Assembly (NCBI GenBank): GCA_902500125.1
Contig: GCA_902500125.1_4132.1
Source of the DNA: Escherichia coli
GTDB taxonomy: Bacteria; Pseudomonadota; Gammaproteobacteria; Enterobacterales; Enterobacteriaceae
DNA: 64,000 nucleotides
Reading direction: 5' to 3' (one strand)
Part shown: piece after piece, positions 1-64,000 of the stretch
How the letters are laid out: every line of letters begins with the position of its first letter
How positions within the stretch are numbered: position 1 is the stretch's first letter
Notes under the pieces: model-generated
Seen by the model: the letters and a program-made list of their open reading frames with translations, nothing else
Told to the model about the DNA's origin: nothing
Databases searched by the model: none
Position numbers and translations under genes: made by a program

Positions 1-39
1 TCTGAAGAAGAATTCTTTCAAAGAAGTACTATTATCGAT

Positions 40-258
40 ATGAAAGATTTCACATATGAATCATTGGTTGAACTCAATACACGTTTTAACGATATTCAGG
101 AACGATTGCGACCAATTCTTCGTATCGAAGAAGAAGCCTGGATTGAAAGTATTAGGAAGATGCAAGAAATGTTGAAAGAAAATATTAACAATCTGGGTAA
201 AGCTACAATGGAATTTGGTAAAACTTTTAAACTGAACTTTTCAAAGGATCGTAAATGA
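40..258 (+). CDS. hypothetical small protein
   Basis: track ORF; first gene of colinear + strand block; no recognisable motif. Confidence 0.45.
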   Translation: MKDFTYESLVELNTRFNDIQERLRPILRIEEEAWIESIRKMQEMLKENINNLGKATMEFGKTFKLNFSKDRK

Positions 259-710
259 AAATTGATAATTTGATTCATGTTTTAGGATCTTTACATAAAA
301 TATTATCACATCTACATGAGATAAAGAAACTGGGATTTAACATCTCAAATTCAATTGAAACTACATTTAAATATCAATCAATTACTGGTGATGGTTATTA
401 CATAATCGAATATACTTATGAAACCGATCCAGACTTCTATCCTCTTACGTTGAGAATTTATCCAACAAATCCGAGAGGAATTCACGACATATCATCAATT
501 TCACTTGATCCAGATGGTGAAACGAGTATTGAATACAATAATGATTCAAAACCAGAATTTTACATTGATGATATTAAAATGATGTTCAACGATGAATATG
601 TTTTCCAACAAAGTACTGTGCATGATGTTGGAAGTACTAATGGACAATTTTGGAATACATGTTATTATCATATGATTGAAATTTGTAAATTACTAAAAGG
701 CGATGATTAA
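255..710 (+). CDS. hypothetical protein, EExFQxSTV-motif family
   Basis: track ORF; start overlaps previous stop; C-terminal NDEYVFQQSTVHD motif shared with >=15 ORFs in window. Confidence 0.6.
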   Translation: MKIDNLIHVLGSLHKILSHLHEIKKLGFNISNSIETTFKYQSITGDGYYIIEYTYETDPDFYPLTLRIYPTNPRGIHDISSISLDPDGETSIEYNNDSKPEFYIDDIKMMFNDEYVFQQSTVHDVGSTNGQFWNTCYYHMIEICKLLKGDD

Positions 711-1093
711 TGAAATACAGCATTGAAGTACATTACACTACAGGGGACACTGAAAATTGTTATGACGTTCTTAATACAATTGATATTCAATGGTCTTCTA
801 AAGAGGAAGCAGTTGCTGCTTTACAGTGCCTAAAAGAGCATTGGGTGTTTTATATGAAGCAAGATAATTGCTATACTAAAGAACACGAAACTATCGTTGA
901 AAATGCTAAACAAAAAGAGTGGTTTGACCCAATATCACCAGAATATTCATTCTTGGTTAAAGTTGGCGATGTGACAGTTCCATTACGAACACCGTGGAAC
1001 GGCTACTTTGAAACTCTTCATAATGCACGAGTTGTCGCTGTTGATAATCCTGAGCAAATCGATTTCGATTCATTGGACTGGAAAAAACTATGA
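710..1093 (+). CDS. hypothetical protein
   Basis: track ORF; ATGA overlap with upstream gene (translational coupling). Confidence 0.55.
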   Translation: MKYSIEVHYTTGDTENCYDVLNTIDIQWSSKEEAVAALQCLKEHWVFYMKQDNCYTKEHETIVENAKQKEWFDPISPEYSFLVKVGDVTVPLRTPWNGYFETLHNARVVAVDNPEQIDFDSLDWKKL

Positions 1094-1533
1094 CAGTACT
1101 GCACCAATTAAAGAAGGTTAAGCATCCAGTTGTATACGAGGATTGGAAACGACAGAAGTTGATGGGTGATTTTTATTTCCCAAAATCTAAAGTTCTTGCG
1201 AATTCAAGATGTACATATTTCAAACATAATGATAAAGATACAGTATTTGTTGAAATGGGTTTCAATCCATCAAATACAATGTTCAGTACTAACCAAACAT
1301 TTTACAAATTTCATATCCAAAAAGATTCATTTTCTATTATGATTATAAAATTTTTAGTTGAAGATCTGGTATACAGTGAAGAAAGAGTTCCTTTATCATT
1401 AGTGGATATTCCTTATGATAATTTAGAGGAAATGTACTTCCAACAGTTGACAGTACAAGAAAACTTTGGTATGATAGGACTTCAAGAGTTAGAGATGATT
1501 AAGCAAATTCGTGATATCTACTTTAAGGAGTAA
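1090..1533 (+). CDS. hypothetical protein, EExFQxSTV-motif family
   Basis: track ORF; C-terminal LEEMYFQQLTVQE motif. Confidence 0.6.
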   Translation: MTVLHQLKKVKHPVVYEDWKRQKLMGDFYFPKSKVLANSRCTYFKHNDKDTVFVEMGFNPSNTMFSTNQTFYKFHIQKDSFSIMIIKFLVEDLVYSEERVPLSLVDIPYDNLEEMYFQQLTVQENFGMIGLQELEMIKQIRDIYFKE

Positions 1534-1693
1534 CTATGCCAGTACGTAACAGTACTTCACGCTTTACGCTTCAACAGAAAGCAGATCTTTTGAATATGGC
1601 AAACAAAGATTCTAATTTTCACTATCTAGTACTCGGTGGTTCAGTTGAAAAGATTGACCTACGTGAGTGTATGAAATAACAAAAGGGGCTAAA

Positions 1694-1864
1694 ATGAGTC
1701 TACGTGAATCATGGGAACAATTTAAAGAAGAGATTGGTTATCGTGGTGTTAAGATTGAAAAAATCAATCGAACAGAAAGCATCAAAGCCAGTACTAATGG
1801 CACTACCTATGATCGTTATGATGAAAAGTATGGTTTGCATTCTAAACCGAAGGATACTGAATAA
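1694..1864 (+). CDS. hypothetical small protein
   Basis: track ORF 1667..1864 trimmed to internal ATG (MSLRES) preceded by AAAGGGG RBS. Confidence 0.45.
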   Translation: MSLRESWEQFKEEIGYRGVKIEKINRTESIKASTNGTTYDRYDEKYGLHSKPKDTE

Positions 1865-2003
1865 TGGTATACACTAACATTTTTACTGGTATTATGCGTA
1901 AATTTATTAATGGTACTGGATACGTATCTAATGACAACGGTAGTACATGGGTAAAAAATAATACTTCTGAATCTTTAGTAAAAAGTCTTCCGTATTATAA
2001 AGC

Positions 2004-2032
2004 TTGACACATGAAAATGGAGTATATATAAT
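2004..2032 (+). promoter_or_regulatory. sigma70-type promoter (TTGACA-N17-TATAAT)
   Basis: near-consensus -35/-10 hexamers with 17-bp spacer upstream of ORF 2065. Confidence 0.55.
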
Positions 2033-2064
2033 ACTCCTATATTAATTAAACGAGGATATACGAA

Positions 2065-2637
2065 ATGGCTGGTGTTGATAAAATTTGTGAATTCAGTTCA
2101 GATTATGAAGGTTACGAGATGTACAAGTCCAAGCGTAATCACATTCAAGTACTGTCAAAGTACCGTAAAGAATTCCGAGGCCACAAAGCAACATTGTATG
2201 TTTTTGAGAATGGATATTCTGAAGTTTTCACAAGTGGTGGGTACAGTACAGCTAACATGGCACATATCAACCCAAACCCAACTGAAGATGATTGGAATAG
2301 TGGTAACGCTTTTCGTATTTCAATTTTGAATAAAATGAATCGTTACGACCGTTATTGTACATTCTTTGAAAATATTTCAGAATACAAACAAGCATTAAAG
2401 AAATATAATCAACGCTTACTAATGAATTATGATTACATTCTTCATGTGCCAACTGTTCCAGGTCAGGTTAATGGTCTGTATACGAATAGTACACATGATT
2501 TAACTGCGGTGAAGCGTCGCCTCAAACGTATGTTGGGTTGTCGTAATTTAACAATCAAGGTTATGCGTAATGAATCAATGTATAACTTTTTAGATGTACT
2601 ACACTACACACTGAAGGATAATAATGGAAACGATTAA
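2065..2637 (+). CDS. hypothetical protein (190 aa)
   Basis: track ORF; RBS-like GAGGA upstream; no recognisable motif. Confidence 0.6.
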   Translation: MAGVDKICEFSSDYEGYEMYKSKRNHIQVLSKYRKEFRGHKATLYVFENGYSEVFTSGGYSTANMAHINPNPTEDDWNSGNAFRISILNKMNRYDRYCTFFENISEYKQALKKYNQRLLMNYDYILHVPTVPGQVNGLYTNSTHDLTAVKRRLKRMLGCRNLTIKVMRNESMYNFLDVLHYTLKDNNGND

Positions 2638-2821
2638 GTTTATGTTTGAGGTGTTTGTTGCATTCATCTTATGTGCTGTGTCTCTTACTATTGCTTTAAT
2701 CCCAGTAATCGTTTACCAAGTTAATGGTGGGACAGATCCAACAATTGATATTTTACTTCGTTGTTTCGGCTTTTTTATATGGTTGGCGATGTTTATGTAC
2801 TACATGCATCTTGAGGATTGA
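2624..2821 (+). CDS. small membrane protein (2 predicted TM helices)
   Basis: track ORF; hydrophobic stretches in translation. Confidence 0.5.
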   Translation: METIKFMFEVFVAFILCAVSLTIALIPVIVYQVNGGTDPTIDILLRCFGFFIWLAMFMYYMHLED

Positions 2822-3654
2822 TTATGTCATTAGAAAAAATAATCATTTCTGAATTCCGAAAGTATATCATGGATTGTGATAGAGATGTGCAGCGTAAGTT
2901 CAATGAGTACCTTGACAAATATCCGTATTTGATGTTTAATCCGTTTGAAACTGATGATGATTTATATCTTGGTTTTTACATAGGATTTACTCAACGAATT
3001 CTTCATAAAGATGAAATGAAACAATCTGAGATTTGGGTAGAAACTGACTCATCAGAGTCTAATGTTTTTTATCTTTATACATATTATGCCGAAATTGTTA
3101 GAGATACGACACCTGATGGTTGTCTATTTATACAATCGTCTGATATTGAAAGAATATATATCGAACCTGTATCTTTAGATATGGTTGCCCAGCTTCCAAC
3201 TATCCAACAGTTAGGTGCAGACGAATTAACTTATTCTGTATTTGAATATCTAGGTAGAGATGATTTGACTCAAGAAATTGATAAAATGGTTTCTAAATAT
3301 ACTTCATCACTTATTTCAAATGGTAAACTTAAATTAGAATTAATTTTTGAAGATACTAGTATTAATCCAGTAAGAGGGGTAACAATTGGAAAAGTTACCA
3401 TACGTGTTGTTTACGATAATGAAGTATTAGGATATATTTCAAAACGTGGACATGATTTATGTATAATTAGTACATTCGTTGTTTCTCGTAAAAAATGGAA
3501 TGATTTAATGCAAAAAATCGTGGACGGTAGTAAAATTCGTGATATAATATGTAATGACATGGTAATTATTAATCCTGATGTTGACTGTGATGTATATTTT
3601 CCAGTTCCTGGATTTACACGAGAAAACTTTAGTAAATTGAAGGATAAGAAATGA
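2818..3654 (+). CDS. hypothetical protein (278 aa)
   Basis: track ORF; ATGA overlap with upstream gene. Confidence 0.6.
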   Translation: MIMSLEKIIISEFRKYIMDCDRDVQRKFNEYLDKYPYLMFNPFETDDDLYLGFYIGFTQRILHKDEMKQSEIWVETDSSESNVFYLYTYYAEIVRDTTPDGCLFIQSSDIERIYIEPVSLDMVAQLPTIQQLGADELTYSVFEYLGRDDLTQEIDKMVSKYTSSLISNGKLKLELIFEDTSINPVRGVTIGKVTIRVVYDNEVLGYISKRGHDLCIISTFVVSRKKWNDLMQKIVDGSKIRDIICNDMVIINPDVDCDVYFPVPGFTRENFSKLKDKK

Positions 3655-3941
3655 AAATTTTAGAAGTCTTGCTAGAAAAAGATGCATCTGGTACTCTTTA
3701 TGTTGGTAATGAGTTCAGTCCAGATCCAATTGATATGTTACAGAGAATCCAAACACTGACTCAAAACATCTCGGTTAAAAAACCGTTTCAGAAAGAATTG
3801 GAAATCTTTTGTGATAAAGATATTGAACAGCATGATAATGTGATTTCAGATATTAAAAGTCTATTGACAAAAAATGGTTATGTAGAGTATAATCCTCCTA
3901 TCGTAATCGTTATTCCAGACTTCATGAAAGGAACAATTTAA
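3651..3941 (+). CDS. hypothetical protein
   Basis: track ORF; overlaps upstream stop. Confidence 0.5.
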   Translation: MKILEVLLEKDASGTLYVGNEFSPDPIDMLQRIQTLTQNISVKKPFQKELEIFCDKDIEQHDNVISDIKSLLTKNGYVEYNPPIVIVIPDFMKGTI

Positions 3942-4210
3942 TGACTAAAGAAGAAATGAAATCTCGCTTAAGCGAACTGAAGAAAGAACGTAAACTAGTA
4001 CGTTTAGACTGGGATATCCTTAACAGGAAAGATGAGCAATCATATGCTAACTGGAGTTCTGATAAAGTACGAAATGACCGTTCTAAAGAAGATGCAAAGC
4101 AATTCATGGCATTATCGAAGCGACTATCATCTTTGAACAGTGAAATTACTGGCCTTCAGAAAGAGATTATTTCCATTCTTAAAGCGGAGATTGAATCACT
4201 CTATGAATAA
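3941..4210 (+). CDS. hypothetical charged coiled-coil-like protein
   Basis: track ORF; K/E-rich heptad-like translation. Confidence 0.5.
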   Translation: MTKEEMKSRLSELKKERKLVRLDWDILNRKDEQSYANWSSDKVRNDRSKEDAKQFMALSKRLSSLNSEITGLQKEIISILKAEIESLYE

Positions 4211-4499
4211 ACATGAAGTAATTCATTTTGATGATAAGATCTATATTCCAAATATTGATAGTACTGAAACATATTACCTAATCAATAAGATTATGGCTGA
4301 AACAAATACGTGTTGTCGTCAACAGCCAGGAAAATATGAGTTCAGTCAGACTATTGGTTATTACCGATATGATATGTTAGAATCATTTACAATTGATAAG
4401 TCTAAAGTTATTGACATTCTTGTACAGAATGGATATAATGAACAACGTGTAAATAATACAGATTTACCAGTTTCAAAAATTGTTCTTTCTAATAATTAA
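4203..4499 (+). CDS. hypothetical protein
   Basis: track ORF 4140..4499 trimmed to ATG (MNKHEV) overlapping upstream stop. Confidence 0.5.
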   Translation: MNKHEVIHFDDKIYIPNIDSTETYYLINKIMAETNTCCRQQPGKYEFSQTIGYYRYDMLESFTIDKSKVIDILVQNGYNEQRVNNTDLPVSKIVLSNN

Positions 4500-4502
4500 A
4501 AA

Positions 4503-4531
4503 TTGGACAAGAACAGATATTGTGATATAAT
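4503..4531 (+). promoter_or_regulatory. sigma70-type promoter with TG-extended -10 (TTGGAC-N17-TGnTATAAT)
   Basis: hexamers and spacing read directly; followed by hairpin plus T-run at ~4567-4586. Confidence 0.5.
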
Positions 4532-4614
4532 GTTTGTTATCGGCAGATATTAAAATGCAAACCATTCCTCAATGATGAGGGTTTTTCATAAAAAAGAAAT
4601 AAAAGGGTATTAAA

Positions 4615-4824
4615 ATGGCTAAAGAAACTAACGCACAAGTACTAGATATCACCGACTTCGACCGCACTGTGAACTATATTCAATTCCAGATTCATCAAGC
4701 AGAAGAAGCTCTAGCAGTATTCCACGGTACTGGTGCAAGGCCAATCCGTTTTGCTCACTTGATTGCATGGAAGAAAAGTCTTCAAGAAGAACTATCTGAA
4801 CTGCGTAAAGCAAATCGTAAGTAA
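4615..4824 (+). CDS. hypothetical small protein
   Basis: track ORF; RBS AAAGGG upstream; flanked by hairpins. Confidence 0.5.
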   Translation: MAKETNAQVLDITDFDRTVNYIQFQIHQAEEALAVFHGTGARPIRFAHLIAWKKSLQEELSELRKANRK

Positions 4825-4889
4825 TTTATCTTACCGCCTCATCATTTTTGATGGGGCATTTTAATCATATAAAGTAAGAGGATTTATAA

Positions 4890-5396
4890 ATGAGTGTTGA
4901 ATATTGGTTTTTGTTTGTGTGTATTGGTACACTTGCATTAATCACCATTGGATTGATTTTCAATACCATGATTAGTGGAAGTAAGTACTTTAAGACATTC
5001 CAACTTTTAATGTCTGCTATGCCATATAGTGCTGATGCCGAAAAAACAATTTCTCTAATTTTAGATAAGTTCGATGCAAATCTTTTGGTGGCTAAAATTT
5101 CAGCATGTGATACAAATATTTCATTTTACACTGTAGAGACAGAACAGAATGGGATTGATACACAATACTCAAATCCAGTAGTTGCTGAAATTTTCATTGG
5201 TTCAAAATATTATGCCTATGGATATGTAAGAAAATATTATTCAGAAGCAAAAGCTGAGTTGACGAAGAAGCGACCATCAATAAAAACTTTAAAACGCATC
5301 ATTGCGTTGGAAAAATCACTTCGTGGTCAAACAAGCGTTAATGAGCCACCATCAGTGATTAAATCCAAAAAAAGTAATGTTGTGGAGTTGGAGTAA
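4890..5396 (+). CDS. membrane-anchored hypothetical protein
   Basis: track ORF; N-terminal hydrophobic helix; RBS AAGAGGA. Confidence 0.55.
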   Translation: MSVEYWFLFVCIGTLALITIGLIFNTMISGSKYFKTFQLLMSAMPYSADAEKTISLILDKFDANLLVAKISACDTNISFYTVETEQNGIDTQYSNPVVAEIFIGSKYYAYGYVRKYYSEAKAELTKKRPSIKTLKRIIALEKSLRGQTSVNEPPSVIKSKKSNVVELE

Positions 5397-5686
5397 TGGA
5401 ACCAGAAAAATCAAGAAAAATTCTTATTGATGTCCAAACTAAATTATTAGATATTATGGAAATCATCAATGAGTTACCACAGGGTTATCAGTACAAAGTT
5501 CGTGAAATGTTATCTTGTGCCGAAACCGTTGTTTCTATGTACGATGATATTCAACATGGTATTATCCCTGATATTCTCAAAGATGACGTAAATATTAACA
5601 CTGAGGTAAAAGAAACTAAATTAGAATCAGAAACAGTATCTAATAAAAAAGTTCTAGACCTTAGTGGTATAAAAATTAATATCTAA
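5396..5686 (+). CDS. hypothetical protein
   Basis: track ORF; start overlaps upstream stop. Confidence 0.5.
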   Translation: MEPEKSRKILIDVQTKLLDIMEIINELPQGYQYKVREMLSCAETVVSMYDDIQHGIIPDILKDDVNINTEVKETKLESETVSNKKVLDLSGIKINI

Positions 5687-5874
5687 AAAACATCCAATAG
5701 GAGAAGTAATGAGTAATCAAAAAATCGACTTAGTAGTAAAACTTCAAGAGATTCAAGCACTAGCTAAAGACCTTGATAACACACGTGCATCAGTAGTTGA
5801 TTCACTATGTGCAACAATCCTGACTGTTTTTACAGATTACGAAAATAAATCTGATTAAACGTTACTTTGTAAAT

Positions 5875-5902
5875 ACCCAGTCAAGTACTGGGTATTTTTT
5901 TA
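5875..5902 (+). terminator. rho-independent terminator (ACCCAGT..ACTGGGT hairpin plus T-run)
   Basis: inverted repeat followed by T7 run read directly; approximate coordinates. Confidence 0.6.
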
Positions 5903-5912
5903 AGGAAATAAA

Positions 5913-6305
5913 ATGACTGAATCAGAACTACACGAAATGATAGATTTCATTTATGAAATGGTACAAGATAAAAATAACATCAATACAATTGCATCAGGCC
6001 CAAGACAAATTGGTAACCAAATAACATATTCTTTGTCCTTATGGTTACACCCGTGCATTAAGGTTGATTGTTTGTATTTCCGTCCTGATATTGATGCTTA
6101 TTATTTTGTCAATCATGATGCATTAATGAAACCACATAATCGTCCAGTTGATGATACCTTTGTGATACACCCATTTTACCTGGCTGATTCCGAAGAAGAT
6201 GAGTTTCAAAAGAACACAACGTTAAGCCCAGGTGAAATTTGCATCCCTTACGTACTTAAAGATAAAATGAATCACATCACAGAAGTTATGAAAACATGCT
6301 GGTAG
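5913..6305 (+). CDS. hypothetical protein, EExFQxSTV-motif family
   Basis: track ORF; SEEDEFQKNTTLS motif near C-terminus. Confidence 0.55.
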   Translation: MTESELHEMIDFIYEMVQDKNNINTIASGPRQIGNQITYSLSLWLHPCIKVDCLYFRPDIDAYYFVNHDALMKPHNRPVDDTFVIHPFYLADSEEDEFQKNTTLSPGEICIPYVLKDKMNHITEVMKTCW

Positions 6306-6353
6306 ATGCAATGAAACTCTGATATAATACAAATAATGATAATAGGAGGATAT

Positions 6354-6572
6354 ATGAAATTTATTGATTTTGATATTTCTAAGGCCAAAGAATTATTTGT
6401 AAGAAATGAAGTTTATGATATCATGTTACATAACGGCACTGTACAAGAAGATGTTGTGTTGTTTTCGTTTGATGGTGAAAATCTCGAAACTATATATAAA
6501 TTCAGCAACTTAGATGGTGACTTTTGGGAAACCAGTGCTGTTAAAATGTATAGAATTAAAAAGGAGCATTAA
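6354..6572 (+). CDS. hypothetical small protein
   Basis: track ORF 6336..6572 trimmed to ATG after AGGAGG RBS. Confidence 0.5.
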   Translation: MKFIDFDISKAKELFVRNEVYDIMLHNGTVQEDVVLFSFDGENLETIYKFSNLDGDFWETSAVKMYRIKKEH

Positions 6573-6573
6573 C

Positions 6574-7062
6574 ATGCCAATTCGTGGTGTACCAGAACCA
6601 TTAATGGAAGTTATTAAGCATGTTCGCATTGGAGATCGAGAAGTTAATCTTCGCCGTAATAACATTTATTACTTTAAAACTTCAGAAATGAGTTCTGTAC
6701 AGATTGTCATTGGTACATCTATTAAGATTACTCGTGTACTTGATGGTAGTACTGATTTCGTTGAATATAATGTACTTACTAACAAAGTAATACACACATA
6801 TAAATGGAGTGGGTATAAAACTATTAAGTATGAGTTTGATGTTGCTAGAACTGAAGAAGAACGATTTATGTTAAGTACTATCAATCCAGCAAACTACCCT
6901 GAACTTGATACATTTTTGCTAATTTTAAAACTGTATAATGAAGCAAATGGGAAAGCTAAGGAGTATGATAGAATTATGTATGAACGCAAAAAAGAACGTG
7001 CTCAGAAAAGTTATGATCTTTATGATAACCCATATGTAAAATATAATAAGGGGAGAAAATGA
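6574..7062 (+). CDS. hypothetical protein, EExFQxSTV-motif family
   Basis: track ORF 6514..7062 trimmed to ATG after AAGGAG RBS; TEEERFMLSTINP motif. Confidence 0.55.
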   Translation: MPIRGVPEPLMEVIKHVRIGDREVNLRRNNIYYFKTSEMSSVQIVIGTSIKITRVLDGSTDFVEYNVLTNKVIHTYKWSGYKTIKYEFDVARTEEERFMLSTINPANYPELDTFLLILKLYNEANGKAKEYDRIMYERKKERAQKSYDLYDNPYVKYNKGRK

Positions 7063-7463
7063 ATAACGAAGTTCAAATTATCATAACTCCACCTATACAA
7101 AGTCTTGATGTATCTATTAGTGATTTTTTAGAAAAATATTATGAATGGTTTAATAATGATAATACCATTTATAATCATTCATTACCAGATGGTTTCGTGG
7201 AGCTTATCGAATTAAATTCAAAATCACTATACTTCTGTGTTGAATACAATGATTATATGACAGATGAAGCTTATCGCTTTCGTTGTACATTGTATCCGAA
7301 TTATTTTTCAATAGGTTATAAAGATTACCAGTACTGTACCACTAACTATAGTGTTGAGGAAGAATTTCAGTACAATTTACTTTATCCTGATTTAGATTAT
7401 ACGATTGCAGTACTGTTGACTAAAATCATGGATTTTTATAAAGATAAATATAATGCAGCCTAA
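7059..7463 (+). CDS. hypothetical protein, EExFQxSTV-motif family
   Basis: track ORF; VEEEFQYNLLYP motif; ATGA overlap upstream. Confidence 0.55.
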   Translation: MNNEVQIIITPPIQSLDVSISDFLEKYYEWFNNDNTIYNHSLPDGFVELIELNSKSLYFCVEYNDYMTDEAYRFRCTLYPNYFSIGYKDYQYCTTNYSVEEEFQYNLLYPDLDYTIAVLLTKIMDFYKDKYNAA

Positions 7464-7638
7464 GACATTTGATGAGTGGTTTAATCTACACTATAATATA
7501 AATGCAGCAGATATATACTATTTTAAGCTTGAATTGTATATATCATTGCGTAACCCAATTGAGTACTATAACAACATTATCAATTGTGATGATTTTGGTA
7601 CATATTTTAGTATAGCCGTTATGGATATTAAGAGATGA
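7453..7638 (+). CDS. hypothetical small protein
   Basis: track ORF; overlaps neighbours. Confidence 0.4.
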   Translation: MQPKTFDEWFNLHYNINAADIYYFKLELYISLRNPIEYYNNIINCDDFGTYFSIAVMDIKR

Positions 7639-7814
7639 CACATGAAGAATGGATGGCAATGATGAAAAAACGTTATGACCAGTTTGGAAATGGATTTATT
7701 GATGGTCATTTCGATATTTTACGAGACAAATATAAGTTCGAATCATATGTACTAGATGAGAATGGAAATCGTTGGTTCATCTATGAGCTTGCGGTTAGAG
7801 ACAAAAAAATATAA
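7635..7814 (+). CDS. MTHEEWM-family mini-protein (59 aa)
   Basis: own translation from ATG overlapping upstream stop; MTHEEWMAMMKKRYDQFGNG..; paralogous to 7893, 8412, 9400, 9561, 9722. Confidence 0.55.
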   Translation: MTHEEWMAMMKKRYDQFGNGFIDGHFDILRDKYKFESYVLDENGNRWFIYELAVRDKKI

Positions 7815-7892
7815 TAACCTTTTCCATTGTCCATTGCAATGCTTTCTTTACAGAAGAATAAATGAAACACTTAATTGAACTGGATACATAAA

Positions 7893-8069
7893 ATGACACA
7901 TGAAGAATGGATAGAGTCACTAAAATATAAACATGATCATTTTGGATTTGGTATACGCCAAGGCCATTATGATGTTTTGAACGATAAAAAAACGTTCGAA
8001 TCATTGGTTTTGGACGAAGATTCCAACCACTGGTTCATCTACGAGCTTGCTATTAGAGATAAAAAATAG
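7893..8069 (+). CDS. MTHEEWM-family mini-protein
   Basis: track ORF 7875..8069 trimmed to conserved MTHEEW start. Confidence 0.55.
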   Translation: MTHEEWIESLKYKHDHFGFGIRQGHYDVLNDKKTFESLVLDEDSNHWFIYELAIRDKK

Positions 8070-8074
8070 TAAGA

Positions 8075-8410
<336 letters not shown>

Positions 8411-8411
8411 A

Positions 8412-8594
8412 ATGACACACGAAGAATGGATGTCCAAACAGCATAAAGAACATGACTGCTTTGGGAATGGCATTCGTCAGGTACATTATGATATATTAAG
8501 AGATGAAAATCTTTTCAGGTCATATGTTTTGGATACCAGAAAACCCTGGTTTATATGCGAACTGGCATTTAGAAAGTCAAATAATCAAAACTAA
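8412..8594 (+). CDS. MTHEEWM-family mini-protein
   Basis: track ORF 8394..8594 trimmed to MTHEEW start; upstream DNA near-identical to that before 7893. Confidence 0.55.
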   Translation: MTHEEWMSKQHKEHDCFGNGIRQVHYDILRDENLFRSYVLDTRKPWFICELAFRKSNNQN

Positions 8595-8610
8595 ACAAGG
8601 AATACAAAAA

Positions 8611-8829
8611 ATGGAAACAACTTTATTTGAAGTTATTCAATCATTAAAACCTGAAGATGAGGTTCAAGTACTACTACATGGTTATCGTGTAAAAGGTACT
8701 GTGGTTTTAGTCAATGATACAACATTGGTTATTACAGAAACAAACCCATATGATAGTAATCAACTTGCCAATATCCATATCGATATCACTGGAATTATTG
8801 GTGTCGGTGTATCTAAAACACTTGCATAA
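8611..8829 (+). CDS. hypothetical small protein
   Basis: track ORF 8503..8829 trimmed to ATG (METTLFEV) downstream of the previous gene. Confidence 0.45.
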   Translation: METTLFEVIQSLKPEDEVQVLLHGYRVKGTVVLVNDTTLVITETNPYDSNQLANIHIDITGIIGVGVSKTLA

Positions 8830-8882
8830 ATCATTAATTCATTATATAATGATTATCACTGGTTCTAGATGAGGATAATATT

Positions 8883-9155
8883 ATGCATTTTGAAAAATTC
8901 AACGTAAATCGTAACACACGCATTGAAGTTCTTTATGAAACTCAAGACACCATTAGTATTCGTACAAGTAGTGGGGATGTATATCATGACTGTACGATTG
9001 GCTGGGAACAGGGAAGAACGCGTAGTGCAGTATTTGATAATTATCGCTTTTATCAAGGAGACACTACGATTTGGCCTGAATACGTAGAAGATATTGCGTT
9101 TGAAGATGAACATAAAGATGAATTTATCAAATTTAATCCTCAAACTGAATCATAA
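8883..9155 (+). CDS. hypothetical protein
   Basis: track ORF; RBS GAGGA upstream. Confidence 0.55.
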   Translation: MHFEKFNVNRNTRIEVLYETQDTISIRTSSGDVYHDCTIGWEQGRTRSAVFDNYRFYQGDTTIWPEYVEDIAFEDEHKDEFIKFNPQTES

Positions 9156-9172
9156 ATAATGGGACATCACAT

Positions 9173-9288
<116 letters not shown>

Positions 9289-9292
9289 AAAT

Positions 9293-9394
<102 letters not shown>

Positions 9395-9399
9395 AAACC

Positions 9400-9560
<161 letters not shown>

Positions 9561-9564
<4 letters not shown>

Positions 9565-9721
9565 CACATGAAGAATGGATGAATGACATTAATTTTAGAT
9601 ATTCGGGTATCGGTAGATGGCTAAAGTATCATTGGGAATTCATTTCAGAGCCACATATGTATGATAAACTTATCAACGATCCAGCATATGAAATGTACTT
9701 AATTGAACTACTGGTACGAAT

Positions 9722-9725
<4 letters not shown>
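9561..9725 (+). CDS. MTHEEWM-family mini-protein (54 aa)
   Basis: own translation; ATGA overlap with previous paralog; near-duplicate of 9400. Confidence 0.5.
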
Positions 9726-9894
<169 letters not shown>

Positions 9895-9897
9895 AAG

Positions 9898-10311
<414 letters not shown>

Positions 10312-10368
10312 CTAAATAATTCAGTACTGAGGATATTAATATGTTTAAAGATGAACGTCCAGATTTGT

Positions 10369-10406
<38 letters not shown>

Positions 10407-10414
10407 GAATTCCA

Positions 10415-10750
10415 CAATCAGACGTATATGGTGTAAGTTACGTCGATGCAATCCAGAACAAGATCTCTGGTACTCTAGGAAGTGGTGAATGTTAACCTAG
10501 ACGGGTTTGATAATTGGACGATAGGCAATTATTACTTGACTAGCAGGTTTAAACTAGAGGTGACAGTCCTTCATCAAACTGGAAAACCGGATGGACTTTT
10601 ATTTAAAAGGGTAAGGCGTGGAAATATGTTTACAGAAGTTGCTTTTAGTAGCCTGTACGCCCCACGTCAAGGTAGCCGAAAGGTAAGTTAAAACGGGTGG
10701 TTATAAAGCTGAATTGACAGCGACGTTTAAAAGCGTCACCATCCATTTTT
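10415..10750 (+). ncRNA. candidate structured ncRNA of unknown class
   Basis: ~330 nt between promoter and T8 run; GC-richer than flanks; GNRA-like CCGAAAGG hairpin; only ORF has no convincing start. Confidence 0.35.
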
Positions 10751-10769
10751 TTTAATTAAAGTTGGTGAT

Positions 10770-11159
<390 letters not shown>

Positions 11160-11184
11160 TTTTCAGTACTGATATAATTAATTT

Positions 11185-11421
<237 letters not shown>

Positions 11422-11428
11422 CTAAATC

Positions 11429-11733
11429 GGGCCATTAGCTCACGGTGGTTAGAGCAAACGACTCATCGACAATGGTGACTTTCATCAGTAATGGTGATTG
11501 AAAAACTGGATGAATTCAGGGAAATCTTAACACGTAATGGTGATGACAATCCTGAGCCAAGCCCAATAAGCGTATTGGGAAGGTGCAGAGACTAGATGGT
11601 ACAGTACGATCTTACTGTGTAATACATCATTAGCGTCCGGCATCCCTATGGGATGATGATATAGTCCGTACTATAGTGAAAACTATAGATTATACGAATC
11701 GTTAGGTACTGTGTTCGACTCACAGATGGCTCA
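11429..11733 (+). tRNA. tRNA with CAT anticodon (Met or Ile2) interrupted by group I intron
   Basis: 5' half GGGCCAT-TA-GCTC..GAGC-A-AACGA-CTCAT; 3' half AA-TCGTT-AGGTA-CTGTG-TTCGACT-CACAG-ATGGCTC-A; all four stems pair only after removing ~230 nt from the anticodon loop. Confidence 0.7.
11467..11696 (+). ncRNA. group I intron in tRNA anticodon loop (no ORF)
   Basis: follows exon U, ends in G; core-like elements AATTCAGGGAAA (P), AATCCTGAGC (Q), CAGAGACTA (R), GATATAGTCC (S) with complementary P4/P7 strands. Confidence 0.65.
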
Positions 11734-11752
11734 CAAACTTTGAAATAAAATA

Positions 11753-12457
11753 ATGAAAATAAAATTAGAATATCCATACAGTAATGATTGGGAGAATGGG
11801 TATATACAGATAAACCCTGAAGGTAGAAGAACTGTAATACTTTATAATTCTCCAACTGATAGAAGCAGTACTCAATATGCCAGATATCTATTAGCAGTAC
11901 AAGAAGGTAGATATTTAACTGAGTCTGAAGAAGCAGACCACATTGATAATGATTTCACAAATGATGATTTGTCAAATTTGCAAATACTTCATGTTGATGA
12001 ACATCGTTATAAAACACATAAGAATGGTGTGCAAGCACGATATGATTCATTTGTATGTGCTTGTTGTAATATGGAATTTACCCGTAGGCATACTAAAGTG
12101 AAATCATATACAAAATATTGTAGTGTTGAGTGTTCACAAAAAATGGTCAAGCCTCCTTCTAATACAAAGGGTGGTGAAACATCTGTTGATTATGAAAAGG
12201 TAAAAGAATATATTAACCAAGGTTTATTAGATACTGAAATTGCTAAAATAATGAATATTAGTTCAGGTTCAGTACTGAATTATAGAACCAAAAATAATAT
12301 ACCATCTAAGAAATTTGCAAACGTAAAACGTTTAGAAGATAACATAGAAGATATCAAACAACGTTTGAATAATGGTGAGAAAAAAGTTAGTATATATGAA
12401 AGTTATGGTGCTTCCAAAAATGTGTTTGCTAGATTTTTGAAAAGACATGGCTTATAA
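11753..12457 (+). CDS. HNH homing endonuclease-like protein
   Basis: track ORF; EADHIDNDFTNDDLSNLQILHVDEHRYKTH HNH-type motif plus Cys-rich KYCSVECS; immediately downstream of intron-containing tRNA. Confidence 0.65.
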   Translation: MKIKLEYPYSNDWENGYIQINPEGRRTVILYNSPTDRSSTQYARYLLAVQEGRYLTESEEADHIDNDFTNDDLSNLQILHVDEHRYKTHKNGVQARYDSFVCACCNMEFTRRHTKVKSYTKYCSVECSQKMVKPPSNTKGGETSVDYEKVKEYINQGLLDTEIAKIMNISSGSVLNYRTKNNIPSKKFANVKRLEDNIEDIKQRLNNGEKKVSIYESYGASKNVFARFLKRHGL

Positions 12458-12465
12458 ATAATTAT

Positions 12466-12538
12466 GACTCTGTAGCACAATAGGTGGTGCGATTAACTGT
12501 TAATTAATTGGTTGGGGATTCGAGTTCCTCCAGAGTCG
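12466..12538 (+). tRNA. tRNA-Asn (anticodon GTT)
   Basis: acceptor GACTCTG/CAGAGTC, D-stem GCAC/GTGC, anticodon stem ATTAA/TTAAT with loop CTGTTAA, T-loop TTCGAGT. Confidence 0.8.
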
Positions 12539-12560
12539 CAAAAAACAACGAGAGGTATAC

Positions 12561-12818
<258 letters not shown>

Positions 12819-12826
12819 GAATTTAA

Positions 12827-13228
12827 ATGAAAAAGAATGACTTGATCAAAATGCTTCAAGAGATTGACGGCAATCCAGAGATTGTTATTTGGAATGGATA
12901 TGTCGATGATTATATGAACATCGAAAAAGGCTTGACTAAAATCACTCTAGTCAAAGAAACTGAACAGTTCCTTCTGGAAGCATTAGTGCACGAATGGTGC
13001 AAACGTAACAATACATTCGACATTCCAGAAGATCAACGAACTAAGATTGCAGAACAAGCTAAAAAACTTCATAAGAAACGTGAATACGATTTCCAGAACC
13101 CACATGTTACTGAAGACGAATTCAATCACTGGTACGGTAAAAAGAAATTGACAAAGTATGTCCTTTCACCTAAACTACGTGGTAAGACTTCACTTGGTGT
13201 ATTCAACGCCGCAGACTTAAACTACTAG
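12827..13228 (+). CDS. hypothetical protein (paralog of 13241..13456)
   Basis: track ORF; N-terminus similar to next ORF (DLIKxLQ..PE..I...DDY). Confidence 0.55.
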   Translation: MKKNDLIKMLQEIDGNPEIVIWNGYVDDYMNIEKGLTKITLVKETEQFLLEALVHEWCKRNNTFDIPEDQRTKIAEQAKKLHKKREYDFQNPHVTEDEFNHWYGKKKLTKYVLSPKLRGKTSLGVFNAADLNY

Positions 13229-13237
13229 CGGGTATTA

Positions 13238-13642
<405 letters not shown>

Positions 13643-13661
13643 AGAGGTACTTCGAGTATGC

Positions 13662-13787
<126 letters not shown>

Positions 13788-13789
13788 TA

Positions 13790-13876
<87 letters not shown>

Positions 13877-13931
13877 GACTGCCAAACAGCTTGAAGTACT
13901 TTGTAGTGCTGCACCTATGCCGACACTTGGC

Positions 13932-14041
<110 letters not shown>

Positions 14042-14045
14042 ATCT

Positions 14046-14116
14046 GGTTGATTAGTTAAATGGTATAACACGGATCTTGTAAGTCTGAGTCATTAGTTCG
14101 ATTCTAATATTGACCA
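14046..14116 (+). tRNA. tRNA-Thr (anticodon TGT)
   Basis: acceptor GGTTGAT/ATTGACC (two G-U), D-stem GTTA/TAAC, anticodon stem CGGAT/GTCTG with loop CTTGTAA, T-arm ATTAG-TTCGATT-CTAAT. Confidence 0.65.
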
Positions 14117-14181
14117 CAAATATATTCTTAGAAATAACATTTTTCTTGAAAATAAATACTCCATACTATATGGAGAACTAT

Positions 14182-14577
14182 ATGAAAGAAAAACGTTATT
14201 GTGCATGTTGTAAAATTGAATTGGTTCGAAAGGGTCAAACAAAATATTGTAGTGTTGCATGTCAACAAGAGCTACAATATCAACAGAAAGTTGATAAATG
14301 GCTTAACGGTGAACATCCAGGATATAAAGGTATTACTATACAGTTATGTCCATTTGTGAGAAGATATCTACATGAAACACGCGGAACTGCATGTGAAGAG
14401 TGTGGATGGGATAAACGTCATCCAACAGATGGTGCAGTACTGACAGAAGTTGAGCACATTGATGGTGATGCTACAAATAATGACCTACCAAATTTAAAAA
14501 TCCTTTGCCCTAATTGTCATTCGATGACACCAACATTCAGAGCAAGGAACAAGAACTCCGCAAGGAATCGTAAATAA
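14182..14577 (+). CDS. HNH endonuclease
   Basis: track ORF 14110..14577 trimmed to ATG after GGAGA RBS; Cys-rich N-terminus and EVEHIDGDATNNDLPNLKILCPNCH HNH motif. Confidence 0.7.
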   Translation: MKEKRYCACCKIELVRKGQTKYCSVACQQELQYQQKVDKWLNGEHPGYKGITIQLCPFVRRYLHETRGTACEECGWDKRHPTDGAVLTEVEHIDGDATNNDLPNLKILCPNCHSMTPTFRARNKNSARNRK

Positions 14578-14593
14578 TTTTTTAAGGTACAAT

Positions 14594-15010
14594 ATGACAT
14601 ACAACATTGTTAAAATGGTGAACTACGTATTAAAAAACAACGCATGGTCACTGCATGATGTACAATTAGAAGATATTGGTGAAGTTAGAGTTTTTTGCTA
14701 TGATGACGATTTGAACGAAACTACTGATTTGAGTAAATGTTTTAATATTTTTCTTGGTTATGAAATCAATAATCATTTTTATTCATTTGATGTGTATTTT
14801 GAACGAGTTAAAATCAGAATTGCTAATGTAAATAGTGATTATTATGACACTAGAATTGAATTGAATTTTGACGATATTGATACTGAAGAAAAATTCTTTC
14901 AGTACTGCCTCGTTAACAACACATTAGGATTAACATTTGATGACATTAGTGCTATCCTTAAAGTTCAAAGATTGATTCCAGAAGAGGTATTAAATCCGTT
15001 AAATGACTAG
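14594..15010 (+). CDS. hypothetical protein, EExFQxSTV-motif family
   Basis: track ORF; TEEKFFQYCLVNNTLGLTFDD motif. Confidence 0.55.
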   Translation: MTYNIVKMVNYVLKNNAWSLHDVQLEDIGEVRVFCYDDDLNETTDLSKCFNIFLGYEINNHFYSFDVYFERVKIRIANVNSDYYDTRIELNFDDIDTEEKFFQYCLVNNTLGLTFDDISAILKVQRLIPEEVLNPLND

Positions 15011-15368
15011 TCTAATAGTACGTATAATGCAAGATGTTTGTAATAACCTTTATACAGGCAATTTTGACGATCCGAACATAAAAATATTATGTTATGATGG
15101 TTTTACAATGGTACATCCAGCCTATTCAAATAATATCTACGTAGCATATACAGGTGAAAATCTATTATATCAATTTGATATATATAGTACAATGACAAAG
15201 ATAATTTTGGATGCATCTAAACCAGCAATCTTTATTGCTTCTCATGATTACCATTACACTGAAGAATCACTATTTCAGTACTCAATGATTAATGACATTG
15301 GTGGGTTGACATTGGATGAGGTTAATGCTATACTAGCTGTCTCACGTTTGGTTAAAACCCACAATTAG
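15003..15368 (+). CDS. hypothetical protein, EExFQxSTV-motif family
   Basis: track ORF; TEESLFQYSMINDIGGLTLDE motif; tandem paralog of 14594. Confidence 0.55.
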   Translation: MTSLIVRIMQDVCNNLYTGNFDDPNIKILCYDGFTMVHPAYSNNIYVAYTGENLLYQFDIYSTMTKIILDASKPAIFIASHDYHYTEESLFQYSMINDIGGLTLDEVNAILAVSRLVKTHN

Positions 15369-15377
15369 GAGATTCAT

Positions 15378-15569
15378 ATGTTCTGGAATTTATTATGCTT
15401 GTTTGGTCGTACATTGGTTCTTGCTATTATTCATACACCTGGTATTCGTAATTATGTTTCTTATGAATTTAAGAAAAATTATCACAACAATACTGAAGTT
15501 CGTACAACTAAGATGTGCAAAGACTTCAAGGTAGATGTTCCACCATTCAAGAAGTACGAGGATGAATAA
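15378..15569 (+). CDS. small membrane protein
   Basis: track ORF; hydrophobic N-terminus; RBS AGGAGA. Confidence 0.5.
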   Translation: MFWNLLCLFGRTLVLAIIHTPGIRNYVSYEFKKNYHNNTEVRTTKMCKDFKVDVPPFKKYEDE

Positions 15570-15853
15570 TGGAATTCATTGTTGCACCTGATGAACTTAA
15601 AACATTCACGTTCAGAGATAATAACAATTATCCTTATACAAATCATTCATTGAATTCATTACATGTTATTGCAATCATTGCATCTGAATACAGGGATAAT
15701 CCATGTATTGATTTTAAAACCACTGATGGCGAATATACATGGGTGATCCCAAAAGATAAATATAGTTATCAAGGGGCAGTAGAAATTCGTGACTCGATTC
15801 TAAAACAAATCGAAGATGGAAATACTCATCCTAAACTAAACACTCAGTACTGA
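15569..15853 (+). CDS. hypothetical protein
   Basis: track ORF; ATGA-type overlap upstream. Confidence 0.5.
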   Translation: MEFIVAPDELKTFTFRDNNNYPYTNHSLNSLHVIAIIASEYRDNPCIDFKTTDGEYTWVIPKDKYSYQGAVEIRDSILKQIEDGNTHPKLNTQY

Positions 15854-15866
15854 AATCGTTTAACCC

Positions 15867-15921
15867 GATAGCTTCTAGTCAGTACTGATTCCTCCTTATG
15901 TATAGAAGCTATCACTTTTTT
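15867..15921 (+). terminator. hairpin (GATAGCTTCTA..TAGAAGCTATC) plus T-run
   Basis: 11-bp inverted repeat with large loop followed by T5-6; approximate coordinates. Confidence 0.45.
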
Positions 15922-16009
15922 ACGTATAATGATATTACCCTCAAATTCATTATATTCGTTACCCTCTAACAGTATCTTTTTATTCCTCTTGGATGCTGTA
16001 ATTTAGAAG

Positions 16010-16069
16010 TTGACTTTTTAACTTCTACTGTGTTATACTTAAGGCTGATTCGATGAATCGGCCTTTTTT
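16010..16069 (+). promoter_or_regulatory. promoter (TTGACT-N17-TGnTATACT) followed by leader hairpin plus T-run
   Basis: hexamers at ~16010-16039; GGCTGATTC/GAATCGGCC hairpin and T6 at ~16043-16069, just upstream of ORF 16079. Confidence 0.45.
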
Positions 16070-16078
16070 CTTATATAG

Positions 16079-16507
16079 GTGAATGCAATGAGTTATTTGT
16101 TTACTTTAATTGATAAGTATGTTGACATTGTATACCGTCAAGTTTGTAGTGATACGTTTGAAACAAAAAACCCAATTAGAGATGGCATTTTTGATGTTGT
16201 CGTTGGATCATTTTTGAATGGATACACAGAGACATTATACAACAGTAATAATATTTTTATTTCAGTTCAATCCAGACATACATCAGACTATGCTGTTAGC
16301 ATTGATATTTGGGAAAATAATATAGAAATAGATATAACGGAACATACTAACATTCATGTTGATGATACATTTAATCAATTAACTGAAGAAATGTACTTGC
16401 AGTTGAATTTTGTACATGATCTTACAAATATCAGTTATGATACATTAAGGAAAATATGTTTTCTTAGTGGGGTGATCCGTAGTAATATGAGTAAGGATGG
16501 GAAGTGA
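16079..16507 (+). CDS. hypothetical protein, EExFQxSTV-motif family (divergent)
   Basis: track ORF; LTEEMYLQLNFVHDL motif. Confidence 0.5.
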   Translation: MNAMSYLFTLIDKYVDIVYRQVCSDTFETKNPIRDGIFDVVVGSFLNGYTETLYNSNNIFISVQSRHTSDYAVSIDIWENNIEIDITEHTNIHVDDTFNQLTEEMYLQLNFVHDLTNISYDTLRKICFLSGVIRSNMSKDGK

Positions 16508-16925
16508 AATGTTAAAAATTCCACCTAAGTCGTTAACACATCTTATTGAATGTGGTGTAATATTTTCCGAAGGTGATACCTCATCATACACATTGGTCGA
16601 TGAACCTTATAATTTTTCATACCAATCTTATAAAAATAATTCTAAAATTTCTTGTAGATATGCTGAAAACATATTAATAGATGTTTCGTTACATAATGTT
16701 CCGAAATTTTACATTGATATCTTTGGTGATTCTTTGACAATTCGAACATATGATTATTTTATTAATAAAGACCTCTTGAGTCTTCCAATTGAACATGATA
16801 CTATAGATTCAGAGATGTTCTTTCAGCTATCAACAGTTTACGATTTACAGGGTTTAACTGTTGAGCAGTTGAATGGAATATTTGAGATTTCACGAAACAT
16901 ACGAAGCAGGAATAAAAATGTCTAA
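16497..16925 (+). CDS. hypothetical protein, EExFQxSTV-motif family
   Basis: track ORF; DSEMFFQLSTVYDLQGLTVEQ motif. Confidence 0.55.
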   Translation: MGSEMLKIPPKSLTHLIECGVIFSEGDTSSYTLVDEPYNFSYQSYKNNSKISCRYAENILIDVSLHNVPKFYIDIFGDSLTIRTYDYFINKDLLSLPIEHDTIDSEMFFQLSTVYDLQGLTVEQLNGIFEISRNIRSRNKNV

Positions 16926-17328
16926 TATTTTAAATGAAAAAACAGTTGATGTTGTTATTGGTGTTCTTAACACCGCAACTTCATTTCAGAAGAAACACAG
17001 TGTTGTATACTTTGGTGAAGATTGTTGGCTGAACTATACTAATAATTCGTTTATAATTCGTGTAGAGGCTGATGATATTGGATTAACCGTTCAGGTAGGA
17101 TGTGCCAAAACTGACAAACAAATCACTGTCATTGTTGATAAACTTACGTCTTCTTTTTATGATAGTATAGATGATTGTGAACACTATAGTTCAACATTTT
17201 ATGATACAGAAGAAGAACATTTTATGGAAAGTACTGTTCAAGAGTTAGCTATTCCATATAAGCTAATGAAAGCCGTGAGTGATTTAATTTTAAAATATAA
17301 AAAAATAGGAGTTACTAATGCAATTTAA
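16918..17328 (+). CDS. hypothetical protein, EExFQxSTV-motif family
   Basis: track ORF 16873..17328 trimmed to ATG (MSNILNEK); TEEEHFMESTVQE motif. Confidence 0.55.
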   Translation: MSNILNEKTVDVVIGVLNTATSFQKKHSVVYFGEDCWLNYTNNSFIIRVEADDIGLTVQVGCAKTDKQITVIVDKLTSSFYDSIDDCEHYSSTFYDTEEEHFMESTVQELAIPYKLMKAVSDLILKYKKIGVTNAI

Positions 17329-17764
17329 TGGTAAAGTTTCCAAAGTAGGTTTGGTTTTTGAAAACTGTGAATTTGTTGATATTGATGTAAAGAATGTTTT
17401 ATGGATGCATATTGCTGATGAGAAGACTCTTTGTAGCCGTTTTTCAAACGGACTGACAATTAGTACTGTTATCGGTGAGTTCGGTATTGCATTACGCAGC
17501 AATACACCATCGGATTTCATGGACAACTCTACACTGTTAGACCGTTTAAAAATGCGTGACGTTACACACGTTTATCTATATGATACTAACGGTGTTGAAC
17601 AGCGTTATGTAGTTGAATGGGCTAATTATAACCTTAGTGATCAATATTCAGTAAACCAGCGTGTTCAAATCACCCCTGGTGGTAATATTGTGTTTGTTAG
17701 TTCAACTGGTAAATTAATCAGTGTAGATGATAAAAATATTGATCTATTCACTGCATATAACTAA
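17318..17764 (+). CDS. hypothetical protein
   Basis: track ORF; overlaps upstream stop. Confidence 0.55.
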   Translation: MQFNGKVSKVGLVFENCEFVDIDVKNVLWMHIADEKTLCSRFSNGLTISTVIGEFGIALRSNTPSDFMDNSTLLDRLKMRDVTHVYLYDTNGVEQRYVVEWANYNLSDQYSVNQRVQITPGGNIVFVSSTGKLISVDDKNIDLFTAYN

Positions 17765-17775
17765 CAAGAGCTTTT

Positions 17776-18195
17776 ATGAAAACAATCAAAGTGCATTTCA
17801 AAGACACATGGACAGAAGTGAGTACTGGTAATATTCAGGATATTTTATATAGTACTGAAACTATTCATGTTTATGATGAAGATACTGCTGCCGAGCAGTT
17901 AAAAGTTTTGCATCGTAGTGTTGGTGAGCACACTGAATATGGCATTAAACATACTCGTGAATTACTTAATACTAATCACATTGAAACCCGTAAAGCAAAC
18001 TTATCAAAAGAAGAAATGTTCGATTTCATCCTGAACCATAAAGTTCATATTGAGCCTGATGGGTCTATATGGGAGAACACTGCTGGACAAAAAGTGCTGA
18101 AAAAATATCATGTTTCAATTGATAATGTAAAAATGTCAGGGTATGATTTGGAAGATGCAATTAATGAATATGTATCTAGGCAGAGGGCAAATTGA
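17776..18195 (+). CDS. hypothetical protein
   Basis: track ORF. Confidence 0.55.
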   Translation: MKTIKVHFKDTWTEVSTGNIQDILYSTETIHVYDEDTAAEQLKVLHRSVGEHTEYGIKHTRELLNTNHIETRKANLSKEEMFDFILNHKVHIEPDGSIWENTAGQKVLKKYHVSIDNVKMSGYDLEDAINEYVSRQRAN

Positions 18196-18566
18196 TGAGC
18201 TTGATAACATTTACAATTATTTGTTGCATTACTATTGTACTTTGTCGCCTGATTCATGTATACTCATATCATAAAGCGTTGCGAATCGAACAAGAGATTT
18301 ACAACGAAAACCGAGAACCAGAACCAGTCAAGAAGCCACCATCACCTTATGGGTTGAAACGTGAGATGCATTCTCAAAGTAAAAAGTGGGGTTATGCAAT
18401 TACTAAAAATGGCTACATCTATACTGCAAGTAATGGTTATTTTCAAATTCACCACGAATTAGAAGTGGCAGTTCAAATTTTGTGGGAGATGGAGGACATT
18501 GGTGGTTATGAGCGTACTAAGTTTGAATTCATATCAAATGATCCAGGAACTTCACGAGAAACATGA
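18192..18566 (+). CDS. membrane-anchored hypothetical protein
   Basis: track ORF; N-terminal hydrophobic helix; ATGA overlap. Confidence 0.5.
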   Translation: MMSLITFTIICCITIVLCRLIHVYSYHKALRIEQEIYNENREPEPVKKPPSPYGLKREMHSQSKKWGYAITKNGYIYTASNGYFQIHHELEVAVQILWEMEDIGGYERTKFEFISNDPGTSRET

Positions 18567-18711
18567 TATAATTGTTGATGTGGAGAAGAAGGAAGTCGTT
18601 ATGAAAAAGCAAGCATATAGAATTTTAGAAGACTTCCATCTAAAAGCATTTATAATGAAGTTCTGTACAGATGAACATCTTACCGGACGAGTAATACGTA
18701 AGGAGTTGTAA

Positions 18712-19053
18712 ATGAACTTAAGTTCAACAATTCAGTACTTGAGCAGTAACTTCGAGAAAATTATTTCTCGCGGTGGGATGATTGTACACCCAGAAACAGA
18801 GGAAATGTACATCATTGGATTTGATAAAAATTCTTATGATCAAGTACTTGTAATTTCCAAGTTAGAAAGTTATAATGAAGTTGTTCAGTTTTGCTGTACC
18901 GAATTTGGTATATATATTAAAGACGCTGAAACTAATACAATTTCGCATTATTTTTACCACACACTGATGGGTACTAAAGACTTCGGCTTGAAGTTCGATG
19001 ATTTAGTACAATGTCACTATATGTTTAAAACCTTCCCAGCTAGTGGGCATTAA
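18712..19053 (+). CDS. hypothetical protein
   Basis: track ORF; RBS AAGGAG upstream. Confidence 0.55.
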   Translation: MNLSSTIQYLSSNFEKIISRGGMIVHPETEEMYIIGFDKNSYDQVLVISKLESYNEVVQFCCTEFGIYIKDAETNTISHYFYHTLMGTKDFGLKFDDLVQCHYMFKTFPASGH

Positions 19054-19066
19054 GGAGTATATCAAT

Positions 19067-19855
19067 ATGAGCAACATTTTCTTCAAAACTATTTCTTTCA
19101 AAAAAGCATCTTACTCCTACGCCTACGTTGATGGTAAAGTGCTTAATATTGTACTGGATGGTGTTGACGTACCAGTTGAATTTAAAACACATGAAGAAGC
19201 AGTTGAAGGTGCTAAAGAATTGAATTCAATTCTTAATGGTGAAGTAAGTCAAAAACAACATGTAAAATCTGATTTAGATGTACTTTTGGAAAAAATCAAA
19301 ACTGGTGAAGTATTAGAAATTTTAGACAACTGTAATGAAAAACTTCGTAATGTAGTTAATAATGTTCGTGACCAGATTCAAGAAAAAGCACTAGAGCAAG
19401 CATTCAAACATGTATCCAAGAATGCTGAATCTCGTATTGACGGTATGGTTAAAAATCTTGATGATGTACTATCTCATCTCTTTACTAAAGAATACGAACA
19501 AGAAGTTGAAGAAGAACCAGTAAAAGAAACTAAAAAAGAAAAACGTAGCTTTGGCTCAGGTGATGATGTGTTTGGTTTTACGAATGTCCGAACAAGTGCA
19601 GATGAACCAAAAGAAATTAGTGAGATGCTCATTGGTGACATGACAACTAAGCAGCTTCGTAATGAAATTGACAAGTTTGTAACTAGTTGTATCAAATCAG
19701 AACGTGCACAAAGTATGTTTAAAAGCATTAGTGAGAACTTTGGTCCAGAAGCAACTGAGCAGGCACTAACTGCATTTAAAGAATTGATTTATAATGTAGC
19801 CATTAGCAATCCAGATAAAACACTTGAAGAAGTTCTACGTGACAATTTCAAATAA
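19067..19855 (+). CDS. hypothetical acidic protein (263 aa)
   Basis: track ORF 19043..19855 trimmed to ATG after AAGGAG RBS. Confidence 0.55.
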   Translation: MSNIFFKTISFKKASYSYAYVDGKVLNIVLDGVDVPVEFKTHEEAVEGAKELNSILNGEVSQKQHVKSDLDVLLEKIKTGEVLEILDNCNEKLRNVVNNVRDQIQEKALEQAFKHVSKNAESRIDGMVKNLDDVLSHLFTKEYEQEVEEEPVKETKKEKRSFGSGDDVFGFTNVRTSADEPKEISEMLIGDMTTKQLRNEIDKFVTSCIKSERAQSMFKSISENFGPEATEQALTAFKELIYNVAISNPDKTLEEVLRDNFK

Positions 19856-19867
19856 TTAGATAAAATT

Positions 19868-19896
19868 AAAGCCACTACAATGTAGTGGCTTTTTTA
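19868..19896. terminator. bidirectional rho-independent terminator (GCCACTACA..TGTAGTGGC)
   Basis: perfect 9-bp stem flanked by A-run and T-run between convergent genes. Confidence 0.7.
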
Positions 19897-21051
19897 TTAT
19901 GCGTTGTAACCAACTATTACGACTGAGCAGTCAAGCGGTTCTACTACTTTAAGAATTACATTATCATCTTCATCCACTTGTATTTCACTATGAACTACAT
20001 GATTGTCTGAAGAATATAATTGAACTTGTGGTAGTGCTTTACCATGTTCAGTTACTGGAACTGAGATAGAGTACATAGAGTCTTCACCGAGAACCCACTC
20101 ACTTAAAGTATATTCTTTATGGAAAGGAGTAGTATGCAGTGTTTTTCCGATTATACTCAAAGAAACAGGTAAATTGTCAGTTTGATACACAGTAATATTA
20201 CCTTCTGCGTCTACAGAAAGATCTACACCAACTTGATATAAGTCACCACTGTATGCTTGAAGTGCTAAGTACTGTCCACGATCATGAACATCAAATGGAA
20301 CAACCGCAGAAAATACACCTTCCGAAACAGGTTCAAATTGGGATAGAAGAACTGATGTAACAAAATCAATATCCTCACCACTTTCAAGAACATCAAATTC
20401 CACCACTTTAGTGTTATAATATGGAGAAGTGAGTGTAGCAGTACCTTTCCCTGATTGTGTGATAACATCAACTGGAATTGTAAATGCATCATTAACAAAT
20501 TGGGTAGTAAAGTATTCTGTCCCGTCTGGTAATACGATTGTTATTACCATACCGTTAGTATCAATTTCTGAACCAGTGTTGAATAATTTACCACTAATTG
20601 AGTCATTACCAACAAATACTGGTGAAATGAGAATATTATCTATATCACGATCTATAATACCACATTCAGGTGTATACATATGATACAAGGTTTGTGAACT
20701 ACCTAAAATTGTTTTATGTAGCATAAATTTATATACAAATCCAGTATCAGTTTCTTGTGGCTCTTCAGAATATCCACGAACAAAGAAACAATTTTTATTA
20801 ATTTCACTTAATAGTTGGTCATTAGTTTTATTGTAATTTAATAGATAACCTTTATTATCTTTAGTTGTTATTTGTACTTTACGATATATTATATTAGTTC
20901 TTGGATCAACTAAATCATATAATCTATGGCTTCTTTGGCGATAGATTCTAATATTTTTTAGTCTAGTTCCATCATTGAGGATTGCACCATCAACAACATA
21001 ACCACATTCACCAAACTTATAGCGTCCAGCCGCAGCAATTGACCTTGACAT
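19897..21051 (-). CDS. hypothetical protein (384 aa), lone minus-strand gene
   Basis: track ORF; RBS GGAGGGATAA on minus strand; upstream TATAAT-like box without clear -35. Confidence 0.65.
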   Translation of the reverse strand: MSRSIAAAGRYKFGECGYVVDGAILNDGTRLKNIRIYRQRSHRLYDLVDPRTNIIYRKVQITTKDNKGYLLNYNKTNDQLLSEINKNCFFVRGYSEEPQETDTGFVYKFMLHKTILGSSQTLYHMYTPECGIIDRDIDNILISPVFVGNDSISGKLFNTGSEIDTNGMVITIVLPDGTEYFTTQFVNDAFTIPVDVITQSGKGTATLTSPYYNTKVVEFDVLESGEDIDFVTSVLLSQFEPVSEGVFSAVVPFDVHDRGQYLALQAYSGDLYQVGVDLSVDAEGNITVYQTDNLPVSLSIIGKTLHTTPFHKEYTLSEWVLGEDSMYSISVPVTEHGKALPQVQLYSSDNHVVHSEIQVDEDDNVILKVVEPLDCSVVIVGYNA

Positions 21052-21167
21052 TTATCCCTCCATTGGTATAATTATTATAACGTATTTATTATGCATATCC
21101 AAAAAATGAGCTTGACTGGTGTATGATTTGGTGTTATCATGTAGTGAATGAATAATGAGGTGTTTTT

Positions 21168-21752
21168 ATGAATGTTATTGATAATAGATTAGTACTGAAA
21201 AATGGAAAAATGACTGTTAAGTTATATAAAGATGAAGCTGATTCCTTTATGGCAAAAGCGATTGAAAAATCAGAAAGATATAAACTTTTGGCTCCAGCAA
21301 GTAAATCGCCATATGGTTTTAATCATGCACATAGTCATTTTGTTGGTATGGTGTGTGAGCACGCATCTTTAGTACTTTTTAATGAAATTGAAAACAATAC
21401 TGGTATTAAACTTAATATCGATCCAGCATTCCAAAATGAAGCACGTGACGGTGAATGTGATATTAAGGTAAACAACCTTCGTATTGAAGTAAAAGGTATC
21501 AAGTATAAATCATGGACTGACTTTGGACCATGTGTTAGTACTCGACAGTTAAAAAATATCCAGAAAAAAGCTGACGTAATACTATGGGTATTGTATAATG
21601 AGAAAAAACAAGAGTTCACGTTTGAGGGATTCAACTATGTAAAAGATATTAGTTCTATCCCAGTTATCCTCACTGGTGTACCAGGGCGACCAATGATTGA
21701 AAATCACCCAGTACTCGGTATTATGAAACCACTACAGGAGTTACCATTGTGA
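21168..21752 (+). CDS. hypothetical protein
   Basis: track ORF; RBS GAGGTG upstream. Confidence 0.55.
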   Translation: MNVIDNRLVLKNGKMTVKLYKDEADSFMAKAIEKSERYKLLAPASKSPYGFNHAHSHFVGMVCEHASLVLFNEIENNTGIKLNIDPAFQNEARDGECDIKVNNLRIEVKGIKYKSWTDFGPCVSTRQLKNIQKKADVILWVLYNEKKQEFTFEGFNYVKDISSIPVILTGVPGRPMIENHPVLGIMKPLQELPL

Positions 21753-21976
21753 TTACTGCAACTGTATATCAAGATATCAATGAAGAATTTCATTCTAAAA
21801 TTGCGTTCTTATCATTTCCTGTACTCCCAGCAGTTGGGTCAACGTTGAATCTTACCATTTGTGGTTTTGAGAAATATTATAAAGTACTAGATATTGAGTA
21901 CTGTGCTGATGTATATTCATGTAATAGTGAAATTGCAATTCCAGTATCAATCGATATTATTGTAAAAGAGGTTTGA
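21749..21976 (+). CDS. hypothetical small protein
   Basis: track ORF; overlaps upstream stop. Confidence 0.45.
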   Translation: MITATVYQDINEEFHSKIAFLSFPVLPAVGSTLNLTICGFEKYYKVLDIEYCADVYSCNSEIAIPVSIDIIVKEV

Positions 21977-22434
21977 TTATGTTTAAGAATTTTATGGTTA
22001 TCGTAGCAGTACTGTTTGGTACATCATGTTTCATTTCCCCAGTACACGCAGAAGAACAACGTCAAACTATTAAAACTATTGGGACTGGTAAAACTCCCCC
22101 TAAACGTACTGCTGAAGAATACATGCCTGAAATGCGTGAACGTTATCGTCAGACATACAGGGAAAAACATGCTAATGATAAACCCATCAAGAAGCATAAA
22201 TGGGAAGTTGTTAAATCTCCTTCATTTTGTGCTGGATATGCTAAAGTAAAGATTGAGCAGCACAAAAAACAGTACTATAAAGATATGTATTCCTTCTATG
22301 ACTCCAGAATTTCTGACACAGATATGATGGCAGGGAAGGTTGATAAAGAAGAATTTCTACAAGGCTATGATATGATGGACGATGACAAAATCATGGAATG
22401 CGTTGAAGTGTATGAAAAATACAGAGGCTTCTGA
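21973..22434 (+). CDS. secreted/periplasmic hypothetical protein
   Basis: track ORF; signal-peptide-like N-terminus ending ..SPVHA-EEQ. Confidence 0.5.
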   Translation: MIMFKNFMVIVAVLFGTSCFISPVHAEEQRQTIKTIGTGKTPPKRTAEEYMPEMRERYRQTYREKHANDKPIKKHKWEVVKSPSFCAGYAKVKIEQHKKQYYKDMYSFYDSRISDTDMMAGKVDKEEFLQGYDMMDDDKIMECVEVYEKYRGF

Positions 22435-22910
22435 TGTTAACAATAGTGTTGTTGGTTAGTCCATTTGTGTATTTTGTGCTGTATAATATTTTTAGTAATG
22501 CTAATCATTTTAAATATGCACAAACAATTGCAAAGCATGAAGGTTTTTGGAATTTTTTCCCAGCATTACTATGCTCATATCTATACCATGAACGCTATTT
22601 CATTTTTCCTGAATATAAAAATTATGGTTATGATTCTAAAGTAAATGGTATAATTGAGTACTGTATAAGAAATTATCTTAATAATAATGATAACGTCCAA
22701 GTAAGAATAGGAAATGGTAATATATCAAGAATAGTTTTCATACCTGATATACAAGACCCAATATACTTATATCCATATGATTATAGTATTAGTGTAGGTT
22801 GTTCGATACATGGTAGTAAATCTATGTACGATTATTTTATCTTACCACCAACACAAATTAGATTAATAGAAAAATATTTGAGGGAAAAGTTTGACAACAA
22901 AGATTCTTAG
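22434..22910 (+). CDS. membrane-anchored hypothetical protein
   Basis: track ORF; hydrophobic N-terminus. Confidence 0.5.
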   Translation: MLTIVLLVSPFVYFVLYNIFSNANHFKYAQTIAKHEGFWNFFPALLCSYLYHERYFIFPEYKNYGYDSKVNGIIEYCIRNYLNNNDNVQVRIGNGNISRIVFIPDIQDPIYLYPYDYSISVGCSIHGSKSMYDYFILPPTQIRLIEKYLREKFDNKDS

Positions 22911-22952
22911 TATTATAATTAACACACCAAGTAACCCAAGGGGGGATGGAAA

Positions 22953-23411
22953 ATGGATGTATTAGCTACAAATTTCAAACGTAACACAGAAGAGCGTGAA
23001 GGTTATTTGAGTATTAGTGAAGTTGTCGATGACAATTTTAAACAATACATTTTTAATAGTGCAATTAAATTAAAATGCACAAAAGATTCACCTGATCGTA
23101 GCTTTACTAAATGGATTGCGTATTGGGAAGATTCACCAGTTGCAATTGAAATGACTGTGATTACAACAGTACTTGAAACTGGTTACATCAAAGCCATTAT
23201 AGTTGATAAGAAAGTCCGTACTCTTGATGAAATTAATCCATATCCAGCCCGAAATTCTAAAGTTTTTGGTGTGTTGGTTGATGGTAAATTTATGATAGAA
23301 AAAGATGCAAAGGAATATGTAATTAATAAACTTCAAACTACATCAGAAAAAAAGGAAGTAGTGGACCAAAACTATGTTGATGCAATCAAAAAAGCATGGG
23401 GACTAAAGTAA
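22953..23411 (+). CDS. hypothetical protein
   Basis: track ORF; RBS GGGGGATGG upstream. Confidence 0.55.
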   Translation: MDVLATNFKRNTEEREGYLSISEVVDDNFKQYIFNSAIKLKCTKDSPDRSFTKWIAYWEDSPVAIEMTVITTVLETGYIKAIIVDKKVRTLDEINPYPARNSKVFGVLVDGKFMIEKDAKEYVINKLQTTSEKKEVVDQNYVDAIKKAWGLK

Positions 23412-23412
23412 T

Positions 23413-23835
23413 ATGTTCACACTAAGTAATGCAAAATATCTTTTTCTTATTAGTATTATTGGTTGGGTTATGGCTCCAGTGCTAAATGCACTGGGGTTTT
23501 CCGATGAACATAAACTTTTAAATGTTTCAGGTTTAATTCAGGGTATTTCATGGTATACATTAATTACATTTTCAGTGTGCATCAATACATTTGCCCGTGA
23601 ACATCGACGTTTGTTATATCTGAAAGTATTTGGAACTACCCGATATAGTTTTGTTTACACTTTCATTTTAGTACCGTGTATGTTATATGCATTTGTATTT
23701 GATTACTATACATATCTATGGGTATGTGGAACTATGTTTGTTATGTTGGAATACATCAGAACTGTTCAAAACTCATATGCCGATGAATTTCATGATCTAG
23801 AAGTTAAACGAAAATTAACGGAGCTAAACAAATGA
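23413..23835 (+). CDS. multi-pass membrane protein
   Basis: track ORF; several hydrophobic segments. Confidence 0.5.
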   Translation: MFTLSNAKYLFLISIIGWVMAPVLNALGFSDEHKLLNVSGLIQGISWYTLITFSVCINTFAREHRRLLYLKVFGTTRYSFVYTFILVPCMLYAFVFDYYTYLWVCGTMFVMLEYIRTVQNSYADEFHDLEVKRKLTELNK

Positions 23836-24257
23836 GAGGTTATAATAAGATTTGTATTTTTGTATTTTTAGTTTGTGCATTCAATTCGTTTGGTTACTAC
23901 TGTACAGAAAATAATATTTCATATGGTTTAAATCCTTTGTGGTTTACAATTTCCAATGTAGCACAAATTGGTATTGCTCTTATGTCTGCACTTATGTTCT
24001 GTCCAATTGTCACTATGGATACTGATCATGAAAGGCTTGGATTTCTCCGTGATACTGGAGACGAACCTTACAGTAGATTGATTGTGTTGTATCCATTTAT
24101 TGTTATTTTAGGTACTAACATCCAACTTGGGTCATTATCTAATAGTGTTACATCAGCAGCTATTGCTATATTTGCATTCACATTTTTTATGGTACACAAA
24201 TCAGTACTTAATTGGTATATCACAAAAATGGCAGAAGAAGGTACTAAAAATACTTGA
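23832..24257 (+). CDS. multi-pass membrane protein
   Basis: track ORF; several hydrophobic segments; ATGA overlap. Confidence 0.5.
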   Translation: MRGYNKICIFVFLVCAFNSFGYYCTENNISYGLNPLWFTISNVAQIGIALMSALMFCPIVTMDTDHERLGFLRDTGDEPYSRLIVLYPFIVILGTNIQLGSLSNSVTSAAIAIFAFTFFMVHKSVLNWYITKMAEEGTKNT

Positions 24258-24316
24258 CATAATTTAGTATGTTATATATAATTATTTTGTTAAAAACAAA
24301 TTAGAGTAAGGAACTT

Positions 24317-24568
24317 ATGAACATCGATAAGGTCAAAGAACTTAGTGCTGCACTAATTAAGAATGAAGAAGTTTGTGAAGAACTTCGCAGTACTATCAAA
24401 GTTGAGTACGCACGACTCCAAGGTATGCTTCAAGAATCAGAATGGGTAGTAACTAAATCTATCGAAGCAATCTATAAGGATATCGAATCCCTTTTCAACA
24501 AGAAAAGTAAGATTGAATCTGATTCATATAACAAACGTAAAGAGTTATCTACTGCACTTGGTATCTAA
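24317..24568 (+). CDS. hypothetical small protein
   Basis: track ORF; RBS AAGGAA; promoter TTGACA..TATATAAT upstream. Confidence 0.55.
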   Translation: MNIDKVKELSAALIKNEEVCEELRSTIKVEYARLQGMLQESEWVVTKSIEAIYKDIESLFNKKSKIESDSYNKRKELSTALGI

Positions 24569-24642
24569 AAGTATTTGACATAACAAATAATATGGAGTAC
24601 AATGTGCTCCTAATTTAATTATCAGCTAGAAAGGAAAACATT

Positions 24643-24903
24643 ATGAAATCTATTCTCGTTGCAGTTAACCTAGTTGCTTCCCCATCTTTCAACTTCAAAC
24701 AAGTGGTTGCTGATAATCTGAAGAAGATCTGTCCAAACGCTGAATTAACTTTCTGTGTGTTTGATTCAGAAAAAGTAACTAAAGTTGATCTAAACTATCT
24801 TTTGAACGAAGTAAAAAGCGTTTCTGGTGAAAGTAACTTAAAAGTTCTTCATGATATTGCTGATGATTATGATGATACACTTGTAATTTCGGAGAAATTC
24901 TAA
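24643..24903 (+). CDS. hypothetical small protein
   Basis: track ORF; RBS AAAGGAAA. Confidence 0.55.
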   Translation: MKSILVAVNLVASPSFNFKQVVADNLKKICPNAELTFCVFDSEKVTKVDLNYLLNEVKSVSGESNLKVLHDIADDYDDTLVISEKF

Positions 24904-24908
24904 ATAAA

Positions 24909-25328
24909 ATGTTTAGATTTCTTCAGTACTTAATCATTAAGTTCTTTGGTTATCATACGATTGAAGGAAAAGCTACACTTGCACATAAAATCTTTGTAGC
25001 ATTATGTACGGGTGATTATGACGTATTGAATAAGTACTGTAAATCGCAAGCATGTATTGATATAATGGCACTTCGTATCTATGAGTGCCAGTTCAATAGA
25101 TATAATTTTTACCAGTACAGATTTGATAAAGAAGAATTTGATAGCATCAAAATGCTAAAGAATTTATGTAACAATAAAAAGAATATGCATATATCAGAAT
25201 TTGTTGCTTTGTATTTTTATTTAAAAAGTTCATTGTATATGAACACGATGCAAAGATTCGATACTAGAATTAATGTATTCACCGATAAAGAATTTTATAT
25301 ATACGATAAATTCTTAGATAAGGTTTAA
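24909..25328 (+). CDS. hypothetical protein
   Basis: track ORF. Confidence 0.5.
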   Translation: MFRFLQYLIIKFFGYHTIEGKATLAHKIFVALCTGDYDVLNKYCKSQACIDIMALRIYECQFNRYNFYQYRFDKEEFDSIKMLKNLCNNKKNMHISEFVALYFYLKSSLYMNTMQRFDTRINVFTDKEFYIYDKFLDKV

Positions 25329-25329
25329 T

Positions 25330-25827
25330 ATGACAACTGTTTATATTGATAAACGATTAAATTTATTGATTACCGATTCTAGAGTTACGTCAACTATACC
25401 ACGAAACTTATTTGGTTTTTTTCCACTAAGACCAAAATATCAATATGGAGTTGTTAATCAAAAAACTTTATATGTACATGACCGTTTATTCAGTGCTAGT
25501 GGGGCAGTAAGTGAAATTGATAAAGTACTGGATTGGTTAATTAATAAAGTACCAGTTATACCTGACAGAAAGTTAAGTTGCCATTGTGTGCTTCTTTCTA
25601 AAGATTATGTTATTCATATGATTTTAACTAAAGGAAAGTTTATTAAAAAACTTGAATATCTACATGAAGACTACACTTTCTTTATGGGCAGTGGTGGAGA
25701 ATACATGGTAGATGCTGCTATTCATGAAGAACATACAACTTTATATGATAAAGTGTTTAGTACTTTCATGGATGTGCATAACCATGATTGCTTCACAGAT
25801 GATAATATTAATGTATATCGATTTTGA
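25330..25827 (+). CDS. hypothetical protein
   Basis: track ORF. Confidence 0.5.
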   Translation: MTTVYIDKRLNLLITDSRVTSTIPRNLFGFFPLRPKYQYGVVNQKTLYVHDRLFSASGAVSEIDKVLDWLINKVPVIPDRKLSCHCVLLSKDYVIHMILTKGKFIKKLEYLHEDYTFFMGSGGEYMVDAAIHEEHTTLYDKVFSTFMDVHNHDCFTDDNINVYRF

Positions 25828-25848
25828 TTTCGTCATTAGGAGATGTAA

Positions 25849-26814
25849 GTGAAAAAGCTTGATTTAAATACAATTGCCGAAGAAGTTCTGGATGAATGTT
25901 TTGCTAATGAAGAAGTCAACACACTAGAAGCCTTAGATTTCGTTGAAGATAAAGATGAAAATGAAGGTAAAGTACAAAGCAGTTTCAAATATAATATTAC
26001 ACTTAAGCGACCACCAAATGTTTCCAATGAAGATCTAATTCGTGATATTCAAGCTGGTATCAATGTAAAGAAAAACACTGAACTGTTAGTTCGTTACAAT
26101 TATGGACTTATTATTGATGTAGCAAGTAAATGTACTTGTTATATCCCATTTGAAGATAAGATTTCATATGGTGTTGAGGGGTTCATGAGAGCACTAAAAA
26201 CCTTTGATCTTAATAAGAATGTTAAGTTCATTACCTATGCTTCTTCTAGTATTTACATGACAGTCTATAACGAAAGTTCTGACGCTAACTATATGGTACA
26301 CTTCCCACGTTATATGAGTGTTCATAAGATCAAAGTAAAAAGATTCTGCCAGGAATATATGCGTAAACATGGTGTTCGCCCAACTCCTGAAATAATCTCA
26401 GAGGGTACTGGGATTGAGATTCAGCATGTTAATAACTGTTTGTTATTTCAAAGCGAATACACTTCTCTGGATGCACCATTAGACGGTGTTACCGATGGTA
26501 CACTAGGTGACATTATTCATTCACCTGCTTCTGATTTTAACCTCAATGTTGATAGTATTCGTGCACCTTTACGTTATGCTATCAATGAACTGACTAACGA
26601 ATTGAGTACTAAAGAACGTGAGATTATCCAGCGTGTTCATGGTCTAGGTGAATATGAACCTGAAACGCTTCGTGAGATTGCTGATAATGGTTTTGTTGAT
26701 GATAATGGAAAATATGTTAAATCCCGTTCATCAATACACCGAAAGTACAGTGAAGCTATGCAAAAGCTTAAGAAGCTAGTACTTGCAAAAGGGTACGAAT
26801 ACGAAGATTTCTAA
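25849..26814 (+). CDS. sigma-70 family RNA polymerase sigma factor (phage-encoded)
   Basis: GTG start after AGGAG RBS; region-2-like YGVEGFMRALKTFDLNKNVKFITYASSSIYMTVY and region-4-like EREIIQRVHGLGEYEPETLREIAD. Confidence 0.6.
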   Translation: MKKLDLNTIAEEVLDECFANEEVNTLEALDFVEDKDENEGKVQSSFKYNITLKRPPNVSNEDLIRDIQAGINVKKNTELLVRYNYGLIIDVASKCTCYIPFEDKISYGVEGFMRALKTFDLNKNVKFITYASSSIYMTVYNESSDANYMVHFPRYMSVHKIKVKRFCQEYMRKHGVRPTPEIISEGTGIEIQHVNNCLLFQSEYTSLDAPLDGVTDGTLGDIIHSPASDFNLNVDSIRAPLRYAINELTNELSTKEREIIQRVHGLGEYEPETLREIADNGFVDDNGKYVKSRSSIHRKYSEAMQKLKKLVLAKGYEYEDF

Positions 26815-26819
26815 AGAAA

Positions 26820-26848
26820 AAAGGTTGGCTTATGCCAACCTTTTTTTA
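26820..26848 (+). terminator. rho-independent terminator (GGTTGGCTTATGCCAACC plus T7)
   Basis: perfect stem and T-run directly after sigma factor stop. Confidence 0.7.
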
Positions 26849-26884
26849 TGGGATGAAGTAAAAGTTTGTGATATAATTATCTTG

Positions 26885-27370
26885 TACAATTCTGTTGGCA
26901 TGATATTCATGTACCTGATCCACTCGAAAACGTAGAGGGCAGTTGAGCAGTCCGACAGTGCGAACAGCAAAAGAAACCCGTTAGATGTGGGCATAGTTTG
27001 AACCCCTCACGGCAATGCGGCTGTATAAAGAACCACGTTAGGATAGCTGGTGGTTCCTTGATAGACATATAAGGATAACACCTTACGAATTATCTAAGGG
27101 AGAGTTATCGAATTTTGTACAGGAAAGTTGCGTCCAAAATTTGAGTACTCACATTAAGTATTTGATTGCATAGATACTTAATGAAGATACACTATGTTTA
27201 AAAGTGTAGACCGTCATATGAAACTGAAGTAGAGAGAAACAGGATGACCCGCTTTCGCACTCGTTATGAGTAATCTTCAATGCAATAGCTCTGATACCAT
27301 CAGCGTCAAATTTCCCTCCGTGCGGGGGGGAAGAAAAATCCCTTCCTCAAATCCCGTCAATATTAAAAGT
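26885..27370 (+). ncRNA. candidate large structured ncRNA of unknown class
   Basis: ~500-650 nt with no ORF >=60 aa on either strand; visibly GC-richer; TGTGATATAAT extended -10 promoter at ~26868-26878 like those before tRNAs; GC hairpin near 27310-27330; next promoter at ~27375. Confidence 0.4.
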
Positions 27371-27465
27371 CCTTGACAGTTATGATTCATTCGCGTAGAA
27401 TACGTAGTATTAGAAGCGAACAGACATCTCGAAGAGATGGATGATTAACCACTAAGGAATATCTA

Positions 27466-27675
27466 ATGAATTCAGTAATCTTTTTAATTATTGCTCTTTC
27501 ACCACAATCTGGTGTACAAATCACCCCAATGAATTCAATGAATCAATGCATTGCAGTACGTGACAGTACGTATGAACAAGTAAACAGCGTTTCACTTAGA
27601 ACAGTTGGTGAAGAATTAATGTGGTGTTACAATAGTAATACTAAAGAAAAACTAATTGTTGGACAAACAGAATGA
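27466..27675 (+). CDS. hypothetical small protein with hydrophobic N-terminus
   Basis: track ORF; RBS AAGGAA. Confidence 0.5.
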   Translation: MNSVIFLIIALSPQSGVQITPMNSMNQCIAVRDSTYEQVNSVSLRTVGEELMWCYNSNTKEKLIVGQTE

Positions 27676-27899
27676 GTTATGGTGTTCGTTTTGAGATTCG
27701 TTCTATTGTTATCAATGACGAGAAACAAGCATCGTTGGATGACGATATACGAGAACTATATCTATCATGTATCCGTGCAAAATCTGAAGCAGATGCATTA
27801 TCACAAATGATTGGTTTTAATTTCTTTCATGGATACTATTTGGTACGAGTTATCGAAGTTAAAAAAGTCACTTTTGAGTGTCTTGCTGGAGAAATATAA
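27672..27899 (+). CDS. hypothetical small protein
   Basis: track ORF; ATGA overlap. Confidence 0.45.
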   Translation: MSYGVRFEIRSIVINDEKQASLDDDIRELYLSCIRAKSEADALSQMIGFNFFHGYYLVRVIEVKKVTFECLAGEI

Positions 27900-27900
27900 A

Positions 27901-28695
27901 ATGAGCACTATAGATGAATTGATTCGCCGGAATTCAAAATACTACGAACCATCAGAAATTGTCGGCAACATTACTAAATCTGAGTTCGGACCAAATACTC
28001 GAAAACTCATTCATGTAATGTCACGTGATGGCTTTAAATGTGATTGTTGTGGTGAATCCAATGTGGTATTCACTTTACATAAGCACAGTACTAAAGACCG
28101 TTATAAATTCAGACCTTATGTACTTAAAGGGAAACGCCTTGTACGCATGACGTTAGACCATAATGTACTGGACTGTCTTCAGGGCGGTAATGATAAAGAG
28201 AACATGACTGCATTGTGTGAGGATTGTAACGCATTACGCCAGCATAAGTTTGCTGAGTACAGTGAGTTTAAGCACTGGTATCATAACGAGGATCGTTCTA
28301 TCGAGCCTGACGTTAACTACTGCTTCATTGAGTATATTAAGAATGCTAAAGATACATACATTCTTAAATCAATGTCACCTATTACAGTGTTCCCTGAGAA
28401 TCTATTCAGTACTATGCAGCGTGATTTTAAACGTGGTATCATTAATGCATTCAAACATTTAGACAAAGGTATCAAGCACTTTGAGGTGCAATGCTTAAAT
28501 GAAGGAATGAATCGTTTAGTACAAATTTACATGAAATCATTTATAGGTGTTGACACCGCACGTCTACCAGTATATAATTACTTTATTGAAAGCGAAGAAG
28601 GTGAATCACTTCGTGATTATGGTGAAAGATTTAATAATAAAGTTTCCACTGCAATCGCAAACGAGATTCATTACTATAAACCATATGTAATTTAA
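27901..28695 (+). CDS. HNH endonuclease
   Basis: track ORF 27811..28695 trimmed to ATG (MSTIDEL); CDCCGES Cys cluster and LDHNVLDCLQGGNDKENMTALCEDCNALRQHK HNH motif. Confidence 0.65.
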   Translation: MSTIDELIRRNSKYYEPSEIVGNITKSEFGPNTRKLIHVMSRDGFKCDCCGESNVVFTLHKHSTKDRYKFRPYVLKGKRLVRMTLDHNVLDCLQGGNDKENMTALCEDCNALRQHKFAEYSEFKHWYHNEDRSIEPDVNYCFIEYIKNAKDTYILKSMSPITVFPENLFSTMQRDFKRGIINAFKHLDKGIKHFEVQCLNEGMNRLVQIYMKSFIGVDTARLPVYNYFIESEEGESLRDYGERFNNKVSTAIANEIHYYKPYVI

Positions 28696-28709
28696 TTAGA
28701 GGATATATC

Positions 28710-28892
28710 ATGCAAATCATCATTCTTATCGTAGGTATCATTCTTGGTGTATATGGTCACTCCTGGATGAACGAGAAGTTCCCTAATACCCGTCCTGAGT
28801 ATTGCAGTACTAATGTATTCCAGAATGGTGAGAAACCAAAGGATAGTATTGGTAAGAAACTGGACAAAGTACTTGATGTGATCAATGAATAA
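28710..28892 (+). CDS. small membrane protein
   Basis: track ORF; hydrophobic N-terminus; RBS GAGGA. Confidence 0.5.
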   Translation: MQIIILIVGIILGVYGHSWMNEKFPNTRPEYCSTNVFQNGEKPKDSIGKKLDKVLDVINE

Positions 28893-29103
28893 GGGCCATA
28901 AAATGTTTAAACCGAATTCCAATGTTGGTAAGAAAGTTCAATTACTTGAAGATGTATCCACCATGAGTGGAATTTTCCCAAGAGGTCACATCATGACTAT
29001 TATTGCCGAAACATCCCGTGGGTGGGATTTGGAAGATGCTGATGGTAATCGCATCCTTGAGGCTGGATTCTATGGTCATCGTGAATATAAAATCGTTGAT
29101 TAA
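28885..29103 (+). CDS. hypothetical small protein
   Basis: track ORF. Confidence 0.5.
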   Translation: MNKGHKMFKPNSNVGKKVQLLEDVSTMSGIFPRGHIMTIIAETSRGWDLEDADGNRILEAGFYGHREYKIVD

Positions 29104-29199
29104 GGATACAACATGACTTTAGAGATTGTCTTTGGTATTGTTAGCTTAGTCGTCTGTGTGGGTTGGTTTGGGTATCTGATGATTTTTAGTGATTAATAC

Positions 29200-29227
29200 T
29201 TGACATAAGATATCAGTACTGTATAAT
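29200..29227 (+). promoter_or_regulatory. sigma70-type promoter TTGACATAAGATATCAGTACTGTATAATG
   Basis: consensus hexamers with CAGTACTG in spacer; near-copy at ~29548-29578. Confidence 0.55.
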
Positions 29228-29272
29228 GTTTATATCAAACGAAATCCACTTTAACAAATGATAGGAAATATT

Positions 29273-29551
29273 ATGTCTTTTTCTAAAGAAGAACGTGACC
29301 TTATTAAAAAAGCAATTTGGTTTTATGCTAATGAAGGGAAGTGCGATGAAGAAAAAGCACGTGAACTGTGTAATATCCTTGAGAAGAAACAAGAACTGAA
29401 AGTGTATCGTATCCGTGATTTGGATGAAGGGGATCGTATTGTCCTAGCTGAAACAAAAGAAGAAGCAGAACAAATCTTCACTGATAAAAACGAAAATCCA
29501 CATTGGATGGAAGAAGTCTGTGAAGTAAAAAAAGGTACTTATATCGATTGA
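29273..29551 (+). CDS. hypothetical protein
   Basis: track ORF 29258..29551 trimmed to ATG (MSFSKEE). Confidence 0.5.
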   Translation: MSFSKEERDLIKKAIWFYANEGKCDEEKARELCNILEKKQELKVYRIRDLDEGDRIVLAETKEEAEQIFTDKNENPHWMEEVCEVKKGTYID

Positions 29552-29669
29552 CTGTACTGAATAATAGCAGTATAATGTTTATATCAAAGGGAATGCAGTG
29601 AAAGGAAAGACAGCATAATCGTACTCGTCACTGCGTTTCCACCCTTTTAAATTAAATGAGGAATTAACT

Positions 29670-29978
29670 ATGTTTCAAACTAACACTCAAGGTTTTGTAA
29701 TCATCGATTTGAACCAAAACAGCGGTTATTGGATGAAACCTACTGACGCATGTATGCAGTTTGATTTTTTAGGTTACAGGATTAGTGTAAGTACTGGTGC
29801 TTCTGTACTGAGGGGTGGTTGTATCGTTGAACATCTGGTAACTGATCCAGAAGGTCGTGAGTATGAAATCGCAGGTTCAGTACAAGATGCCATTATGTTT
29901 GTATGTCAGCGTGAAATGAATAGTTCGAATTCAAATGCACTGACTCATGCTCTTTCTCAAGAAGTGGAGGTTCGTTAA
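29670..29978 (+). CDS. hypothetical protein
   Basis: track ORF; RBS GAGGAA. Confidence 0.55.
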   Translation: MFQTNTQGFVIIDLNQNSGYWMKPTDACMQFDFLGYRISVSTGASVLRGGCIVEHLVTDPEGREYEIAGSVQDAIMFVCQREMNSSNSNALTHALSQEVEVR

Positions 29979-30229
29979 TGAAATATATCGTAGCAGTACT
30001 CGTCGCATTTCTACTCACTGCATGTGATGCTTCTACCAAAGAACGTACAAGTGATTTTGTTCTACCTGCTGAATTAAAAGAAGCAGGGTGTAAGATTTAT
30101 CGTATGCAACAAGATGGTGCTGGTGCGACTTTGTACACTGTGTACTGTCCTAATGCAAACACCAGTACTGGATACACTAGCGGAAAAACACGAATCAACA
30201 CTTCAGTGATTAATGGAGTACAACAATGA
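29978..30229 (+). CDS. putative lipoprotein
   Basis: track ORF; signal peptide with lipobox LLTAC (MKYIVAVLVAFLLTAC|DAS). Confidence 0.6.
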   Translation: MKYIVAVLVAFLLTACDASTKERTSDFVLPAELKEAGCKIYRMQQDGAGATLYTVYCPNANTSTGYTSGKTRINTSVINGVQQ

Positions 30230-30594
30230 GCCTTGATACAACCCGTGCAACAGATTTATTCACTCGTCTGAATGATGAAGAATATCTTGCTGAAATAAAG
30301 TACAAGCTTGAAAAACTGGCTCGAAGTGCTGAAGTAATTGAAGTTAAAGGTCATTTACCAATGGATCAATTCCATACGTTCAAAGAAGATATGGTTTATT
30401 ATCCAAATGAAATTTGGATTGAGTGGGAACATTGGACTAACAAAACTCTACGCATTGAAGGTTATTGTGTGAATTATGAATCTGAACCTGGTGATGTTAC
30501 AAAAACTCTCTCCATTTGGTGTACAAAAACACATGAACTAGTTGAGGTGAATTTGAATTATATGAAAGGTTTCCGTTGGGGTGATATTCAATGA
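30226..30594 (+). CDS. hypothetical protein
   Basis: track ORF; ATGA overlap. Confidence 0.5.
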   Translation: MSLDTTRATDLFTRLNDEEYLAEIKYKLEKLARSAEVIEVKGHLPMDQFHTFKEDMVYYPNEIWIEWEHWTNKTLRIEGYCVNYESEPGDVTKTLSIWCTKTHELVEVNLNYMKGFRWGDIQ

Positions 30595-30866
30595 TTAAAA
30601 AACTATTGACAGTTGTCTTTGTATTCTGTACAATGTTTCTTACAGCATGTAATGATGACGGCAGGTTTAGTGCAAAAGACTTAGTTCGTCAGGATTGTAC
30701 ATTCACAGGTAAGTCTTTTATTAACGAGTATGAGGTATGTACACAATCAGGTCGTATCTGTGGTGGTTGGGAAAAACGACAGGAGCGATTGTATGTATAT
30801 GAATGCCCTGGACATCTCAACAAAGTACTAAGCACACACAAACTGGTTTATGATAAGGTTGAATAA
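30591..30866 (+). CDS. putative Cys-rich lipoprotein
   Basis: track ORF; signal peptide with lipobox FLTAC (MIKKLLTVVFVFCTMFLTAC|NDDG); 6 further Cys. Confidence 0.6.
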   Translation: MIKKLLTVVFVFCTMFLTACNDDGRFSAKDLVRQDCTFTGKSFINEYEVCTQSGRICGGWEKRQERLYVYECPGHLNKVLSTHKLVYDKVE

Positions 30867-31081
30867 TGACTACCAATGAAATGATGCAGGTTATTTGGGA
30901 TAAAGGTTGTGATATTAAAATCACTAGTACTGATGTTCGTGTATTCAAAACTGAATATATGGAGTACTTGGATCTTGATACTTATAATAATATTGTATCA
31001 ATCGAACACAAAGGTGCAGTACTGGAAACAATTGACGTAGTACTGAAGAAAGCTACCGACCTATTAGGAGCGGCAGTGTGA
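30866..31081 (+). CDS. hypothetical small protein
   Basis: track ORF. Confidence 0.5.
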   Translation: MTTNEMMQVIWDKGCDIKITSTDVRVFKTEYMEYLDLDTYNNIVSIEHKGAVLETIDVVLKKATDLLGAAV

Positions 31082-31234
31082 ATAACAAAGAGTGGGAAGA
31101 GTACCGTAAGAAGTGCAGGGAGTTTGATAAAGAACTAACTGGTACAGTGAATGCAGTAATGTGGGTATCTGTAATTATTGCAGTTCTTGCGTTGGGTGCT
31201 ATTATTATTAATAAATTATTCTAAGGCGAATATC

Positions 31235-31435
31235 ATGTTTACTTTATATCTCGCAGTAGTTCTCACCAATGGTGAAATCACTCGTACTATTGGTGAAGGT
31301 GTATATAAAACACCAGACCAGTGCTACTCTGCTACTCATTGGCCTCGCGATAGTGGGGATGAAACTCGCACTGAATTCAAATGCATGAAAGTAAAAGGTG
31401 ATTTTGTTAACCTTAAGGTTATCGAGGCGAAATAA
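31235..31435 (+). CDS. small secreted/membrane protein
   Basis: track ORF 31178..31435 trimmed to ATG after AAGGCGAA RBS; hydrophobic N-terminus. Confidence 0.45.
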   Translation: MFTLYLAVVLTNGEITRTIGEGVYKTPDQCYSATHWPRDSGDETRTEFKCMKVKGDFVNLKVIEAK

Positions 31436-31950
31436 TGGATATTAATGAGTTGTTGATCTTATTGTTTAATCGTGGAAATGATGTAAGACGTTCTGAATAT
31501 CAAGACAAAATTCACATTGAAACTGATAAATGTTATGGTAAAACAACTCATGAGATTTTGAAGCCAAATGGCAAACGATATGCCGATGTATGTTTTCATG
31601 AACGAAGTGATGGTAGTGAAATAATCAGTACTGAAATTGTGTTTTATGATAGATCCTCGGCAGGTTCGTATGAAATAGAACTTATATATTGTCCTGGTTC
31701 AGAAACACACAATAAACGTCAGATATTATATGATGTTTATTCACCTCCAGGTGTAGCTGAATATTTTGTTATTGATTACAGTACTGAAGAAAGTGTGTTT
31801 CAACAGAGCTTGATTCATAACTTCCAGTTGAATGATCCAAATGTACCAAAGTTGTTCAAACTACTCGATACTATCGATGTTGATTTTGAATTTGTTATGT
31901 GCATTAGAACTTCCTTGATCGATGAATTTATGGAACTACTTAATATATGA
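31435..31950 (+). CDS. hypothetical protein, EExFQxSTV-motif family
   Basis: track ORF; TEESVFQQSLIHNFQ motif. Confidence 0.55.
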   Translation: MDINELLILLFNRGNDVRRSEYQDKIHIETDKCYGKTTHEILKPNGKRYADVCFHERSDGSEIISTEIVFYDRSSAGSYEIELIYCPGSETHNKRQILYDVYSPPGVAEYFVIDYSTEESVFQQSLIHNFQLNDPNVPKLFKLLDTIDVDFEFVMCIRTSLIDEFMELLNI

Positions 31951-32168
31951 ATCGTTACTACATTGTGTATGAGCATGTATCTGAGTTTAATAATGTACGT
32001 GGTTATAAGAAAGAAGTACAGAAGATTGATGTATTTGTTCGTGCATTAAGTCCAACACATGCACTATTTAAATTGTTTGATGAAGTAACTAAGTACAACA
32101 CACCAAAAACACAACGCTATATTGAAACAGTACATAGTGTAATACTCACTGAATATGATGGAGAATGA
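31947..32168 (+). CDS. hypothetical small protein
   Basis: track ORF. Confidence 0.5.
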   Translation: MNRYYIVYEHVSEFNNVRGYKKEVQKIDVFVRALSPTHALFKLFDEVTKYNTPKTQRYIETVHSVILTEYDGE

Positions 32169-32171
32169 CAA

Positions 32172-32390
32172 ATGAATTTATATCTAGTTGAAGGGTCAGT
32201 ACAAGTATCCAAGCAAGACGGAGAAGGGTATCGTTTTTCACATGTAGAATATTTTAAGTACGTAGTAAAGGCCGATGGTCAGTACGACGCAGAAATTCAG
32301 GTTGAAGAATCATTCCGTAAGAAGAATGATATTGGTAAATTTGAATACCAAGACTTACAATTCACTGTATGGCCTAGCATTAATGACTAA
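32172..32390 (+). CDS. hypothetical small protein
   Basis: track ORF. Confidence 0.5.
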   Translation: MNLYLVEGSVQVSKQDGEGYRFSHVEYFKYVVKADGQYDAEIQVEESFRKKNDIGKFEYQDLQFTVWPSIND

Positions 32391-32629
32391 GATGTGGTGG
32401 TGTCATGGTGTCTACAATGTCTATGAATATGGTAGATTCAAAATGAGCAGCACCTATGCCAGACGTGTTAATGCGAAAAACCAAGTTGATGCTGCTTGTG
32501 AGATTGTAGAGTGGTATGCAGAGTTCAATGCAATTGATTTTATGTACGAAATAGTTACAATAAATGTTGTACAAATTGACACGTCTTTGATATAATAACT
32601 GTATCAAAACAACCGCAACTGAGGATACT

Positions 32630-33292
32630 ATGTTAGTTAATCTTAATTTCATCACTTCTCCTGATTGGGCATTGCGTGGTGTTTCTTTGAACTTTAAAGA
32701 AACTAATTTCGACTACATTGGTGATTGTACTTTAGTTAATGCTACATTTGATCCTCATCATCCTTTTTGGGCTGAAATTCATGATCCTAATGTAAACAAT
32801 AGTACATCTGTTATGACTATTGTACAGACGAAACATACAGGTATCCTCGCAGGTTACAGACCAGGACATGCGATTGAACACTTCACTGATTATGATGTAG
32901 TAGATGAGTATCCAATGATCCATGAAGATGGAAGTTTATACACGTCAGAAGACTTCCGTGCTATCTTTAATAGTACTGATGACATTCTACCAAGTGGTCG
33001 TCCACGCCCTGAGTCTTATCTTATGCACTCGTCTTATGGTGTAGCAGATACGCTTGAACAGATTTTGACGAAGTACAAGAACCTTATTGAAGGTCCTGAA
33101 GAAATTGTCATGTGCTATCATCCAGTACTGAAGTCTGACCAACCAGAGAGTGGTGGGTGGCGTTGGCATAAGAATGGTGAGTACATCGGTACTAAGCGTA
33201 GTAAAGAACGCTTTGAGTACTTGTATGATGAGCCAGATGTTGAGGTTGTTTTATGTTATAATTTTCTTAAGGTGAAAAAGAAATGTATCTAG
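32630..33292 (+). CDS. hypothetical protein (220 aa)
   Basis: track ORF; RBS GAGGATA. Confidence 0.55.
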   Translation: MLVNLNFITSPDWALRGVSLNFKETNFDYIGDCTLVNATFDPHHPFWAEIHDPNVNNSTSVMTIVQTKHTGILAGYRPGHAIEHFTDYDVVDEYPMIHEDGSLYTSEDFRAIFNSTDDILPSGRPRPESYLMHSSYGVADTLEQILTKYKNLIEGPEEIVMCYHPVLKSDQPESGGWRWHKNGEYIGTKRSKERFEYLYDEPDVEVVLCYNFLKVKKKCI

Positions 33293-33525
33293 TATTGAGT
33301 TTTGTAGTTGCATTATTGTTTATGTTCTACCCTACACTAGTAGCAGTAGCCACTAAACGAAAGCTGGTGGATATCACTACTGTATTCTTGCTAAACGTGG
33401 CACTCGTTCTAGTGTCTATTATCATTCCCGTGAGCTTTACGGTTATTGATATTATTTCGGTATTACTCTTCGTGTTAAGTTATCTTATGCTTATTGAAGA
33501 AACAAATGTTGACAAACGTTCGTAG
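33283..33525 (+). CDS. small membrane protein
   Basis: track ORF; hydrophobic throughout. Confidence 0.5.
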   Translation: MYLVLSFVVALLFMFYPTLVAVATKRKLVDITTVFLLNVALVLVSIIIPVSFTVIDIISVLLFVLSYLMLIEETNVDKRS

Positions 33526-33582
33526 TACTGTATAATGGTTCCTGTAGTCTGAAACTTAACACTTAAACTTGAGGTAAAAAAT

Positions 33583-33909
33583 ATGCTATCAGTACTAATT
33601 TCAATTCCGTCTTTAATTCTGATTTGGCTTCTGGTTTACGAATGCTTTATTACTGATGATAATGATAAAAAAGAGTTCTCTGAGTTGTTTATGCTTGATT
33701 CACCGATTGTGCGTATTTTCTATACAGTCGTTGTGGTTTCAGTAATTGTATGGGTTTTGAGTTTTATCTTCCCACTCGGTGCAGTAGTTAAAACTTTGGA
33801 TTTAGTTGAGAACTTTGTTGCAATTATGTGGCTAATCAAAGCACTATTTGCAGGAAATGTTAAAATTTGGATTGATATTATCAAATTCAAGTTCACGAAT
33901 AAGATGTAA
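33583..33909 (+). CDS. small membrane protein
   Basis: track ORF; RBS GAGGTAAAA; hydrophobic segments. Confidence 0.5.
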   Translation: MLSVLISIPSLILIWLLVYECFITDDNDKKEFSELFMLDSPIVRIFYTVVVVSVIVWVLSFIFPLGAVVKTLDLVENFVAIMWLIKALFAGNVKIWIDIIKFKFTNKM

Positions 33910-33987
33910 CAGTGAAAATATCTCTATAGTATTAAATACTTCTGTACATATATATAGTACAGAAGTATTTCTCGTTAGAGGTTTGTT

Positions 33988-34347
33988 ATGAAGAGTTATA
34001 TAAAATTAATAGCACTTGTGTGTGCATTATTTTCATGTTTTAGTTATGGTGCAGCAGCAGAAACATATTGTCGTAGTACTAAGGGAACGTGGCATGTATT
34101 GACTAACGACCCTAGAAATGGTAAAAATATAGTTGTTGATGGTGTGATTTATCGTTTTAAAGTAGCAAGTATTATCGGTAATAAAAAAATCTCGACTTAT
34201 AGAGATGATTCTGGTACATTAGCAAACGTAATATTAATTGTAGACCCAAGAACTGGTAATGGTGATATCTATATAGTAATTTACTTGGACTCATCGGTAC
34301 GCCGTGACCTAGATATAGATAAATTGAACTTACACTGTGAAATATAG
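33988..34347 (+). CDS. secreted hypothetical protein
   Basis: track ORF; signal-peptide-like N-terminus ..CFSYGAAA-ETY. Confidence 0.5.
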   Translation: MKSYIKLIALVCALFSCFSYGAAAETYCRSTKGTWHVLTNDPRNGKNIVVDGVIYRFKVASIIGNKKISTYRDDSGTLANVILIVDPRTGNGDIYIVIYLDSSVRRDLDIDKLNLHCEI

Positions 34348-34358
34348 GACTTAAAAAA

Positions 34359-34736
34359 ATGGTAAACACTATTTTACTTTTGTTGTTGAATATTCCAATT
34401 ATTCTGTCTTTTTTAATTTCTATTTTTATGGCAGGATATTGTTTAGTTGCAGTAATTCATTTCATTTTAACAAACAAATATGTCCTAATTTCTAAGCTTG
34501 ATTCTATTTTTGCTTGCGATTCGATTGCTTATAACTTGTGGTTAATTTGTTCTTGCATTATGGGAGTAACTTTCCTTCTGTATGTATTTGATGTCCTTGA
34601 CCAAAAGTTCGTATATATCAGTACTGGATTGGCTCTTTATCCTGCTACGTGGTACTTGATTTACGTTGGTGATATATGGTATAGTACTTATAAAGAATAT
34701 CAGTACAAGAAATCACTTAACGTTGGAGGAAAATAA
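34359..34736 (+). CDS. multi-pass membrane protein
   Basis: track ORF. Confidence 0.5.
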   Translation: MVNTILLLLLNIPIILSFLISIFMAGYCLVAVIHFILTNKYVLISKLDSIFACDSIAYNLWLICSCIMGVTFLLYVFDVLDQKFVYISTGLALYPATWYLIYVGDIWYSTYKEYQYKKSLNVGGK

Positions 34737-34738
34737 TC

Positions 34739-35089
34739 ATGAAAATTATTTTATTTTTTGTATGTATGTTAATGTGTGGATTGTCATATGCTGAACCATT
34801 GGAAGGTTTAGTTTGTACAGATGGTAATATTAAACATATCTATCAAGGTGATAGTGACGATCGAGATATTGTATATATTGATGGACAATCATATACGTTT
34901 GTTAAAGAGCATACAGTAGGCGACATTAGCTTCACTGAGTTTTCTAACGACACAGACCCTAACTTCTTAGCGTTTATTGAAGTAGATGTATATGAAGATA
35001 GTAATGGTACACAATATGCTAAATTAGTTATGATGCGTCGTGGTGCTAAAGAAACTAGTTTTGGTGGCTTGTGTAAATATAAGGATTGA
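34739..35089 (+). CDS. secreted hypothetical protein
   Basis: track ORF; signal-peptide-like N-terminus ..GLSYA-EPL. Confidence 0.5.
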   Translation: MKIILFFVCMLMCGLSYAEPLEGLVCTDGNIKHIYQGDSDDRDIVYIDGQSYTFVKEHTVGDISFTEFSNDTDPNFLAFIEVDVYEDSNGTQYAKLVMMRRGAKETSFGGLCKYKD

Positions 35090-35093
35090 TATT

Positions 35094-35285
35094 ATGTTGA
35101 TTTATCAAAGTGATAATATTCGTGTTATGCAGCATCCCTACTTACAAATCTTTGATGTGCAGCAGTATATGGAAGGTGATGACCCAAGAACCTATGGTCG
35201 TAAGTATGATTACTTCACTGTAAAGCAGTGTAATAATATTAACGAAGTACGACAATTAGTTCAAGAACTTCAAAACAAAGGTTGA
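35094..35285 (+). CDS. hypothetical small protein
   Basis: track ORF 35040..35285 trimmed to ATG after AAGGA RBS. Confidence 0.45.
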   Translation: MLIYQSDNIRVMQHPYLQIFDVQQYMEGDDPRTYGRKYDYFTVKQCNNINEVRQLVQELQNKG

Positions 35286-35310
35286 CTTCGGTCAGCCTTT
35301 TTTGTTATAA
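35280..35310 (+). terminator. terminator hairpin GGTTGACTTCGGTCAGCC plus T6, overlapping a promoter (TTGACT in stem, TATAAT 18 bp downstream)
   Basis: hairpin, T-run and hexamers read directly; module recurs 5 times in window. Confidence 0.6.
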
Positions 35311-35339
35311 TTCTCTTAATAAATTAGAGGATTTTAATT

Positions 35340-35780
35340 ATGTATGTATATCGTTTTGAACTTAAATTTAGTTACATTGAACCTAACTTAGATCCTGCAC
35401 GAACTGTAGGTCCGTTTGCACGGTATTCAACCAGATACAGTACTAAAAATGGATTTGACCGTTTGCTTATGACTACACCTTCTCAATTCCAACCTGAACC
35501 AACTGAGGATGGGATCTATTCAATCAAAAGTGGATGGGTATTTGGCTGTCAAAGTTTGAAAGATTTGTTCAGATTCTTCACTATGGACTTAGGTAAATTG
35601 CATCGTGCTGGGTTTGCTATATCTGTATATGAAGTTCCAGACCACCATGTAGACATTGGTCGTAATCAGGTTCAGTACTATTGCGGTAGTGCTAAATTAG
35701 TTCGTATCATGTCAGTTAAGGAAGCAAAGGATGAGTTCCGACAAAGTAAAAGAGAAACACATGAGGTAATATATGGATAA
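35340..35780 (+). CDS. hypothetical protein
   Basis: track ORF; RBS GAGGA. Confidence 0.55.
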   Translation: MYVYRFELKFSYIEPNLDPARTVGPFARYSTRYSTKNGFDRLLMTTPSQFQPEPTEDGIYSIKSGWVFGCQSLKDLFRFFTMDLGKLHRAGFAISVYEVPDHHVDIGRNQVQYYCGSAKLVRIMSVKEAKDEFRQSKRETHEVIYG

Positions 35781-36117
35781 AACTCAAATAGAATTAAAGA
35801 AATTTGTTTCATTCTATCTTCCTGATGACCCACGTAATTCACAAAAAGATATTGAATATTATAATATCCTATCTAAACAGTTAATGAGAAAGTTTCAACA
35901 GTGTTTAACTATATTCAATACAGATGGAAGACGTAGATACCGAATCGTTTCAATGAATGATGAAAACGCAAATTTCTTTGATTACGATGTAGTTTTTAGA
36001 GCATATAATGATGATCGTATAAAATTAAATTATGATCAAATTATACTTGACCTGAATGTTATATGTGTTATAATCACTCACGTAGCCGAACTTAATGGTT
36101 TTAAAGAATGGTATTGA
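35773..36117 (+). CDS. hypothetical protein
   Basis: track ORF. Confidence 0.5.
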   Translation: MDKTQIELKKFVSFYLPDDPRNSQKDIEYYNILSKQLMRKFQQCLTIFNTDGRRRYRIVSMNDENANFFDYDVVFRAYNDDRIKLNYDQIILDLNVICVIITHVAELNGFKEWY

Positions 36118-36131
36118 ATAGAGGATAACAT

Positions 36132-36398
36132 ATGAAGCTTAAATTACAATATAATGGATTTACTTTACGTAATGATACTGAATTTATTAATCGTTCTCCT
36201 GGTGCTGAACTGTTTTTACGAGAGATGAACATTCCTTTCATCATTACTACAGTGGGCGACCGTGAAGTTCTACAATATGCAGAGCATCCGATTATTGATG
36301 TTCCTTGGTACTCTGAGCATATGTACATGGATATGGCACGTCGCTACAACTGTAAGTTCGTAGTTGAAGGTGATAAAATTACAGTCGAATTTAAATAA
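36132..36398 (+). CDS. hypothetical protein
   Basis: track ORF; RBS GAGGATAA. Confidence 0.55.
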   Translation: MKLKLQYNGFTLRNDTEFINRSPGAELFLREMNIPFIITTVGDREVLQYAEHPIIDVPWYSEHMYMDMARRYNCKFVVEGDKITVEFK

Positions 36399-36409
36399 GG
36401 TAAATTAAA

Positions 36410-36703
36410 ATGATCAGTACTTCAGTTAATGAAAGCATCGTCGCTGACGTAGAAATGGTTAAAGAATGTGCAGATGAAACTCTTCGTGATATGTACATTA
36501 ATGATTTAATTACTGAATACGGTAGTCGTGGTGTACACGAATTTATTCGTTTAAGTGGAGAGTTGATGAAAAATCGAATTCGTATGAAGCTTAACGTACA
36601 TCCAAAAGCATGGGCATTTACATTAAAATACGCAGAAGATATTGTGAATTTGCGTCGAACTGAAGTATATGAACGTTTACACAATGGTATGTTAGATAAA
36701 TGA
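36410..36703 (+). CDS. hypothetical protein
   Basis: track ORF. Confidence 0.5.
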   Translation: MISTSVNESIVADVEMVKECADETLRDMYINDLITEYGSRGVHEFIRLSGELMKNRIRMKLNVHPKAWAFTLKYAEDIVNLRRTEVYERLHNGMLDK

Positions 36704-36755
36704 TTGTAAAATAGGAATTCTTAAATGAATTCCTTTTTGTTTATAAGGTATAGTA

Positions 36756-36977
36756 ATGAAATATATAGTACTTGTACTGATATTATTCAGTACTGTTGTA
36801 AGTGCTAAACAAAAAGAATATATTAAATGTATAAATTATGAAGAGAAATATGTTGAAACATATAAAAAAAGTATAATTAAAAACGTTTCGATTACTAACA
36901 GAGCAACAATCATTGTACTTAAAAATGGGTTAATTATGCTATATAAACCACACGTTAAATGTGAAATTATTAATTGA
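36756..36977 (+). CDS. small secreted protein
   Basis: track ORF; signal-peptide-like N-terminus ..TVVSA-KQK. Confidence 0.5.
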   Translation: MKYIVLVLILFSTVVSAKQKEYIKCINYEEKYVETYKKSIIKNVSITNRATIIVLKNGLIMLYKPHVKCEIIN

Positions 36978-36984
36978 GGAAATT

Positions 36985-37557
36985 ATGAATCGTAAAGGTC
37001 GTTTTAAAGTATCAAAAAAGAACAAAAGTTCTAGGTTTAAACCTATTGTTTTAACAGTTAAATCTAACAAAGATTTAACTGCACTTAGTAAAAAGATAAT
37101 TTCATCTAAGATTGAAGTATCATACGTAAATTCATTAAAATATATGAATGTCAAACCACTGGACCAACTCATTTCACTTATATTTGAACGTAATGATTTT
37201 GAGATATCAGTAGATGATTATAGAGCCTATAATGCTGGTTTCATTAATGTTACTTGTAATAAAAAACTAACTGAGTTGGAAAATTTGTCATGTATAATAA
37301 ATCTAGATAAAGGTGTTGTGAAGTACCATTTTGTACATTTCACTAATATCAATAATGGAATGGGTGTACAATCCAGACCTATAGTGCCTACGTGTGATGT
37401 TACTAAATTAGCAAAGCTCAATGATGAAGAATATTTTCAAGAAAGCATTGTAACTGAGCATTTAGATGATATAATAGCTACTTACAAAGAATGCATATGG
37501 GTGTTGAATGCTATAAAACCTAAATTGTGTTTAATGAATATTGTTCGTGATTTATGA
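36985..37557 (+). CDS. hypothetical protein, EExFQxSTV-motif family
   Basis: track ORF 36961..37557 trimmed to ATG after GAGGAAA; NDEEYFQESIVTEH motif. Confidence 0.55.
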   Translation: MNRKGRFKVSKKNKSSRFKPIVLTVKSNKDLTALSKKIISSKIEVSYVNSLKYMNVKPLDQLISLIFERNDFEISVDDYRAYNAGFINVTCNKKLTELENLSCIINLDKGVVKYHFVHFTNINNGMGVQSRPIVPTCDVTKLAKLNDEEYFQESIVTEHLDDIIATYKECIWVLNAIKPKLCLMNIVRDL

Positions 37558-37570
37558 ATGGGGAATCGTA

Positions 37571-38014
37571 ATGAGTTGGGTAAATGTTAATAGTATTGAA
37601 CTTAACGAACAAGATATTTTTGCATTTGTAAATTTAACTAATAACACAGTACTAAAAGGGCGTTTGTTCAGTGCGAGTGATGGATATAAATGGATCTCTT
37701 TGATGGATGATAGTGGTGTGATTTATAATGTAATGCAATTACCCCAATGGGTATATAGTAACACTGCCGACGATGTTCTTGCCGCAGTTATGCGTGAGTT
37801 TGAAAAACTCCCAGGTGGTGATATCAAAAACAAAGTTTTTAATGCAGAACGGAAAAATTATACAGCACAGCAGTTGGAATCCCTTGCCATTGCTGCTTAT
37901 CAAGCTGCTATTAAGAAGCCAGAGTGCGTTATTCTTAAGTATGTACCAGACTTAAAACTTACGTTGGAAGACATGGATGCATTCATTTTTACATCTGAAC
38001 TTGATCAGTACTAA
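37571..38014 (+). CDS. hypothetical protein
   Basis: track ORF 37541..38014 trimmed to ATG (MSWVNVN). Confidence 0.5.
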   Translation: MSWVNVNSIELNEQDIFAFVNLTNNTVLKGRLFSASDGYKWISLMDDSGVIYNVMQLPQWVYSNTADDVLAAVMREFEKLPGGDIKNKVFNAERKNYTAQQLESLAIAAYQAAIKKPECVILKYVPDLKLTLEDMDAFIFTSELDQY

Positions 38015-38129
38015 TTTAACTTTGGGACAACCATTCTTATTATGATATAATGTTTTATGTCATTCGATATAAATGACAACGGAACTATAAATATTATAGT
38101 AAAATTTATCTCTTATAGGAGTTATAAAA

Positions 38130-38513
38130 ATGGTTGGTAAATGGAATAAGAAAGATCCATCACATGATGTTGATATTTCTGGTCTAGACAATGCACATAA
38201 GCACAAGTATCTAGATTCACTAGGTCTTCTAAAACCAGACCAAAGTCTTGCACATGATCGTCCATCCCGTGAAAAAGCATTTAGCCTAGAATCACTAGGC
38301 CATGAGCTTAATCGTGTGTTTGAGGATCACCCAATCTATGTACGTGATATTATCGAGAAACTTAAAGTAACTCCTAAAGAGCACTTTAAAGCAACTGTAC
38401 ACTCTGCATTCCGTGCATTACATGAATCTCTAAAGAAAACTCACAATCTTCGTAAAATTCATGATGAAATCGTGAATGCAATCGAAAGTGAAAAACATAA
38501 GTTCAAGAAGTAA
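38130..38513 (+). CDS. hypothetical protein (paralogous to N-terminal region of 39859..41118)
   Basis: track ORF; shared YLDSLGLL / IIEKLKVTPKE motifs with 39859 ORF. Confidence 0.55.
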   Translation: MVGKWNKKDPSHDVDISGLDNAHKHKYLDSLGLLKPDQSLAHDRPSREKAFSLESLGHELNRVFEDHPIYVRDIIEKLKVTPKEHFKATVHSAFRALHESLKKTHNLRKIHDEIVNAIESEKHKFKK

Positions 38514-38520
38514 TAAAAAT

Positions 38521-38553
38521 GGTTGACTAAGGTCAGCCCTTTGTTGTATCATA
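38521..38553 (+). terminator. terminator/promoter module (GGTTGACTAAGGTCAGCC variant)
   Basis: hairpin plus T-rich tail; -10-like TATCAT 18 bp after TTGACT. Confidence 0.5.
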
Positions 38554-38703
38554 ACTTCTCAATATAACTGAGGTATCATATATGCAAGGTTTGAAATTTG
38601 TAGTTGCTGCCCTAATCGCTGCTGTTGTAGTGGGTACAGTATGTTATTCAATTGACACCTATATCAATACACCTAGTGTTGAACAAACCAAATAAGGGAT
38701 ATC

Positions 38704-38967
38704 ATGGCTGAAACATTATCACTATATGCGTTAGTACTGTTATTTGTCGGATTTCTTCCCGCACTCATTACAGCCATTCGTGTTGTTAAACATGAAGCTG
38801 CATTGATTGTATGTAGTATTGGGTCGAACATTCTATTGTATTTCTTTTTGACAAATACTATTGTACTGTTTGCTTTCTTTATCATGATTCTGTGGGTACT
38901 TGTAATTCTCGGATTCTTCATTTGGTCATTGGTTGATCCTAAGAAAAAATCAGGAGAAGTGAAATGA
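38704..38967 (+). CDS. multi-pass small membrane protein
   Basis: track ORF. Confidence 0.5.
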   Translation: MAETLSLYALVLLFVGFLPALITAIRVVKHEAALIVCSIGSNILLYFFLTNTIVLFAFFIMILWVLVILGFFIWSLVDPKKKSGEVK

Positions 38968-39260
38968 AATTAATTATAGCAATGATAATGTGTTTGGCTT
39001 TCCCTGTACTGGCTACTCCTAATCTGGACTGCACACTGTTGCGTTCAGATGGTGACACACTTGAAATCAACACATATGAACTCTTTGGTCCAAGTGTAGT
39101 GGAGAATGAAACCACCTACAATTTCAAAGCTATTGACTTTGAAGGTAATGTTCCAGTACTAACTACAATGACTATTGACAAAACTACTTTACTCGGACGA
39201 ATCACCACACAACGCGGAGAAAGTAAAACATTCACAGCGAAAGCTGACTGTAACTACTAA
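38964..39260 (+). CDS. small secreted protein
   Basis: track ORF; signal-peptide-like N-terminus ..FPVLA-TPN. Confidence 0.5.
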   Translation: MKLIIAMIMCLAFPVLATPNLDCTLLRSDGDTLEINTYELFGPSVVENETTYNFKAIDFEGNVPVLTTMTIDKTTLLGRITTQRGESKTFTAKADCNY

Positions 39261-39282
39261 TGGTATAGTACAGTGAAAATAG

Positions 39283-39312
39283 GGTTGACTTCGGTCAACC
39301 TTTATATATAAT
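39283..39312 (+). terminator. terminator/promoter module (GGTTGACTTCGGTCAACC)
   Basis: hairpin with TTGACT in stem; TATAAT 16 bp downstream. Confidence 0.55.
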
Positions 39313-39883
39313 GGAAGAAATAAACATGGAACGTTGGAAATTAATTCCTGATTATGACTATTCAATTTCTGATCATGGAAGAGTAAGAAACGAACAAACT
39401 GGATATATAAGTTGTGGATTTAAAAATAAAGATGGGTATGTGAAGGTCGATTTGTATCGCAATTCTGTGAAAAATAGAAAGGCGATTCATCGACTAGTAG
39501 CTGAAGCATTTTTACCACCACCCACACAGAAACAGTTACAGTGGGCGAGTAGAACAAAGAAAAAAGTTGTTCACATAAACCATAAAGATTGTAATAGAAG
39601 TAACAATCACTATTTGAATTTGGAATGGAACACAGCATCTGAAAACGTACTATATTCTTATTCACATGGTAACGCAACAACTAATCGTGGTGCTGCTGTG
39701 TTGACATGGGAAATTGTAAGAGAAATAAGAAAAGATTATAATGATAATTATAATGATGTGATAGAATATGCACGAGAAAATTGTAATAAATACCGTGTAT
39801 GTAAAAAAAACAATACGTCGTATTTTATACAATCAAACATGGATAGAGGATTAAAAATATGCCACAAGATAATGGGGATATGA
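39311..39883 (+). CDS. HNH homing endonuclease-like protein
   Basis: track ORF; N-terminal W..IPDYDYSISDHGRVRN and AIHRLVAEAF motifs typical of phage HNH/NUMOD-type endonucleases (recall-based). Confidence 0.55.
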   Translation: MEEINMERWKLIPDYDYSISDHGRVRNEQTGYISCGFKNKDGYVKVDLYRNSVKNRKAIHRLVAEAFLPPPTQKQLQWASRTKKKVVHINHKDCNRSNNHYLNLEWNTASENVLYSYSHGNATTNRGAAVLTWEIVREIRKDYNDNYNDVIEYARENCNKYRVCKKNNTSYFIQSNMDRGLKICHKIMGI

Positions 39884-41118
39884 AACATCGTAATGGTGGA
39901 CTAGTACAACACTCGGATAAATGGGCCGACCGAAATCGTCGCAAAAATAGTTATCAAGCAGGACAAGGTTCACGTGGTTCCAGAAACCAAGGAACGGGAC
40001 TTGCTGGTAAGGCAAACGCAGAAGCAGGTGAAGTTAAGAGTACTGAGAACATGACTGAGCTAGAAAAGCTACGTTATGTTAATTCATTGGGACTTCTTAA
40101 TGCTACACAAAAACAACGTCTAGCTGATATGGAACGTGAAGAAAAAGAAAAGTCTGCTCCTGCGAAAGAAGAACCAAAACAAGAAGCACCAAAGGCGGTT
40201 AACCCTGTCAAAGAACTGTCTGATAAGTTAGGTAAGATTTTTGCTAATAAACCACAACTTATCCAAGGTATTGTGAAAGAATTGCAATCTGTACCTAAAG
40301 AAGAATTAAAAGTCAAAGCACAAGCTGTACTTGATGCAATGAGTGGAAATACCAGTACTGAACCAACTGAAGTATTCAGTACTATAATGCGTGCACTTGA
40401 AGGTACGCAACAAGGTGATGTGCCTGCACAAGAGGAAGTAAGTCTTGAAAGCGTACTTAAAACATTTGATAGTATTGGTAAAGAAGACCGTGCTAATGCT
40501 CAACAAGTTAAGAATGTACTAGCTAAGTTAGAAAACCGTCTGGAAGGTAAAGACGATAAGATTAAATTAGTATCTGATGCAGTTAACGATGCACTTAAAT
40601 CTTATGTACAAGGTGAAAAGAGTCGTTTTGTAACTGCAATGGATGCTGCATTCAATACTATGAAAAAGTATGAAGCTGATCATGGTGAGAAGGTTACACG
40701 AGATGGTTATCTGATGCGTGATGATGAAGAAGGTGCAGTAGAACAGAATGATGTTCATTCAGACGAAGAAATTGATGACATGGAAGCTGAACTGTCACAA
40801 GACCGCCAAATGACTGAAAAATCCCATAACGAACTACAGAAATTAATGCAATGGGTTGCAGATGTTGGTGAAAAAGCTGGTGCTGATAAGAAGAGTATAA
40901 ACCGAAATCTTAGTTGGATTAAAGATAAAGTTGGTAACAACGCTCGTAAACTACAAAAAGCGTGGACTGATGTAGTGAATGGTGCTGTTGACATTGATGT
41001 TGAATCCGGTGAGGCATATGATTATGCATTGACTACACTTGATGACTCTTTCCGTGATTACGAAAATGGAAATGTAACTCCTTGGGAAAAGGATATCATG
41101 AGCAAATACGGTAAATGA
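39859..41118 (+). CDS. hypothetical charged protein (419 aa)
   Basis: track ORF; Gly/Ser/Arg-rich N-terminus then K/E-rich region; paralogous segment to 38130 ORF. Confidence 0.6.
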   Translation: MPQDNGDMKHRNGGLVQHSDKWADRNRRKNSYQAGQGSRGSRNQGTGLAGKANAEAGEVKSTENMTELEKLRYVNSLGLLNATQKQRLADMEREEKEKSAPAKEEPKQEAPKAVNPVKELSDKLGKIFANKPQLIQGIVKELQSVPKEELKVKAQAVLDAMSGNTSTEPTEVFSTIMRALEGTQQGDVPAQEEVSLESVLKTFDSIGKEDRANAQQVKNVLAKLENRLEGKDDKIKLVSDAVNDALKSYVQGEKSRFVTAMDAAFNTMKKYEADHGEKVTRDGYLMRDDEEGAVEQNDVHSDEEIDDMEAELSQDRQMTEKSHNELQKLMQWVADVGEKAGADKKSINRNLSWIKDKVGNNARKLQKAWTDVVNGAVDIDVESGEAYDYALTTLDDSFRDYENGNVTPWEKDIMSKYGK

Positions 41119-41127
41119 TAAAACAAA

Positions 41128-41158
41128 AGGTTGACTTCGGTCAGCCTTTTTTGTTATG
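41128..41158 (+). terminator. terminator/promoter module (GGTTGACTTCGGTCAGCC plus T6)
   Basis: identical hairpin to 35280 copy; TATGAT 18 bp after TTGACT. Confidence 0.6.
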
Positions 41159-41188
41159 ATGTTGGTATTAACTACAGAGGATAAAGTA

Positions 41189-41830
41189 ATGACTAAGCAA
41201 GACATATTCAAAACTTTAATTGACATTTTGCGTCCATCAAAAACTCGTTGTGCGATGGAGTTTGATATTCCTTATGCTGAACGCGTAATCTTTCCACAAG
41301 TTAAAGCTGCTGGACTTACTTTGCTTGGAATGGGGATGTACTCTGTAGTAGTTGAACATAAAAACTATCCTGGACGTGCATTTAAAGTAACCACTTCACG
41401 CTGGGATGGTTTTCGTGCTTATGCAAAGTACTGCATTGAAAACGCAGGAACCAAGTTTCTTCCAGTGATCTACAGTGCCAACGAACAAGGAAACTTTGGA
41501 TGGTATGAGATGGACAAGTACTATCCTATAATTAAACAAAAAAATAATTATGATGACTTTGTTAGTACTAAAATTGGAGATTTATATTCTTATGCACATG
41601 CTGGTCAGTACGCTACTTCAGTGAATGATATGCGTGGAAATTCTGAAGAGATTGCTATTGCAACGGTCGCTGCTAACATCATGAAAGAGTTTCACGGGCG
41701 TTTTGTACCAGACATTCATTCAAGTAATGTGATGATGGATAAAGATGGCAATGTATTCATTACTGATCCTCTTTCGTGTGATGTACGTAGAGAAATACCA
41801 GTTACTGAAGAAGATCCAGTTTTTTATTGA
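41189..41830 (+). CDS. protein-kinase-like protein (atypical)
   Basis: track ORF 41156..41830 trimmed to ATG after AGAGGATAA; Gly-rich loop LGMGMYSVV, AFKV lysine, catalytic-loop-like DIHSSNVMMDKDGNVFITDP. Confidence 0.45.
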   Translation: MTKQDIFKTLIDILRPSKTRCAMEFDIPYAERVIFPQVKAAGLTLLGMGMYSVVVEHKNYPGRAFKVTTSRWDGFRAYAKYCIENAGTKFLPVIYSANEQGNFGWYEMDKYYPIIKQKNNYDDFVSTKIGDLYSYAHAGQYATSVNDMRGNSEEIAIATVAANIMKEFHGRFVPDIHSSNVMMDKDGNVFITDPLSCDVRREIPVTEEDPVFY

Positions 41831-41891
41831 CAGAACTGATGTTCTGGTGTATTCTTAATAAACCATAAAAATTGCGGTAAAGGATAAAATC

Positions 41892-42173
41892 ATGCGTTCA
41901 TTTGAAAACTTAATAGGTAAGCATCTTTTATCTGAAATTGATGCAGACGTTAAAGAATTATCCAAATCAAAAAGTTACATTCATTTGGATGAACTGTTTA
42001 TTAAGTACGGTGAGATTGGTTTTAAGTCATTATTTGTTTTTACTATGAAAGTACATAGTTTAAAGTACTTCGATTTGAGTTCTAAAGATGGTGAACCGAA
42101 TCTATATTACATGTATTACCTTAAGAACAAAGATGAAGCTAATACATTACTCTCTGAATATATATTGGGGTAA
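41892..42173 (+). CDS. hypothetical protein
   Basis: track ORF; RBS AAAGGATAA. Confidence 0.55.
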   Translation: MRSFENLIGKHLLSEIDADVKELSKSKSYIHLDELFIKYGEIGFKSLFVFTMKVHSLKYFDLSSKDGEPNLYYMYYLKNKDEANTLLSEYILG

Positions 42174-42175
42174 AA

Positions 42176-42514
42176 ATGGAACAATATTTTGAATTAATAA
42201 ACAAAGTATCATTTTATGTAGTATCTTTGGTTTGGGTGTATTATATGTTTTGCTATATTATTGCATTCTTCCGATATACTACTTTATATGAACGTATCTA
42301 CTATGATGCCCCAATTTCATTCTTGATGTTTTGTGCATGTACGTGGGGAATATTAGAAGTACTGATATGTGGGTATAGTACTGATGAATTAAATCTGGTA
42401 TCGGTGTTGACTGGGTTTTCATTTGTTGTTATGATAGCTGCCGTTCCAGTATGGTTGTTCTTTGGACTAGTTCATCGCATTGATATATGGCGTTCTAATA
42501 TCCCTGAAAAGTAA
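42176..42514 (+). CDS. 3-TM small membrane protein, paralog family A
   Basis: track ORF; 3 hydrophobic helices; C-terminal basic tail ..RSNIPEK. Confidence 0.55.
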   Translation: MEQYFELINKVSFYVVSLVWVYYMFCYIIAFFRYTTLYERIYYDAPISFLMFCACTWGILEVLICGYSTDELNLVSVLTGFSFVVMIAAVPVWLFFGLVHRIDIWRSNIPEK

Positions 42515-42517
42515 GGA

Positions 42518-42865
42518 TTGGAAATGATTTATTACACTAACATGTTTGCCTATGCTGTTGCTTGCATTTACATTGTTTACTTCTTATTCGGTGGAGTACT
42601 GTGCTTCTTTAAGTACAAAACGTTGTTCAACCGAATGTACCCAAATCATCCAATTGTAGTTGTACTTTTGATTCTTTCAGTTTCTCAAATAATCGTTGAA
42701 ACTACAATGGGTATCAGTAGTGTACATTATAGTTTTGGCACTATAGTAATTATTACTATGCTTATTGCATACATTTTAGTACTTGGATATGGTATCTTTG
42801 GTAATATTGGTATGAAAATGTATCATCGAATTAAAACATTACGTGATAATCTACCGGAGCGTTGA
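42518..42865 (+). CDS. 3-TM small membrane protein, paralog family A
   Basis: track ORF; C-terminal ..LRDNLPER. Confidence 0.55.
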   Translation: MEMIYYTNMFAYAVACIYIVYFLFGGVLCFFKYKTLFNRMYPNHPIVVVLLILSVSQIIVETTMGISSVHYSFGTIVIITMLIAYILVLGYGIFGNIGMKMYHRIKTLRDNLPER

Positions 42866-42866
42866 T

Positions 42867-43211
42867 ATGTATAATTTGAACCTAATCTCATATATTATAA
42901 CAACACTGTTTACATTCTATGCCTTTGTTGGTATAATCCTACTGTACTTTAAATTTTATAAAGTGTTTAACCGTTTCTATCCTTCAATGGAGAATGAGTT
43001 TTTCTTTGTGTTGTACGTAGGTTACACATTAATGGCTACATGTTTCACTGTAGCCGATGGTGTCATCGGCATTAAAACTGATTCCCCAAATGGTAGTACG
43101 CTGGTTGCATTTATTCTTACTGGATTCCTTGCAACTTATATTGCCTTCATTACAACATGGTCAGTGGTTGAATTTCTCTTGCGACTACGAAAGAATATGC
43201 CGAATCGATAG
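42867..43211 (+). CDS. 3-TM small membrane protein, paralog family A
   Basis: track ORF 42843..43211 trimmed to ATG (MYNLNL); C-terminal ..LRKNMPNR. Confidence 0.55.
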   Translation: MYNLNLISYIITTLFTFYAFVGIILLYFKFYKVFNRFYPSMENEFFFVLYVGYTLMATCFTVADGVIGIKTDSPNGSTLVAFILTGFLATYIAFITTWSVVEFLLRLRKNMPNR

Positions 43212-43220
43212 GAGACATAT

Positions 43221-43475
43221 ATGTTTGCGTTGCGTAATAAAAACACTAAAGAATTATTATGTATTGATACCGTATGGGATTGTGCGGGATCAACTACAGT
43301 TCTTGAAGAAGGAACTGGATATTGCGTGTTTGTTGTTCATGATAGGAATGAACTCGAATTATTACTTGCTGAGTTCAATGCTGGTGGTAATCCTAACAGT
43401 ACTGAATACCCTGAGATTATCAATCCAGCACCACCAGGCTCTTATGAAATTCTACAACTGTGGGAGTTGAAGTAA
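43221..43475 (+). CDS. hypothetical small protein
   Basis: track ORF; RBS AGGAGA. Confidence 0.55.
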   Translation: MFALRNKNTKELLCIDTVWDCAGSTTVLEEGTGYCVFVVHDRNELELLLAEFNAGGNPNSTEYPEIINPAPPGSYEILQLWELK

Positions 43476-43855
43476 TGCGTCAAATGCACAAAGTAACCGA
43501 GCTAAACAAGCGTCTGGTTAAACAATCAATGTTCGAGGATAAAGAGTCTTATTATAACTTTAAACGTGCTGTAGAGGCTGCTATCCACATTCAGAAGCTT
43601 AAAGAACGTGGTTGTATTATTCTGGAAAATGGGTCGGAAGTTGTAACGGATGACTTTAGTGTAGCGTTTGATGTTTCACCTGACGGGACGCTATCAATGC
43701 CCCGCTTAGGAACTGGAAACATGACTGTTTGGGTTGGCTTCACTATGGGGAATGTACCTGGTACTGTGTACGTAGATGATGCGGAATTGAAAGACAGTTT
43801 CAAAAACTTATCTTATCTTGAACCACAATACGCACATGAAATGAATTTATTTTGA
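43475..43855 (+). CDS. hypothetical protein
   Basis: track ORF 43460..43855 trimmed to ATG (MRQMHK). Confidence 0.5.
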   Translation: MRQMHKVTELNKRLVKQSMFEDKESYYNFKRAVEAAIHIQKLKERGCIILENGSEVVTDDFSVAFDVSPDGTLSMPRLGTGNMTVWVGFTMGNVPGTVYVDDAELKDSFKNLSYLEPQYAHEMNLF

Positions 43856-43857
43856 GT

Positions 43858-43885
43858 TGACAAACACATTCAGTACTGTATAATG
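43858..43885 (+). promoter_or_regulatory. sigma70-type promoter TTGACAAACACATTCAGTACTGTATAATG
   Basis: consensus hexamers, TG-extended -10, CAGTACTG in spacer. Confidence 0.6.
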
Positions 43886-43931
43886 CTTATCAAGGGGATG
43901 AACTTCTCATCCCTACAATCGAGGAACTACC

Positions 43932-44486
43932 ATGATTACTTTTAAGAAAACTGCTAACCACATCCATGAAATCTACATTAACGGTCACAAAGCTGGCCTT
44001 CTTCGTTTACTCGCCCATCATCCTGATGTTACCGTATCTGATAATGAACCTAAAGATTGGCGTGTATTTTTCTTTGGAAAGTACAGTGATTTTCAAGTAT
44101 CAAACCTGAAGAACATTCGTTCAGTATGCACGTTAACTGAAATTAAAGAAAAGTTAGAAAAAGCATTGAAAACTAATCCAGATGGTGTTCTTCCACCTGA
44201 TAACTTTGTAGAGAAAGGTTATGCATTAGCTCATTTCAAAGATGGTACTATTCAATCTATCAGTACTGAATATGAATATCAATGGACTGAGTACTTCACT
44301 TATGGATCGCGTAATACATTGATGGCTTCACGTAGTAAATTGGAAGAAGTACTGACTCGTATGAATGAACGCGAACGTCAATTTTATGACAAACCAGAAA
44401 TGTGGAGTTCAACTTACATTGACCGTATTGACTATGTTATTATGACTCCAATCTTTGACACTGCTTACTATGATTCTTTGAAATAA
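43932..44486 (+). CDS. hypothetical protein
   Basis: track ORF; RBS GAGGAA. Confidence 0.55.
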   Translation: MITFKKTANHIHEIYINGHKAGLLRLLAHHPDVTVSDNEPKDWRVFFFGKYSDFQVSNLKNIRSVCTLTEIKEKLEKALKTNPDGVLPPDNFVEKGYALAHFKDGTIQSISTEYEYQWTEYFTYGSRNTLMASRSKLEEVLTRMNERERQFYDKPEMWSSTYIDRIDYVIMTPIFDTAYYDSLK

Positions 44487-44702
44487 GGATAACTTATATG
44501 AAACTACGTACTCGTAATCGACTGATGGATGCACTGTACCATGAACAGCTTTCACTGAATGAAGTGAAGCGACAGTTAATGTACACATATCTGTTACCCG
44601 ATCGCATTGCAAAACAACGTGCTAAAGAATTGCTGAAAGAAGCAATCGAGTACTGGGAATCTGATTCGTACTAATTGTCACGTTAATTAAGTGAGGCGAT
44701 AA

Positions 44703-44954
44703 ATGAAAATTTTATTAGTTCTAATACTACTAATTGTTTTACCATTTACGTTAGTATCCCCTGAACTTGCATGGAATGTGTTTGTGTACTTAGTATGTAC
44801 TATTGTAGTAAATGGTATCTTGTTCTTAGTTCTATTCATAAATGGAATAGGACACGGTGGAGGATGGACCAGTACTGCTGATATTGTACATAAAACCACT
44901 ATGTCTTTATTTGTAATGTGGAATTTATTCTGGACTTGGTTTGTGTTCTTCTAA
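44703..44954 (+). CDS. small membrane protein
   Basis: track ORF; hydrophobic throughout. Confidence 0.5.
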   Translation: MKILLVLILLIVLPFTLVSPELAWNVFVYLVCTIVVNGILFLVLFINGIGHGGGWTSTADIVHKTTMSLFVMWNLFWTWFVFF

Positions 44955-44962
44955 TTAAAAAT

Positions 44963-45334
44963 ATGAATATAGATTTGAAAGGTGCAACCCGAACTGTCAT
45001 ACTCATTGGGGAATATGCTATCAAGATTCCAACCTTTAAAAGTTGGAAGCTATTCTTAACAGGGATGATAGCTAACCTCAATGAACGTTCGTGGATGCAG
45101 TACTCCAATCGTAGTGATAGTAGTATCTGTCCTACGTTGTGGTCATCATGTACTGGACTAGTAACTGTACAGAAACGTTGTAAGCCAGTGCAACATAGGG
45201 GTTTATTTTGGGTGGAGTTGTGTGCTTTAGCATTGAATTCAGAGTTAAGTACTGACTTCTTCTATTCAGATGCGAAGCCAGAAAACTTTGGGTATCTGTG
45301 TGGTAAGTTGGTTAAACTTGATTATGGAGATTAA
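44963..45334 (+). CDS. mini protein-kinase-like protein (atypical)
   Basis: track ORF 44918..45334 trimmed to ATG (MNIDLKG); GATRTVILIGEYAIKIP, SDAKPENFGY and KLDYGD resemble kinase G-loop/VAIK, catalytic loop and DFG. Confidence 0.4.
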   Translation: MNIDLKGATRTVILIGEYAIKIPTFKSWKLFLTGMIANLNERSWMQYSNRSDSSICPTLWSSCTGLVTVQKRCKPVQHRGLFWVELCALALNSELSTDFFYSDAKPENFGYLCGKLVKLDYGD

Positions 45335-45335
45335 T

Positions 45336-45605
45336 ATGTACGCATTGTATAATAAAGAAAAGAAACGATTTGCTAAGGTTGAAATTTCGATTGATACATT
45401 TGACATGTTGGAGTACTGTATTGTAACGGACTTATATGCTAACTTGTATTACGTTCTTGATGACGTATCAGTACTGCAACGATTGCTTGAGAATTCCAAA
45501 AGTCAATGCCAGGACATCCATGATGGTTCATCTTATGAAACACCTGAGTGTCCCCACGGGCAACTCGATGGGTATGAGATTGTTAAGTTGGGAATTGTTG
45601 AGTAA
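45336..45605 (+). CDS. hypothetical protein
   Basis: track ORF 45270..45605 trimmed to ATG after GGAGA RBS. Confidence 0.5.
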   Translation: MYALYNKEKKRFAKVEISIDTFDMLEYCIVTDLYANLYYVLDDVSVLQRLLENSKSQCQDIHDGSSYETPECPHGQLDGYEIVKLGIVE

Positions 45606-45670
45606 AAGGTATTGACACCGTACTCATTTAACTGTATTATGTATGTACACCAACTAATGAGGAATCGGAA

Positions 45671-46030
45671 ATGGCATCTTTATCTGAAATCACTGAACTG
45701 AATCCACTGGTAATTAGTACTGTTCAACGCACCAAGACGTTTTACTTCCGTCCTGCTGATGGATGGAAACGTGGAATGAATGGTGACTATCGAGTACTGG
45801 AAGATTCGCTCATCGAGCGTATCAACTCTGAACTACAGAAGTATGAAGGTGTTAAAGTTGTCCGTTCAACTTCTCGTTATTTTGAGTACTACATTGAGTC
45901 TTCAACTGTAAATGAAAACTCATCATTCTCGGTGGATAACACTGATATTCTTCGCAATGCAGTTGGTTTGCTATGCAACATTGCAGAAGAAATGGGATTA
46001 ACTATCACCACAATGAGTGAGTTAGAATAG
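45671..46030 (+). CDS. hypothetical protein
   Basis: track ORF; RBS GAGGAA. Confidence 0.55.
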   Translation: MASLSEITELNPLVISTVQRTKTFYFRPADGWKRGMNGDYRVLEDSLIERINSELQKYEGVKVVRSTSRYFEYYIESSTVNENSSFSVDNTDILRNAVGLLCNIAEEMGLTITTMSELE

Positions 46031-46041
46031 AATAAAAAAAG

Positions 46042-46072
46042 GGTTGACTTAGGTCGGCCCTTTTGCTATTAT
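46042..46072 (+). terminator. terminator/promoter module (GGTTGACTTAGGTCGGCC variant)
   Basis: hairpin plus T-rich tail; TATTAT 17 bp after TTGACT. Confidence 0.5.
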
Positions 46073-46100
46073 ATCTATATCGAAACGAAGGAGACAAACC

Positions 46101-46874
46101 ATGACCCGTCAAGAGAAAGCAATCCAAATCGAAAAAAACTTCAATAGCATGATGGCTGCACTGGAATGCCTTCTTGATACACAAGCTAACTCTATCAACT
46201 CTCTGATCGTATCAGGTAAAGGTGGTGTTGGTAAAACTTATAACGTTGACCAACGGTTGCAGAAAGCTGATGATAACTTTGAAATCGACTACAAGAAAAT
46301 CAGTGGTAAAGTAACTACTTTGGGTCTGTACGAAGCACTGTATCGTTCACGTCATGCCGCATCAGTACTGTTACTTGATGACGTTGATATCTTCTCTGAC
46401 GAGACTAATATTGATTTGCTTAAAGCTGTGTTGGATACGTCAGAGAAGCGTGTAGTTTCTTACGCGACTTCTGCTAAGTACCTGGAACAGCAGGGTATCC
46501 CTAAGCAGTTTGAATTCCGTGGTAAAGTAATCTTTCTGACTAACAAAAACCTGTCACAGATTGCTAAAGGTAAAAGCAGCTTAGCACCACACATCGATGC
46601 ACTGATCACTCGTAGTATCTTTGTTGACCTGCAACTGTTCACCAACGAAGAAGTGATGATTCACATTGAGAACATCATGAACAAAACTAACATCCTTGAA
46701 AACAATGGTGTTAACAAAAATGGTTGTAAAGCAATCCTGAATTGGATGCTGAACAACGAAGAACGTTTGCGTAGTCCATCACTGCGTATGCCAGTACTGA
46801 TCGCTGGTTTGTATAATAAATTCCCATACGATTGGGAATCAATGGCAGAGAATATGTTCCTTGAGAAAATTTAA
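46101..46874 (+). CDS. P-loop NTPase
   Basis: track ORF; Walker A SGKGGVGKT and Walker-B-like VLLLDDVD; RBS AAGGAGA. Confidence 0.6.
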   Translation: MTRQEKAIQIEKNFNSMMAALECLLDTQANSINSLIVSGKGGVGKTYNVDQRLQKADDNFEIDYKKISGKVTTLGLYEALYRSRHAASVLLLDDVDIFSDETNIDLLKAVLDTSEKRVVSYATSAKYLEQQGIPKQFEFRGKVIFLTNKNLSQIAKGKSSLAPHIDALITRSIFVDLQLFTNEEVMIHIENIMNKTNILENNGVNKNGCKAILNWMLNNEERLRSPSLRMPVLIAGLYNKFPYDWESMAENMFLEKI

Positions 46875-46941
46875 TTACATGTATTGACAGTACTACACTA
46901 TGGTAGTACTATAACTTAATATTCACCACCGGAGATACGAT

Positions 46942-47280
46942 ATGCTTGAGTTTTTTAATTCAGATACAATGATTAGTATTACTTTGATTTATCTGTTTGG
47001 TTTTTTCTTTTATCATGCACTGGTTGTAGTACTGTGGTATTTTAAAAAGAAAATTGTTTTTAAACTGTATCCAGTAAGGAATTCATCACTAGTTCTTTAC
47101 ACACTAGTTCAAGGTTTGTTTGCAATTGTTGGTCTTATGGCACACTTAATTTATTGTGCCAATCCTCACTTGAACTCAATCTCACAATATATTGTATTCT
47201 TTGGGTTGTTCATTTGGTTAGTTGTATACTTAATCCATCTCATTATTCATGGTAGAGATAAAATTCGCGGAGACTTCTAA
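46942..47280 (+). CDS. 3-TM small membrane protein, paralog family B
   Basis: track ORF; first of 7 tandem overlapping paralogs with hydrophobic core and basic C-tail. Confidence 0.55.
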   Translation: MLEFFNSDTMISITLIYLFGFFFYHALVVVLWYFKKKIVFKLYPVRNSSLVLYTLVQGLFAIVGLMAHLIYCANPHLNSISQYIVFFGLFIWLVVYLIHLIIHGRDKIRGDF

Positions 47281-47627
47281 TGTTTGAAGCTTATCTTGAG
47301 TTTTTAAGGAGTAGTTCAGTTGCACATTCACTTGCAGGGATTATTCTAACAACTTATGTATCATTTTGGGTAGTTATGTTTCTAGGATGGTATTTTAAAC
47401 GACAATTCTATAAACGTAATGGTGAAGATTTTATGAATTCTGCCATTAATCAATCGTTGTTTGCATCAACATTGATTGCATGTATTGTAGCAACACTCAC
47501 AGGAAAGGTACTACCAGCTTTTTCCGCAGTTTACGGCACACTTGGGATGATATGTTTAACTTTTATATTGACCATTAAAATTTGTTGTGTTATGATTGAA
47601 CTTCGAAATAAGATACCGGAGGAATGA
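47280..47627 (+). CDS. 3-TM small membrane protein, paralog family B
   Basis: track ORF; C-terminal ..LRNKIPEE resembles family A tails. Confidence 0.55.
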   Translation: MFEAYLEFLRSSSVAHSLAGIILTTYVSFWVVMFLGWYFKRQFYKRNGEDFMNSAINQSLFASTLIACIVATLTGKVLPAFSAVYGTLGMICLTFILTIKICCVMIELRNKIPEE

Positions 47628-47962
47628 TGGAGTACTTTATTGATTTACTGCCGTGGTATATGAAAGTTAGTACCATGTACTATATTATTAGTGCTGGATT
47701 CTACTTTCTGATGTGGTTCTTTAAACGACCAATTTCAGTATTCATCGCTGATAACATGCTGCAATTAAAATTACACGCATGGTTTGGTATGGCGATGATT
47801 ATGCCTATTATTCACTACTCAATGATTAGTAGAGGTTTCCGTTCTAATGGTGAACCAATTGTATTAGTATTCTATTGGGGTTCAACTATTGCATATGTAA
47901 GTTTGTTGTTGTTCCCAGTCGTTCATAAGTTACGTGCTAAAGTTCCTGATGCGAGGTACTAA
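47624..47962 (+). CDS. 3-TM small membrane protein, paralog family B
   Basis: track ORF; C-terminal ..LRAKVPDARY. Confidence 0.55.
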   Translation: MMEYFIDLLPWYMKVSTMYYIISAGFYFLMWFFKRPISVFIADNMLQLKLHAWFGMAMIMPIIHYSMISRGFRSNGEPIVLVFYWGSTIAYVSLLLFPVVHKLRAKVPDARY

Positions 47963-48276
47963 TGGATATAGTAACATTGATTTACACGTTGTATTCATTC
48001 TATTTCATTATGTGTTGGGTTGGATTTTTATTTGTACTCAAGATGTTTGATTATGTTGAAAAACAGATAAAAGAATTTTGTATTCCTTTTATCGGTTCAA
48101 CCATTATTAGTGTTTCTTGTGTGTATTTTTTGGTTTTTGATCCACCAGATAACACTGCAATGATTGACTTGATGTTACTACCAACAACTGTTACTTTTTT
48201 ATGTAGTCTGATGCCGCCGATTAGCCGTGGACTAACAGAATTTAGACGCAATCAAAAGCGTAAACGAGGGATGTAA
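47962..48276 (+). CDS. 3-TM small membrane protein, paralog family B
   Basis: track ORF; C-terminal ..RRNQKRKRGM. Confidence 0.55.
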   Translation: MDIVTLIYTLYSFYFIMCWVGFLFVLKMFDYVEKQIKEFCIPFIGSTIISVSCVYFLVFDPPDNTAMIDLMLLPTTVTFLCSLMPPISRGLTEFRRNQKRKRGM

Positions 48277-48644
48277 TGGAAATTGCTCTTATTATCTTAA
48301 CTGCTATGCTGTTTATTAGTACTGTGGTTATAATTGGTAAATTCTTTTGTGTATCATTTTTAGAAACGGTATACGATGAAATTGCTGATGATTATGAATT
48401 ACAAGCCGGATTTTTCATTACGTATTGGCTTAGTTTATTTTGTCTAGTCATTGCTTGGATTTTACATATCTTTAAATGGGGTATGGTAGACGGTGATCCT
48501 ATTATGGCAATTATTGTTCTAGTGTTTGGTATCCTTGGTGGTGCAGTGCATAATCTAATGGTTATCTGGCAAACTGTTCAATATGTTTTGGTTCCCTATT
48601 TCGAAAAGATGCACAGTACAATTAAAAAACGTAAACGAGGTTAG
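48276..48644 (+). CDS. 3-TM small membrane protein, paralog family B
   Basis: track ORF; C-terminal ..IKKRKRG. Confidence 0.55.
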   Translation: MEIALIILTAMLFISTVVIIGKFFCVSFLETVYDEIADDYELQAGFFITYWLSLFCLVIAWILHIFKWGMVDGDPIMAIIVLVFGILGGAVHNLMVIWQTVQYVLVPYFEKMHSTIKKRKRG

Positions 48645-48645
48645 T

Positions 48646-49008
48646 ATGAACGGGATAGAATTATCTTTCGTTGGTCAATTACTAGTAATGGCGTATACAT
48701 TTATCTTCTCACTGAATGCATTCGTGTGCATTGGGAAGTACTTCCATAAGCGACCATTATCAAATATATATGATGTAATCCAAAAGAGATATAGTCCAGC
48801 ATATACTGTGTTGGGTACAGTATTCAATTTTGGTTTTATTGTATTAATAATTGGACTGTTCACATCCTCTTTGAATACAATAACCTTCGGTCTTATGATA
48901 TGTTCATTGGTATTAGCCGTAATTATATGTTGTTTAGTACTGCACCTTGTGGTACTATTGTATATAAAGATCTCTGAAATCCACCAACGTTTGGGTATGA
49001 GGAAATAA
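48646..49008 (+). CDS. 3-TM small membrane protein, paralog family B
   Basis: track ORF 48583..49008 trimmed to ATG (MNGIELSF). Confidence 0.5.
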   Translation: MNGIELSFVGQLLVMAYTFIFSLNAFVCIGKYFHKRPLSNIYDVIQKRYSPAYTVLGTVFNFGFIVLIIGLFTSSLNTITFGLMICSLVLAVIICCLVLHLVVLLYIKISEIHQRLGMRK

Positions 49009-49009
49009 T

Positions 49010-49381
49010 ATGAGTTACCGTGAGATATTTTCCATTATTTCAATTATTATGTTCAGTACTGGAACACTGGTATGGTTATTATACTTCTTCTGTATTAATC
49101 CAGTGTATAATATGTTATGTAATATTAAATCAAGTGCCGGATATATCACTTTTATGGTCTTTATGGGATATTATTGTCTAAGCATTTTAGGTGTTGTTTT
49201 GGTTGTTATATTTGATGTGGGACCAAATAGTGATGGTATGGAAATACATGAATTAATAACCATGTTTGGATGTATGATACCAACAGCACTACTGTTTGTA
49301 GCTACTGGTAGTGGATTGATAAAATTATATAATTATTTAAAATCCATTCATAATTCCATTCATAATAAGCGTATGTCATAA
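49010..49381 (+). CDS. 3-TM small membrane protein, paralog family B
   Basis: track ORF; C-terminal ..HNKRMS. Confidence 0.55.
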   Translation: MSYREIFSIISIIMFSTGTLVWLLYFFCINPVYNMLCNIKSSAGYITFMVFMGYYCLSILGVVLVVIFDVGPNSDGMEIHELITMFGCMIPTALLFVATGSGLIKLYNYLKSIHNSIHNKRMS

Positions 49382-49423
49382 TAAAAAATCCAGTACTATT
49401 AAGTACTGGATGTATAAGGAGTT

Positions 49424-50086
49424 ATGATGAAATCAAAATTAGGTTTGTTTTATAAAAACTATTTTGTTAAACAACGTAAATTTATAAAAAAATATTTCTC
49501 TGGCGAGAAGTCTAGTCCTATAATCTTTAAAAGACCAAGTTATAATACTTACTTAGCTGGTGCTAAACAGTCTAAGAAATTTATTACTCTTTTACATAAA
49601 AACAAAATTAAAGCTTCTTATGTTGAAACGAGAAGAAACTCATCAATAACTCCTGGTGATTTTATTGAGTACGGATGTTTCAATATTAAGTACAATGATA
49701 ATACATACTTTATGGATATTGATTGTAATACATCCAATCTTTTTAACATTGTAGTAAATCCATTAAAACAATATAATGTTTATGGTGATTCTATTATCAA
49801 ATTAATCAAAAACAAAGATAGCTTTGATTTTGAAATAAATGTTTTAGATGATAATTTTGACGAAGTACCAGTAAACCCTGAAATCTGTGATATTTTAAAC
49901 AGTTTAAAAGGTAGTACCTACACTATATCATCTGATTTAATGTTTCAGTACTCATTAATCCATAAAGATATTGAAAAGTATATTGAATGCTCCAAAATTT
50001 TGAATTATCTTTACGATGAATTTAAAAAGAGTTCTAAAATAACCGCATACACTTTGTACAATATTCCTAAAATGGTGAATCTTTGA
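49424..50086 (+). CDS. hypothetical protein, EExFQxSTV-motif family (divergent)
   Basis: track ORF; SSDLMFQYSLIHKD motif. Confidence 0.55.
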   Translation: MMKSKLGLFYKNYFVKQRKFIKKYFSGEKSSPIIFKRPSYNTYLAGAKQSKKFITLLHKNKIKASYVETRRNSSITPGDFIEYGCFNIKYNDNTYFMDIDCNTSNLFNIVVNPLKQYNVYGDSIIKLIKNKDSFDFEINVLDDNFDEVPVNPEICDILNSLKGSTYTISSDLMFQYSLIHKDIEKYIECSKILNYLYDEFKKSSKITAYTLYNIPKMVNL

Positions 50087-50490
50087 CAAATACAGTACTG
50101 GCAACTCCACCGTCTGTAACATATTGTCCAGTACTGTAAATTTGTATACCATCGGTTAAGTAAGTTCTGTATAAAGTTGCTGTAACATATACGTTATTCA
50201 TATTCATCTCTATTGGTAGTACACATTTGGTATAGGCTGAGACATCTGTTTGTGTACCTATACCTAATTGACCTGCGTTATCGCCTGTGTTATAACCAGT
50301 TGCGTAAACACCTAATGAAGTTATAATATGATTAGAAAAATATGAATAACCCAAACTCTTGAGATTCTCTACTGTACAACGTACCATCTGACATAAGGGC
50401 AAAAACTGTTGTATCAGATGAAGCTATTTTTGTTACAGAAGGTTGTATGTTCTGTTTTGATGATGTGATAATTCTTCGAAAGGGTAGCAT
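50067..50490 (-). pseudogene. degenerate remnant of MLPF/RCC1-like paralog
   Basis: ATG at ~50490 encodes MLPFRRI..FALMSDGTLY then stop after ~52 codons; C-terminal ORF 50067..50402 (other frame, TTG start) matches C-terminus of 58650..59816; own cassette upstream. Confidence 0.5.
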
Positions 50491-50561
50491 TGTATCCTCC
50501 AAATGTAAATCGTTATTATATTTAGGACAAAAAAATGCCAGTACAAAATACTGGCTTTATT
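50491..50561 (-). promoter_or_regulatory. terminator/-10-only promoter/RBS cassette (variant)
   Basis: hairpin GCCAGTATTTTGTACTGGC, T-run, TAAATATAAT box and GGAGG before ATG. Confidence 0.45.
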
Positions 50562-51767
50562 TTATATACCACGACTGGGTATTTTATATAATTGAAATTT
50601 AGTGTAATAATCAGAAACTGTTGTACCTGTCGCTTGTGGGATATAGCCACTCAAATACACATCCCCTTGATTATCCATATACACATTTGTACATTCACTT
50701 GGACAGAATAACTCGATGCTGCCAACTTTAGGTGCATCAACTGGAACTACAAATGTAGTACTTGATGTTGTATTACCGCGACCGAGCCTACCATATGTGT
50801 TTATACCACACATATAAAGTGAATTGTTAGTTTTAACCGTAAGACCACCATATGTTAATGAATTTGATTTCATTATCATATCATCTGATATTGGTAGAGT
50901 GGAGATTGTAGATAATACTGTCCCTGATGAAGCGGCTGAACCATTACCCAAGTTACCTTCCGATTGAATCCCACTTGCACGAACTGTATATGTATTATTC
51001 GTGTTGTGTTTAGATACAACCCATGATGCACTCCCACCAAGTTCATAATGTATAACAGTATTGTTGGCTAATGCACCCATTTGTGTCCATACTCTAATGT
51101 TAGTTTCACCATTACTTATACCAAGTGAACCCCATGTGTTTTGACCAGTTACCCAAAGTGTTTTATCAATTTTCTGCACAATCACTGCACTTGAACCTGT
51201 TTTTACACTATCCACATTCGTATTAATTGAAGTAAATGTTGATAATCTTGTGGTTGTGTTATTACCAAAATATCCCTGTGTATTTGCCCCCATTCCATAT
51301 AGCGTACCATTTTGAAGTAAAACAAAAATACCCTCCCCTACAATTTGAATGTCCTTAATTTGCGACAATTGTGTTGCATTGAATACTGATGTAAAATATG
51401 AAGTACAATCAGTATAAGTACTGACAGTACTTAATCCTGCACCAATAGCTCTACCTACGCCACTGTAATAAAATTTATTATCTTCGGTTTGGATTAAATT
51501 AAAAGAACCTTGGGCTGTTCTAAAACGTTTTACATTTTGGTATATTAAAGTCCACTCTTTTACTTTCGCATTAGGTACACCATTTCCGAATCCATAGTTT
51601 TGTGAACTAGTTCCACCTATACCCATTAAGTCTCCATTTTTATATAATAGTAAGAGTGCTGTTGCTGGAATAACTGACGCACTATAACCATTGTAAATAA
51701 AGATTTCTTTCACTTCAGGAACTTTCATTTTATTTGCGTATTTTATCATCCTTGGAAAAGGTAACAT
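50562..51767 (-). CDS. RCC1-like beta-propeller repeat protein with MLPF N-terminal peptide
   Basis: track ORF; N-terminus MLPFPRMIKYANK; recurring G.N..G.LG blade-like motifs every ~50 aa (motif recall). Confidence 0.7.
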   Translation of the reverse strand: MLPFPRMIKYANKMKVPEVKEIFIYNGYSASVIPATALLLLYKNGDLMGIGGTSSQNYGFGNGVPNAKVKEWTLIYQNVKRFRTAQGSFNLIQTEDNKFYYSGVGRAIGAGLSTVSTYTDCTSYFTSVFNATQLSQIKDIQIVGEGIFVLLQNGTLYGMGANTQGYFGNNTTTRLSTFTSINTNVDSVKTGSSAVIVQKIDKTLWVTGQNTWGSLGISNGETNIRVWTQMGALANNTVIHYELGGSASWVVSKHNTNNTYTVRASGIQSEGNLGNGSAASSGTVLSTISTLPISDDMIMKSNSLTYGGLTVKTNNSLYMCGINTYGRLGRGNTTSSTTFVVPVDAPKVGSIELFCPSECTNVYMDNQGDVYLSGYIPQATGTTVSDYYTKFQLYKIPSRGI

Positions 51768-51838
51768 AAAATCCTCCTTTATTCATTATACTATATTTAA
51801 TCAAAAAGAAAAGCCAGTGTTAAGTACTGGCATAAAAT
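51768..51838 (-). promoter_or_regulatory. terminator/-10-only promoter/RBS cassette
   Basis: minus strand reads GCCAGTAC..ACTGGC hairpin, T-run, GATTAAATATAGTATAATGAATAAAGGAGG, ATG. Confidence 0.55.

Positions 51839-64000: not shown

Follow-up and report, generated by a model that had tools for sequence, protein, structure and literature searches.

A putative folded leader and a putative terminator/promoter junction at two promoter-hairpin sites of an Asteriusvirus jumbo coliphage

Features of the two sites

The stretch of DNA analyzed here (the window) comprises 64 kb of a phage genome of ~350 kb, with 137 crudely called ORFs, and originates from an Asteriusvirus jumbo coliphage (PBECO4/121Q-like, Rak2-related). 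The original prediction concerned two positions, site 1 (4503-4586) and site 2 (16010-16069), at which a good promoter was said to be followed within ~30 nt by a stable hairpin and a T-run. Promoter, hairpin and T-run were indeed found at both; the features described below for the two sites, the spacer and the repeat family lie on the plus strand.

Site 1 opens with a near-consensus sigma70-type promoter with an extended -10 (4504-4531, TGGACA-16-TGaTATAAT; score 11/12 plus TG), followed by a first leader hairpin at the predicted 5' end of the transcript (hairpin 1, 4538-4549, UAUC-GGCA-GAUA), the conserved box UUAAAAUGC, the hairpin on which the original prediction was based (hairpin 2, 4566-4581, TCCTCA-atga-TGAGGG, in RNA UCCUCA-auga-UGAGGG), a T-run (4582-4586, TTTTT) and a Shine-Dalgarno sequence (AAGGG, 4603-4607) ahead of an ATG at 4615. 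The gene that starts there (4615-4824) encodes a protein of 69 aa with a predicted two-helix hairpin, a member of the function-unassigned family phrog_15704; it is conserved in 71 phage records from 9 host genera, and no functional clue was obtained from the protein. The gene is closed by an intrinsic terminator (4836-4857; -15.1 kcal/mol, z -6.4) with a GC-containing stem, a short loop and an adjoining U-run, all of them conserved; it covaries across genera and is annotated as a terminator in the near-identical phage G17.

The promoter of site 2 (16010-16039, TTGACT-18-TGtTATACT, with the -10 TATACT at 16034-16039) is likewise near-consensus and sigma70-type (score 10/12 plus TG). It is directly adjoined by hairpin C with its U-run (16041-16071), the hairpin being AAGGCTGATTC-gat-GAATCGGCCTT at 16041-16065, with the 5' arm at 16041-16051, a GC-containing stem of 9-11 bp, a 3-nt loop and U6 immediately after the stem. 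The T-run extends to 16069-16071 and is followed by a Shine-Dalgarno sequence (AGGTGA) and by the gene served by this promoter, a member of phrog_35192 (16088-16507), which starts at ATG 16088 or at the in-frame GTG 16079.

Frequency of the arrangement and stability of the hairpins

The enrichment test covered about 40 strong plus-strand promoters, with 30 terminator-like sites placed at random. Combinations of hairpin and T-run beginning 0-60 nt past the -10 were observed twice, at sites 1 and 2, against 1.13 expected (P = 0.32), and the arrangement proposed as a shared pattern is thus at chance level; the two sites are different things. Enrichment was seen instead for hairpins with T-runs that overlap the promoter, of which there are 5 where 0.84 would be expected (P = 0.0014). 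The count at the two sites would suit a non-functional co-occurrence in AT-rich intergenic DNA rich in promoters and terminators, as would a spurious -10-like match that likewise adjoins a bidirectional terminator (19868-19892). Such an accident is nevertheless hardly credible, given that over wide divergence compensatory changes preserve both hairpins, and that at site 2 the exact spacing from the -10 is kept as well. Judged from these comparisons of sequences, hairpins 2 and C are each real in the evolutionary sense, since relatives retain both and show compensatory exchanges in them.

The predicted stability held for one of the two hairpins. In comparison with 200 shuffles per hairpin, hairpin C (-14.2 kcal/mol, z -4.8) was matched by none, whereas hairpin 2 (-6.2 kcal/mol, z -0.9) was equalled by 35 of 200. 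The distance of "within ~30 nt" hides a decisive difference: hairpin C starts 2 nt 3' of the -10, upstream of any feasible start, and hairpin 2 starts 35 nt 3' of it, i.e. inside the transcript and ~28 nt from the predicted start.

Conservation of the site 1 leader

The sequence GTGATATAAT at the site 1 promoter is invariant in all nine aligned phages (Asteriusvirus, 7t3, RaK2 and Hallingskeid), and more distant genera carry different -10 variants. The part of the leader with the highest sequence conservation is hairpin 1, which the original prediction had not flagged. Its motif is near-invariant in other genera (CATCGACGGATG + TAAAACG), each of its four pairs is exchanged in a compensatory manner in one phage or more, and, together with the box, it stands 0-2 nt from the predicted start. 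In the window it has 3-4 bp. Neither a second copy of the hairpin 1 motif nor of site 1 as a whole was found within the window.

Hairpin 2 behaves differently, its structure being kept and its sequence free. A hairpin occupies this position in all 16 Rak2-like phages examined, from at least four genera, with unrelated stem sequences, and the structure is maintained by compensatory changes throughout; its apex UCAAUGA is shared by four lineages and is not kept in all genera. The T-run behind it is clade-specific: U5-6 in the window's clade, CBB, GAP32 and Yen9-03, and UUCUAU-like in A4, JNE01, 7t3, RaK2, EJP2 and XbC2. U4-6 stands immediately 3' of the stem in about half of the lineages, and partial termination may occur there. 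With its weak stem and unconserved U-run, hairpin 2 does not have the make-up of an intrinsic terminator, and ARNOLD, as run on G17 by its annotators, called only the downstream terminator and not hairpin 2.

Site 1 can thus be read as the conserved folded 5' leader of a conserved, monocistronic early gene of 69 aa. The proposed order is promoter, 5'-terminal hairpin 1 of conserved sequence, hairpin 2 of free sequence and conserved structure, a U-rich and then an A-rich stretch, Shine-Dalgarno sequence, ORF and strong terminator. A termination switch is unlikely to be the conserved function of hairpin 2, since its T-run is unconserved, its stem is weak and it is absent from the ARNOLD calls for G17; in the window's clade, site 1 may provide some extra weak attenuation. 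The conserved function of the leader is most likely post-transcriptional, that is, mRNA stability or a translational or protein-mediated control, and hairpin 2 could act in mRNA stability or in translation.

Hairpin C and the predicted transcription start at site 2

In eight Asteriusvirus relatives the stem of hairpin C, its U-run and the 2-nt gap to the -10 are all conserved, with loops of 3 to 8 nt. In the alignment 98.8% of cells are paired; the changes comprise one compensatory exchange (JNE01) and one from G.U to A-U (ph0011), a thin covariation in which 8 of the 11 pairs are invariant. The promoter is kept as well, TGTTATACTTA being invariant in the eight relatives and the -35 TTGAC retained in all, automatic alignments displacing the -35 in A4 and UE-S1. 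With stem, short loop and U-run, all conserved, hairpin C has the sequence make-up of an intrinsic terminator, and it is annotated as "terminator" by independent annotators in G17 and UE-S1 (ARNOLD), where hairpin A, further upstream, is left uncalled.

If TATACT at 16034-16039 is the -10, we infer from general RNA polymerase geometry that the E. coli enzyme would start inside the 5' arm of hairpin C, at ~16045-16048 (6-9 nt after the -10). Start-site studies show a preference for a pyrimidine at -1 and a purine at +1, which makes G16047 the most likely start in this model. Truncating the RNA to the likely start destroys hairpin C in fold computations: RNA from the predicted G16047 start retains a remnant of -3.1 kcal/mol, split from the U-run by GGCC. 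The site 2 mRNA would therefore carry a remnant of at most 5-7 bp and hence escape termination. As the predicted start lies inside the 5' arm, the full terminator would be missing from the promoter's own RNA, and nothing would require antitermination.

This geometry weighs on the first of the two functions originally offered, in which both hairpins are attenuators within the transcript and expression needs a phage or host factor of the lambda Q/N type. Such a switch would account for a T-run behind each hairpin, both 5' of the ribosome-binding site, for the strength of hairpin C as a predicted terminator and for the U4-6 behind the site 1 hairpin in several lineages. A complete terminator inside its own transcript is, however, excluded by geometry at site 2 if the start is as predicted, the full stem beginning 2 nt past the -10, and is possible at site 1, where the hairpin is weak, its T-run unconserved and ARNOLD silent. 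As the arrangement also lacks enrichment among promoters, antitermination finds no support here and is very unlikely.

The second function, that of 5' stabilisers which, like the ompA leader, protect an mRNA from 5'-end-dependent decay, is unlikely for the two flagged hairpins taken together. It would suit the strong early promoters and the short leaders that they feed. The flagged hairpin of site 1 is ~28 nt from the predicted start and so not 5'-terminal. At site 2 the mRNA would have 5 bp left of hairpin C at its extreme 5' end, a position suited to a stabiliser, but this remnant reaches just -3.1 kcal/mol, and the invariant U-run would be superfluous. The role is plausible only for the unflagged hairpin 1, which is located at the predicted +1 and conserved across genera.

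Neither of the two functions originally proposed fits site 2 as well as a third one, a terminator of upstream transcription. In the proposed mechanism hairpin C with U6 (16041-16071) would end transcription arriving from upstream, which, we infer, comes from a promoter at 15306-15334 and runs through two small genes and then a spacer of 218 nt, which is rich in CCUC and highly structured. Such transcripts plausibly reach hairpin C, since the T-run of hairpin A in the spacer is not conserved. The one short segment would shield the downstream genes from read-through and restart transcription. In favour of this reading, comparable designs occur elsewhere in the phage, namely the enriched promoter-overlapping hairpins and the five-copy repeat family described below. 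Site 2 would thus be a compact junction of the promoter-early stem-loop (PeSL) type, with the terminator of the preceding unit set against the next promoter, and we assign this reading, jointly with the leader reading of site 1, a probability of roughly 55%. A terminator 3' of a promoter gives that promoter no protection from occlusion by read-through polymerases, and is in this respect less obviously useful than a design in which the terminator overlaps the -35.

The structured spacer ahead of the site 2 gene

The spacer preceding the site 2 gene contains three further hairpins. Hairpin A (15867-15913; -17.2 kcal/mol, z -4.6) has a stem of 11-12 bp, a loop with CAGTACTG and UUCCUCCUU, and a compensatory change from A-T to G-C in A4. 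Hairpin B (15969-15999) has the loop UUAUUCCUCUU and three pairs altered on both sides, and hairpin P (16004-16027; -8.3 kcal/mol), which overlaps the -35 of site 2, is replaced in A4 by GGTATTGA/TCAATGCC.

These features raise a doubtful possibility, namely that the spacer yields a separate small RNA, either encoded at about 15937-16071 or cut from the 3' end of the upstream operon, with hairpin C as its terminator and the mRNA promoter simply overlapping the 3' part of its gene. Blastn matches of JNE01 and Turkey5 to this region are confined to 15844-16079, i.e. the spacer is conserved even next to genes too diverged for blastn to detect; its folding is much superior to that of shuffles (plus strand z -7.6, minus strand z -4.4), CCTC motifs are denser in it than anywhere else in the window and are placed in loops, and it ends in a hairpin and U6 tail as is typical of small RNAs. 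Behind hairpin A and its T-run there is also a TATAAT, as in the composite repeats described below, although it lacks a convincing -35 and may be an arm of another hairpin. Moreover, ph0011 has neither hairpin A nor any CCTC motif, and the search of Rfam gave no match.

A PeSL-like repeat family and cassette indels

Besides the two sites, the window contains five copies of a PeSL-like family (GGTTGACTTCGGTCAGCC-T run-TATAAT), with eight copies in G17, in which the -35 lies inside the terminator hairpin. In the composite at 35277-35311, annotated as a terminator in G17, the hairpin AAAGG-TTGACT-TCGG-TCAGCC-TTT holds the -35, the T-run forms the spacer and TGTTATAAT is the -10. Another copy (GGTTGACTAAGGTCAGCC, 38521-38538) lies ~85 nt upstream of the beginning of window-specific DNA, and the copy at 39281-39312 heads a window-specific insert, whose ORF (MERWKLIPDYDYSISDHG...) looks HNH-endonuclease-like by eye only. 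At the copy at 41125-41160, G17 and SP27 carry an extra cassette of ~1.04 kb, bounded by two family copies and with three ORFs in G17 and two in SP27, and at the copy at 46037-46072 homology to G17 stops exactly at the -10. Overall, cassette indels relative to G17, SP27 and UE-S1 fall at family copies, with breakpoints at 41125-41160 and 46037-46072 and near the copies at 38521 and 39281; none was found at 4503-4586 or 16010-16069 in comparison with SP27, BAU_ELP-22 and UE-S1. By its sequence, hairpin C does not belong to this family, site 2 being single-copy within the window, and the likeness is limited to the outer stem and tail (AAGGCTGA..TCGGCCTTTTTT versus AAGGTTGA..TCAGCCTTTTTT).

Spacer and repeats can be combined in one tentative, rather improbable reading, in which 15854-16071 encodes a conserved structured RNA and PeSL-type cassettes shuffle in Rak2-like phages. 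The RNA, either a small RNA in its own right or a 3'UTR processed from a longer transcript, would end at hairpin C and display four Shine-Dalgarno-complementary CCUC motifs in loops and single strands; through these it might serve in early infection as a regulator or sponge of the anti-Shine-Dalgarno kind. The mRNA promoter would be nested in the 3' end of this RNA, with its start within the terminator. If so, PeSL-type cassettes would operate outside the T4-like group of their first description.

Comparison with known systems

The leader of E. coli ompA is a 5'-terminal stem-loop that stabilises its mRNA; hairpins of this type lie within about 0-4 nt of the 5' end. Hairpin 1 of site 1 resembles it in being located where a strongly transcribed mRNA is predicted to begin and differs in having only 3-4 bp in the window, while the flagged hairpin 2 is internal to the leader. 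In T4, early and middle mRNAs carry translational operators (the gp32, gp43 and RegA targets), to which hairpin 2 is comparable as a small conserved hairpin, with the apex UCAAUGA conserved in four lineages, within the leader of a phage gene that is likewise small and conserved; unlike them, it is clear of the Shine-Dalgarno sequence and its apex is not kept in all genera. In the lambda PR'-tR'/Q and N/nut systems the terminator lies far enough beyond +1 to be transcribed in full, and a short RNA builds up. The order of a promoter and a nearby terminator ahead of genes is the same here, but with the predicted start site 2 has no room for the whole terminator within the transcript. Hairpin C resembles intrinsic terminators in stem, loop, U6, conservation and ARNOLD calls in relatives, and differs from them in its position right behind a promoter -10; the site 1 hairpin has neither the stability nor the conserved U-run.

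The closest parallel to site 2 is provided by the PeSLs of the T4-like phages RB49/phi1, T4/PST and KVP40/nt-1, whose stem-loop was read by the authors as a terminator for upstream transcription, and one subclass of which has the stem-loop just 3' of the -10, ahead of the start (Arbiol et al. 2010, PMC2839356; Comeau et al. 2014, PMC4122927). PeSLs form a family of sequence-conserved motifs of about 100 bp that recur in many copies, and they lie at breakpoints of insertions, deletions or replacements between close relatives. Within the literature searched we found neither a description of PeSLs for Rak2-like jumbo phages nor mapped transcript starts or 3' ends for these phages. As in PeSLs, site 2 joins a strong early promoter of sigma70 type to a stem-loop predicted to terminate upstream transcription, the surroundings are regions of small early genes without assigned function, and the layout of site 2 is that of the subclass with the stem-loop between the -10 and the start; the GGTTGACTTCGGTCAGCC family shares with PeSLs its repeats and cassette indels. 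Differently from PeSLs, neither site 1 nor site 2 is repeated, and among the relatives compared no indel breakpoint coincides with them, so that two defining PeSL traits are absent at these sites. The site 1 hairpin is, moreover, well inside the transcript, and the elements belong to a jumbo phage of the Rak2-like group, in which they are known from sequence, whereas for PeSLs promoter and terminator activity and mini-circles were addressed by reporter fusions and inverse PCR in PMC2839356. The design proposed as most likely for site 2, a terminator set directly against the next promoter, is already known from T4-like phages.

Genomic setting of the two promoter-proximal hairpins

Comparison with Asteriusvirus jumbo coliphages (SP27, PBECO4, slurp01, 121Q, G17 and others) revealed 96-98% identity over the region 4000-17000. 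The match is split into 5-8 segments that together account for 77-87% of the query, showing that indels interrupt the homology. The region is AT-rich (GC 34%) and crowded with small plus-strand ORFs, besides tRNAs and numerous sigma70-type promoters close to consensus, a packing expected of an early region. Most strong promoters are directly followed by a ribosome-binding site; only two of the approximately 40 strong plus-strand promoters, those of site 1 (4503-4586) and site 2 (16010-16069), have a hairpin and T-run within 60 nt downstream. The promoter, hairpin and T-run reported in the original prediction are present in the sequence at both sites, but they do not form one pattern: their number does not exceed chance (2 observed vs 1.13 expected under random placement, P = 0.32), they share no sequence, and no additional copies of either were found in the window. 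The observation itself is real, yet it merged two unrelated elements and overstated the hairpin of site 1. In the whole window, Rfam matched tRNAs and one group I intron alone, with no hit at either site, and Pfam and PHROGs assigned the proteins flanking the sites to unknown-function families only. No transcriptome or start-site publication for Asteriusvirus and Rak2-like phages was found, and the CBB paper gives promoters and terminators as predictions only.

Site 2: a promoter abutted by a conserved terminator

The site-2 promoter (TTGACT-18-TGtTATACT, 16010-16039, plus strand) is immediately followed by hairpin C (AAGGCTGATTC-gat-GAATCGGCCTT, 16041-16065) with a T-run to 16069, and then by AGGTGA and the ATG of the downstream gene at 16088. 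Hairpin C is stable, as had been proposed (-14.2 kcal/mol, z -4.8, matched by 0/200 shuffles), while the flagged hairpin of site 1 is not (-6.2 kcal/mol, z -0.9, matched by 35/200 shuffles). Alignment of the whole spacer (15854-16087) with eight diverged Asteriusviruses showed that the promoter core (-35 TTGAC and TGTTATACTTA) is retained in all eight relatives and that the stem and U-run of hairpin C are almost invariant; the loop is free to vary, at 3-8 nt. A constant 2 nt separates the -10 from the stem, reduced to 1 nt in JNE01. One two-sided change, U-A to A-U, occurs in JNE01, and a G.U pair is replaced by A-U in ph0011; overall, 98.8% of cells pair in hairpin C, compared with 32-52% in slid controls, calculated over three hairpins jointly. 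Hairpin C is annotated as a terminator in G17 (via ARNOLD) and UE-S1, with hairpin A, located farther upstream, unmarked in both. A scan of IMG/VR for further site-2 variants yielded a single contig, probably 121Q itself.

Escherichia coli RNA polymerase initiates approximately 6-9 nt past the -10, preferring a pyrimidine at -1 and a purine at +1. Since the -10 ends at 16039, this geometry predicts that transcription should start at 16045-16048, most likely at G16047, within the 5' arm of hairpin C (16041-16051; stem start at 16041). RNA starting at 16047 would retain a 5-bp stem of -3.1 kcal/mol (z -0.3), with GGCC between stem and U-run; from 16044, an improbable start, -9.1 kcal/mol would remain. 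With such a start, the promoter's own transcripts would lack the full terminator and would need no antitermination. The antitermination-controlled read-through originally suggested as one of two options for the sites is thus unsupported, given this predicted start and the poor conservation of the site-1 T-run.

Transcripts initiated upstream would, in turn, carry the full hairpin C terminator. Their source would be the promoter at 15306-15334, followed by two small genes, hairpin A, and finally hairpin C; hairpin A would be passable, its U-run being weak or absent in relatives. If correct, this model would show insulation and re-initiation combined within approximately 60 bp of a jumbo phage genome, with the start site inside the terminator, and would help operon annotation in genomes of approximately 350 kb as well as supply a synthetic part of small size. 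How transcription control is understood in general is not altered by any of the results described here.

A possible structured RNA in the site-2 spacer

The spacer is retained even where the flanking genes are beyond blastn detection, JNE01 and Turkey5 matching 15844-16079 only. On the plus strand, the 218-nt spacer RNA folds at -59.5 kcal/mol vs -31 for shuffled sequences (z -7.6; minus strand, z -4.4). Besides hairpin C, the spacer contains three more conserved hairpins. Hairpin A (15867-15913) reaches -17.2 kcal/mol and shows a compensatory A-T to G-C change in A4; its T-run is not conserved. Hairpin B spans 15969-15999, and hairpin P (16004-16027), overlapping the -35, gives way to GGTATTGA/TCAATGCC in A4. 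The automatic alignment misaligned A4 at hairpin A, and reading by eye was used instead. Four copies of CCTC fall within the 150 nt of 15854-16003 (0.15 expected, P about 2e-5), the densest occurrence in the window. The motifs UUCCUCCUU, ACCCUCA, ACCCUCUAA and UUCCUCUU lie in loops or single strands of the conserved hairpins and are complements of Shine-Dalgarno sequences. The spacer could encode a conserved anti-Shine-Dalgarno structured RNA with its 3' end at hairpin C; no Rfam match was found for it. 121Q and G17 carry annotated small ORFs within the spacer; these were rejected as coding, their frame not being conserved.

Site 1: a structured leader of the 69-aa gene

At site 1, the promoter (TGGACA-16-TGaTATAAT, 4504-4531, plus strand) precedes hairpin 1 (UAUC-GGCA-GAUA, 4538-4549), hairpin 2 (TCCTCA-atga-TGAGGG, 4566-4581), a TTTTT run (4582-4586), and AAGGG followed by the ATG at 4615. 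A second promoter of 12/12 consensus (TTGACA-17-TATAAT, 4411-4439), located in the 3' end of ORF 4140-4499 and 93 nt 5' of the site-1 promoter, may serve as a tandem promoter for this leader. Comparison of 16 representative phages of the Rak2-like group revealed a common plan consisting of a sigma70 promoter, hairpin 1, hairpin 2, a U-rich stretch ahead of an A-rich one, and AAGGG with ATGGCUAA. Hairpin 1 lies 0-2 nt from the predicted start, is nearly invariant (CATCGACGGATG and TAAAACG), and each of its four pairs has changed in a compensatory way in one phage or more. MAFFT and RNAalifold misaligned hairpin 2 because its loop length varies, so it was extracted per sequence for twelve phages and read by eye for the other four; on this count it occupies a fixed position in 16/16 phages. 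The stem sequences bear no relation to one another from genus to genus (CCUCA/UGAGG, CUCUCAA/UUGAGAG, GUCUC/GAGAC, CAUUCAA/UUGAAUG, GCGUUCAA/UUGAACGC, GUACUUA/UAAGUAC and others).

Four to six U residues immediately follow hairpin 2 in the window clade, CBB, GAP32, Yen9-03 and Serratia BF, and the run is broken (UUCUAU-type) in A4, JNE01, 7t3, RaK2, Hallingskeid, EJP2 and XbC2. The 69-aa gene possesses its own strong, covarying terminator (4836-4857, -15.1 kcal/mol), the equivalent of which was called by ARNOLD in G17, where the leader hairpin was not. Together, the varied U-run, the silence of ARNOLD at the leader and the gene's own terminator indicate that the conserved feature is RNA structure and not termination, weak attenuation being possible in some clades. 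Hairpin 1 most likely contributes to mRNA stabilisation, and hairpin 2 to stability, translational or protein-mediated control. The alternative role first proposed, that of 5' stabilisers, is only partly plausible, namely for the 5'-terminal hairpin of site 1, which the original prediction had not flagged. No further copies of the CAATGA-loop hairpin or of the hairpin-1 motif were found in leaders; a regulon built on either was therefore rejected, and site 1 is a one-gene element. An upstream ORF beginning at the loop AUG was rejected as coding, as neither its length nor its frame is conserved.

The downstream gene (4615-4824, plus strand; phrog_15704) encodes a 69-aa protein present in 71 phage records from nine host genera, spanning the four named Rak2-like genera Asterius-, Alcyoneus-, Mimas- and Eneladusvirus, with the invariant core TDFDRTVNYIQFQ...FHGT. 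Its AlphaFold2 model is a plain two-helix hairpin (pLDDT 79), and Foldseek found no match to it below E = 1 in the PDB; given the plain fold and the uninformative structural search, autoregulation of the leader by this protein stays speculation. The gene has a strong promoter, a structured leader and a terminator to itself. The leader marks this gene, which every Rak2-like genus retains, as tightly and probably post-transcriptionally controlled, and so as a candidate for functional study.

A frequent palindrome, other repeats and mobile elements

The commonest 8-mer of the window is the palindrome CAGTACTG, with 47 copies vs 0.6 expected (for example at 9913, 10322, 10392, 11164, 15845, 15880, 29214, 43871 and 59878); AGTACT occurs 202 times vs 21.8 expected (9.3x), the next 6-bp palindrome reaching 2.4x only. 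Copies of CAGTACTG occupy every reading frame and intergenic DNA, and at least six strong promoters have their spacer taken up by the motif as far as the -10 (ttgactaaatagttCAGTACTGtataat). SP27 and G17 show a similar density, and the short loci compared from other Rak2-like genera are likewise rich in AGTACT. The palindrome might serve as an operator, be a target of modification or signal recombination. Its halves also make up another family of terminators (GCCAGTAC-loop-GTACTGGC) amid minus-strand genes (49388-49411, 50537-50555, 51813-51831, 53054-53072, 56614-56636, 57427-57445 and 58623-58642); T-runs follow on the minus strand and three copies have T-rich plus-strand tails, so that some may be bidirectional.

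At 11374-11688 lies a group I intron (Rfam RF00028, 99 bits), with an ORF of 234 aa after it (11753-12457). The surrounding block 11278-12559 is mostly without match in the compared regions of SP27, BAU_ELP-22 and UE-S1, the latter two reaching the first 50-80 nt of the RF00028 match (to 11456 and 11423, respectively), and is likely a mobile-intron insertion. Three tandem 54-aa ORFs in 165-nt units occupy 9400-9886, and alignments indicate two in SP27, BAU_ELP-22 and UE-S1, a pattern read from the alignments as copy-number polymorphism. The repeated promoter element cttgactaaata(g/a)ttCAGTACTG is found at 10304-10329 and 10378-10406, and also at 9899-9926; BAU_ELP-22 contains an insert of approximately 280 nt, each end of which aligns to the 10304-10329 copy, suggesting that repeated promoters serve as recombination sites.

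Composite terminator/promoters and comparison with PeSLs

Promoter-early stem-loops (PeSLs), described in T4-like phages by the Krisch laboratory, couple a strong sigma70 promoter with a terminator stem-loop that halts upstream transcription; they recur in hyperplastic regions and coincide with indel breakpoints (PMC2839356, PMC4122927). Hairpins with T-runs overlapping a promoter are enriched in the window (5 observed vs 0.84 expected, P = 0.0014), and terminator/promoter fusion is clearly used elsewhere in this phage. Repeats at five places (35277-35311, 38521-38538, 39281-39312, 41125-41160 and 46037-46072) form a composite family, AAAGG-TTGACT-TCGG-TCAGCC-TTTTTT-G-TTATAAT, with GGTTGACTTCGGTCAGCC, the T-run and TGTTATAAT in order, in which the -35 lies within the terminator hairpin and the T-run serves as spacer. 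Hairpin C, considered as a decayed copy with its own promoter, was rejected as functional because 21 nt separate its -35-like and -10-like matches and transcription would begin past the Shine-Dalgarno sequence.

The homologous region of G17 contains eight composite copies, all annotated as terminators. Where the window has one copy, aligned over 41105-41152, G17 and SP27 each have two, and between these lies an additional cassette of approximately 1.04 kb with three ORFs in G17 and two in SP27. G17 homology ends exactly at the -10 of the copy at 46037-46072, and the window-specific insert 38625-39910 carries its own composite copy and one ORF that, by eye only, looks HNH-like. Cassette indels relative to G17, SP27 and UE-S1 start or stop at composite copies, a distribution that points to PeSL-like shuffling of modules in this Rak2-like jumbo phage.

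Two further hairpins, GGAGTATATATAATACTCC (2019-2037) and GGAGTACAATGTGCTCC (24594-24610), overlap the -10 of the strong promoters 2004-2032 and 24575-24603, respectively, and resemble another PeSL subclass. Site 2 would work like the PeSL subclass in which the stem-loop directly follows the -10 and precedes the start site; however, unlike PeSLs, neither site 1 nor site 2 is a repeat, and no breakpoints occur there relative to SP27, BAU_ELP-22 and UE-S1, for which reason site 2 is considered PeSL-like in its predicted working and full membership is not claimed. The composite family, with direct evidence that cassettes were gained and lost at its copies, would extend PeSL-type cassettes from T4-like to Rak2-like jumbo phages.

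Follow-up and report, generated by a model that had tools for sequence, protein, structure and literature searches.

Positions 10409-10744 of the analysed DNA most probably encode two independent structured non-coding RNAs, which would be co-transcribed from an early promoter, end at a run of eight U residues and, as we propose, act in trans. We put the probability of this explanation as a whole at about 0.75. BLAST comparison of the window, by which we mean the whole stretch of 64,000 nucleotides that was analysed, showed that the region is 97-99% identical to the PBECO4 / 121Q / Salmonella SD-1_S14 group of ~350-kb jumbo phages (Asteriusvirus); judging from this identity, the genome that carries the element is that of an Asteriusvirus-like jumbo phage. 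The initial annotation had placed one structured RNA of about 330 nt in the tRNA cluster. The presence of structured RNA there was borne out by a fold backed by covariation, whereas the single unit was not: the stretch divides into two modules, A and B, each of which is found without the other.

The locus and its transcription signals

The features of the locus are the following.

8097, 9199, 11185, 12466 and 14046, + strand: tRNA genes, on the same strand as the stretch studied
10378-10406, + strand: sigma-70-type (early) promoter, TTGACT-17-TAAAAT, with an extended -10 (TG-n), from a consensus scan
10409-10596, + strand: module A, a 188-nt pseudoknotted RNA, from covariance model R1 and covariation
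10482-10691, + strand: spurious ORF of 69 aa with a GTG start, from the ORF list and homologue comparison
10597-10610, + strand: AU-rich spacer between modules A and B, read from the sequence
10611-10744, + strand: module B, 134 nt, from comparison of six full-length copies
10746-10753, + strand: U8 run, read from the sequence
11467-11696: group I intron in the neighbouring tRNA(CAU) gene, from the Rfam scan of the window

The promoter that had been predicted at 10378-10406 is present and matches 10 of the 12 consensus positions, its 17-nt spacer including CAGTACTG. Its 23-nt core, CTTGACTAAATAGTTCAGTACTG, is repeated at 9898 and 10307, with 0 repeats expected by chance. A close variant of the promoter lies at 11150-11178 and ends 7 nt upstream of tRNA-Ser 11185, which argues that promoters of this type drive stable-RNA genes. 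The same type also stands directly 5' of module B in phage JNE01 and directly 5' of module A in the metagenomic relative L014. In the window phage the end of the -10 hexamer (10406) is only 2 bases before the start of module A (10409), so that a canonical start 7-8 nt downstream would partly trim the 5' strand of pseudoknot PKa (see below) and leave 2-4 of its pairs.

The stretch had also been described as GC-richer than its surroundings, in agreement with a GC content of 0.395-0.42 within 10400-10700 and 0.25-0.33 in the flanks. The T8 run reported at about 10743-10750 does exist, but three bases further right, at 10746-10753, one base past the closing stem of the three-helix mini-domain that ends module B. 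To judge by this placement, it is probably the transcription stop. A simple terminator scan made no call there, although the 7-bp closing stem (10695-701/10738-44) is followed by A and U8; the silence of the scan is accounted for by the three-helix junction upstream, which is not a plain hairpin and which such a scan does not model. Together with C10596, the spacer between the modules makes up the AU inverted repeat CUUUUA-UU-UAAAAG. K64-1, L014 and L015 have an equivalent AU palindrome 3' of module A, and after it a promoter. The spacer at 10597-10610 is possibly a processing site. The ORFs neighbouring the element are annotated only as hypothetical proteins.

Module B and the separation of the two units

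Module B consists of a 5' domain, a short GNRA hairpin and the mini-domain.

10611-10661, + strand: 5' domain (S1, 12-nt bulge, S2, S3)
10615-19/10657-61, + strand: S1, stem of the 5' domain
10620-31, + strand: 12-nt bulge GGAAAUAUGUUU of the 5' domain
10632-35/10653-56, + strand: S2, stem of the 5' domain
10638-42/10648-52, + strand: S3, stem of the 5' domain
10675-10684, + strand: GNRA hairpin GCC-GAAA-GGU (S4)
10695-10744, + strand: mini-domain of three helices, the 3' end of the module
10695-701/10738-44, + strand: acceptor-like 7-bp closing stem of the mini-domain
10708-11/10718-21, + strand: H1 of the mini-domain, a 4-bp hairpin with the invariant loop AAUUGA
10722-26/10733-37, + strand: H2 of the mini-domain, a T-arm-like 5-bp hairpin stacked on the closing stem

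Across the six full copies of the module 98% of the cells were paired and there were five compensatory pairs, S1 and S3 being among the stems that contain them. In an alternative S1, GGCGUGG pairs with CCACGUC (10662-68) instead of with ACGCC; the two pairings exclude each other, and each has compensatory changes in L014 and in Kuravirus phage XT18. The minimum free energy (MFE) fold of module B takes the alternative S1 and largely agrees with the comparative structure. The GNRA-type hairpin noticed in the initial annotation is indeed present: the three stem pairs of S4 form in 6/6 full copies, the third as G-C or G-U, and the hairpin is also seen in the second copy carried by EJP2. The 5' domain by itself is common to the Kuravirus phages XT18 and 1-6af, and an Rfam scan of the Kuravirus ORF-free region gave no match.

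The mini-domain is a repeated module. It stands alone after a tRNA in L015, between tRNA-Ser and tRNA-Arg in EJP2 and, in K64-1 and RaK2, upstream of module A; a U-rich tract (U8, AAAUUUU or UAUUUU) normally comes after it. In eight distinct copies 96.9% of the cells were paired, with compensatory changes in 6 pairs. We compared it with known tRNA-like modules, namely the YrlA tRNA-like domain, mascRNA-type elements and acceptor/T-arm minihelices. Like the acceptor/T-arm minihelix of tRNA, the mini-domain carries a 5-bp hairpin directly stacked on the 3' strand of its 7-bp closing stem, a geometry which is recognised by RNase P and the CCA-adding enzyme. Unlike a tRNA, it has no anticodon arm, its T-type loop has 6 nt instead of 7 and is without UUCRA, and most copies are without an encoded CCA.

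The U-rich tract that consistently follows the mini-domain could mean that the elements act in cis, the mini-domain and the U-run either terminating the transcription unit as a structured element or protecting its 3' end, or else serving the downstream gene at 10770 as a leader, with no function in trans. The mini-domain and its tract often close the unit, including directly after a tRNA in L015, and module B has an ORF just downstream of it in the window, in JNE01 and in K64-1. In some places, however, further RNA genes come after the copy with no promoter in between (module A in K64-1, tRNA-Arg in EJP2), the invariant loops UAUAAA and AAUUGA exceed the needs of a terminator, and module A, which is found between tRNAs without a downstream ORF, would be left unexplained. 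A purely cis role therefore seems unlikely to us, though it deserves to be taken seriously.

The two-unit reading has also to be weighed against a single functional RNA of ~335 nt covering the whole of 10409-10744. In the window phage and its close relatives there is no promoter between A and B, so that a joint primary transcript is likely, and a pairing between GGAUGG at the end of A and CCAUCC at the end of B is conceivable. Yet the covariation of CCAUCC is with a nearby GGGUGG, part of the mini-domain, and elsewhere the modules are kept apart. In the Asteriusvirus JNE01 the promoter is followed directly by module B, without module A; module A without module B is found between tRNAs in Bragavirus, Novosibvirus, the Aeromonas phages and contig L008; in the Klebsiella phages K64-1 and RaK2 and in the metagenomic relatives L014 and L015, a promoter or a further RNA unit stands between the two. 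Since each occurs without the other or is split from it by a promoter, A and B are separate units, and a single RNA is quite improbable.

Folding energies gave z = -1.43 for the whole stretch, -0.68 for module A and -3.06 for module B, of which the last alone is significant. Because thermodynamic folding by itself is unconvincing, the case that there is more here than chance is comparative, not energetic.

We also considered whether module B might be a bacterial Y RNA of the YrlA kind, with a Ro60-binding motif joined to a tRNA-like module. YrlA RNAs have the motif GNCGAAN0-1G and a tRNA-like domain and occur in some phages (PMC4201824). The motif is fitted by GCCGAAAG at 10675-10682, but it is short and could be there by chance: with six specified bases, it is expected in a few percent of random 134-nt sequences. 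Moreover, the order of the modules differs, the mini-domain loops AAUUGA and YUWAMA are without the near-invariant T- and D-loop sequences of the tRNA-like domain, and the stretch had no Rfam match of any kind at E<=10. With the short motif as the one feature that fits, we rejected this identity as unsupported, and we hold it to be very improbable.

Fold and spread of module A

The helices of module A were read from an alignment of 15 distinct sequences.

10417-19/10445-47 plus 10422-26/10439-43, + strand: helix P1
10453-57/10466-70, + strand: helix P2
10474-79/10496-501, + strand: helix P3
10510-16/10526-32, + strand: helix P4
10534-38/10544-48, + strand: helix P5
10559-63/10571-75, + strand: helix P6
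10554-57/10579-82, + strand: helix P7
10412-15/10482-85, + strand: pseudoknot PKa, the 5' end with the P3 loop
10566-69/10593-96, + strand: pseudoknot PKb, the P6 loop with the 3' end
10540-43/10554-57, + strand: alternative pseudoknot PKc, CUAG of the P5 loop with CUAG

The fold was checked by a per-helix listing, by pair counting and by an unbiased scan. Pairs were counted on the model-based alignment, and the controls were the same helices with their 3' partners slid and 500 shuffles. The proportion of paired cells was 91.5%, against 30-37% with slid partners; compensatory (both-side) changes were found in 22 pairs, against 3-8 in the slid controls; and the covariation score was 0.362, against at most 0.11 in the controls. 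The observed values were reached in 0 of the 500 shuffles, a control that is not to be read as a probability. When all column pairs were scanned without bias, the helices of module A ranked top and nothing else of note appeared; the same scan yielded no long-range partner with covariation support for the P1 loop (GGYG) or for J3/4 (ACGGG). The covariation is carried by about six independent lineages, and the counts for P2 and P4 understate their pairing, since in the alignment the divergent rows have these helices out of register.

The exchanges are easily followed in the individual helices. P3 changes from UCUAGG/CCUAGA to CCUAUA/UAUAGG, CCUGAA/UUCAGG or CUAAGUC/GACUUAG, and P4 from AUAAUUG/CAAUUAU to GGUAGU/ACUACC or UCGGAG/UUCCGA. 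In P5, ACUUG/CAGGU is replaced by CAUUG/CAGUG or AGUUG/CAGCU, and in P6, GGUGA/UCACC by GGUAA/UUACC, GGUUA/UAACC or GGUCU/AGACC. The pseudoknots covary as well: PKa is CCAC/GUGG in the window, GCAC/GUGC in Aeromonas phages and CUACA/UGUAG in L008, while PKb changes from GUCC/GGAC to ACCC/GGGU, GCCC/GGGC or AUCC/GGAU. PKc is 100% paired and competes with P7 for 10554-57. In Ceceduovirus the three segments involved in PKc and P7 changed together (CAAG, CUUG, CAAC), a joint change that could come from alternative conformers or from a more complex arrangement. The fold is thus settled only in part, as P7 and PKc, like the two S1 pairings of module B, are mutually exclusive yet both supported.

These comparisons support a module A of seven helices plus two to three pseudoknots, which would tie down both ends of the RNA; in the model, the 5' end is locked into the P3 loop and the 3' end into the P6 loop. 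The single-sequence MFE fold differs from this covariation-backed fold, and default RNAalifold recovered only part of it. P5 contains an invariant U-G pair, which, like the other G-U pairs, would be an A-C mismatch on the opposite strand, and the structure is therefore assigned to the plus strand. The segments ACGGGWUUG, GACGAUA, UUGAC..GCAG and GAGGU and the 3' tail are unpaired and strictly conserved.

The covariance model R1, built for module A, scored the window at 214.6 bits and had 15 matches in all, with 128-217 bits. The homologues are 72-91% identical, and the phages that carry them, which infect enterobacteria and Aeromonas, are jumbo, T4-like and T5-like. Between Asteriusvirus, Bragavirus (Straboviridae) and Novosibvirus (Demerecviridae) the identity is 85-91%; to the Aeromonas phages and contig L008 it is ~72-82%. 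Carriers among the T4-like Bragavirus are Proteus PM2 and Pm5461, Morganella Mm5 and Shigella SdyM_006, and among the T5-like Novosibvirus the Proteus phages 1, 2 and M4H10_20. Weaker matches came from T4-like Aeromonas phages (65, ZPAH1, AP1, CC2 and others) and from a 120-kb IMG/VR contig. Without exception the homologues lie in tRNA clusters and on the tRNA strand. They fill gaps that are otherwise unannotated and abut the CCA end of the upstream tRNA, often exactly filling the space between two tRNA genes: tRNA-Gly and tRNA-Asp in Bragavirus, tRNA-Leu and tRNA-Ser in Novosibvirus. In AP1 the module directly follows tRNA-Pro.

A search with R1 of 139 kb of related loci (the T4 tRNA region included) and of 0.94 Mb of IMG/VR loci returned family members only. 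A loose pattern scan of IMG/VR gave at least 120 loci, almost all of them chance; when the first 100 were scanned with R1, only the already known L112 scored. A module-A-like domain was suspected in Kuravirus XT18, which has GGACGAUAU and CAGAUGGA in common with module A, but was discarded, as it reached 4.8 bits when the model was run with its filters off. No copy was found in 5,426 complete E. coli genomes or in PLSDB plasmids, which argues that the RNA is not derived from the host. A conserved-core pattern scan of one genome for each of 185,579 prokaryotic species gave one hit only, in a GC-rich bacterial MAG; it showed no surrounding similarity and was put down to chance. Together, the two results indicate that the family is phage-specific.

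Judging from this distribution, module A moves as a cassette from one tRNA cluster to another among mutually unrelated, large lytic phages that infect Enterobacterales and Aeromonas. The 85-91% identity across unrelated backbones and the adjoining homing-endonuclease genes (HNH ORFs in the window, a segD-like gene beside the cassette in SdyM_006) suggest that the cassette is mobilised and confers a benefit independent of the backbone. The same endonuclease genes, and the clear horizontal transfer, would also suit an element conserved as DNA, for instance the target of a homing endonuclease, a site of recombination or a signal for replication, with no RNA being conserved. Such an element does not explain why compensatory changes occur in 22 pairs, two pseudoknots included, why the G-U pairs are valid on the plus strand only, why the orientation is always that of the tRNAs, or why a promoter lies directly upstream, and we find it scarcely credible.

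The same comparison bears on the ORF at 10482-10691, which had been said to lack a convincing ATG and in fact starts with GTG. It is annotated as a hypothetical protein in several GenBank relatives and is g488 in fEgEco12. Stops or frameshifts break its frame in 13 of the 14 homologues, and it is therefore not a gene; every reading frame of every homologue contains at least one stop. Variable columns at codon positions 1 to 3 numbered 24/39, 17/38 and 27/38, without an excess at the third position, and a Pfam search with the product gave no match. The frame crosses the junction of A and B, which a promoter splits in K64-1, and its GTG is part of the 3' strand of PKa. The initial annotation had suggested setting conservation of the ORF against that of base pairing in relatives; the frame is destroyed in them and the pairing is kept with compensatory changes. 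That this or another small ORF is a real gene, conserved as protein, can be dismissed for these reasons, in spite of the uninterrupted 69 codons in the window and the database annotations.

Relation to known RNAs and proposed role

The stretch was compared with Rfam 15 (4227 models). At gathering thresholds, the scan of the window reported tRNAs and the group I intron only, all of them elsewhere. An Rfam search had been recommended in the initial annotation, and even in a permissive scan at E<=10 no family matched 10250-10850, the output being noise at 10-17 bits. Neither ARAGORN nor the Rfam tRNA model called a tRNA within 10409-10753. The group I intron in tRNA(CAU) is likewise a structured RNA in the same tRNA cluster, adjoining a homing-endonuclease-type ORF. 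Module A, in contrast, has no Intron_gpI match at E<=10 and lies between complete tRNA genes, not inside one.

ROOL and GOLLD are large, ornate RNAs of unknown biochemical function that are associated with phages and prophages and often lie beside tRNA genes. Both are in Rfam; they measure roughly 500-800 nt and come mainly from Firmicutes and environmental phages. They are about 3-4 times larger, and the present stretch has no Rfam match. Nothing describing the module A RNA was found in the literature searched. As far as these tools and this literature show, module A is an undescribed RNA family, though of a known and unexplained kind of element.

The nearest counterparts are the species 1 and 2 RNAs of T4 (rnaC and rnaD), which as late as 2025 were still said to have no known function (PMC12685909). 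These small, stable RNAs are encoded among the tRNA genes of the phage, in the same orientation and directly abutting them. The present modules, too, lie in the tRNA cluster of a phage, where they share the strand of the tRNA genes and are flanked by them, and in the T4-like Bragavirus module A takes the slot between tRNA genes that is equivalent to that of rnaC and rnaD. The earlier suggestion of an analogue of the T-even stable RNAs therefore holds for the context. It does not extend to homology, by covariance models: R1 had no match in the T4 tRNA region (L007), and R2, the model of module B, had none at E<=10 in T4 (L007) or in five diverged rnaC homologues (L140-L144).

The structures differ too. 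In an alignment of rnaC homologues, the ends of T4 rnaC form a covarying 7-bp acceptor-like stem (CGAUUCG/CGUUUCG, CGGUCCG/CGGACUG) beside a canonical GUUCGAAUC T-arm. In module B the acceptor-like stem encloses only the last 50 nt and the T-type loop is non-canonical; module A has no tRNA-like feature at all, its ends being tied into pseudoknots instead. A run shared by rnaC and module B, GGAAAUAU(C/G)UUU...AAG...AGUAGC, was rejected as chance, in view of the R2 result and of its position in a variable hairpin loop of rnaC. By these comparisons, neither module is detectably homologous to T4 species 1 RNA, and it is in context that they resemble the T4 RNAs.

In the mechanism that we propose, which would make the modules correspond in function to the T4 species 1 and 2 RNAs, host RNA polymerase would make the A-B transcript from the early sigma-70-type promoter up to U8, and cleavage in the AU spacer would separate the modules. 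Copies embedded among tRNAs would be released by the host tRNA maturation machinery (RNase P, RNase E and trimming by 3' exonucleases). The pseudoknots that bury the ends of module A and the tRNA-like mini-domain of module B may confer resistance to exonucleases, so that stable species accumulate. Early in infection the RNAs would then bind, in trans, a protein or RNA factor that is conserved among gamma-proteobacterial hosts. For module A, the invariant unpaired segments could be the binding, or even catalytic, surface for such a factor, conserved in Enterobacterales and Aeromonas.

A more far-reaching reading, to our minds rather speculative and on balance unlikely, is that module A represents a new functional class of RNA, either a ribozyme, for example one that processes itself or the flanking tRNAs, or a high-affinity decoy or inhibitor of a host tRNA-metabolism or anti-phage factor. 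Its spread as a cassette mobilised by homing endonucleases could then reflect that it works independently of the phage backbone, and the triple-compensated segments CUAG, CUAG and CUGG (PKc versus P7) would be a conformational switch.

For the annotation of these phages, the analysis means that the "hypothetical protein" entered in several GenBank records is spurious. The structured RNAs described here would be a second example of stable RNAs in phage tRNA regions, unrelated to those of T4 and structurally more elaborate. With its 188 nt, well-defined fold, invariant unpaired segments and culturable coliphage carriers, module A is directly testable. The near-identical copies across phage families and hosts argue for a portable function, independent of the phage backbone, that may be exerted on something conserved in gamma-proteobacteria.

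Promoters and small ORFs among the tRNA genes

A phage-specific promoter layout is repeated in the window, consisting of TTGAC, a spacer with CAGTACTG and then TAnAAT. The -10 element of the copy at 10308 is degenerate, and the start predicted from the copy at 11150 would roughly coincide with the initial nucleotide of tRNA-Ser. A family of short ORFs, with six members of 54-66 aa, has the common motif MTHEEW(M/I), located at the N-terminus or close by; they are partly arranged in tandem and are interspersed among the tRNA genes.

Promoters and small ORFs of the window
9899-9926, TTGAC-CAGTACTG-TAnAAT promoter
10308-10336, promoter of the same type
10378-10406, promoter of the same type
11150-11178, promoter of the same type
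7635-7814, small ORF with MTHEEW(M/I)
7875-8069, small ORF of this family
8394-8594, small ORF of this family
9400-9564, small ORF of this family
9561-9725, small ORF of this family
9722-9886, small ORF of this family

Structured-RNA candidates in other phages

On the minus strand of metagenome contig JACCDR011713278.1 (L014), an additional promoter-driven unit of ~170 nt was observed between modules A and B, the two structured-RNA candidates. A long-range stem of 14 bp, GGTGAGTAACATTG ... CAATGTTACTCACC, closes this unit, which represents a further candidate RNA; it is absent from the window. Escherichia phage XT18 (Kuravirus, L006), and also locus L147, carries a densely structured, ORF-free stretch of ~790 nt (2013-2803 in XT18). 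The XT18 stretch includes the 5' domain of module B, its 3' end is a tRNA-like T-arm followed by ACCA, and Rfam gave no match to it.

In Aeromonas phages (phage 65, 2580-2669, and loci L017-L019), module A is accompanied on its 3' side by two more conserved hairpin units and then tRNA-Thr. One unit, GGTTGAT...ATCAACCA, is acceptor-stem-like; the other is GGATATAATCA...TGATTATATTCC. Phage 65 has an annotated CDS, 65p135, that overlaps the 5' portion of module A; this annotation is probably spurious.

Unusual tRNA genes and homing-endonuclease-like ORFs

tRNA-like genes, intron and ORFs of the window
9293-9371, borderline tRNA-model match (29.3 bits, at the gathering threshold)
11429-11733, tRNA(CAU) gene interrupted in the anticodon loop
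about 11467-11696, group I intron of ~230 nt (Rfam Intron_gpI, 99 bits)
11753-12457, ORF of 234 aa
14110-14577, second ORF; motifs of zinc-ribbon and HNH type

The borderline match lies directly 3' of tRNA-Ser (9199-9288) and appears to be an aberrant gene of tRNA-Arg(UCU)-like type, with no tRNA called there by ARAGORN. In phage EJP2, the equivalent slot is occupied by a module-B-type mini-domain and then a normal tRNA-Arg.

ARAGORN made no call on the unspliced tRNA(CAU) gene, and returned a perfect 76-nt tRNA-Met(cat) cloverleaf once the intron was removed in silico. The 234-aa ORF directly 3' of this gene probably encodes an HNH-type endonuclease. The second ORF, whose 5' end falls within the terminal part of tRNA-Thr (14046-14117), makes the tRNA cluster still denser in homing-endonuclease-like genes.

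Follow-up and report, generated by a model that had tools for sequence, protein, structure and literature searches.

The locus lies on the + strand of a 64,000-nt stretch of DNA, hereafter the window, in a cluster of tRNA genes. The upstream neighbor is a tRNA-Ser(GCU) gene (11185 to 11274) and the downstream neighbor a tRNA-Asn(GUU) gene (12466 to 12539), both predicted by ARAGORN/Rfam. Between them lie a tRNA gene in two exons, the group I intron that separates the exons, and a free-standing HNH endonuclease gene (11753 to 12457). Exon 1 (11429 to 11466) provides the 5' strand of the acceptor stem, the D arm, the 5' strand of the anticodon stem, and loop bases C32, U33, C34, A35, and U36. 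Its 3' end reads AACGACTCAT, the last base being the U of the anticodon CAU. Exon 2 (11697 to 11733) begins with AATCGTT and provides A37 and A38, the 3' strand of the anticodon stem, the variable loop, the T arm, the 3' strand of the acceptor stem, and discriminator base A73. The discriminator is followed by CAA, so the CCA end is not encoded. The intron (11467 to 11696) is 230 nt long, ends in an omega-G at 11696, and matches the Rfam group I intron model (RF00028, Intron_gpI) with 99.1 bits (E value, 1.9e-24), the gathering score being 50. It has no ORF; on the + strand, the largest reading frame that overlaps it spans 34 aa, and on the - strand, 38 aa. Promoters and terminators around the locus showed no enrichment compared with shuffles.

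These features agree with an earlier sequence-only reading, which had proposed that a CAT-anticodon tRNA is split in its anticodon loop by ∼230 nt that follow a U, end in G, and contain no ORF, with a free-standing HNH gene just downstream. That reading had also expected a complete cloverleaf from the joined halves and had suggested an Rfam covariance-model search, which returned the match given above. When the exons were spliced in silico, ARAGORN predicted a 76-nt tRNA(cat) with a canonical cloverleaf, while its plain mode called no tRNA at 11429 to 11733 of the unspliced window. In intron mode, ARAGORN set the boundaries 3 nt upstream, yielding a tRNA-Arg(ACG). We rejected this placement because it implies an intron ending in U, disagrees with the CAT of the intronless alleles, and would give the Klebsiella copies inconsistent anticodons.

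At this locus, flanked by tRNA-Ser and tRNA-Asn, several related phages, among them the jumbo phages WPEC5, ELP-22, and PBECO4, carry an intronless tRNA-CAT gene. The WPEC5 and ELP-22 alleles can be aligned with exon 1 through position 11466, and alignment of intron-containing with intronless alleles leaves a gap exactly at CAT|AA. Chance is thus excluded as an explanation of the split tRNA, and the two halves belong to one tRNA rather than being unrelated sequences. The same intron occupies the same site in Klebsiella phage OU509535, within a clearly different tRNA-CAT allele. Taken together, the covariance model, the intronless alleles, and the compensatory changes described below bear out the proposed split, and we consider it very likely that this jumbo Escherichia coli phage has a CAU-anticodon tRNA gene cut at positions 36/37 by a group I intron that lacks an ORF and is competent to splice. 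The group I interpretation is therefore supported, with refinements concerning the identity of the tRNA, the lineage of the intron, and its adjacency to the HNH gene.

Among related phages, the distribution of the intron and of the HNH gene is patchy. Both are found in the window, TH47, and Turkey5. The intron occurs without the window-type HNH gene in Muenster and phiKp_21 and, by sequence match, in KP13-7 and RCIP0023, while the window-type HNH gene occurs without the intron in RaK2 and CBB and, by protein match only, in K64-1. Neither element is found in ELP-22 or PBECO4. Considering collinear genomes, the HNH gene is present in the window, TH47, Turkey5, RaK2, and K64-1, and the window-type gene is absent at the same locus from ELP-22, PBECO4, and Muenster. 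Almost every relative has its own arrangement at the locus: a different HNH gene and an additional tRNA-Ser gene are found in Turkey3, and a NUMOD3-type HNH gene lies 3' of tRNA-Asn in WPEC5 and Muenster. Exon 2 of the window differs from that of Muenster at 4/37 positions and likewise from that of WPEC5 at 4/37; because it is equally distant from both, a comparison for exon co-conversion is uninformative.

The HNH gene starts 19 nt downstream of the discriminator base (11733) and encodes a 234-aa protein that matches phrog_14913 ("HNH endonuclease"; E value, 5.2e-56). The protein has an N-terminal nuclease domain and a C-terminal region with weak matches to helix-turn-helix and DNA-binding families. 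In an alignment of five homologues, D62-H63, N75, and H84 are invariant, as are four Cys residues. Searches against Pfam (E < 0.01) and PDB sequences gave no match; thus, the protein is identified by PHROGs and the motif alignment only. A single-protein query of IMG/VR retrieved no relatives, and an alignment query retrieved copies of RaK2, fHe-Yen9-04, and CBB, together with one new contig. Homologues are located directly 3' of tRNA-CAT in RaK2 (at 19 nt) and CBB (at 26 nt). Members of the family also lie beside other tRNAs in unrelated phages, namely, Arg (O18-011), Gly/Asn (P19), and Thr/Met (AM24). Adjacency to tRNAs therefore appears to be a habit of the family, which partly explains the arrangement in the window. 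SegB of phages T4 and T6, a GIY-YIG enzyme, is likewise encoded by a free-standing gene among phage tRNA genes, whereas the window enzyme has an HNH motif and is known here from its sequence. SegB cleaves within tRNA genes, and its co-location with tRNAs is widespread (PMC13096335), a habit comparable to that of the phrog_14913 family.

Since the HNH gene and the intron can each be found without the other, a functional partnership between them is unproven. We regard the chances as evenly balanced that the two are independent selfish elements residing in a recombination hot spot, in which case any co-transfer would be passive co-conversion only. Their separate distributions across genomes are consistent with this explanation, as is the variable composition of the locus in Turkey3, WPEC5, and Muenster. 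Further, the intron of the window is 99.1% identical to that of Turkey5, compared with 91.5% for the HNH protein. Independence does not explain, however, why two unrelated HNH genes lie ∼20 nt from intron-bearing alleles, the second being a different HNH gene (HNH_3; E value, 4e-19) found 18 nt past the intron-bearing tRNA in OU509535. The independent cases of such adjacency number only two and could be due to chance.

Collaborative homing offers a less probable explanation. In this scenario, the HNH enzyme would cut tRNA-CAU alleles that lack the intron, at the insertion site or close to it, the intron would immunize its own allele, and the two would spread jointly by gene conversion. The pairing of an ORF-less intron with an HNH gene 19 nt past exon 2 is in line with such a system, and the HNH genes that directly follow tRNA-CAT in RaK2 and CBB and the intron-bearing tRNA in OU509535 point in the same direction. 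Both collaborative and trans homing have been documented for ORF-less phage introns (PMC3984707; PMC2790892). The T4 nrdB intron with mobE and the S-PM2 psbA intron with F-CphI similarly combine an ORF-less intron with a free-standing endonuclease gene nearby, and a gene within a few tens of bases falls inside the reach of co-conversion (PMC3984707; PMC2790892). In contrast to the mobE and F-CphI systems, the window intron and HNH gene occur independently in relatives, where all four combinations of presence and absence exist rather than the co-occurrence expected of partners. The placement of the same HNH family beside other tRNAs in O18-011, P19, and AM24 also argues against collaborative homing. 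In addition, the central CGACTCATAATCG of RaK2 is uninterrupted beside that phage's own HNH gene.

With regard to the tRNA itself, comparison of its sequence with bacterial genes indicates that the spliced product is probably an AUA-reading tRNA-Ile2 rather than a tRNA-Met. Among the matches listed, the best in E. coli are CAT-anticodon genes annotated as tRNA-Ile in RefSeq (83.7% over nt 1 to 49), which are present in 5424/5426 genomes; no E. coli tRNA-Met gene is among the matches listed. The anticodon arm, CGACUCAUAAUCG, is the same in the phage tRNA and the E. coli CAT-anticodon tRNA-Ile. The spliced tRNA also contains the C4-G69 and C5-G68 pairs, which we take to be TilS determinants. In the long ORFs of the window, AUA is used 21.3 times per 1000 codons and accounts for 30% of Ile codons. 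Lastly, the homologue in Salmonella phage 7t3 is annotated as tRNA-Ile. All five observations weigh against an elongator tRNA-Met, an assignment that has in its favor the Met label given to CAT-anticodon tRNAs by ARAGORN and by most GenBank records, including those of related phages; we consider it unlikely.

The proposed secondary structure begins with P1, which is formed by the internal guide sequence GUGA (11475 to 11478) and exon bases UCAU (11463 to 11466). The 5' splice site is marked by a U-G wobble (U11466/G11475), and both this wobble and the terminal G11696 are kept in 5/5 variants. The four P1 pairs are invariant among these variants and thus neutral with respect to the P1 model. 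P2 is a 6-bp hairpin with a GUAA loop (11482 to 11497); between E. coli-phage and Klebsiella-phage copies, one of its pairs is changed on both sides and another on one side. The Rfam alignment instead placed the 5' end at 11374, with P1/P2 upstream of the tRNA and the 5' half of the tRNA as an insertion. We dropped this placement in favor of the exon-end P1 and the P2 at 11482 to 11497 because the latter P2 covaries.

The 5' strand of P3 (11506 to 11512) forms 7 invariant base pairs with the 3' strand at 11634 to 11640, as placed by the Rfam alignment and the structure model. The P4-P5-P6 domain (11516 to 11584) consists of P4 (11516 to 11521/11550 to 11555), P5/P5a (11525 to 11546), and P6/P6a (11556 to 11584); the closing pair of P5 is U-A in 2 copies and C-G in 3. 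P7 joins GAGACUA (11588 to 11594) to UAGUCC (11662 to 11667) in the structure model through 6 invariant pairs, creating a pseudoknot across P3, and would by analogy be the guanosine-binding helix. An extra, bulged, P7.1-like hairpin of 34 nt (11595 to 11628), a subgroup IA feature, lies after P7 and before the 3' strand of P3. Compared with the Rfam consensus, it shows up as an insertion of 37 nt, and two of its pairs have two-sided changes. The P8 hairpin (11641 to 11655) is placed by the structure model and covariation, its loop-closing pair being C-G, U-A, or U-G depending on the copy. P9.0 and P9 occupy 11668 to 11695: P9.0 (11668 to 11670/11693 to 11695), which pairs GUA with UAC in the window and UUU with AAA in the Muenster copy, encloses the P9 hairpin (11671 to 11688), in which one pair is changed on both sides.

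The structure was evaluated across five intron variants from E. coli and Klebsiella phages, a small set of related sequences. The Klebsiella-phage copies scored 104.1, 103.7, and 89.9 bits against RF00028. The modelled pairing was retained in 97.0% of cells, compared with 33 to 48% when the 3' partners were slid, a control that is inflated because the window sequence itself served to build the structure. Sixteen pairs were changed on both sides, a number reached by 0/500 shuffles. Half of these (8/16) lie in intron helices, namely, P2, P5, P7.1 (two), P8, P9.0 (two), and P9, and the other eight lie in the tRNA. The core helices P1, P3, P4, P6, and P7 are invariant in the five copies, so covariation is silent on them; P3, P4, P6, and P7 are therefore supported by pairing and the covariance model. 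The complementary P4 and P7 strands seen in the sequence-only reading do form their modelled pairs in all five variants. The minimum-free-energy fold recovers P2, P3, P4, P5a, P6, P6a, P8, P9, and P9.0 (z = -2.2).

The window copy of the tRNA has a G2-U71 wobble and CAA in place of CCA, compared with G2-C71 and CCA in relatives, which could mean relaxed constraint. Nor is the tRNA annotated in any of the GenBank records inspected (TH47, Turkey5, Muenster, and phiKp_21). A decaying pseudogene, with an intron that no longer splices and a tRNA that is not made, could account for these observations but is highly improbable, given that 8 intron pairs and 8 tRNA pairs stay paired through two-sided changes, that the core is invariant among E. 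coli- and Klebsiella-phage copies that are ∼90% identical, that the splice-site wobble and terminal G persist in every copy, and that the lack of annotation follows from tRNA finders not modelling group I introns (PMC13011429), as the plain-mode ARAGORN result also indicates.

For a functional split tRNA gene, the preferred reading, splicing may proceed as follows. The pre-tRNA would be transcribed together with the + strand tRNA cluster, and the intron would fold into its P1-to-P9 core, with P1 presenting the U-G wobble at the 5' splice site. Free guanosine bound by P7 would attack after U11466. G11696 would then enter the guanosine site, and the 3'-OH of exon 1 would attack the 11696/11697 bond, with the 3' exon held by a short P10 (intron CGA/exon UCG), by the 5-bp anticodon stem, or by both. 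The predicted products are a tRNA with the anticodon loop CUCAUAA and a freed 230-nt intron. With CAA encoded in place of CCA, the transcript would need host end processing and CCA addition. The mature tRNA would most probably be tRNA-Ile2, with C34 converted to lysidine by host TilS to permit reading of AUA. AUA is a heavily used codon in this AT-rich phage.

As to its origin, the intron looks like a member of the phage (IA-like) lineage rather than the bacterial IC3 tRNA type, as judged from one hairpin and sequence similarity. By blastn against the phage collection, its nearest relatives include the terminase introns of Vibrio phages (75 to 80% identity over intron nt 31 to 201; E values down to 1e-35), Staphylococcus K-like introns (4e-11), Twort introns (4e-4), and a cyanophage psbA intron; the Vibrio, K-like, and Twort introns were confirmed as Rfam group I introns. 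A match in cyanophage S-SRM01, suspected to be a tRNA intron, proved to be the psbA intron. It is this location of the nearest relatives found, in phage protein-coding genes, together with the extra hairpin that follows P7, that suggests a phage-lineage intron. To our knowledge, IC3 introns have no extra helix at that position. The phage intron shares with them the anticodon-loop insertion (CUCAU|AA, in a 7-nt loop) and departs from their architecture in its 34-nt hairpin. It also differs in having a phage as host and, within the phage collection, nearest relatives in phage protein-coding genes.

Other resemblances to the bacterial type are close. IC3 tRNA introns of the Azoarcus/cyanobacterial type are likewise ORF-less, ∼200 nt long, inserted in the anticodon loop, and self-splicing (PMC13168695), the last being predicted for the phage intron. 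Position 36/37 is a known site of bacterial tRNA introns (PMC13011429), and the IC3 comparison likewise involves a CAU-anticodon, Ile-type host gene and a very short P1 built from anticodon-loop bases. The exon-intron junction (CGACTCAT-N6-10-GTGACTTTC) was matched 59 times in 100,044 bacterial and archaeal genomes, and none of these matches was followed by the core motifs, as expected of chance. The window junction was confirmed at 0/80 loci examined in IMG/VR. One IMG/VR locus (L245) is intron-like in appearance and has no Rfam match.

Phage protein-gene introns (Twort, K-like, Vibrio terminase, cyanophage psbA, and T4 td, nrdB, and sunY) show the closest sequence similarity, and the hairpin after P7 is IA-like. 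The window intron differs from these introns in residing in a tRNA gene instead of a conserved protein-coding gene. It also has one long bulged hairpin in place of separate P7.1 and P7.2 helices, an extra pairing associated with IA2 introns of the Twort/T4 type. IA2 is the subtype of >50% of viral group I introns (PMC11835236). IA-type introns in tRNA genes are also known from Patescibacteria genes for tRNA-Asn and for tRNA-Asp, where they are similarly missed by standard tRNA finders (PMC13011429). Those introns, however, are bacterial, occupy other tRNAs, and lie at position 35/36 rather than 36/37. The window intron would accordingly be a mobile DNA passenger of the phage (IA-like) lineage that invaded a phage tRNA gene. 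Since it has no endonuclease of its own, its spread would depend on recombination, which could include gene conversion begun by the free-standing HNH endonucleases of the cluster, one of which is encoded 19 nt downstream.

A 2014 review placed all phage group I introns then known in protein-coding genes, despite the many phage tRNA genes, and attributed this to the location of endonuclease targets (PMC3984707). Against that background, the sequence-only reading rightly called a phage tRNA intron unusual. The tRNA locus, present in cultured phages of E. coli and Klebsiella, is a counterexample to the protein-gene-only rule of 2014; our literature search turned up no description of a phage tRNA gene with a group I intron. 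Of the related introns in IMG/VR viral contigs, 8/82 are located within tRNA gene predictions. These metagenomic matches suggest that other viral contigs contain tRNA-borne introns and that the window case may not be isolated.

Two unrelated HNH genes ∼20 nt from intron-bearing alleles and the 8/82 IMG/VR introns in tRNA genes raise a wider, and still doubtful, prospect: phage tRNA clusters could be an overlooked niche for phage-lineage introns, in which resident HNH enzymes aid their spread and the interrupted anticodon loop shields the allele from endonucleases that cut tRNA genes, whether the phage's own or a rival's. If so, the intron would be no neutral passenger but a partner in a war that phages wage on each other with endonucleases. 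Because the tRNA is unannotated in the records inspected, phage tRNA counts and analyses of codon supply miss genes of this kind. Finally, the existence of relatives that have or lack the intron, with and without the HNH gene, makes this E. coli phage a tractable system for studying how an ORF-less intron invades a tRNA gene and persists there.

The gene at 11429-11733 (+ strand) encodes a CAT-anticodon tRNA split by a group I intron. The intervening sequence (11467-11696, + strand; 230 nt, first bases CGACAATGGTGAC, last bases ATTATACG) lies between exon 1 (11429-11466, GGGCCATTAGCTCACGGTGGTTAGAGCAAACGACTCAT) and exon 2 (11697-11733, AATCGTTAGGTACTGTGTTCGACTCACAGATGGCTCA). Plain ARAGORN called no tRNA at the split locus of the raw window; the joined exons were called as a tRNA(cat) of 76 nt, and they fold into a normal cloverleaf, as the sequence-only reading had claimed. 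The Rfam group I intron model, a check that this reading had proposed, matched at 99.1 bits (E = 1.9e-24; gathering score, 50). Its further claims of an ~230-nt intron that follows a U, ends in G, and lacks an ORF also held, the largest overlapping ORFs being 34 and 38 aa. Indeed, its description of the split locus was correct in all particulars.

Only boundaries at 11466/11467 and 11696/11697 provide U as the last exon base and G as the last intron base. The same tRNA is uninterrupted between tRNA-Ser and tRNA-Asn in WPEC5, ELP-22, PBECO4, and ~20 more phages, and alignment of intronless alleles with the window leaves a gap at exactly CAT/AA. Across all intron-bearing variants, CAT is the sole consistent anticodon. 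Taken together, these observations fix the boundaries and therefore place the insertion between tRNA positions 36 and 37. Two automatic placements were rejected: the Rfam alignment start (11374) as the 5' boundary, with the tRNA 5' half treated as an insertion, and the ARAGORN intron-mode call, which moves both boundaries 3 nt upstream and yields the anticodon ACG.

A structure model was derived from the Rfam alignment and inspection (in intron numbering; window coordinates are obtained by adding 11466). P1 pairs exon UCAU with intron 9-12 (GUGA), with a U-G wobble at the splice site, and P2 pairs 16-21 with 26-31 around a GUAA loop. P3 (40-46 with 168-174), P4 (50-55 with 84-89), P5/P5a (59-80), P6/P6a (90-118), and P7 (122 and 124-128 with 196-201) follow, and the complementary P4 and P7 strands noted earlier are thus present. 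An extra bulged hairpin (129-162), P8 (175-189), P9.0 (202-204 with 227-229), P9 (205-222), and the terminal G (230) complete the model. A short P10 between intron CGA (1-3) and exon 2 UCG is possible in this model; its counterpart in the variant from Klebsiella phage genome OU509535 is GGUU with AAUC. The unconstrained minimum-free-energy fold recovered P2, P3, P4, P5a, P6, P6a, P8, P9, and P9.0 (z = -2.2).

Covariation was assessed with five distinct copies (window, Turkey5, Klebsiella phages Muenster and phiKp_21, and OU509535), which are related sequences that include the one from which the model was derived. In this set, 97.0% of cells were paired, versus 33-48% with the 3' partners slid by 1-3 columns, and the 16 both-sided pair changes were reached by 0/500 shuffles. 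Half of these changes (8/16) fall in the intron: two each in the extra hairpin and P9.0, and one each in P2, P5, P8, and P9. The remaining eight are in tRNA stems. P1, P3, P4, P6, and P7 are invariant among the five copies; covariation is therefore silent on those helices. We note that OU509535 (extracted locus L014, 1461-1761) carries a third intron version, with a different P1 loop and P9, at the same CAT/AA site of a clearly different tRNA-CAT allele (GGGACTG...).

The split tRNA would be transcribed along with its cluster, after which the intron would fold. Guanosine would attack after U11466, guided by the P1 U-G wobble, and the exons would be ligated after G11696, with exon 2 held by the anticodon stem and the short P10. 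Work by Zaug et al. is among the references of a 2014 review of bacterial and phage group I introns (PMC3984707). End processing and CCA addition would come after splicing, as probably would lysidine formation. We infer this chemistry from the intron family; the anatomy and conservation are observed. The group I intron in this phage tRNA(CAU) gene is real and well conserved, and it is very probably functional.

Most GenBank records label the tRNA as tRNA-Met. We consider tRNA-Ile2 the likelier identity, with reasonable confidence, because of its E. coli tRNA-Ile matches, acceptor stem, C4-G69 and C5-G68 pairs, and AUA usage. Matches to the spliced sequence are present in 5424/5426 complete E. 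coli genomes, and each of those listed is a CAT-anticodon gene named tRNA-Ile by RefSeq. The anticodon arm CGACTCATAATCG is common to the spliced tRNA and the single E. coli tRNA-Ile gene inspected. The Muenster acceptor stem (GGCCCCT/AGGGGCC) is one that we take to be that of E. coli tRNA-Ile2; the E. coli tRNA-Ile variant retrieved differs from it by one base. Pairs C4-G69 and C5-G68, presumably TilS determinants, are present in the window allele. The window is 34% G+C, and AUA, a rare codon in E. coli, accounts for 21.3 of every 1000 codons and for 30% of Ile codons. In the window copy, the acceptor end (11730-11736) forms a G2-U71 wobble and continues with CAA instead of an encoded CCA; the intronless relatives and Klebsiella-phage copies inspected have G2-C71 and CCA.

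Within the phage collection, full-length intron copies were retrieved only from two E. coli-phage and five Klebsiella-phage records. The next-best matches were group I introns splitting protein-coding genes, including introns in the terminase large-subunit genes of Vibrio phages (75-80% over intron nt 31-201), of which Rfam confirms up to four within one gene. Staphylococcus K-like and Twort introns, a cyanophage psbA intron, and Aeromonas phage terminase introns also matched. A scan for the exon-intron junction in 100,044 bacterial and archaeal genomes returned chance matches only. Between P7 and the P3 3' strand lies a 34-nt hairpin that shows up against the Rfam consensus as a 37-nt insertion. 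Its position is that of the P7.1/P7.2 elements, and these help to define intron classes (PMC3984707). Subtype IA2 accounts for more than 50% of the group I introns of viruses (PMC11835236). The phage intron does not resemble a bacterial IC3 tRNA intron captured along with its tRNA. We conclude that it is a phage-lineage intron, putatively IA-like in subgroup, that entered a phage tRNA gene. In the phage collection, its nearest kin beyond its own clade are the terminase introns of Vibrio phages R16F (L005, 770-2798; four Rfam-confirmed) and 1.187.O (L006, 791-2156; three), whose split genes are annotated as separate CDS fragments.

The split tRNA region is a + strand tRNA cluster. Over 381 bases around the split tRNA, the window shares 99.5% identity with Escherichia virus TH47 (MT446416) and 99.2% with Escherichia phage Turkey5 (PQ471516); both are jumbo phages (~350 kb), kin of the Asteriusvirus/Alcyoneusvirus (PBECO4, RaK2) group. 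Directly after tRNA-Ser(UGA), an element at 9293-9371 (+) is a borderline Rfam tRNA match (29.3 bits; cutoff, 29) with no ARAGORN tRNA call. Its alignment has no D arm (4 nt versus 15 expected), its anticodon loop is CUUCUAA (UCU), and its variable arm is ~20 nt; counterparts occur in ELP-22 (L004, 767-845) and WPEC5 (L003, 990-1068). ARAGORN calls tRNA-Asn(GUU) at 74 nt in the window (12466-12539) and at 84-85 nt in Muenster (L002, 3402-3485) and WPEC5 (L003, 3141-3225), which suggests an insertion or extended arm in some alleles.

Downstream of the tRNA, the free-standing HNH gene recognized earlier was recovered as an ORF (11753-12457, 234 aa) matching phrog_14913, "HNH endonuclease" (E = 5.2e-56); Pfam and PDB sequence searches with the protein retrieved nothing. 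An alignment of five HNH homologues shows no variation at D62-H63, N75, H84, or four cysteines. Full-length homologues occur in RaK2 and K64-1 (71% identity). In RaK2 the gene lies 19 nt after an unannotated, intronless, rather divergent tRNA-CAT (L010, 2404-2481), and in Pectobacterium phage CBB a short 134-aa homologue lies 26 nt downstream of an intronless tRNA-Met(CAT). The intronless tRNA-CAT of PBECO4 (L135, 1501-1576) is likewise unannotated in RefSeq. The N-terminal nuclease domain is also found within the tRNA clusters of unrelated phages, adjoining tRNAs of various identities: Kuravirus O18-011 (L141), Aeromonas P19 (L142), Acinetobacter AM24 (L143), and an IMG/VR contig (L140). This suggests a tRNA-cluster-specialized endonuclease family, a habit like that of SegB (PMC13096335).

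All four combinations of intron and window-type HNH were found: both in the window, TH47, and Turkey5; the intron alone in Muenster, phiKp_21, and OU509535 (context inspected) and in KP13-7 and RCIP0023 (by sequence match); the HNH alone in RaK2, CBB, and K64-1 (the last by protein match only); and neither in ELP-22 and PBECO4. OU509535 has an unrelated HNH_3 gene (Pfam E = 4e-19; L014, 1780-2205) 18 nt after exon 2, and in Turkey3 (L323, 1006-2237) the locus contains a further, different HNH gene together with an additional tRNA-Ser. These varied HNH genes mark the tRNA-Ser-to-tRNA-Asn interval as a hot spot, both for genes of endonucleases and for endonuclease-driven mosaicism. The interval differs in almost every relative in its HNH genes, tRNA-CAT alleles, and extra tRNA-Ser; some of its HNH genes carry NUMOD3 (WPEC5, L003, 3290-3832; Muenster, L002, 3550-4095). 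Adjacency of intron and HNH is by itself no proof of partnership, and their distribution does not favor strict collaborative homing, in which the enzyme cuts at the insertion site. Trans homing (PMC2790892), in which HNH-initiated repair co-converts the intron, is a plausible route of movement for this ORF-less element.

Neither the split tRNA nor its intron is annotated in any GenBank record inspected. The 2014 review placed all phage introns then observed in protein-coding genes, although tRNA genes are numerous in phages (PMC3984707), and a survey published in 2026 covered the tRNA group I introns of bacteria only (PMC13011429). Full-text searches, which covered few subscription journals, turned up no account of such an intron in the tRNA gene of a phage, so an earlier report is possible. 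The window intron is probably not unique. In an IMG/VR scan for the P4/P6 signature of the intron family, 8/82 matches lay inside tRNA genes by ARAGORN intron mode (L030, L031, L036, L037, L049, L051, L053, and L057), seven of them with an Rfam group I match as well. The tRNAs, Leu(UAA) interrupted at 34/35, Arg(UCU), Thr(UGU), and others, are automatic calls with provisional boundaries and anticodons. The candidates lie within tRNA clusters; a single 361-kb contig holds two of them, and a 218-kb contig holds one. Their presence suggests that tRNA-borne introns are more widespread in phages. Rfam "abiF RNA" matches lie just upstream of the intron-bearing tRNA-Arg candidates, and a "wcaG RNA" match (89.7 bits) is on the same contig (matches at L051, 3825-3861 and 9371-9468, and L057, 1783-1819).

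tRNA-borne group I introns are already known; the present one lies in an unexpected host class and comes from the phage intron lineage. The split phage tRNA contradicts the published generalization that phage introns reside in protein-coding genes, exposes an annotation blind spot, and makes an E. coli phage available as a tractable system in which to study the invasion of a tRNA gene by an intron that lacks an ORF.

Follow-up and report, generated by a model that had tools for sequence, protein, structure and literature searches.

A 64,000-nucleotide stretch of phage DNA (the window) carries three classes of promoters, and on balance we lean towards the view that these reflect a sigma factor cascade, in which host sigma-70 would be followed by a phage RpoD-like sigma for the middle genes and then by a gp55-like sigma for the late genes, including a minus-strand array of RCC1-like paralogues. 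The DNA belongs to an Asteriusvirus with ~95% identity to coliphages 121Q and PBECO4, a jumbo coliphage type that would rely on the host RNA polymerase. The initial annotation had tentatively assigned the -35-less promoters of the array to the sigma factor encoded within the window. As first stated, this finding adds little because the sigma gene and the late motif were both already known, and its central pairing is probably wrong. We found no transcript, start-site or timing data for Asteriusvirus or Rak2-like coliphages in the literature available to us. RNA-seq exists for a distant relative, PA5oct, without sigma assignment, and this was the sole such dataset found.

The sigma gene of the window is as follows.
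25849..26814, + strand: RpoD-like phage sigma factor, 321 aa, with a GTG start and an AGGAG Shine-Dalgarno site

The product of this ORF is a genuine phage member of the sigma-70 family with regions 2, 3 and 4. It shows 99% identity to 121Q gp167, annotated as 'RNA polymerase sigma factor', and the gene is already annotated in records of this phage group. When compared with Pfam profiles, the protein exceeded the cut-off for Sigma70_r3 (2e-9, 37.8 bits against 25.3) and scored slightly below those for Sigma70_r2 (7e-5, 23.0 bits against 24) and Sigma70_r4 (3e-5, 23.8 bits against 24.1). Its match to PHROG 351, 'RNA polymerase sigma factor', reached 2.6e-60. These HMM searches are in line with the region-2-like and region-4-like motifs that had been read from the sequence initially. 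A phmmer search of the PDB aligned residues 31-283 with RpoD, SigA and RpoS at up to 5e-17. An AF2 model (pLDDT 72) was used to query Foldseek, and the top 50 matches were all sigma chains or sigma-containing models (E ~1e-10). Region 2, supported by the profile, phmmer and Foldseek, retains the equivalents of F419, F427 and Y430; region 3 is supported by Sigma70_r3. In the AF2 model, the helix-turn-helix (HTH) of region 4.2 comprises helices 274-280 and 293-313, which are separated by an inserted beta-hairpin at residues 282-291. The first 49 residues form an acidic N-terminus that AF2 predicts to be disordered.

W433, W434, Q437 and T440, which are the canonical residues for melting and for -12 in groups 1-2, are not kept in this protein. 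In the phmmer alignment, using sigma-70 numbering, W433/W434 are replaced by S/S, Q437 by M and T440 by Y, and the W433/W434 positions are T/A or V/S in relatives. There was no Pfam match to Sigma70_r1 in the ORF, and the hallmarks of group 1, namely region 1.1/1.2 and the non-conserved region, are missing. It is therefore RpoD-like in regions 2-4 only and is not a primary sigma. Binding to core RNA polymerase and promoter-specific initiation are predicted for it. The sigma is poorly conserved across clades, with only 31-46% identity and a region 2.4 that differs (SSSIYMTVYNES versus TTAIRQHMYRNG); relatives at 35-46% identity were missed by word-indexed protein search and were recovered by tblastn and locus scans. 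The RpoD-like sigma was present in 33 of 33 Escherichia-phage records carrying a gp55-like gene. This sigma has been stated to be absent from phage Ecwhy_1 (PMC13070987); we reject this, since tblastn finds a 99% identical ORF there.

Three elements flank the sigma gene.
24575..24603, + strand: Class I (host sigma-70 type) promoter TTGACA-N17-TACAAT, the nearest upstream of the sigma gene
26820..26848, + strand: intrinsic terminator hairpin and T-tract, AAAAAGGTTGGCTTATGCCAACCTTTTTTT, directly after the sigma stop codon, as read from the sequence
26850..26877, + strand: Class II-like promoter GGGATG-N16-TGA-TATAAT, facing an ORF-free stretch of ~490 nt

Three small ORFs lie between the Class I promoter and the sigma gene, and this promoter may transcribe the sigma gene as part of an operon. 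The sigma is probably made early, since its gene resides in a block of small plus-strand genes that have consensus host promoters. The ORF-free stretch (26878-27370) has no annotated ORF in 121Q either; no Rfam family was found in it and its folding z-score was only -1.8.

The initial annotation was also correct that most plus-strand genes have host-type promoters. Sites matching TTGACA-N16-18-TATAAT at 11 or more of 12 positions numbered 28 on the plus strand of the window and 0 on the minus strand, where a first-order Markov simulation gave expectations of 3.2 and 2.9, respectively. Five perfect (12/12) sites are located within 16-32 kb of the window. The same bias is seen in 121Q, with 107 Class I sites on the plus strand and 14 on the minus strand; the expected numbers ranged from 3 to 19 across the window and 121Q comparisons. 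The genome-wide statistics for 121Q used gene coordinates from a simple ORF caller. Class I, with the consensus TTGACA-N17-TATAAT, would be read by host sigma-70 and would drive the long plus-strand block of small early genes, ORF 25849-26814 among them.

Class II promoters have the form TG[GA]GACA-N16-TGnTATAAT. There are 20 on the plus strand of 121Q and 0 on the minus strand, with 0.4 expected. They precede genes for ssb, primase, exonuclease, topoisomerase II, a clamp-like protein and proteases, as well as tRNAs and gp591, the gp55-like gene of 121Q, which has its Class II site 58 nt upstream. The following lie in the window.
9161..9188, + strand: Class II promoter GGGACA-N16-(TGA)TATAAT, 10 nt upstream of a tRNA gene
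38024..38051, + strand: Class II promoter GGGACA-N16-(TGA)TATAAT, upstream of ORF 38130-38513

A search of 121Q for the CBB-type box TGAAACG with a -10 element produced no promoter-like cluster; the class is present there with a different box. The -35 boxes of five clades were obtained by an unbiased scan for TGnTATAAT in syntenic 50-kb stretches and were compared with the region 4.2 helix of the sigma at sigma-70 positions 584/585/586/588/589, which are -35 specificity positions (PMC2613000; PMC12262734).
121Q: -35 box TG[GA]GACA, helix R S S H R
fENko-Kae01: -35 box TGGGAC[AG], helix R T S H R
Hallingskeid: -35 box TG[GA]GAT[AG], helix H S T H R
BF: -35 box TG[GA]AAC[GA], helix K A T S R
RaK2: -35 box TGAAC[AG], helix R G T H Y

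The -35 box of Class II changes between clades in step with the groove-facing region 4.2 residues of the sigma ORF, in a comparison of five non-independent clades among which many other residues also differ. The fENko sigma shares helix and box with the window despite its closer overall identity to the BF and Hallingskeid sigmas (46%, against 37% to the window sigma). The hosts of these phages are all Enterobacterales, in which region 4.2 of sigma-70 is essentially invariant. Because the box changes while the host protein does not, a phage-encoded reader of the box is indicated. We propose that the RpoD-like sigma would replace sigma-70 on the host core enzyme and that the altered -35 box would be recognized by its region 4.2 helix, which has diverged, so that Class II promoters would drive the replication genes, the tRNAs and the gp591 gene. 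Whether Rak2-like jumbo phages use it as a dedicated sigma for their middle genes, one that keeps a TGnTATAAT-type -10 and has a re-tuned helix that co-evolves clade by clade with the box (GGGACA, GGGATA, GGAACG, TGAACA) and with activation of the gp55-like gene as one of its functions, seems to us evenly balanced.

Two features of the system run counter to this proposal. Class II retains an extended -10, TGnTATAAT, which host sigma-70 could use without a -35 box. In addition, the sigma ORF lacks W433/W434 and Q437/T440 even though Class II has a canonical TATAAT, a combination not expected in a sigma that reads this -10. The Class II box could instead be bound by a phage activator. Host sigma-70 may accordingly read Class II through the extended -10, perhaps with an activator on TGRGACA, while the RpoD-like sigma plays another role such as competition for core in host shut-off or transcription of a few genes. 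TGnTATAAT alone is a sufficient promoter for E. coli sigma-70 (PMC2613000), the 121Q box keeps the GACA of TTGACA, the phage sigma is without the canonical melting and -12 residues, and activator-based transcription of middle genes is exactly the T4 way. Nevertheless, we consider this explanation unlikely: the Class II box varies, together with the contact residues of the sigma helix, among clades on hosts with the same sigma-70; phmmer with T4 queries against six-frame ORFs of 121Q found no AsiA or MotA homologue; and the RpoD-like sigma accompanies the gp55-like gene in all 33 of the Escherichia-phage records.

The -35-less promoters of the minus strand form Class III, and the RpoD-like sigma is most likely not their reader. 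With up to one mismatch, TAAATANNNTATAAT matched the window 11 times against 4.0 expected, a number reached by none of 100 dinucleotide shuffles, and 7 of the 11 matches immediately precede 19897-21051 or an ORF of the array. The presence of -35-less boxes before these genes, as initially annotated, was thus upheld; their best sigma-70 scores were only 9-10 of 12. The invariant core of the array boxes is TAAATA, located 3 nt upstream of TATAAT, and in one cassette TATATT replaces TATAAT. The features of this class in the window are listed below.
19897..21051, - strand: homologue of 121Q gp155, 'virion structural protein, Ig-domain' in the 121Q annotation
21074..21088, - strand: late-type promoter TAAATAcgtTATAAT, upstream of 19897-21051
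38088..38093, + strand: late-type TAAATA box, 36 nt upstream of ORF 38130-38513
50067-50524, - strand: decayed cassette beside the RCC1-like array
50562..59816, - strand: array of eight RCC1-like paralogues, six as full cassettes
51785..51799, - strand: late-type promoter TAAATAtagTATAAT of cassette 50562-51767
53025..53039, - strand: late-type promoter TAAATAtagTATAAT of cassette 51839-~53008
56587..56601, - strand: late-type promoter TAAATAtagTATAAT of cassette 55395-~56570
57397..57411, - strand: late-type promoter TAAATAtatTATAAT of cassette 56642-57379
58598..58612, - strand: late-type promoter TAAATAtagTATATT of cassette 57453-58580
59834..59848, - strand: late-type promoter TAAATAtgaTATAAT of cassette 58650-59816
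50537..58642, - strand: six cassette terminators, GCCAGTAC-loop-GTACTGGC followed by a T-tract, at 50537-50555, 51813-51831, 53054-53072, 56614-56636, 57427-57445 and 58623-58642

The six cassettes share a layout of late-type promoter, Shine-Dalgarno site, ORF starting MLPF... and terminator. Neither 53087-54196 nor 54577-55386, both array ORFs, is preceded by its own promoter, and the promoter at 56587..56601 probably serves 54577-55386 as well. For the listed ORFs ending at 53074 and 56588, the first ATG lies inside the upstream terminator/promoter region; the true starts are ~25 nt downstream of the TAAATA box. Terminator-like sites in the 48-64 kb interval numbered 14 against 6.7 expected. 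No Pfam match was obtained for 19897-21051. ORF 38130-38513 is the homologue of 121Q gp199, a virion structural protein in that phage.

In 121Q, TAAATA precedes gp155, all promoter-bearing array cassettes and, as judged by annotations, structural or late genes at ~33 of 48 non-array sites. The box is found 25-50 nt before the ATG of the array cassettes and of genes for capsid, scaffold, sheath, tube, baseplate, fibre, spanin and endonuclease VII. An A precedes it at 56% of the sites, and A is also enriched at 6 and 8 nt on its downstream side; the sequence upstream shows no conservation, and a conserved -35 region is absent. The TAAATA hexamer is depleted ~3-fold genome-wide, and the box is kept before orthologous genes in phages BF and Hallingskeid. 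A -10 box resembling TATAAATA, without a -35 element and positioned before structural or late genes, characterizes the T4-type late promoter. This late motif is already in the literature for the phage group, an ATAAATA late-type promoter having been predicted for CBB and GAP32 (PMC5259590). Transcription from Class III would probably start 6-8 nt downstream of TAAATA, which would place the TATAAT of the initial annotation in the start-site region of some late promoters. TATAAT at +3 after TAAATA as a general late feature was rejected on testing the 121Q late promoters: the array, gp155 and one 121Q tail-tube gene have the exact hexamer at 3 nt, and most late promoters do not.

A gene for a late sigma of the gp55 family, gp591 of 121Q, lies outside the window. 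The protein matched PHROG 234 at 8.4e-18 and T4 gp55 by BLASTP at 2e-4, and tblastn with gp591 reached cyanophage genes annotated as late-transcription sigma factor, or as gp55 in S-SSM7. The sigma ORF of the window, by comparison, showed no significant similarity to T4 gp55 (BLASTP E = 0.12). The gp55-like proteins are 73-78% identical across the clades in which the TAAATA box is constant, and a gp55-family sigma co-occurs with the RpoD-like sigma in every relative examined. At 279 aa, gp591 has an N-terminal extension of ~120 aa; that this might be a fused gp33 was rejected because the two gave no alignment. At the sensitivity of single-sequence searches, phmmer found no match in 121Q to gp33, gp45, gp62, AsiA, MotA or DsbA of T4, and it did detect gp44 and, weakly, gp32. 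A putative clamp is suggested by the depositor's HHpred note on fENko ENKO_295, which is 78% identical to 121Q gp613.

We conclude that the -35-less array promoters are T4-type late promoters that most likely belong to the gp55-like sigma, which would read Class III before the structural and lysis genes, the RCC1-like cassettes and 19897-21051. The initial annotation had rightly noticed TATAAT-type boxes at the array and gp155, and had overlooked the invariant TAAATA 3 nt upstream. Its pairing of the window sigma with these promoters found no support, given a T4-late-like box, the presence of gp591 and a region 4.2 that tracks the -35-bearing Class II. Its suggestion of a sigma for a post-early class is probably right in general, with promoters other than those it named.

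The array promoters may conceivably be dual, with TAAATA serving the gp55-like sigma late and TATAAT allowing weak -10-only initiation earlier by sigma-70 or the RpoD-like sigma, such that synthesis of the RCC1-like proteins would last longer than that of ordinary late proteins. The exact TATAAT at a fixed distance of 3 nt, absent from most late promoters, speaks for this. However, the array copies are recent paralogues whose common TATAAT may be one inherited event, their boxes have neither TGn nor a -35 box, and the leader from a start site set by TATAAT would be very short; we therefore find it improbable. We are equally doubtful that the RpoD-like sigma itself reads TATAAT-type promoters of the array and 19897-21051 as a middle or late class, for although the boxes are real and enriched, the sigma is probably early, its atypical -10-reading residues (S,S for the W-dyad and changes at Q437/T440) might confer a non-standard -10 specificity and no gp33 homologue for a T4-style late system was found in 121Q, the conserved element is TAAATA and not TATAAT, it stays constant where region 2.4 of the sigma differs strongly and identity is 31-46%, a conserved gp55-family sigma exists in every relative examined, the groove-facing residues of the region 4 HTH covary with the -35 box of the other promoter class, and TATAAT as a -10 would start the mRNA within, or 1-2 nt before, the Shine-Dalgarno site.

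In the corrected picture, a three-tier sigma cascade seems to act on the host polymerase in Rak2-like jumbo phages. Its middle tier would consist of a full-length sigma that evolves fast and has drifted in its -35 specificity together with its promoters. The analysis itself shows the homology of the two sigmas, the three motifs with their enrichment, strand bias and associated genes, and the covariation of helix and box by clade; when the classes are expressed, where transcription starts and which factor serves which class are inferred. If so, the cascade takes the place of the sigma appropriation by AsiA and MotA in T4, and it would explain how genes are timed in 350-kb phages without a polymerase of their own. 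A further consequence would be a naturally evolved set of orthogonal sigma/-35 pairs that function with the core polymerase of E. coli.

Late transcription in T4 involves the sigma gp55, the co-activator gp33 and the sliding clamp gp45, acting at the promoter TATAAATA without a -35 element. The phages studied here resemble T4 in the -35-less (A)TAAATA box that array and structural genes carry at a suitable distance, in a gp55-family gene that in 121Q adjoins gp46/47-like nuclease genes as it does in T4, and in having a clamp-loader homologue and a putative clamp. They differ in that the gp55-like protein is extended at its N-terminus, no gp33/DsbA homologue was detected in 121Q, only 6 of 8 positions of the T4 box are fixed in Class III, and the late factor is encoded outside the window and is distinct from ORF 25849-26814. 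Because gp33 was not detected in 121Q, nor gp45 by phmmer, late activation in this phage can be likened to that of T4 only tentatively.

In the Bacillus phage SPO1, host sigma-A is followed by gp28 and then by gp33/34. This cascade is also described in PMC13401047. The proposed order would be alike: early genes would be read with the host sigma, middle genes with a phage sigma that is encoded early, and late genes with a second phage sigma, itself encoded in the middle class. The proposed likeness is functional, and we claim no sequence relationship. Unlike in SPO1, the proposed middle sigma keeps a TATAAT-type -10 with TGn and changes only its -35 specificity, and the late sigma is of the T4 gp55 type.

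T4 middle promoters depend on sigma appropriation by AsiA and MotA, with a MotA box at -30. Class II is similar in having a sigma-70-like, often extended -10 and a phage-specific box in place of the -35 before replication genes. The differences are that AsiA and MotA were not recognized in 121Q, that the TGRGACA box is unlike the MotA box and that 121Q-type phages have a complete sigma with an HTH that covaries with the box.

A further precedent is the study of the Rak2-like phages CBB and GAP32 by Buttimer et al. 2017 (PMC5259590), in which three promoter classes were predicted by MEME. RpoD-like promoters fell in the small-gene block that also holds the RpoD-like sigma, promoters of a 'divergent' class with TGAAACG at -35 preceded the gp55-like gene as well as genes for DNA synthesis, and ATAAATA lay ahead of structural genes. 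That study gave no reader to the second class and did not remark on its covariation with the sigma helix. The Class II box of 121Q-type phages differs, being TG[GA]GACA where TGAAACG forms no promoter class, and the window otherwise fits this three-class scheme.

The ORF at 25849-26814 (+), which the initial annotation had taken for a sigma-70-family factor, encodes 321 aa from a GTG start with an AGGAG Shine-Dalgarno site. A Pfam search for sigma-70 regions 2-4 placed region 3 over its cut-off (Sigma70_r3, 2e-9), while Sigma70_r2 (23.0 bits vs a cut-off of 24) and Sigma70_r4 (23.8 vs 24.1) fell slightly under theirs. PHROG 351 'RNA polymerase sigma factor' matched at 2.6e-60, and phmmer against PDB sequences matched RpoD, SigA, SigB and RpoS from region 2.1 to region 4 (best 5e-17). 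The top 50 Foldseek matches of the AF2 model (pLDDT 72; confident at residues 50-200 and 240-315) were exclusively sigma chains or sigma-containing models (E ~1e-10). Given these profile and structure matches and the 99% identity to annotated proteins, 121Q gp167 and the PBECO4 'RNA polymerase sigma factor', the identification is correct and already known. This type of sigma appears in publications on CBB, phAPEC6 and fEgEco12 as well as in a comparative jumbo-phage survey. Megablast with 24-29 kb of the window matched 41 phage records, the best being the Escherichia jumbo phages SHEFM2K, PBECO4 and 121Q (Asteriusvirus) at ~95% identity along the whole query. The window aligns collinearly with 63.4-127.4 kb of 121Q, and the complete 121Q genome (348,532 bp) was used as an annotated proxy for phage regions beyond it.

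The window sigma is atypical. It is without region 1, its N-terminus is acidic and disordered, and the sigma-70 residues W433/W434, Q437 and T440 are replaced by S/S, M and Y. In the AF2 model, a beta-hairpin insertion (residues 282-291, DDNGKY) splits the two helices of the region 4.2 HTH; its D-x-x-G-K is kept in all clades of this family of phage sigmas, whereas cellular sigmas lack it. The RpoD-like sigma is also a divergence hot spot, as those of 121Q and vB_Ec-M-J are ~60% identical and their gp55-like proteins 95%. An HNH endonuclease gene (27811-28695) comes after the sigma gene. A 2026 paper (PMC13070987) described the fEgEco12 sigma as 'completely absent' in Ecwhy_1. By tblastn, an ORF at MH791411.1 1665-2630 has 99.1% identity to the window sigma, as has the fEgEco12 gene, so the claimed absence is an annotation or comparison artefact.

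Host sigma-70-type promoters (class I) were defined by at least 11 of 12 matches to TTGACA-N16-18-TATAAT, with expectations from a first-order Markov simulation. All 28 such sites of the window are on the + strand (expected 3.2 on + and 2.9 on -), and 121Q has 107 on + vs 14 on - (expected ~19 and ~16), which bears out the host-type promoters initially claimed for the + strand genes. Two features of this class I block flank the sigma gene:

24575-24603, + strand, class I promoter, 1.27 kb upstream of the window sigma gene
26820-26848, + strand, terminator, directly downstream of the window sigma gene

Because it lies inside the block, with this promoter upstream and the terminator directly after it, the sigma gene is probably an early gene, judging by its sequence context. 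The palindrome (C)AGTACT(G) occurs in many class I spacers immediately 5' of TATAAT (+ strand, e.g. 9899, 29200, 33509, 43857) and in the stems of the GCCAGTAC..GTACTGGC terminators of the RCC1 cassettes (- strand, 50537-58642). A shared binding site, or a bias related to restriction/modification, may explain its recurrence.

A second promoter class (class II) emerged as a recurrent G[GA]GACA-N16-17-TA[TC]AAT upstream of 121Q genes, mostly with TGn 5' of the -10. It has 20 sites on the + strand of 121Q and 0 on the - strand, with 0.4 expected. These precede the genes for ssb, primase, exonuclease, topoisomerase II, ClpP-like and ClpA-like proteases and a nudix hydrolase, the gene preceding DNA polymerase, clamp-like gp613 and tRNA genes. 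The gene for a gp55-like sigma (121Q gp591, outside the window) itself has a class II promoter 58 nt upstream. The window holds three sites:

9161-9188, + strand, canonical class II promoter, before a tRNA
38024-38051, + strand, canonical class II promoter
26850-26877, + strand, variant class II-like promoter (GGGATG-N16-TGA-TATAAT), directly after the sigma-gene terminator

The tRNAs of the window cluster lie at 9199, 9293, 11185, 12466 and 14046, and the cluster encloses a group I intron at 11374-11688 (+), which matches the full length of the Rfam model RF00028 at 99 bits. The variant promoter faces ~490 nt without an ORF, to 27370, and its 121Q counterpart is unannotated. This stretch, 26850-27370 (+), has a GC content above its surroundings and a G/C hairpin at its end (27315-27335); it gave no Rfam match and a folding z-score of -1.8, and may be a non-coding RNA. 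A class II promoter beside the endonuclease VII gene is kept in three clades, at 121Q 326509-327344 (~48010-48845 in L006), BF (~4868 in L052) and Hallingskeid (~4864 in the reverse complement of L051). No ORF is annotated in this gap in 121Q or BF, and the promoter possibly marks a primer related to replication or else a non-coding transcript.

Orthologues of the gp55-like gene's promoter are present in 19 IMG/VR contigs and several GenBank phages; they share the -10 part, whereas the -35 box depends on the clade. To avoid choosing sites by their -35 box, we searched five genomes, in syntenic stretches of 50 kb, with TGnTA[TC]AAT alone and read the 9-mer 16 nt upstream. Nearly all gene-strand matches carried the clade-specific box, and no opposite-strand match did. 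The recognition helices of the phage sigmas were aligned to sigma-70 residues 583-591, of which 584, 585, 586, 588 and 589 are groove-facing specificity positions (PMC2613000; PMC12262734).

Table. Class II -35 box and residues of the phage sigma at the equivalents of sigma-70 584/585/586/588/589.
121Q / window: TG[GA]GACA; R S S H R
Turkey3: GGGACA (one site); R S S H R
fENko-Kae01: TGGGAC[AG]; R T S H R
Hallingskeid: TG[GA]GAT[AG]; H S T H R
BF, Kaldavass, CBB type: TG[GA]AAC[GA]; K A T S R
RaK2: TGAAC[AG]; R G T H Y

The same groove-facing residues go with the same box, even at 35-60% sigma identity between clades, and wherever the box of a clade differs, its helix differs too. Overall, the fENko sigma is 46% identical to those of BF and Hallingskeid vs 37% to the window sigma. 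The changes fall at the sites expected from sigma-70 genetics: at -31/-30, C accompanies R or K at the 584 equivalent and T accompanies H, and at -33, G accompanies S or T plus H at the 585/588 equivalents and A accompanies A or G. The hosts are all Enterobacterales with an essentially identical sigma-70 region 4.2, and a clade-specific box thus argues for a phage-encoded reader. Among the phage proteins, sigma region 4 was found in the window sigma only, and phmmer detected no AsiA or MotA homologues in 121Q. From the covariation, this sole region 4 protein and the missing AsiA/MotA, we hypothesize that class II is read by the window sigma. The evidence is circumstantial since it comes from five related clades only, the extended -10 element could also serve host sigma-70, and the window sigma is without several canonical -10-reading residues. 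In CBB, a 'divergent RpoD-like' class with a -35 of TGAAACG takes in the gp55-like gene promoter (PMC5259590). Class II of 121Q corresponds to it; the TGAAACG box itself is absent from 121Q.

The minus-strand array at 50.5-59.8 kb consists of RCC1-like paralogues (121Q gp234-248). In six of its eight ORFs, the preceding unit's GCCAGTAC..GTACTGGC hairpin and T-tract are followed by TAAATAtagTATAATGAATAAAGGAGG and then ATG (MLPF...). The virion gene at 19897-21051 (121Q gp155) has TAAATAcgtTATAAT upstream. With up to one mismatch, TAAATANNNTATAAT had 11 matches vs 4.0 expected, a number reached in 0 of 100 shuffles, and 7 of the 11 sit at the array cassettes and gene 19897-21051. We found no convincing -35 element at these boxes, in line with the -35-less TATAAT-type boxes of the initial annotation. 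The cassettes are recent duplicates, and therefore their mutual similarity alone says little. Cassette numbers and boundaries are not the same in the window and 121Q. An ORF-free gap of 380 nt (54197-54576, -) and a short array-end fragment with its own TAAATA box and MLPF start (50067-50524, -) look like decayed cassettes.

The most strongly enriched 8-mers upstream of 121Q genes, ribosome-binding sites aside, are ATAAATA variants and sigma-70 hexamers. The genes with TAAATA 25-50 nt before their start codons include those for major capsid, scaffold, sheath, tube, baseplate, fibre, spanin and endonuclease VII, and ~33 of 48 non-array sites have a structural or late gene downstream, judged by the 121Q annotation tables. 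The position matrix of these 48 sites holds no information 5' of TAAATA, except that A is preferred just before the box, and A is enriched 6 and 8 nt past it, as a start site would predict; TATAAT at +3 is not general among them. TAAATA is ~3-fold under-represented (231 vs ~707 simulated in 121Q, 46 vs ~135 in the window), as selection against stray late-promoter boxes would predict. It also lies upstream of orthologous structural genes of Serratia phage BF and Erwinia phage Hallingskeid, and ATAAATA 'resembling the T4 late promoter' was predicted for CBB and GAP32 (PMC5259590). In the array, a start 6-8 nt past TAAATA would fall inside TATAAT and leave a leader of ~20 nt; a start ~7 nt past TATAAT would place the 5' end in the Shine-Dalgarno sequence or 1-2 nt ahead of it. 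Because TAAATA is shared beyond the paralogues and the start spacing fits, we conclude from these sequences that the promoters of the array and of gene 19897-21051 are most likely ordinary late promoters (class III) of the kind used throughout this phage group.

The window sigma, with which the initial annotation had paired these promoters, has no significant similarity to T4 gp55 (E = 0.12). The 121Q gp591, annotated as 'sigma factor for late transcription', matches PHROG 234 'late sigma transcription factor' (8.4e-18) and T4 gp55 (BLASTP, 2e-4, gp55 residues 7-134); by tblastn it matches hundreds of cyanophage late-transcription sigma genes, named gp55 in the S-SSM7 record. Across 121Q, RaK2, GAP32, CBB, BF and fHe-Yen9-04, the gp55-like protein is 73-78% identical, which matches the constant TAAATA box. 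Between the same phages, the window sigma shows only 31-46% identity and a strongly different region 2.4. Since both homology and conservation rates favor the gp55-like protein as reader, the array promoters are quite likely gp55-type late promoters rather than targets of the window sigma, and the original pairing appears improbable. A phage sigma with a likely post-early class thus stands, but the partner promoters named for it are most likely those of the gp55-like sigma.

We propose a cascade in which host sigma-70 would read class I, the window sigma gene included, the window sigma would read class II, the gp55-like gene included, and the gp55-like sigma would read class III, the RCC1 array and gene 19897-21051 included. 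This is the best-supported model as a whole, and we lean modestly towards it. Earlier work on this phage group had described the sigma gene, the gp55-like gene and the late motif; in the literature searched, we came across neither a paper assigning the class II box to a window-type sigma nor one mentioning the covariation. Natural co-evolving sigma/-35 pairs, if confirmed, would raise the significance of the finding. The T4 late mechanism in full is not established for 121Q, where phmmer detected no gp33, DsbA or gp45 homologues. For ENKO_295 of fENko-Kae01, the depositors note HHpred similarity to the RB69 gp45 sliding clamp; its 121Q orthologue gp613 (344995-345726; 78% identical) is annotated as hypothetical and has a class II promoter upstream. 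As in T4, where gene 55 adjoins the gp47/46 nuclease genes, 121Q gp591 adjoins gp47/46-like ones.

Follow-up and report, generated by a model that had tools for sequence, protein, structure and literature searches.

A multi-copy candidate structured RNA with two predicted pseudoknots in 121Q-like jumbo phages and bacterial islands

What is encoded in a long, GC-rich stretch of DNA that follows a promoter and lacks any sizeable open reading frame? This question is raised by the region downstream of a sigma-factor ORF (25849-26814) in the window, by which we mean the whole 64,000-nucleotide stretch analysed here. Between 26815 and 27465 (651 nt), no ORF of at least 60 aa is found on either strand. 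The original prediction described this as the only long ORF-free stretch present. It is indeed the longest, but not the only one: such ORFs are likewise missing from 9156-9771 (616 nt) and from 11160-11645 (486 nt), where tRNA genes and one group I intron reside. The GC enrichment that had been noted is borne out by counting, with 42.6% in the element (26910-27360) and 41.4% in the span originally proposed (26885-27370), compared to 34.0% across the window. A GC content as high as that of the element is reached by 0.7% of 451-nt windows.

The upstream limit of this unit is the intrinsic terminator of the sigma-factor gene (26823-26847, + strand; stem GGTTGGC/GCCAACC, loop TTAT, followed by a T-run), which lies outside the RNA and is annotated at the same place in phage G17. 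It is followed by an extended -10 promoter, TGTGATATAAT (26867-26877, + strand, exact match, with the -10 hexamer at 26872-26877), that had been likened to promoters of tRNA genes. The likeness holds for tRNA-Ser (9199-9288), which carries an exact TGTGATATAAT 10 nt upstream (9178-9188); the one further exact occurrence in the window is at 4521-4531. The count of the bare motif is not above chance (11 matches with at most one mismatch vs 5.6 expected). Of 35 copies of the element described below, 33 have TGNTATAAT at a distance of 26-78 nt upstream of where the alignment starts. Those from the E. coli and Serratia islands are among them, and the one from E. coli is preceded by an exact TGTGATATAAT. 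From these promoters we infer expression of the RNA, with a transcription start predicted from promoter position at approximately 26884-26886. The span originally proposed runs approximately from the predicted start to the end of conservation, and the limits defined by homology (nhmmer) are 26908/26910 and 27360/27364. Beyond the element, a sigma-70-type promoter (TTGACA-17-TAGAAT, 11/12; 27373-27401, + strand) lies outside the RNA and is positioned for the next genes, indicating that these have a promoter of their own.

The element is one member of a dispersed family. It is one of four same-strand paralogs, approximately 70% identical, in a genome of the 121Q/PBECO4/G17 type; in the ECO103 4-12-1 genome, four same-strand copies are located at 18.2, 128.4, 208.2 and 261.5 kb and are 70-85% identical in blocks. 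Our phage collection contains 257 matching places in 62 records (3-5 per record), and further copies were found in IMG/VR and in metagenomic phage contigs. The phages hosting the RNA are 121Q/Rak2-like jumbo phages of Enterobacterales with 3-5 diverged copies per genome, and a contig that also carries T4-like genes for portal and baseplate harbours a divergent subfamily. Occasional homologs lie in bacterial islands that are integrated in the genomes of E. coli (LR-29-1 and EEC_W5 among them), of Serratia and of an Enterobacteriaceae MAG; the plasmid collection yielded no family match.

In several deposited records the region is filled with 3-6 'hypothetical proteins', and the window copy itself contains ORFs of 50-54 aa, as might be expected of a decayed protein gene or of a cluster of small but real ORFs such as some automatic annotations depict. 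We searched the 35 copies for an intact ORF and found none that is conserved: the longest ORF ranges from 31 to 85 aa and changes strand, frame and position from copy to copy, and indel lengths show no triplet bias, with 14% of indel runs being multiples of three. Curated phage records (G17, 121Q, PBECO4, slurp01, phAPEC6) and E. coli RefSeq have nothing annotated at these loci, and conserved loops with covarying stems are likewise at odds with coding sequence. We consider a protein-coding origin barely credible. The annotation can be corrected accordingly: curated records leave the loci empty, and automatic ones insert spurious small ORFs.

The evidence for a structured RNA comes from comparison of these 35 copies, all less than 97% identical, in which loops are conserved and stems covary. 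RNAalifold proposes 77 base pairs, 48 of them with compensatory changes. Our curated structure, which includes pseudoknots, has 89 proposed pairs; compensatory (double) changes are seen in 63 of these, both pseudoknots included, and 91.8% of cells are canonical, compared to 40-45% when pairing partners are slid. The covariation score of 0.437 likewise exceeds that of slid (0.06-0.09) and shuffled (0.148) controls, and none of 500 shuffles reaches it. The single-sequence fold has a z-score of -2.5. Because G-U/U-G cells outnumber A-C/C-A cells 181 to 57, the transcribed strand is the + strand. The original prediction of a large noncoding RNA is thus supported by extensive covariation among relatives, together with the lack of a conserved ORF, and the covariation shows a predicted fold of approximately 14 helices tied together by two pseudoknots.

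These same features bear on whether the element might instead act as DNA, four times per genome, as a replication origin, a packaging signal or an array of protein-binding sites. All copies share one orientation, long stretches are invariant, and a repeated CGUCA(A/G) motif changes in step at both of its positions in divergent lineages, as such sites might. DNA-binding sites, however, have no need for pairing that is kept by compensatory changes in 63 of 89 pairs and across two long-range pseudoknots, nor for a conserved upstream promoter, and the threefold, strand-specific excess of G-U over A-C is typical of RNA. A DNA-level function is accordingly very improbable.

In the window copy (copy A; all features on the + strand), the transcript would begin with a 5′ leader (26884-26913) that varies in sequence and differs in length among copies. 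It contains a small hairpin (CAUG/CAUG, 26899-26911) and a stretch, ACAAUYCUGUUG, common to copies A and C. The conserved body of approximately 450 nt (26914-27360) is defined by full-length nhmmer matches, two alignments (A1 and A2) and covariation. Its first hairpin, P1 (CC.CUC/GAGGG, 26920-26939), closes a conserved 9-nt loop, GAAAAYGUA, and has compensatory changes at all five pairs (94% paired). P2 (26947-26961) lies between invariant UGAG and CGAA, with three of four pairs covarying and 99% pairing. A hammerhead-like reading of CAGAUGAG...CGAA around P2 was discarded, since key positions vary (GUUGAG here) and no Rfam hammerhead matches. The domain that follows (26964-27024) comprises P3 (26964-68/27020-24) and P4 (26978-81/27009-12), which are paired in 100% of cases with four covarying pairs, a conserved internal loop (ARAWGAAAC/CAAUGCG) and a variable apical insert; an apical hairpin within this insert is unsupported as aligned (29% paired).

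Further downstream, all six pairs of P5 (GAACCA/UGGUUC, 27030-27056) covary (97.6% paired), as do three pairs of P6 (27070-27085; 83% paired), which lies within the conserved GAUAGACAUAUAAGG...CCUUAC. P6 is followed by the near-invariant CUAAGGGAG (27093-27101), whose U is kept in 33 of 35 copies. An optional peripheral module (27102-27150) is predicted to form a stem, AAUUUUG/CAAAAUU, closing the loop UACAGGAAAGUUGCGUC; this pairing is drawn from sequence and the MFE fold, and the presence or absence of the module from alignments A1 and A2. In other copies the module occupies a second site, inside P12.

The long hairpin P8 (27152-27183) covaries at all ten pairs, and its loop (AUUGCAU, 27165-27171) forms the first of two pseudoknots detected by our own covariation scan. 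In this 7-bp pseudoknot, PK1, the loop pairs with AUGCAAU (27280-27286), which lies immediately 3′ of P10. PK1 is 99.2% paired and covaries at six of seven pairs; at one pair, for instance, 19 copies have UA and 16 have CG. Its sequence is different in each of the four paralogs of one genome. Between P8 and the core lies P9 (27187-27209; four covarying pairs, 96% paired), immediately 5′ of an invariant GACCGU. The knotted core itself (27213-27279) is made up of the second pseudoknot, PK2 (27213-17/27244-48), which crosses P11 (27232-36/27252-56), together with P10 (27225-29/27275-79) and P12 (27259-62/27268-71). The core helices (11-14 in our numbering) are 99-100% paired with at least one covarying pair each, and the most conserved sequence of the family, AUAGAGAGAAACAG....ACCCGCUUUCG, lies here. 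A pattern scan of IMG/VR with GACCGT-N-TAGAGAGAAAC returned approximately 25 loci in unrelated coding sequences of other phages, which were discarded after nhmmer.

At its 3′ end, the element has a small hairpin (CUGAU/AUCAG) that leads into a motif we call M1 (CGUCAA, 27304-27309), the two together spanning 27291-27309. Among the GC-rich hairpins anticipated by the original prediction is P14 (UUCCCUCC GUGC GGGGGGAA, 27312-27332), which is 88% paired with four covarying pairs, including one position at which U-G alternates with C-G. A second copy of the motif, M2 (CGUCAA, 27355-27360), marks the 3′ end of conservation according to alignment A2 and the nhmmer end points; across the family this end reads CGUCAA or CGUCAG. 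M1 and M2 change together, both being CGACA in the copy L113 and both CGAAG in the divergent subfamily, and we found no pairing partner for them.

Several other pairings were considered and set aside. A 5′-3′ closing helix proposed by RNAalifold (UGA/UCA) consists of residues that are all invariant, and L113 disrupts it; neither of two alternatives, GAUGAG/CUCGUC and CUGAU/GUCAG, shows covariation. A long-range helix from the same program (CUAAGGG/GACCGU) was dropped because it rests on invariant residues and clashes with the well-supported PK2.

Does this fold belong to a described class of RNA? Scanning the whole window with the 4227 covariance models of Rfam 15 at their gathering thresholds returned the tRNAs and one group I intron, and nothing at the element. 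A sensitive scan of 26750-27500 (E up to 10) gave weak matches alone, most of them on the sigma-gene terminator; three sub-threshold chance matches fall inside the 3′ part of the element (E above 2, 15-18 bits compared to gathering thresholds of 45-85). Ten diverse members and the copy from the E. coli island were likewise free of any Rfam family overlapping the element. The group I intron at 11374-11688 serves as a positive control, scoring 99.1 bits with the same library. ARAGORN reported five tRNAs elsewhere in the window, nothing at 26885-27370 and none in the three bacterial loci. By these searches, the predicted structured RNA matches no RNA family described in Rfam 15, and the earlier statement that it is not a recognizable tmRNA, RNase P RNA or group I or II intron holds even at E ≤ 10.

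A mobile or selfish RNA-encoding element, whether intron-like or miniature, would explain the dispersed copies as the result of spread rather than of a function for the phage. Like group I introns, the element is several hundred nucleotides long, has a pseudoknotted core and carries optional peripheral helices; such introns are frequent in large phages, and the genuine one in this window lies 15 kb upstream. The family also occurs in unrelated integrated islands of E. coli and Serratia. In phage ph0011, a C/D-type copy replaces the A-type copy at the same locus, and UE-S1 shows partial conversion between paralog types. A homing-type HNH gene, absent from phage ECO103, is found 450 nt downstream of the window copy.

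Unlike group I introns, however, the element gives no match to RF00028 at E ≤ 10, sits between a terminator and a promoter rather than within any gene, has no flanking exons and does not end in a conserved G. The promoter, moreover, belongs to the conserved unit. The replacement in ph0011 begins and ends in stretches that the paralogs have in common, a pattern pointing to homologous recombination and not to transposition. We saw neither terminal inverted repeats nor target duplications in the alignments, and no transposase or reverse transcriptase travels along. Finally, the paralogs have diverged by approximately 30%, and the A type stays near the sigma-factor gene across genera, the copy in Serratia phage BF being 4 kb from a sigma-factor homolog. 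A mobile element is thus an improbable source of these copies. The comparisons instead show that the four paralogs of the phage genome are ancient and that the RNA gene, together with its promoter, moved into integrase-bearing bacterial islands. Given the replacement in ph0011, the paralogs may be redundant with one another instead of having specialised roles.

We also observed a 6-bp hairpin followed by U6-7, resembling an intrinsic terminator, approximately 75 nt before the end of conservation in 24 of the 35 copies. It is absent from the window copy and from the A-type copy of phage BF. This raises the possibility of a cis-acting leader, that is, a very large riboswitch, attenuator or processive-antitermination RNA controlling read-through of the hairpin. 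T-box leaders, large riboswitches and put/EAR-type RNAs similarly place a terminator-like hairpin after a structured RNA, and M1 and M2, which flank the hairpin, might each pair with a single strand upstream (S1) as mutually exclusive alternatives. The window copy is co-oriented with the downstream ORFs, and no terminator was found after it, so that its 3′ end would arise by processing, or transcription would read through into the next genes.

Several observations nevertheless make a cis-acting leader unlikely. Unlike the leader RNAs above, the element has no common downstream gene, matches none of their families and is much larger than known aptamers. The genes downstream are unrelated at the four phage copies and in the islands, and in the window a near-consensus promoter intervenes before the next ORF. 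The hairpin is optional, being missing from a third of copies, and the approximately 75 nt beyond it are conserved in every copy. If it terminated efficiently, most transcripts would lack the conserved 3′ part with P14 and M2, which would fit poorly with the RNA-type variation of P14. Nor did we find any sequence complementary to the variable terminator stems or any covarying antiterminator. The choice between S1:M1 and S1:M2 is weakly supported, with S1:M2 being 71% canonical and lacking covariation at its sole variable position.

Flanking genes differ at all four phage copies, and we found neither a shared neighbour gene nor a protein partner among these loci, nor any protein common to the three bacterial islands. 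The sole item shared between the islands and the phage genome is one common phage domain, DUF4326, at an unlinked site. Searches of the island genes with Pfam, PHROGs and PADLOC identified integrases, ParB/RepB, a CI-type repressor and PDC-M45, a candidate defence system; the RNA has no consistent linkage to any of these. Since no protein gene travels with the RNA and each copy is followed by different genes, action in trans is the most likely mode.

Together, these findings lead us to regard 26884-27360 (+ strand) as probably a free-standing gene for a folded noncoding RNA of approximately 450-480 nt, most likely trans-acting. Host sigma-70 RNA polymerase would start at the extended -10 element (26867-26877), and the transcript would fold into approximately 14 helices with two pseudoknots, PK2 crossing P11 in the most conserved core. 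The folded RNA would then act in trans, unaided or together with a factor that enterobacterial hosts share, putatively as a ribozyme, as the core of an RNP or as a self-assembling RNA comparable to ROOL and GOLLD, and may take part in conflict between phage and host or between phage and island. More tentatively, the family could form a class of large functional RNA that is new, working as a ribozyme or else self-assembling through its paralog-specific PK1; jumbo phages would keep it in several specialised copies, and anti-phage islands would have captured it, for a direct role in such conflict without a dedicated protein. To our knowledge, few RNAs of at least 400 nt combine many invariant unpaired nucleotides with interlocked pseudoknots, and such large classes with known function are ribozymes or cores of essential RNPs. 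The orphan classes ROOL, GOLLD, OLE and raiA have recently revealed unexpected structures. Beyond the original prediction, our analysis adds a multi-copy family, two pseudoknots and a presence in bacterial islands. The setting is tractable, with E. coli and culturable jumbo phages (121Q, PBECO4, G17, phAPEC6 and others), and nature already supplies 3-5 paralogs in each genome, exchanges of one paralog for another and copies carried by a defence-type island.

Among known systems, the large 'ornate' RNAs ROOL and GOLLD offer one point of comparison: these Rfam families of phages and prophages form RNA-only homo-oligomeric complexes, as seen by cryo-EM (PMC12286853). Like them, the present RNA is hundreds of nucleotides long, has many conserved unpaired nucleotides, pseudoknots and optional peripheral modules, and occurs in phages and integrated elements without an associated protein gene. 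Its paralog-specific PK1 would fit intermolecular pairing, though covariation is blind to the distinction between intra- and intermolecular pairs. The ROOL and GOLLD models, however, match neither the element nor ten members of its family at E ≤ 10 by sequence or structure. The hosts of the present RNA are Enterobacterales rather than Firmicutes or lake and rumen organisms, it has 3-5 paralogs per genome, and the nearest tRNA gene in the window is 13 kb away rather than adjacent.

A second comparison is offered by ncRNA001-004 of the Pseudomonas jumbo phage PA5oct, which were defined by RNA-seq (PMC7318152). PA5oct has been grouped with 121Q, PBECO4, RaK2 and GAP32; its ncRNA002 is 451 nt long and accounts for 1-5% of phage reads, and no known promoters were reported at these loci (PMC7318152). 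Both sets come from related jumbo-phage lineages and occupy ORF-free loci, four per genome, with one PA5oct RNA, annotated as a 'putative lncRNA', being of the same length. The conserved extended -10 element, by contrast, distinguishes the family described here. A search of ncRNA002 with the nhmmer family profile gave no match at E = 10 with filters off, and no conserved blocks are visible in it; the PA5oct RNAs are an analogy rather than demonstrated homologs.

RNase P RNA and tmRNA (approximately 350-400 nt, pseudoknotted) resemble the element in size, in having multiple pseudoknots and in their action in trans, which is putative here. Unlike them, the element has no match to Rfam models (those of RNase P included, at E ≤ 10), no tmRNA call by ARAGORN and neither a tRNA-like 3′ end nor a tag ORF. 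The word AUAGAGAGAAAC recalls ACAGAGAGCAAAC of E. coli M1 RNA, and we treat this as a lead only. In M1 RNA the similar word lies in a joining region, whereas GAGAG is base-paired in P11 of the RNA described here, with compensatory changes.

The candidate RNA gene occupies a locus (26800-27470) with 98-99% identity to the Escherichia jumbo phages G17, 121Q, PBECO4, phAPEC6, slurp01, and others, whose genomes are ~350 kb long (the G17 record gives the genus Asteriusvirus). It lies between a phage sigma-factor gene (25849-26814), followed by its terminator (26823-26847), and a small ORF starting at 27466. Curated phage records leave this locus blank, whereas in several automatically annotated ones it is filled with 3-6 'hypothetical proteins'. 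The original prediction described it as the only long stretch in the window without an ORF of at least 60 aa on either strand. At 651 nt (26815-27465) it is indeed the longest, though not the sole long one: the next two measure 616 and 486 nt and contain tRNA genes and the group I intron. The predicted GC enrichment is also evident, with 42.6% GC for the element vs 34.0% for the window, placing it in the top 0.7% of same-size windows.

A blastn search of the complete, unannotated genome of the related phage ECO103 4-12-1 revealed four copies on one strand (at 18.2, 128.4, 208.2, and 261.5 kb), ~70-85% identical in blocks with variable segments between them; the window holds a single copy. Our phage collection contains 257 match places in 62 records (3-5 per genome), from phages of Escherichia, Salmonella, Klebsiella, Cronobacter, Erwinia, Pectobacterium, Serratia, and Yersinia; the matches in a Xanthomonas phage were partial. 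Pattern scans followed by nhmmer across IMG/VR and metagenomes yielded 46 distinct copies of full length, of which 35 are <97% identical. A more divergent subfamily has the 3′ core in common, with one contig carrying T4-like portal and baseplate genes.

RNAalifold predicted 77 pairs from 24 copies, with compensatory double changes in 48, and two pseudoknots emerged in addition from our own scan across every pair of columns. The curated structure (89 pairs, 16 helices) was counted on the 35 copies, using 3′ partners slid by 1-3 columns and 500 shuffles as controls. Standard pairs fill 91.8% of cells, compared with 40-45% when slid and 75% when shuffled, and both sides change in 63 of the 89 pairs, compared with 22-30 when slid. 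The covariation score of 0.437 (0.06-0.09 slid, 0.148 shuffled) was reached by none of the 500 shuffles. In PK1, formed by the P8 loop and the strand after P10, 99% of cells pair and six of the seven pairs covary; in PK2, which crosses P11, pairing reaches 100%, and P11 likewise displays compensatory changes. Because G-U cells exceed A-C cells (181 vs 57), the folding strand is the + strand. Comparison of related copies thus bears out the predicted large ncRNA as a structured RNA on this strand. A decayed gene, for which relatives would be expected to carry an intact ORF, fits poorly: the longest ORF shifts strand and position among copies, and only 14% of indel runs in the 35 copies are in multiples of three. 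Set beside this fold, a DNA-level site likewise fits poorly. The helix proposed in the P4 apical insert was unsupported (29% paired), and we do not claim two long-range RNAalifold helices that involve only invariant residues.

In the window copy, a + strand leader (26884-26913) and P1 (26920-26939, loop GAAAACGUA) are followed in the 5′ half by P2 (26947-26961), P3/P4 (26964-27024), P5 (27030-27056), and P6 (27070-27085), then by the near-invariant CUAAGGGAG. An optional module (27102-27150) precedes P8 (27152-27183) and P9 (27187-27209) in the 3′ half, and a knotted core (27213-27286) contains PK2, P10, P11, P12, and the 3′ strand of PK1. The 3′ end comprises a small hairpin with motif M1 (CGUCAA, 27304-27309), the GC hairpin P14 (27312-27332), and motif M2 (27355-27360). 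Invariant unpaired core nucleotides are dense (GACCGU, AUAGAGAGAAACAG, ACCCGCUUUCG, GAUAGACAUAUAAGG, and CUAAGGGAG), at a density typical of ribozymes, of RNP cores, and of ornate RNAs such as ROOL and GOLLD, with no one of these favored here.

Within one genome, the PK1 sequence differs per paralog (AUUGCAU in A, UCAUAU in B, AUUGUAU in C, and AUCGAAU in D), which fits ordinary intramolecular covariation; paralog-specific intermolecular pairing would also fit. The CGUCA(A/G) motifs M1 and M2 (columns 524-531 and 613-620 of family alignment A2) change in step, both being CGACA in Serratia sp. 2723 (L113) and CGAAG in the divergent metagenomic subfamily. As we found no complementary partner for either within the RNA, their joint change makes a common trans factor possible.

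The element was also predicted to follow a promoter of the type preceding tRNA genes. Consistent with this, TGTGATATAAT matches exactly at 26867-26877 and also, at 9178-9188, stands 10 nt before the tRNA-Ser(tga) at 9199; the former site is missed by a strict scan for -35/-10 promoters because it lacks a -35. A third exact copy occurs in the window at 4521-4531. Among the 35 copies with enough upstream sequence, 33 show TGNTATAAT at 26-78 nt 5′ of the aligned start, and in the E. coli island copy the match is to TGTGATATAAT itself. The promoter is therefore part of the conserved unit, with a leader of variable length separating it from the body. No terminator was found after the window copy, so either its 3′ end must arise by processing or transcription runs on into the next unit.

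The main rival explanation is a cis-acting leader, for which an internal terminator-like hairpin would argue: two thirds of copies carry an extra hairpin and U-run between M1 and P14. However, this hairpin is optional (the window copy, copy B of 121Q, and the related Serratia phage BF copy all lack it), and conservation continues past it. Furthermore, the downstream genes are unrelated between copies and the downstream promoter is separate, a near-consensus promoter being flagged by the strict scan just 3′ of the element (27373-27401).

Type A retains its neighborhood near the sigma-factor gene. Serratia phage BF has a copy bearing the type-A signatures at a distance of 4 kb from a sigma-factor homolog (36% identical), and the paralogs are therefore older than the split of these phage genera. 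They also recombine with each other. At the A locus of UE-S1, the 5′ part of the copy is type C (L029, 1464-1621), a segment called a repeat region in the phage's record, and in ph0011 (L116, OP557969.1, 601-1300) type A after the sigma-factor gene is replaced by a C/D-type copy that has the U-run hairpin, with exchange junctions within sequence common to the paralogs. Next to the window's RNA gene, ~1.1 kb (27584-28692) is missing from ECO103 4-12-1, where both flanks align. This segment, which looks like a mobile homing-endonuclease insertion, holds the 3′ part of ORF 27466-27675, ORF 27672-27899, and most of the HNH-endonuclease-like ORF 27811-28695 (named HNH endonuclease in 121Q and ph0011).

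All bacterial copies listed here lie inside integrated elements. The copy in Serratia sp. 2723 is directly 3′ of a large serine recombinase gene, that in S. fonticola has a serine recombinase and two ParB/RepB genes as neighbors and adjoins a duplicated rof, and that in an Enterobacteriaceae MAG is between thiM and a CI-type repressor. Of 5,426 complete E. coli genomes, 2 have a copy, in an island of ~10 kb that lies between ffs and ybaA and also carries PDC-M45, a candidate defense system, along with a resolvase and a disrupted integrase; RefSeq annotates nothing at the locus. The LR-29-1 island (L115, NZ_AP027515.1, 7961-18305) contains an IS3-disrupted integrase, a three-gene set, and a resolvase, with the RNA gene lying in an unannotated gap of 1.4 kb. 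Two genes of the set (dual-OB and DUF488) match PDC-M45, and the adjacent DUF4326 gene has no PADLOC match. No protein is common to the bacterial islands, only a DUF4326 homolog at an unlinked site is shared with the phage, and plasmids yielded no copy. The element as itself a mobile element fits poorly. In S. fonticola GTA-SR07 (L114, 4775-5490), two near-identical full-length rof (Rho-modulator) genes stand in tandem at the island edge, probably an integration site restored by the RNA-bearing island.

The element belongs to a new family of large, pseudoknotted RNAs, homologous to no described family; the predicted feature is real and its interpretation correct. Eleven different copies match no Rfam 15 family even at permissive thresholds, in scans that recover the window's tRNAs and group I intron, and ARAGORN finds no tRNA or tmRNA at the element. 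PA5oct, a related jumbo phage, has a 451-nt 'ncRNA002' defined by RNA-seq (PMC7318152), which is not detectably homologous to the element, and literature searches, one recent preprint aside, returned nothing describing an RNA at these loci. In kind, the family is closest to the orphan ornate phage RNAs. Our data show a conserved promoter, a conserved knotted fold, ancient paralogy, horizontal transfer of the RNA gene on its own, and unrelated neighbors. The RNA would most likely act in trans, either unaided or together with some factor shared by all enterobacterial hosts. Its presence on defense-type islands and in virulent phages invites speculation about a role in conflict.

Elsewhere in the window, a group I intron of 230 nt (11467-11696; Rfam score 99 bits) splits the anticodon loop of a tRNA gene with anticodon CAT (11430-11735, +), with the 5′ exon ending in U and the intron in G. 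ARAGORN misses this gene in the raw sequence and reports a 76-nt tRNA-Met(cat) after intron removal. Directly 3′ lies a 234-aa ORF (11753-12457, +), which could be a homing-endonuclease-type gene associated with the intron.
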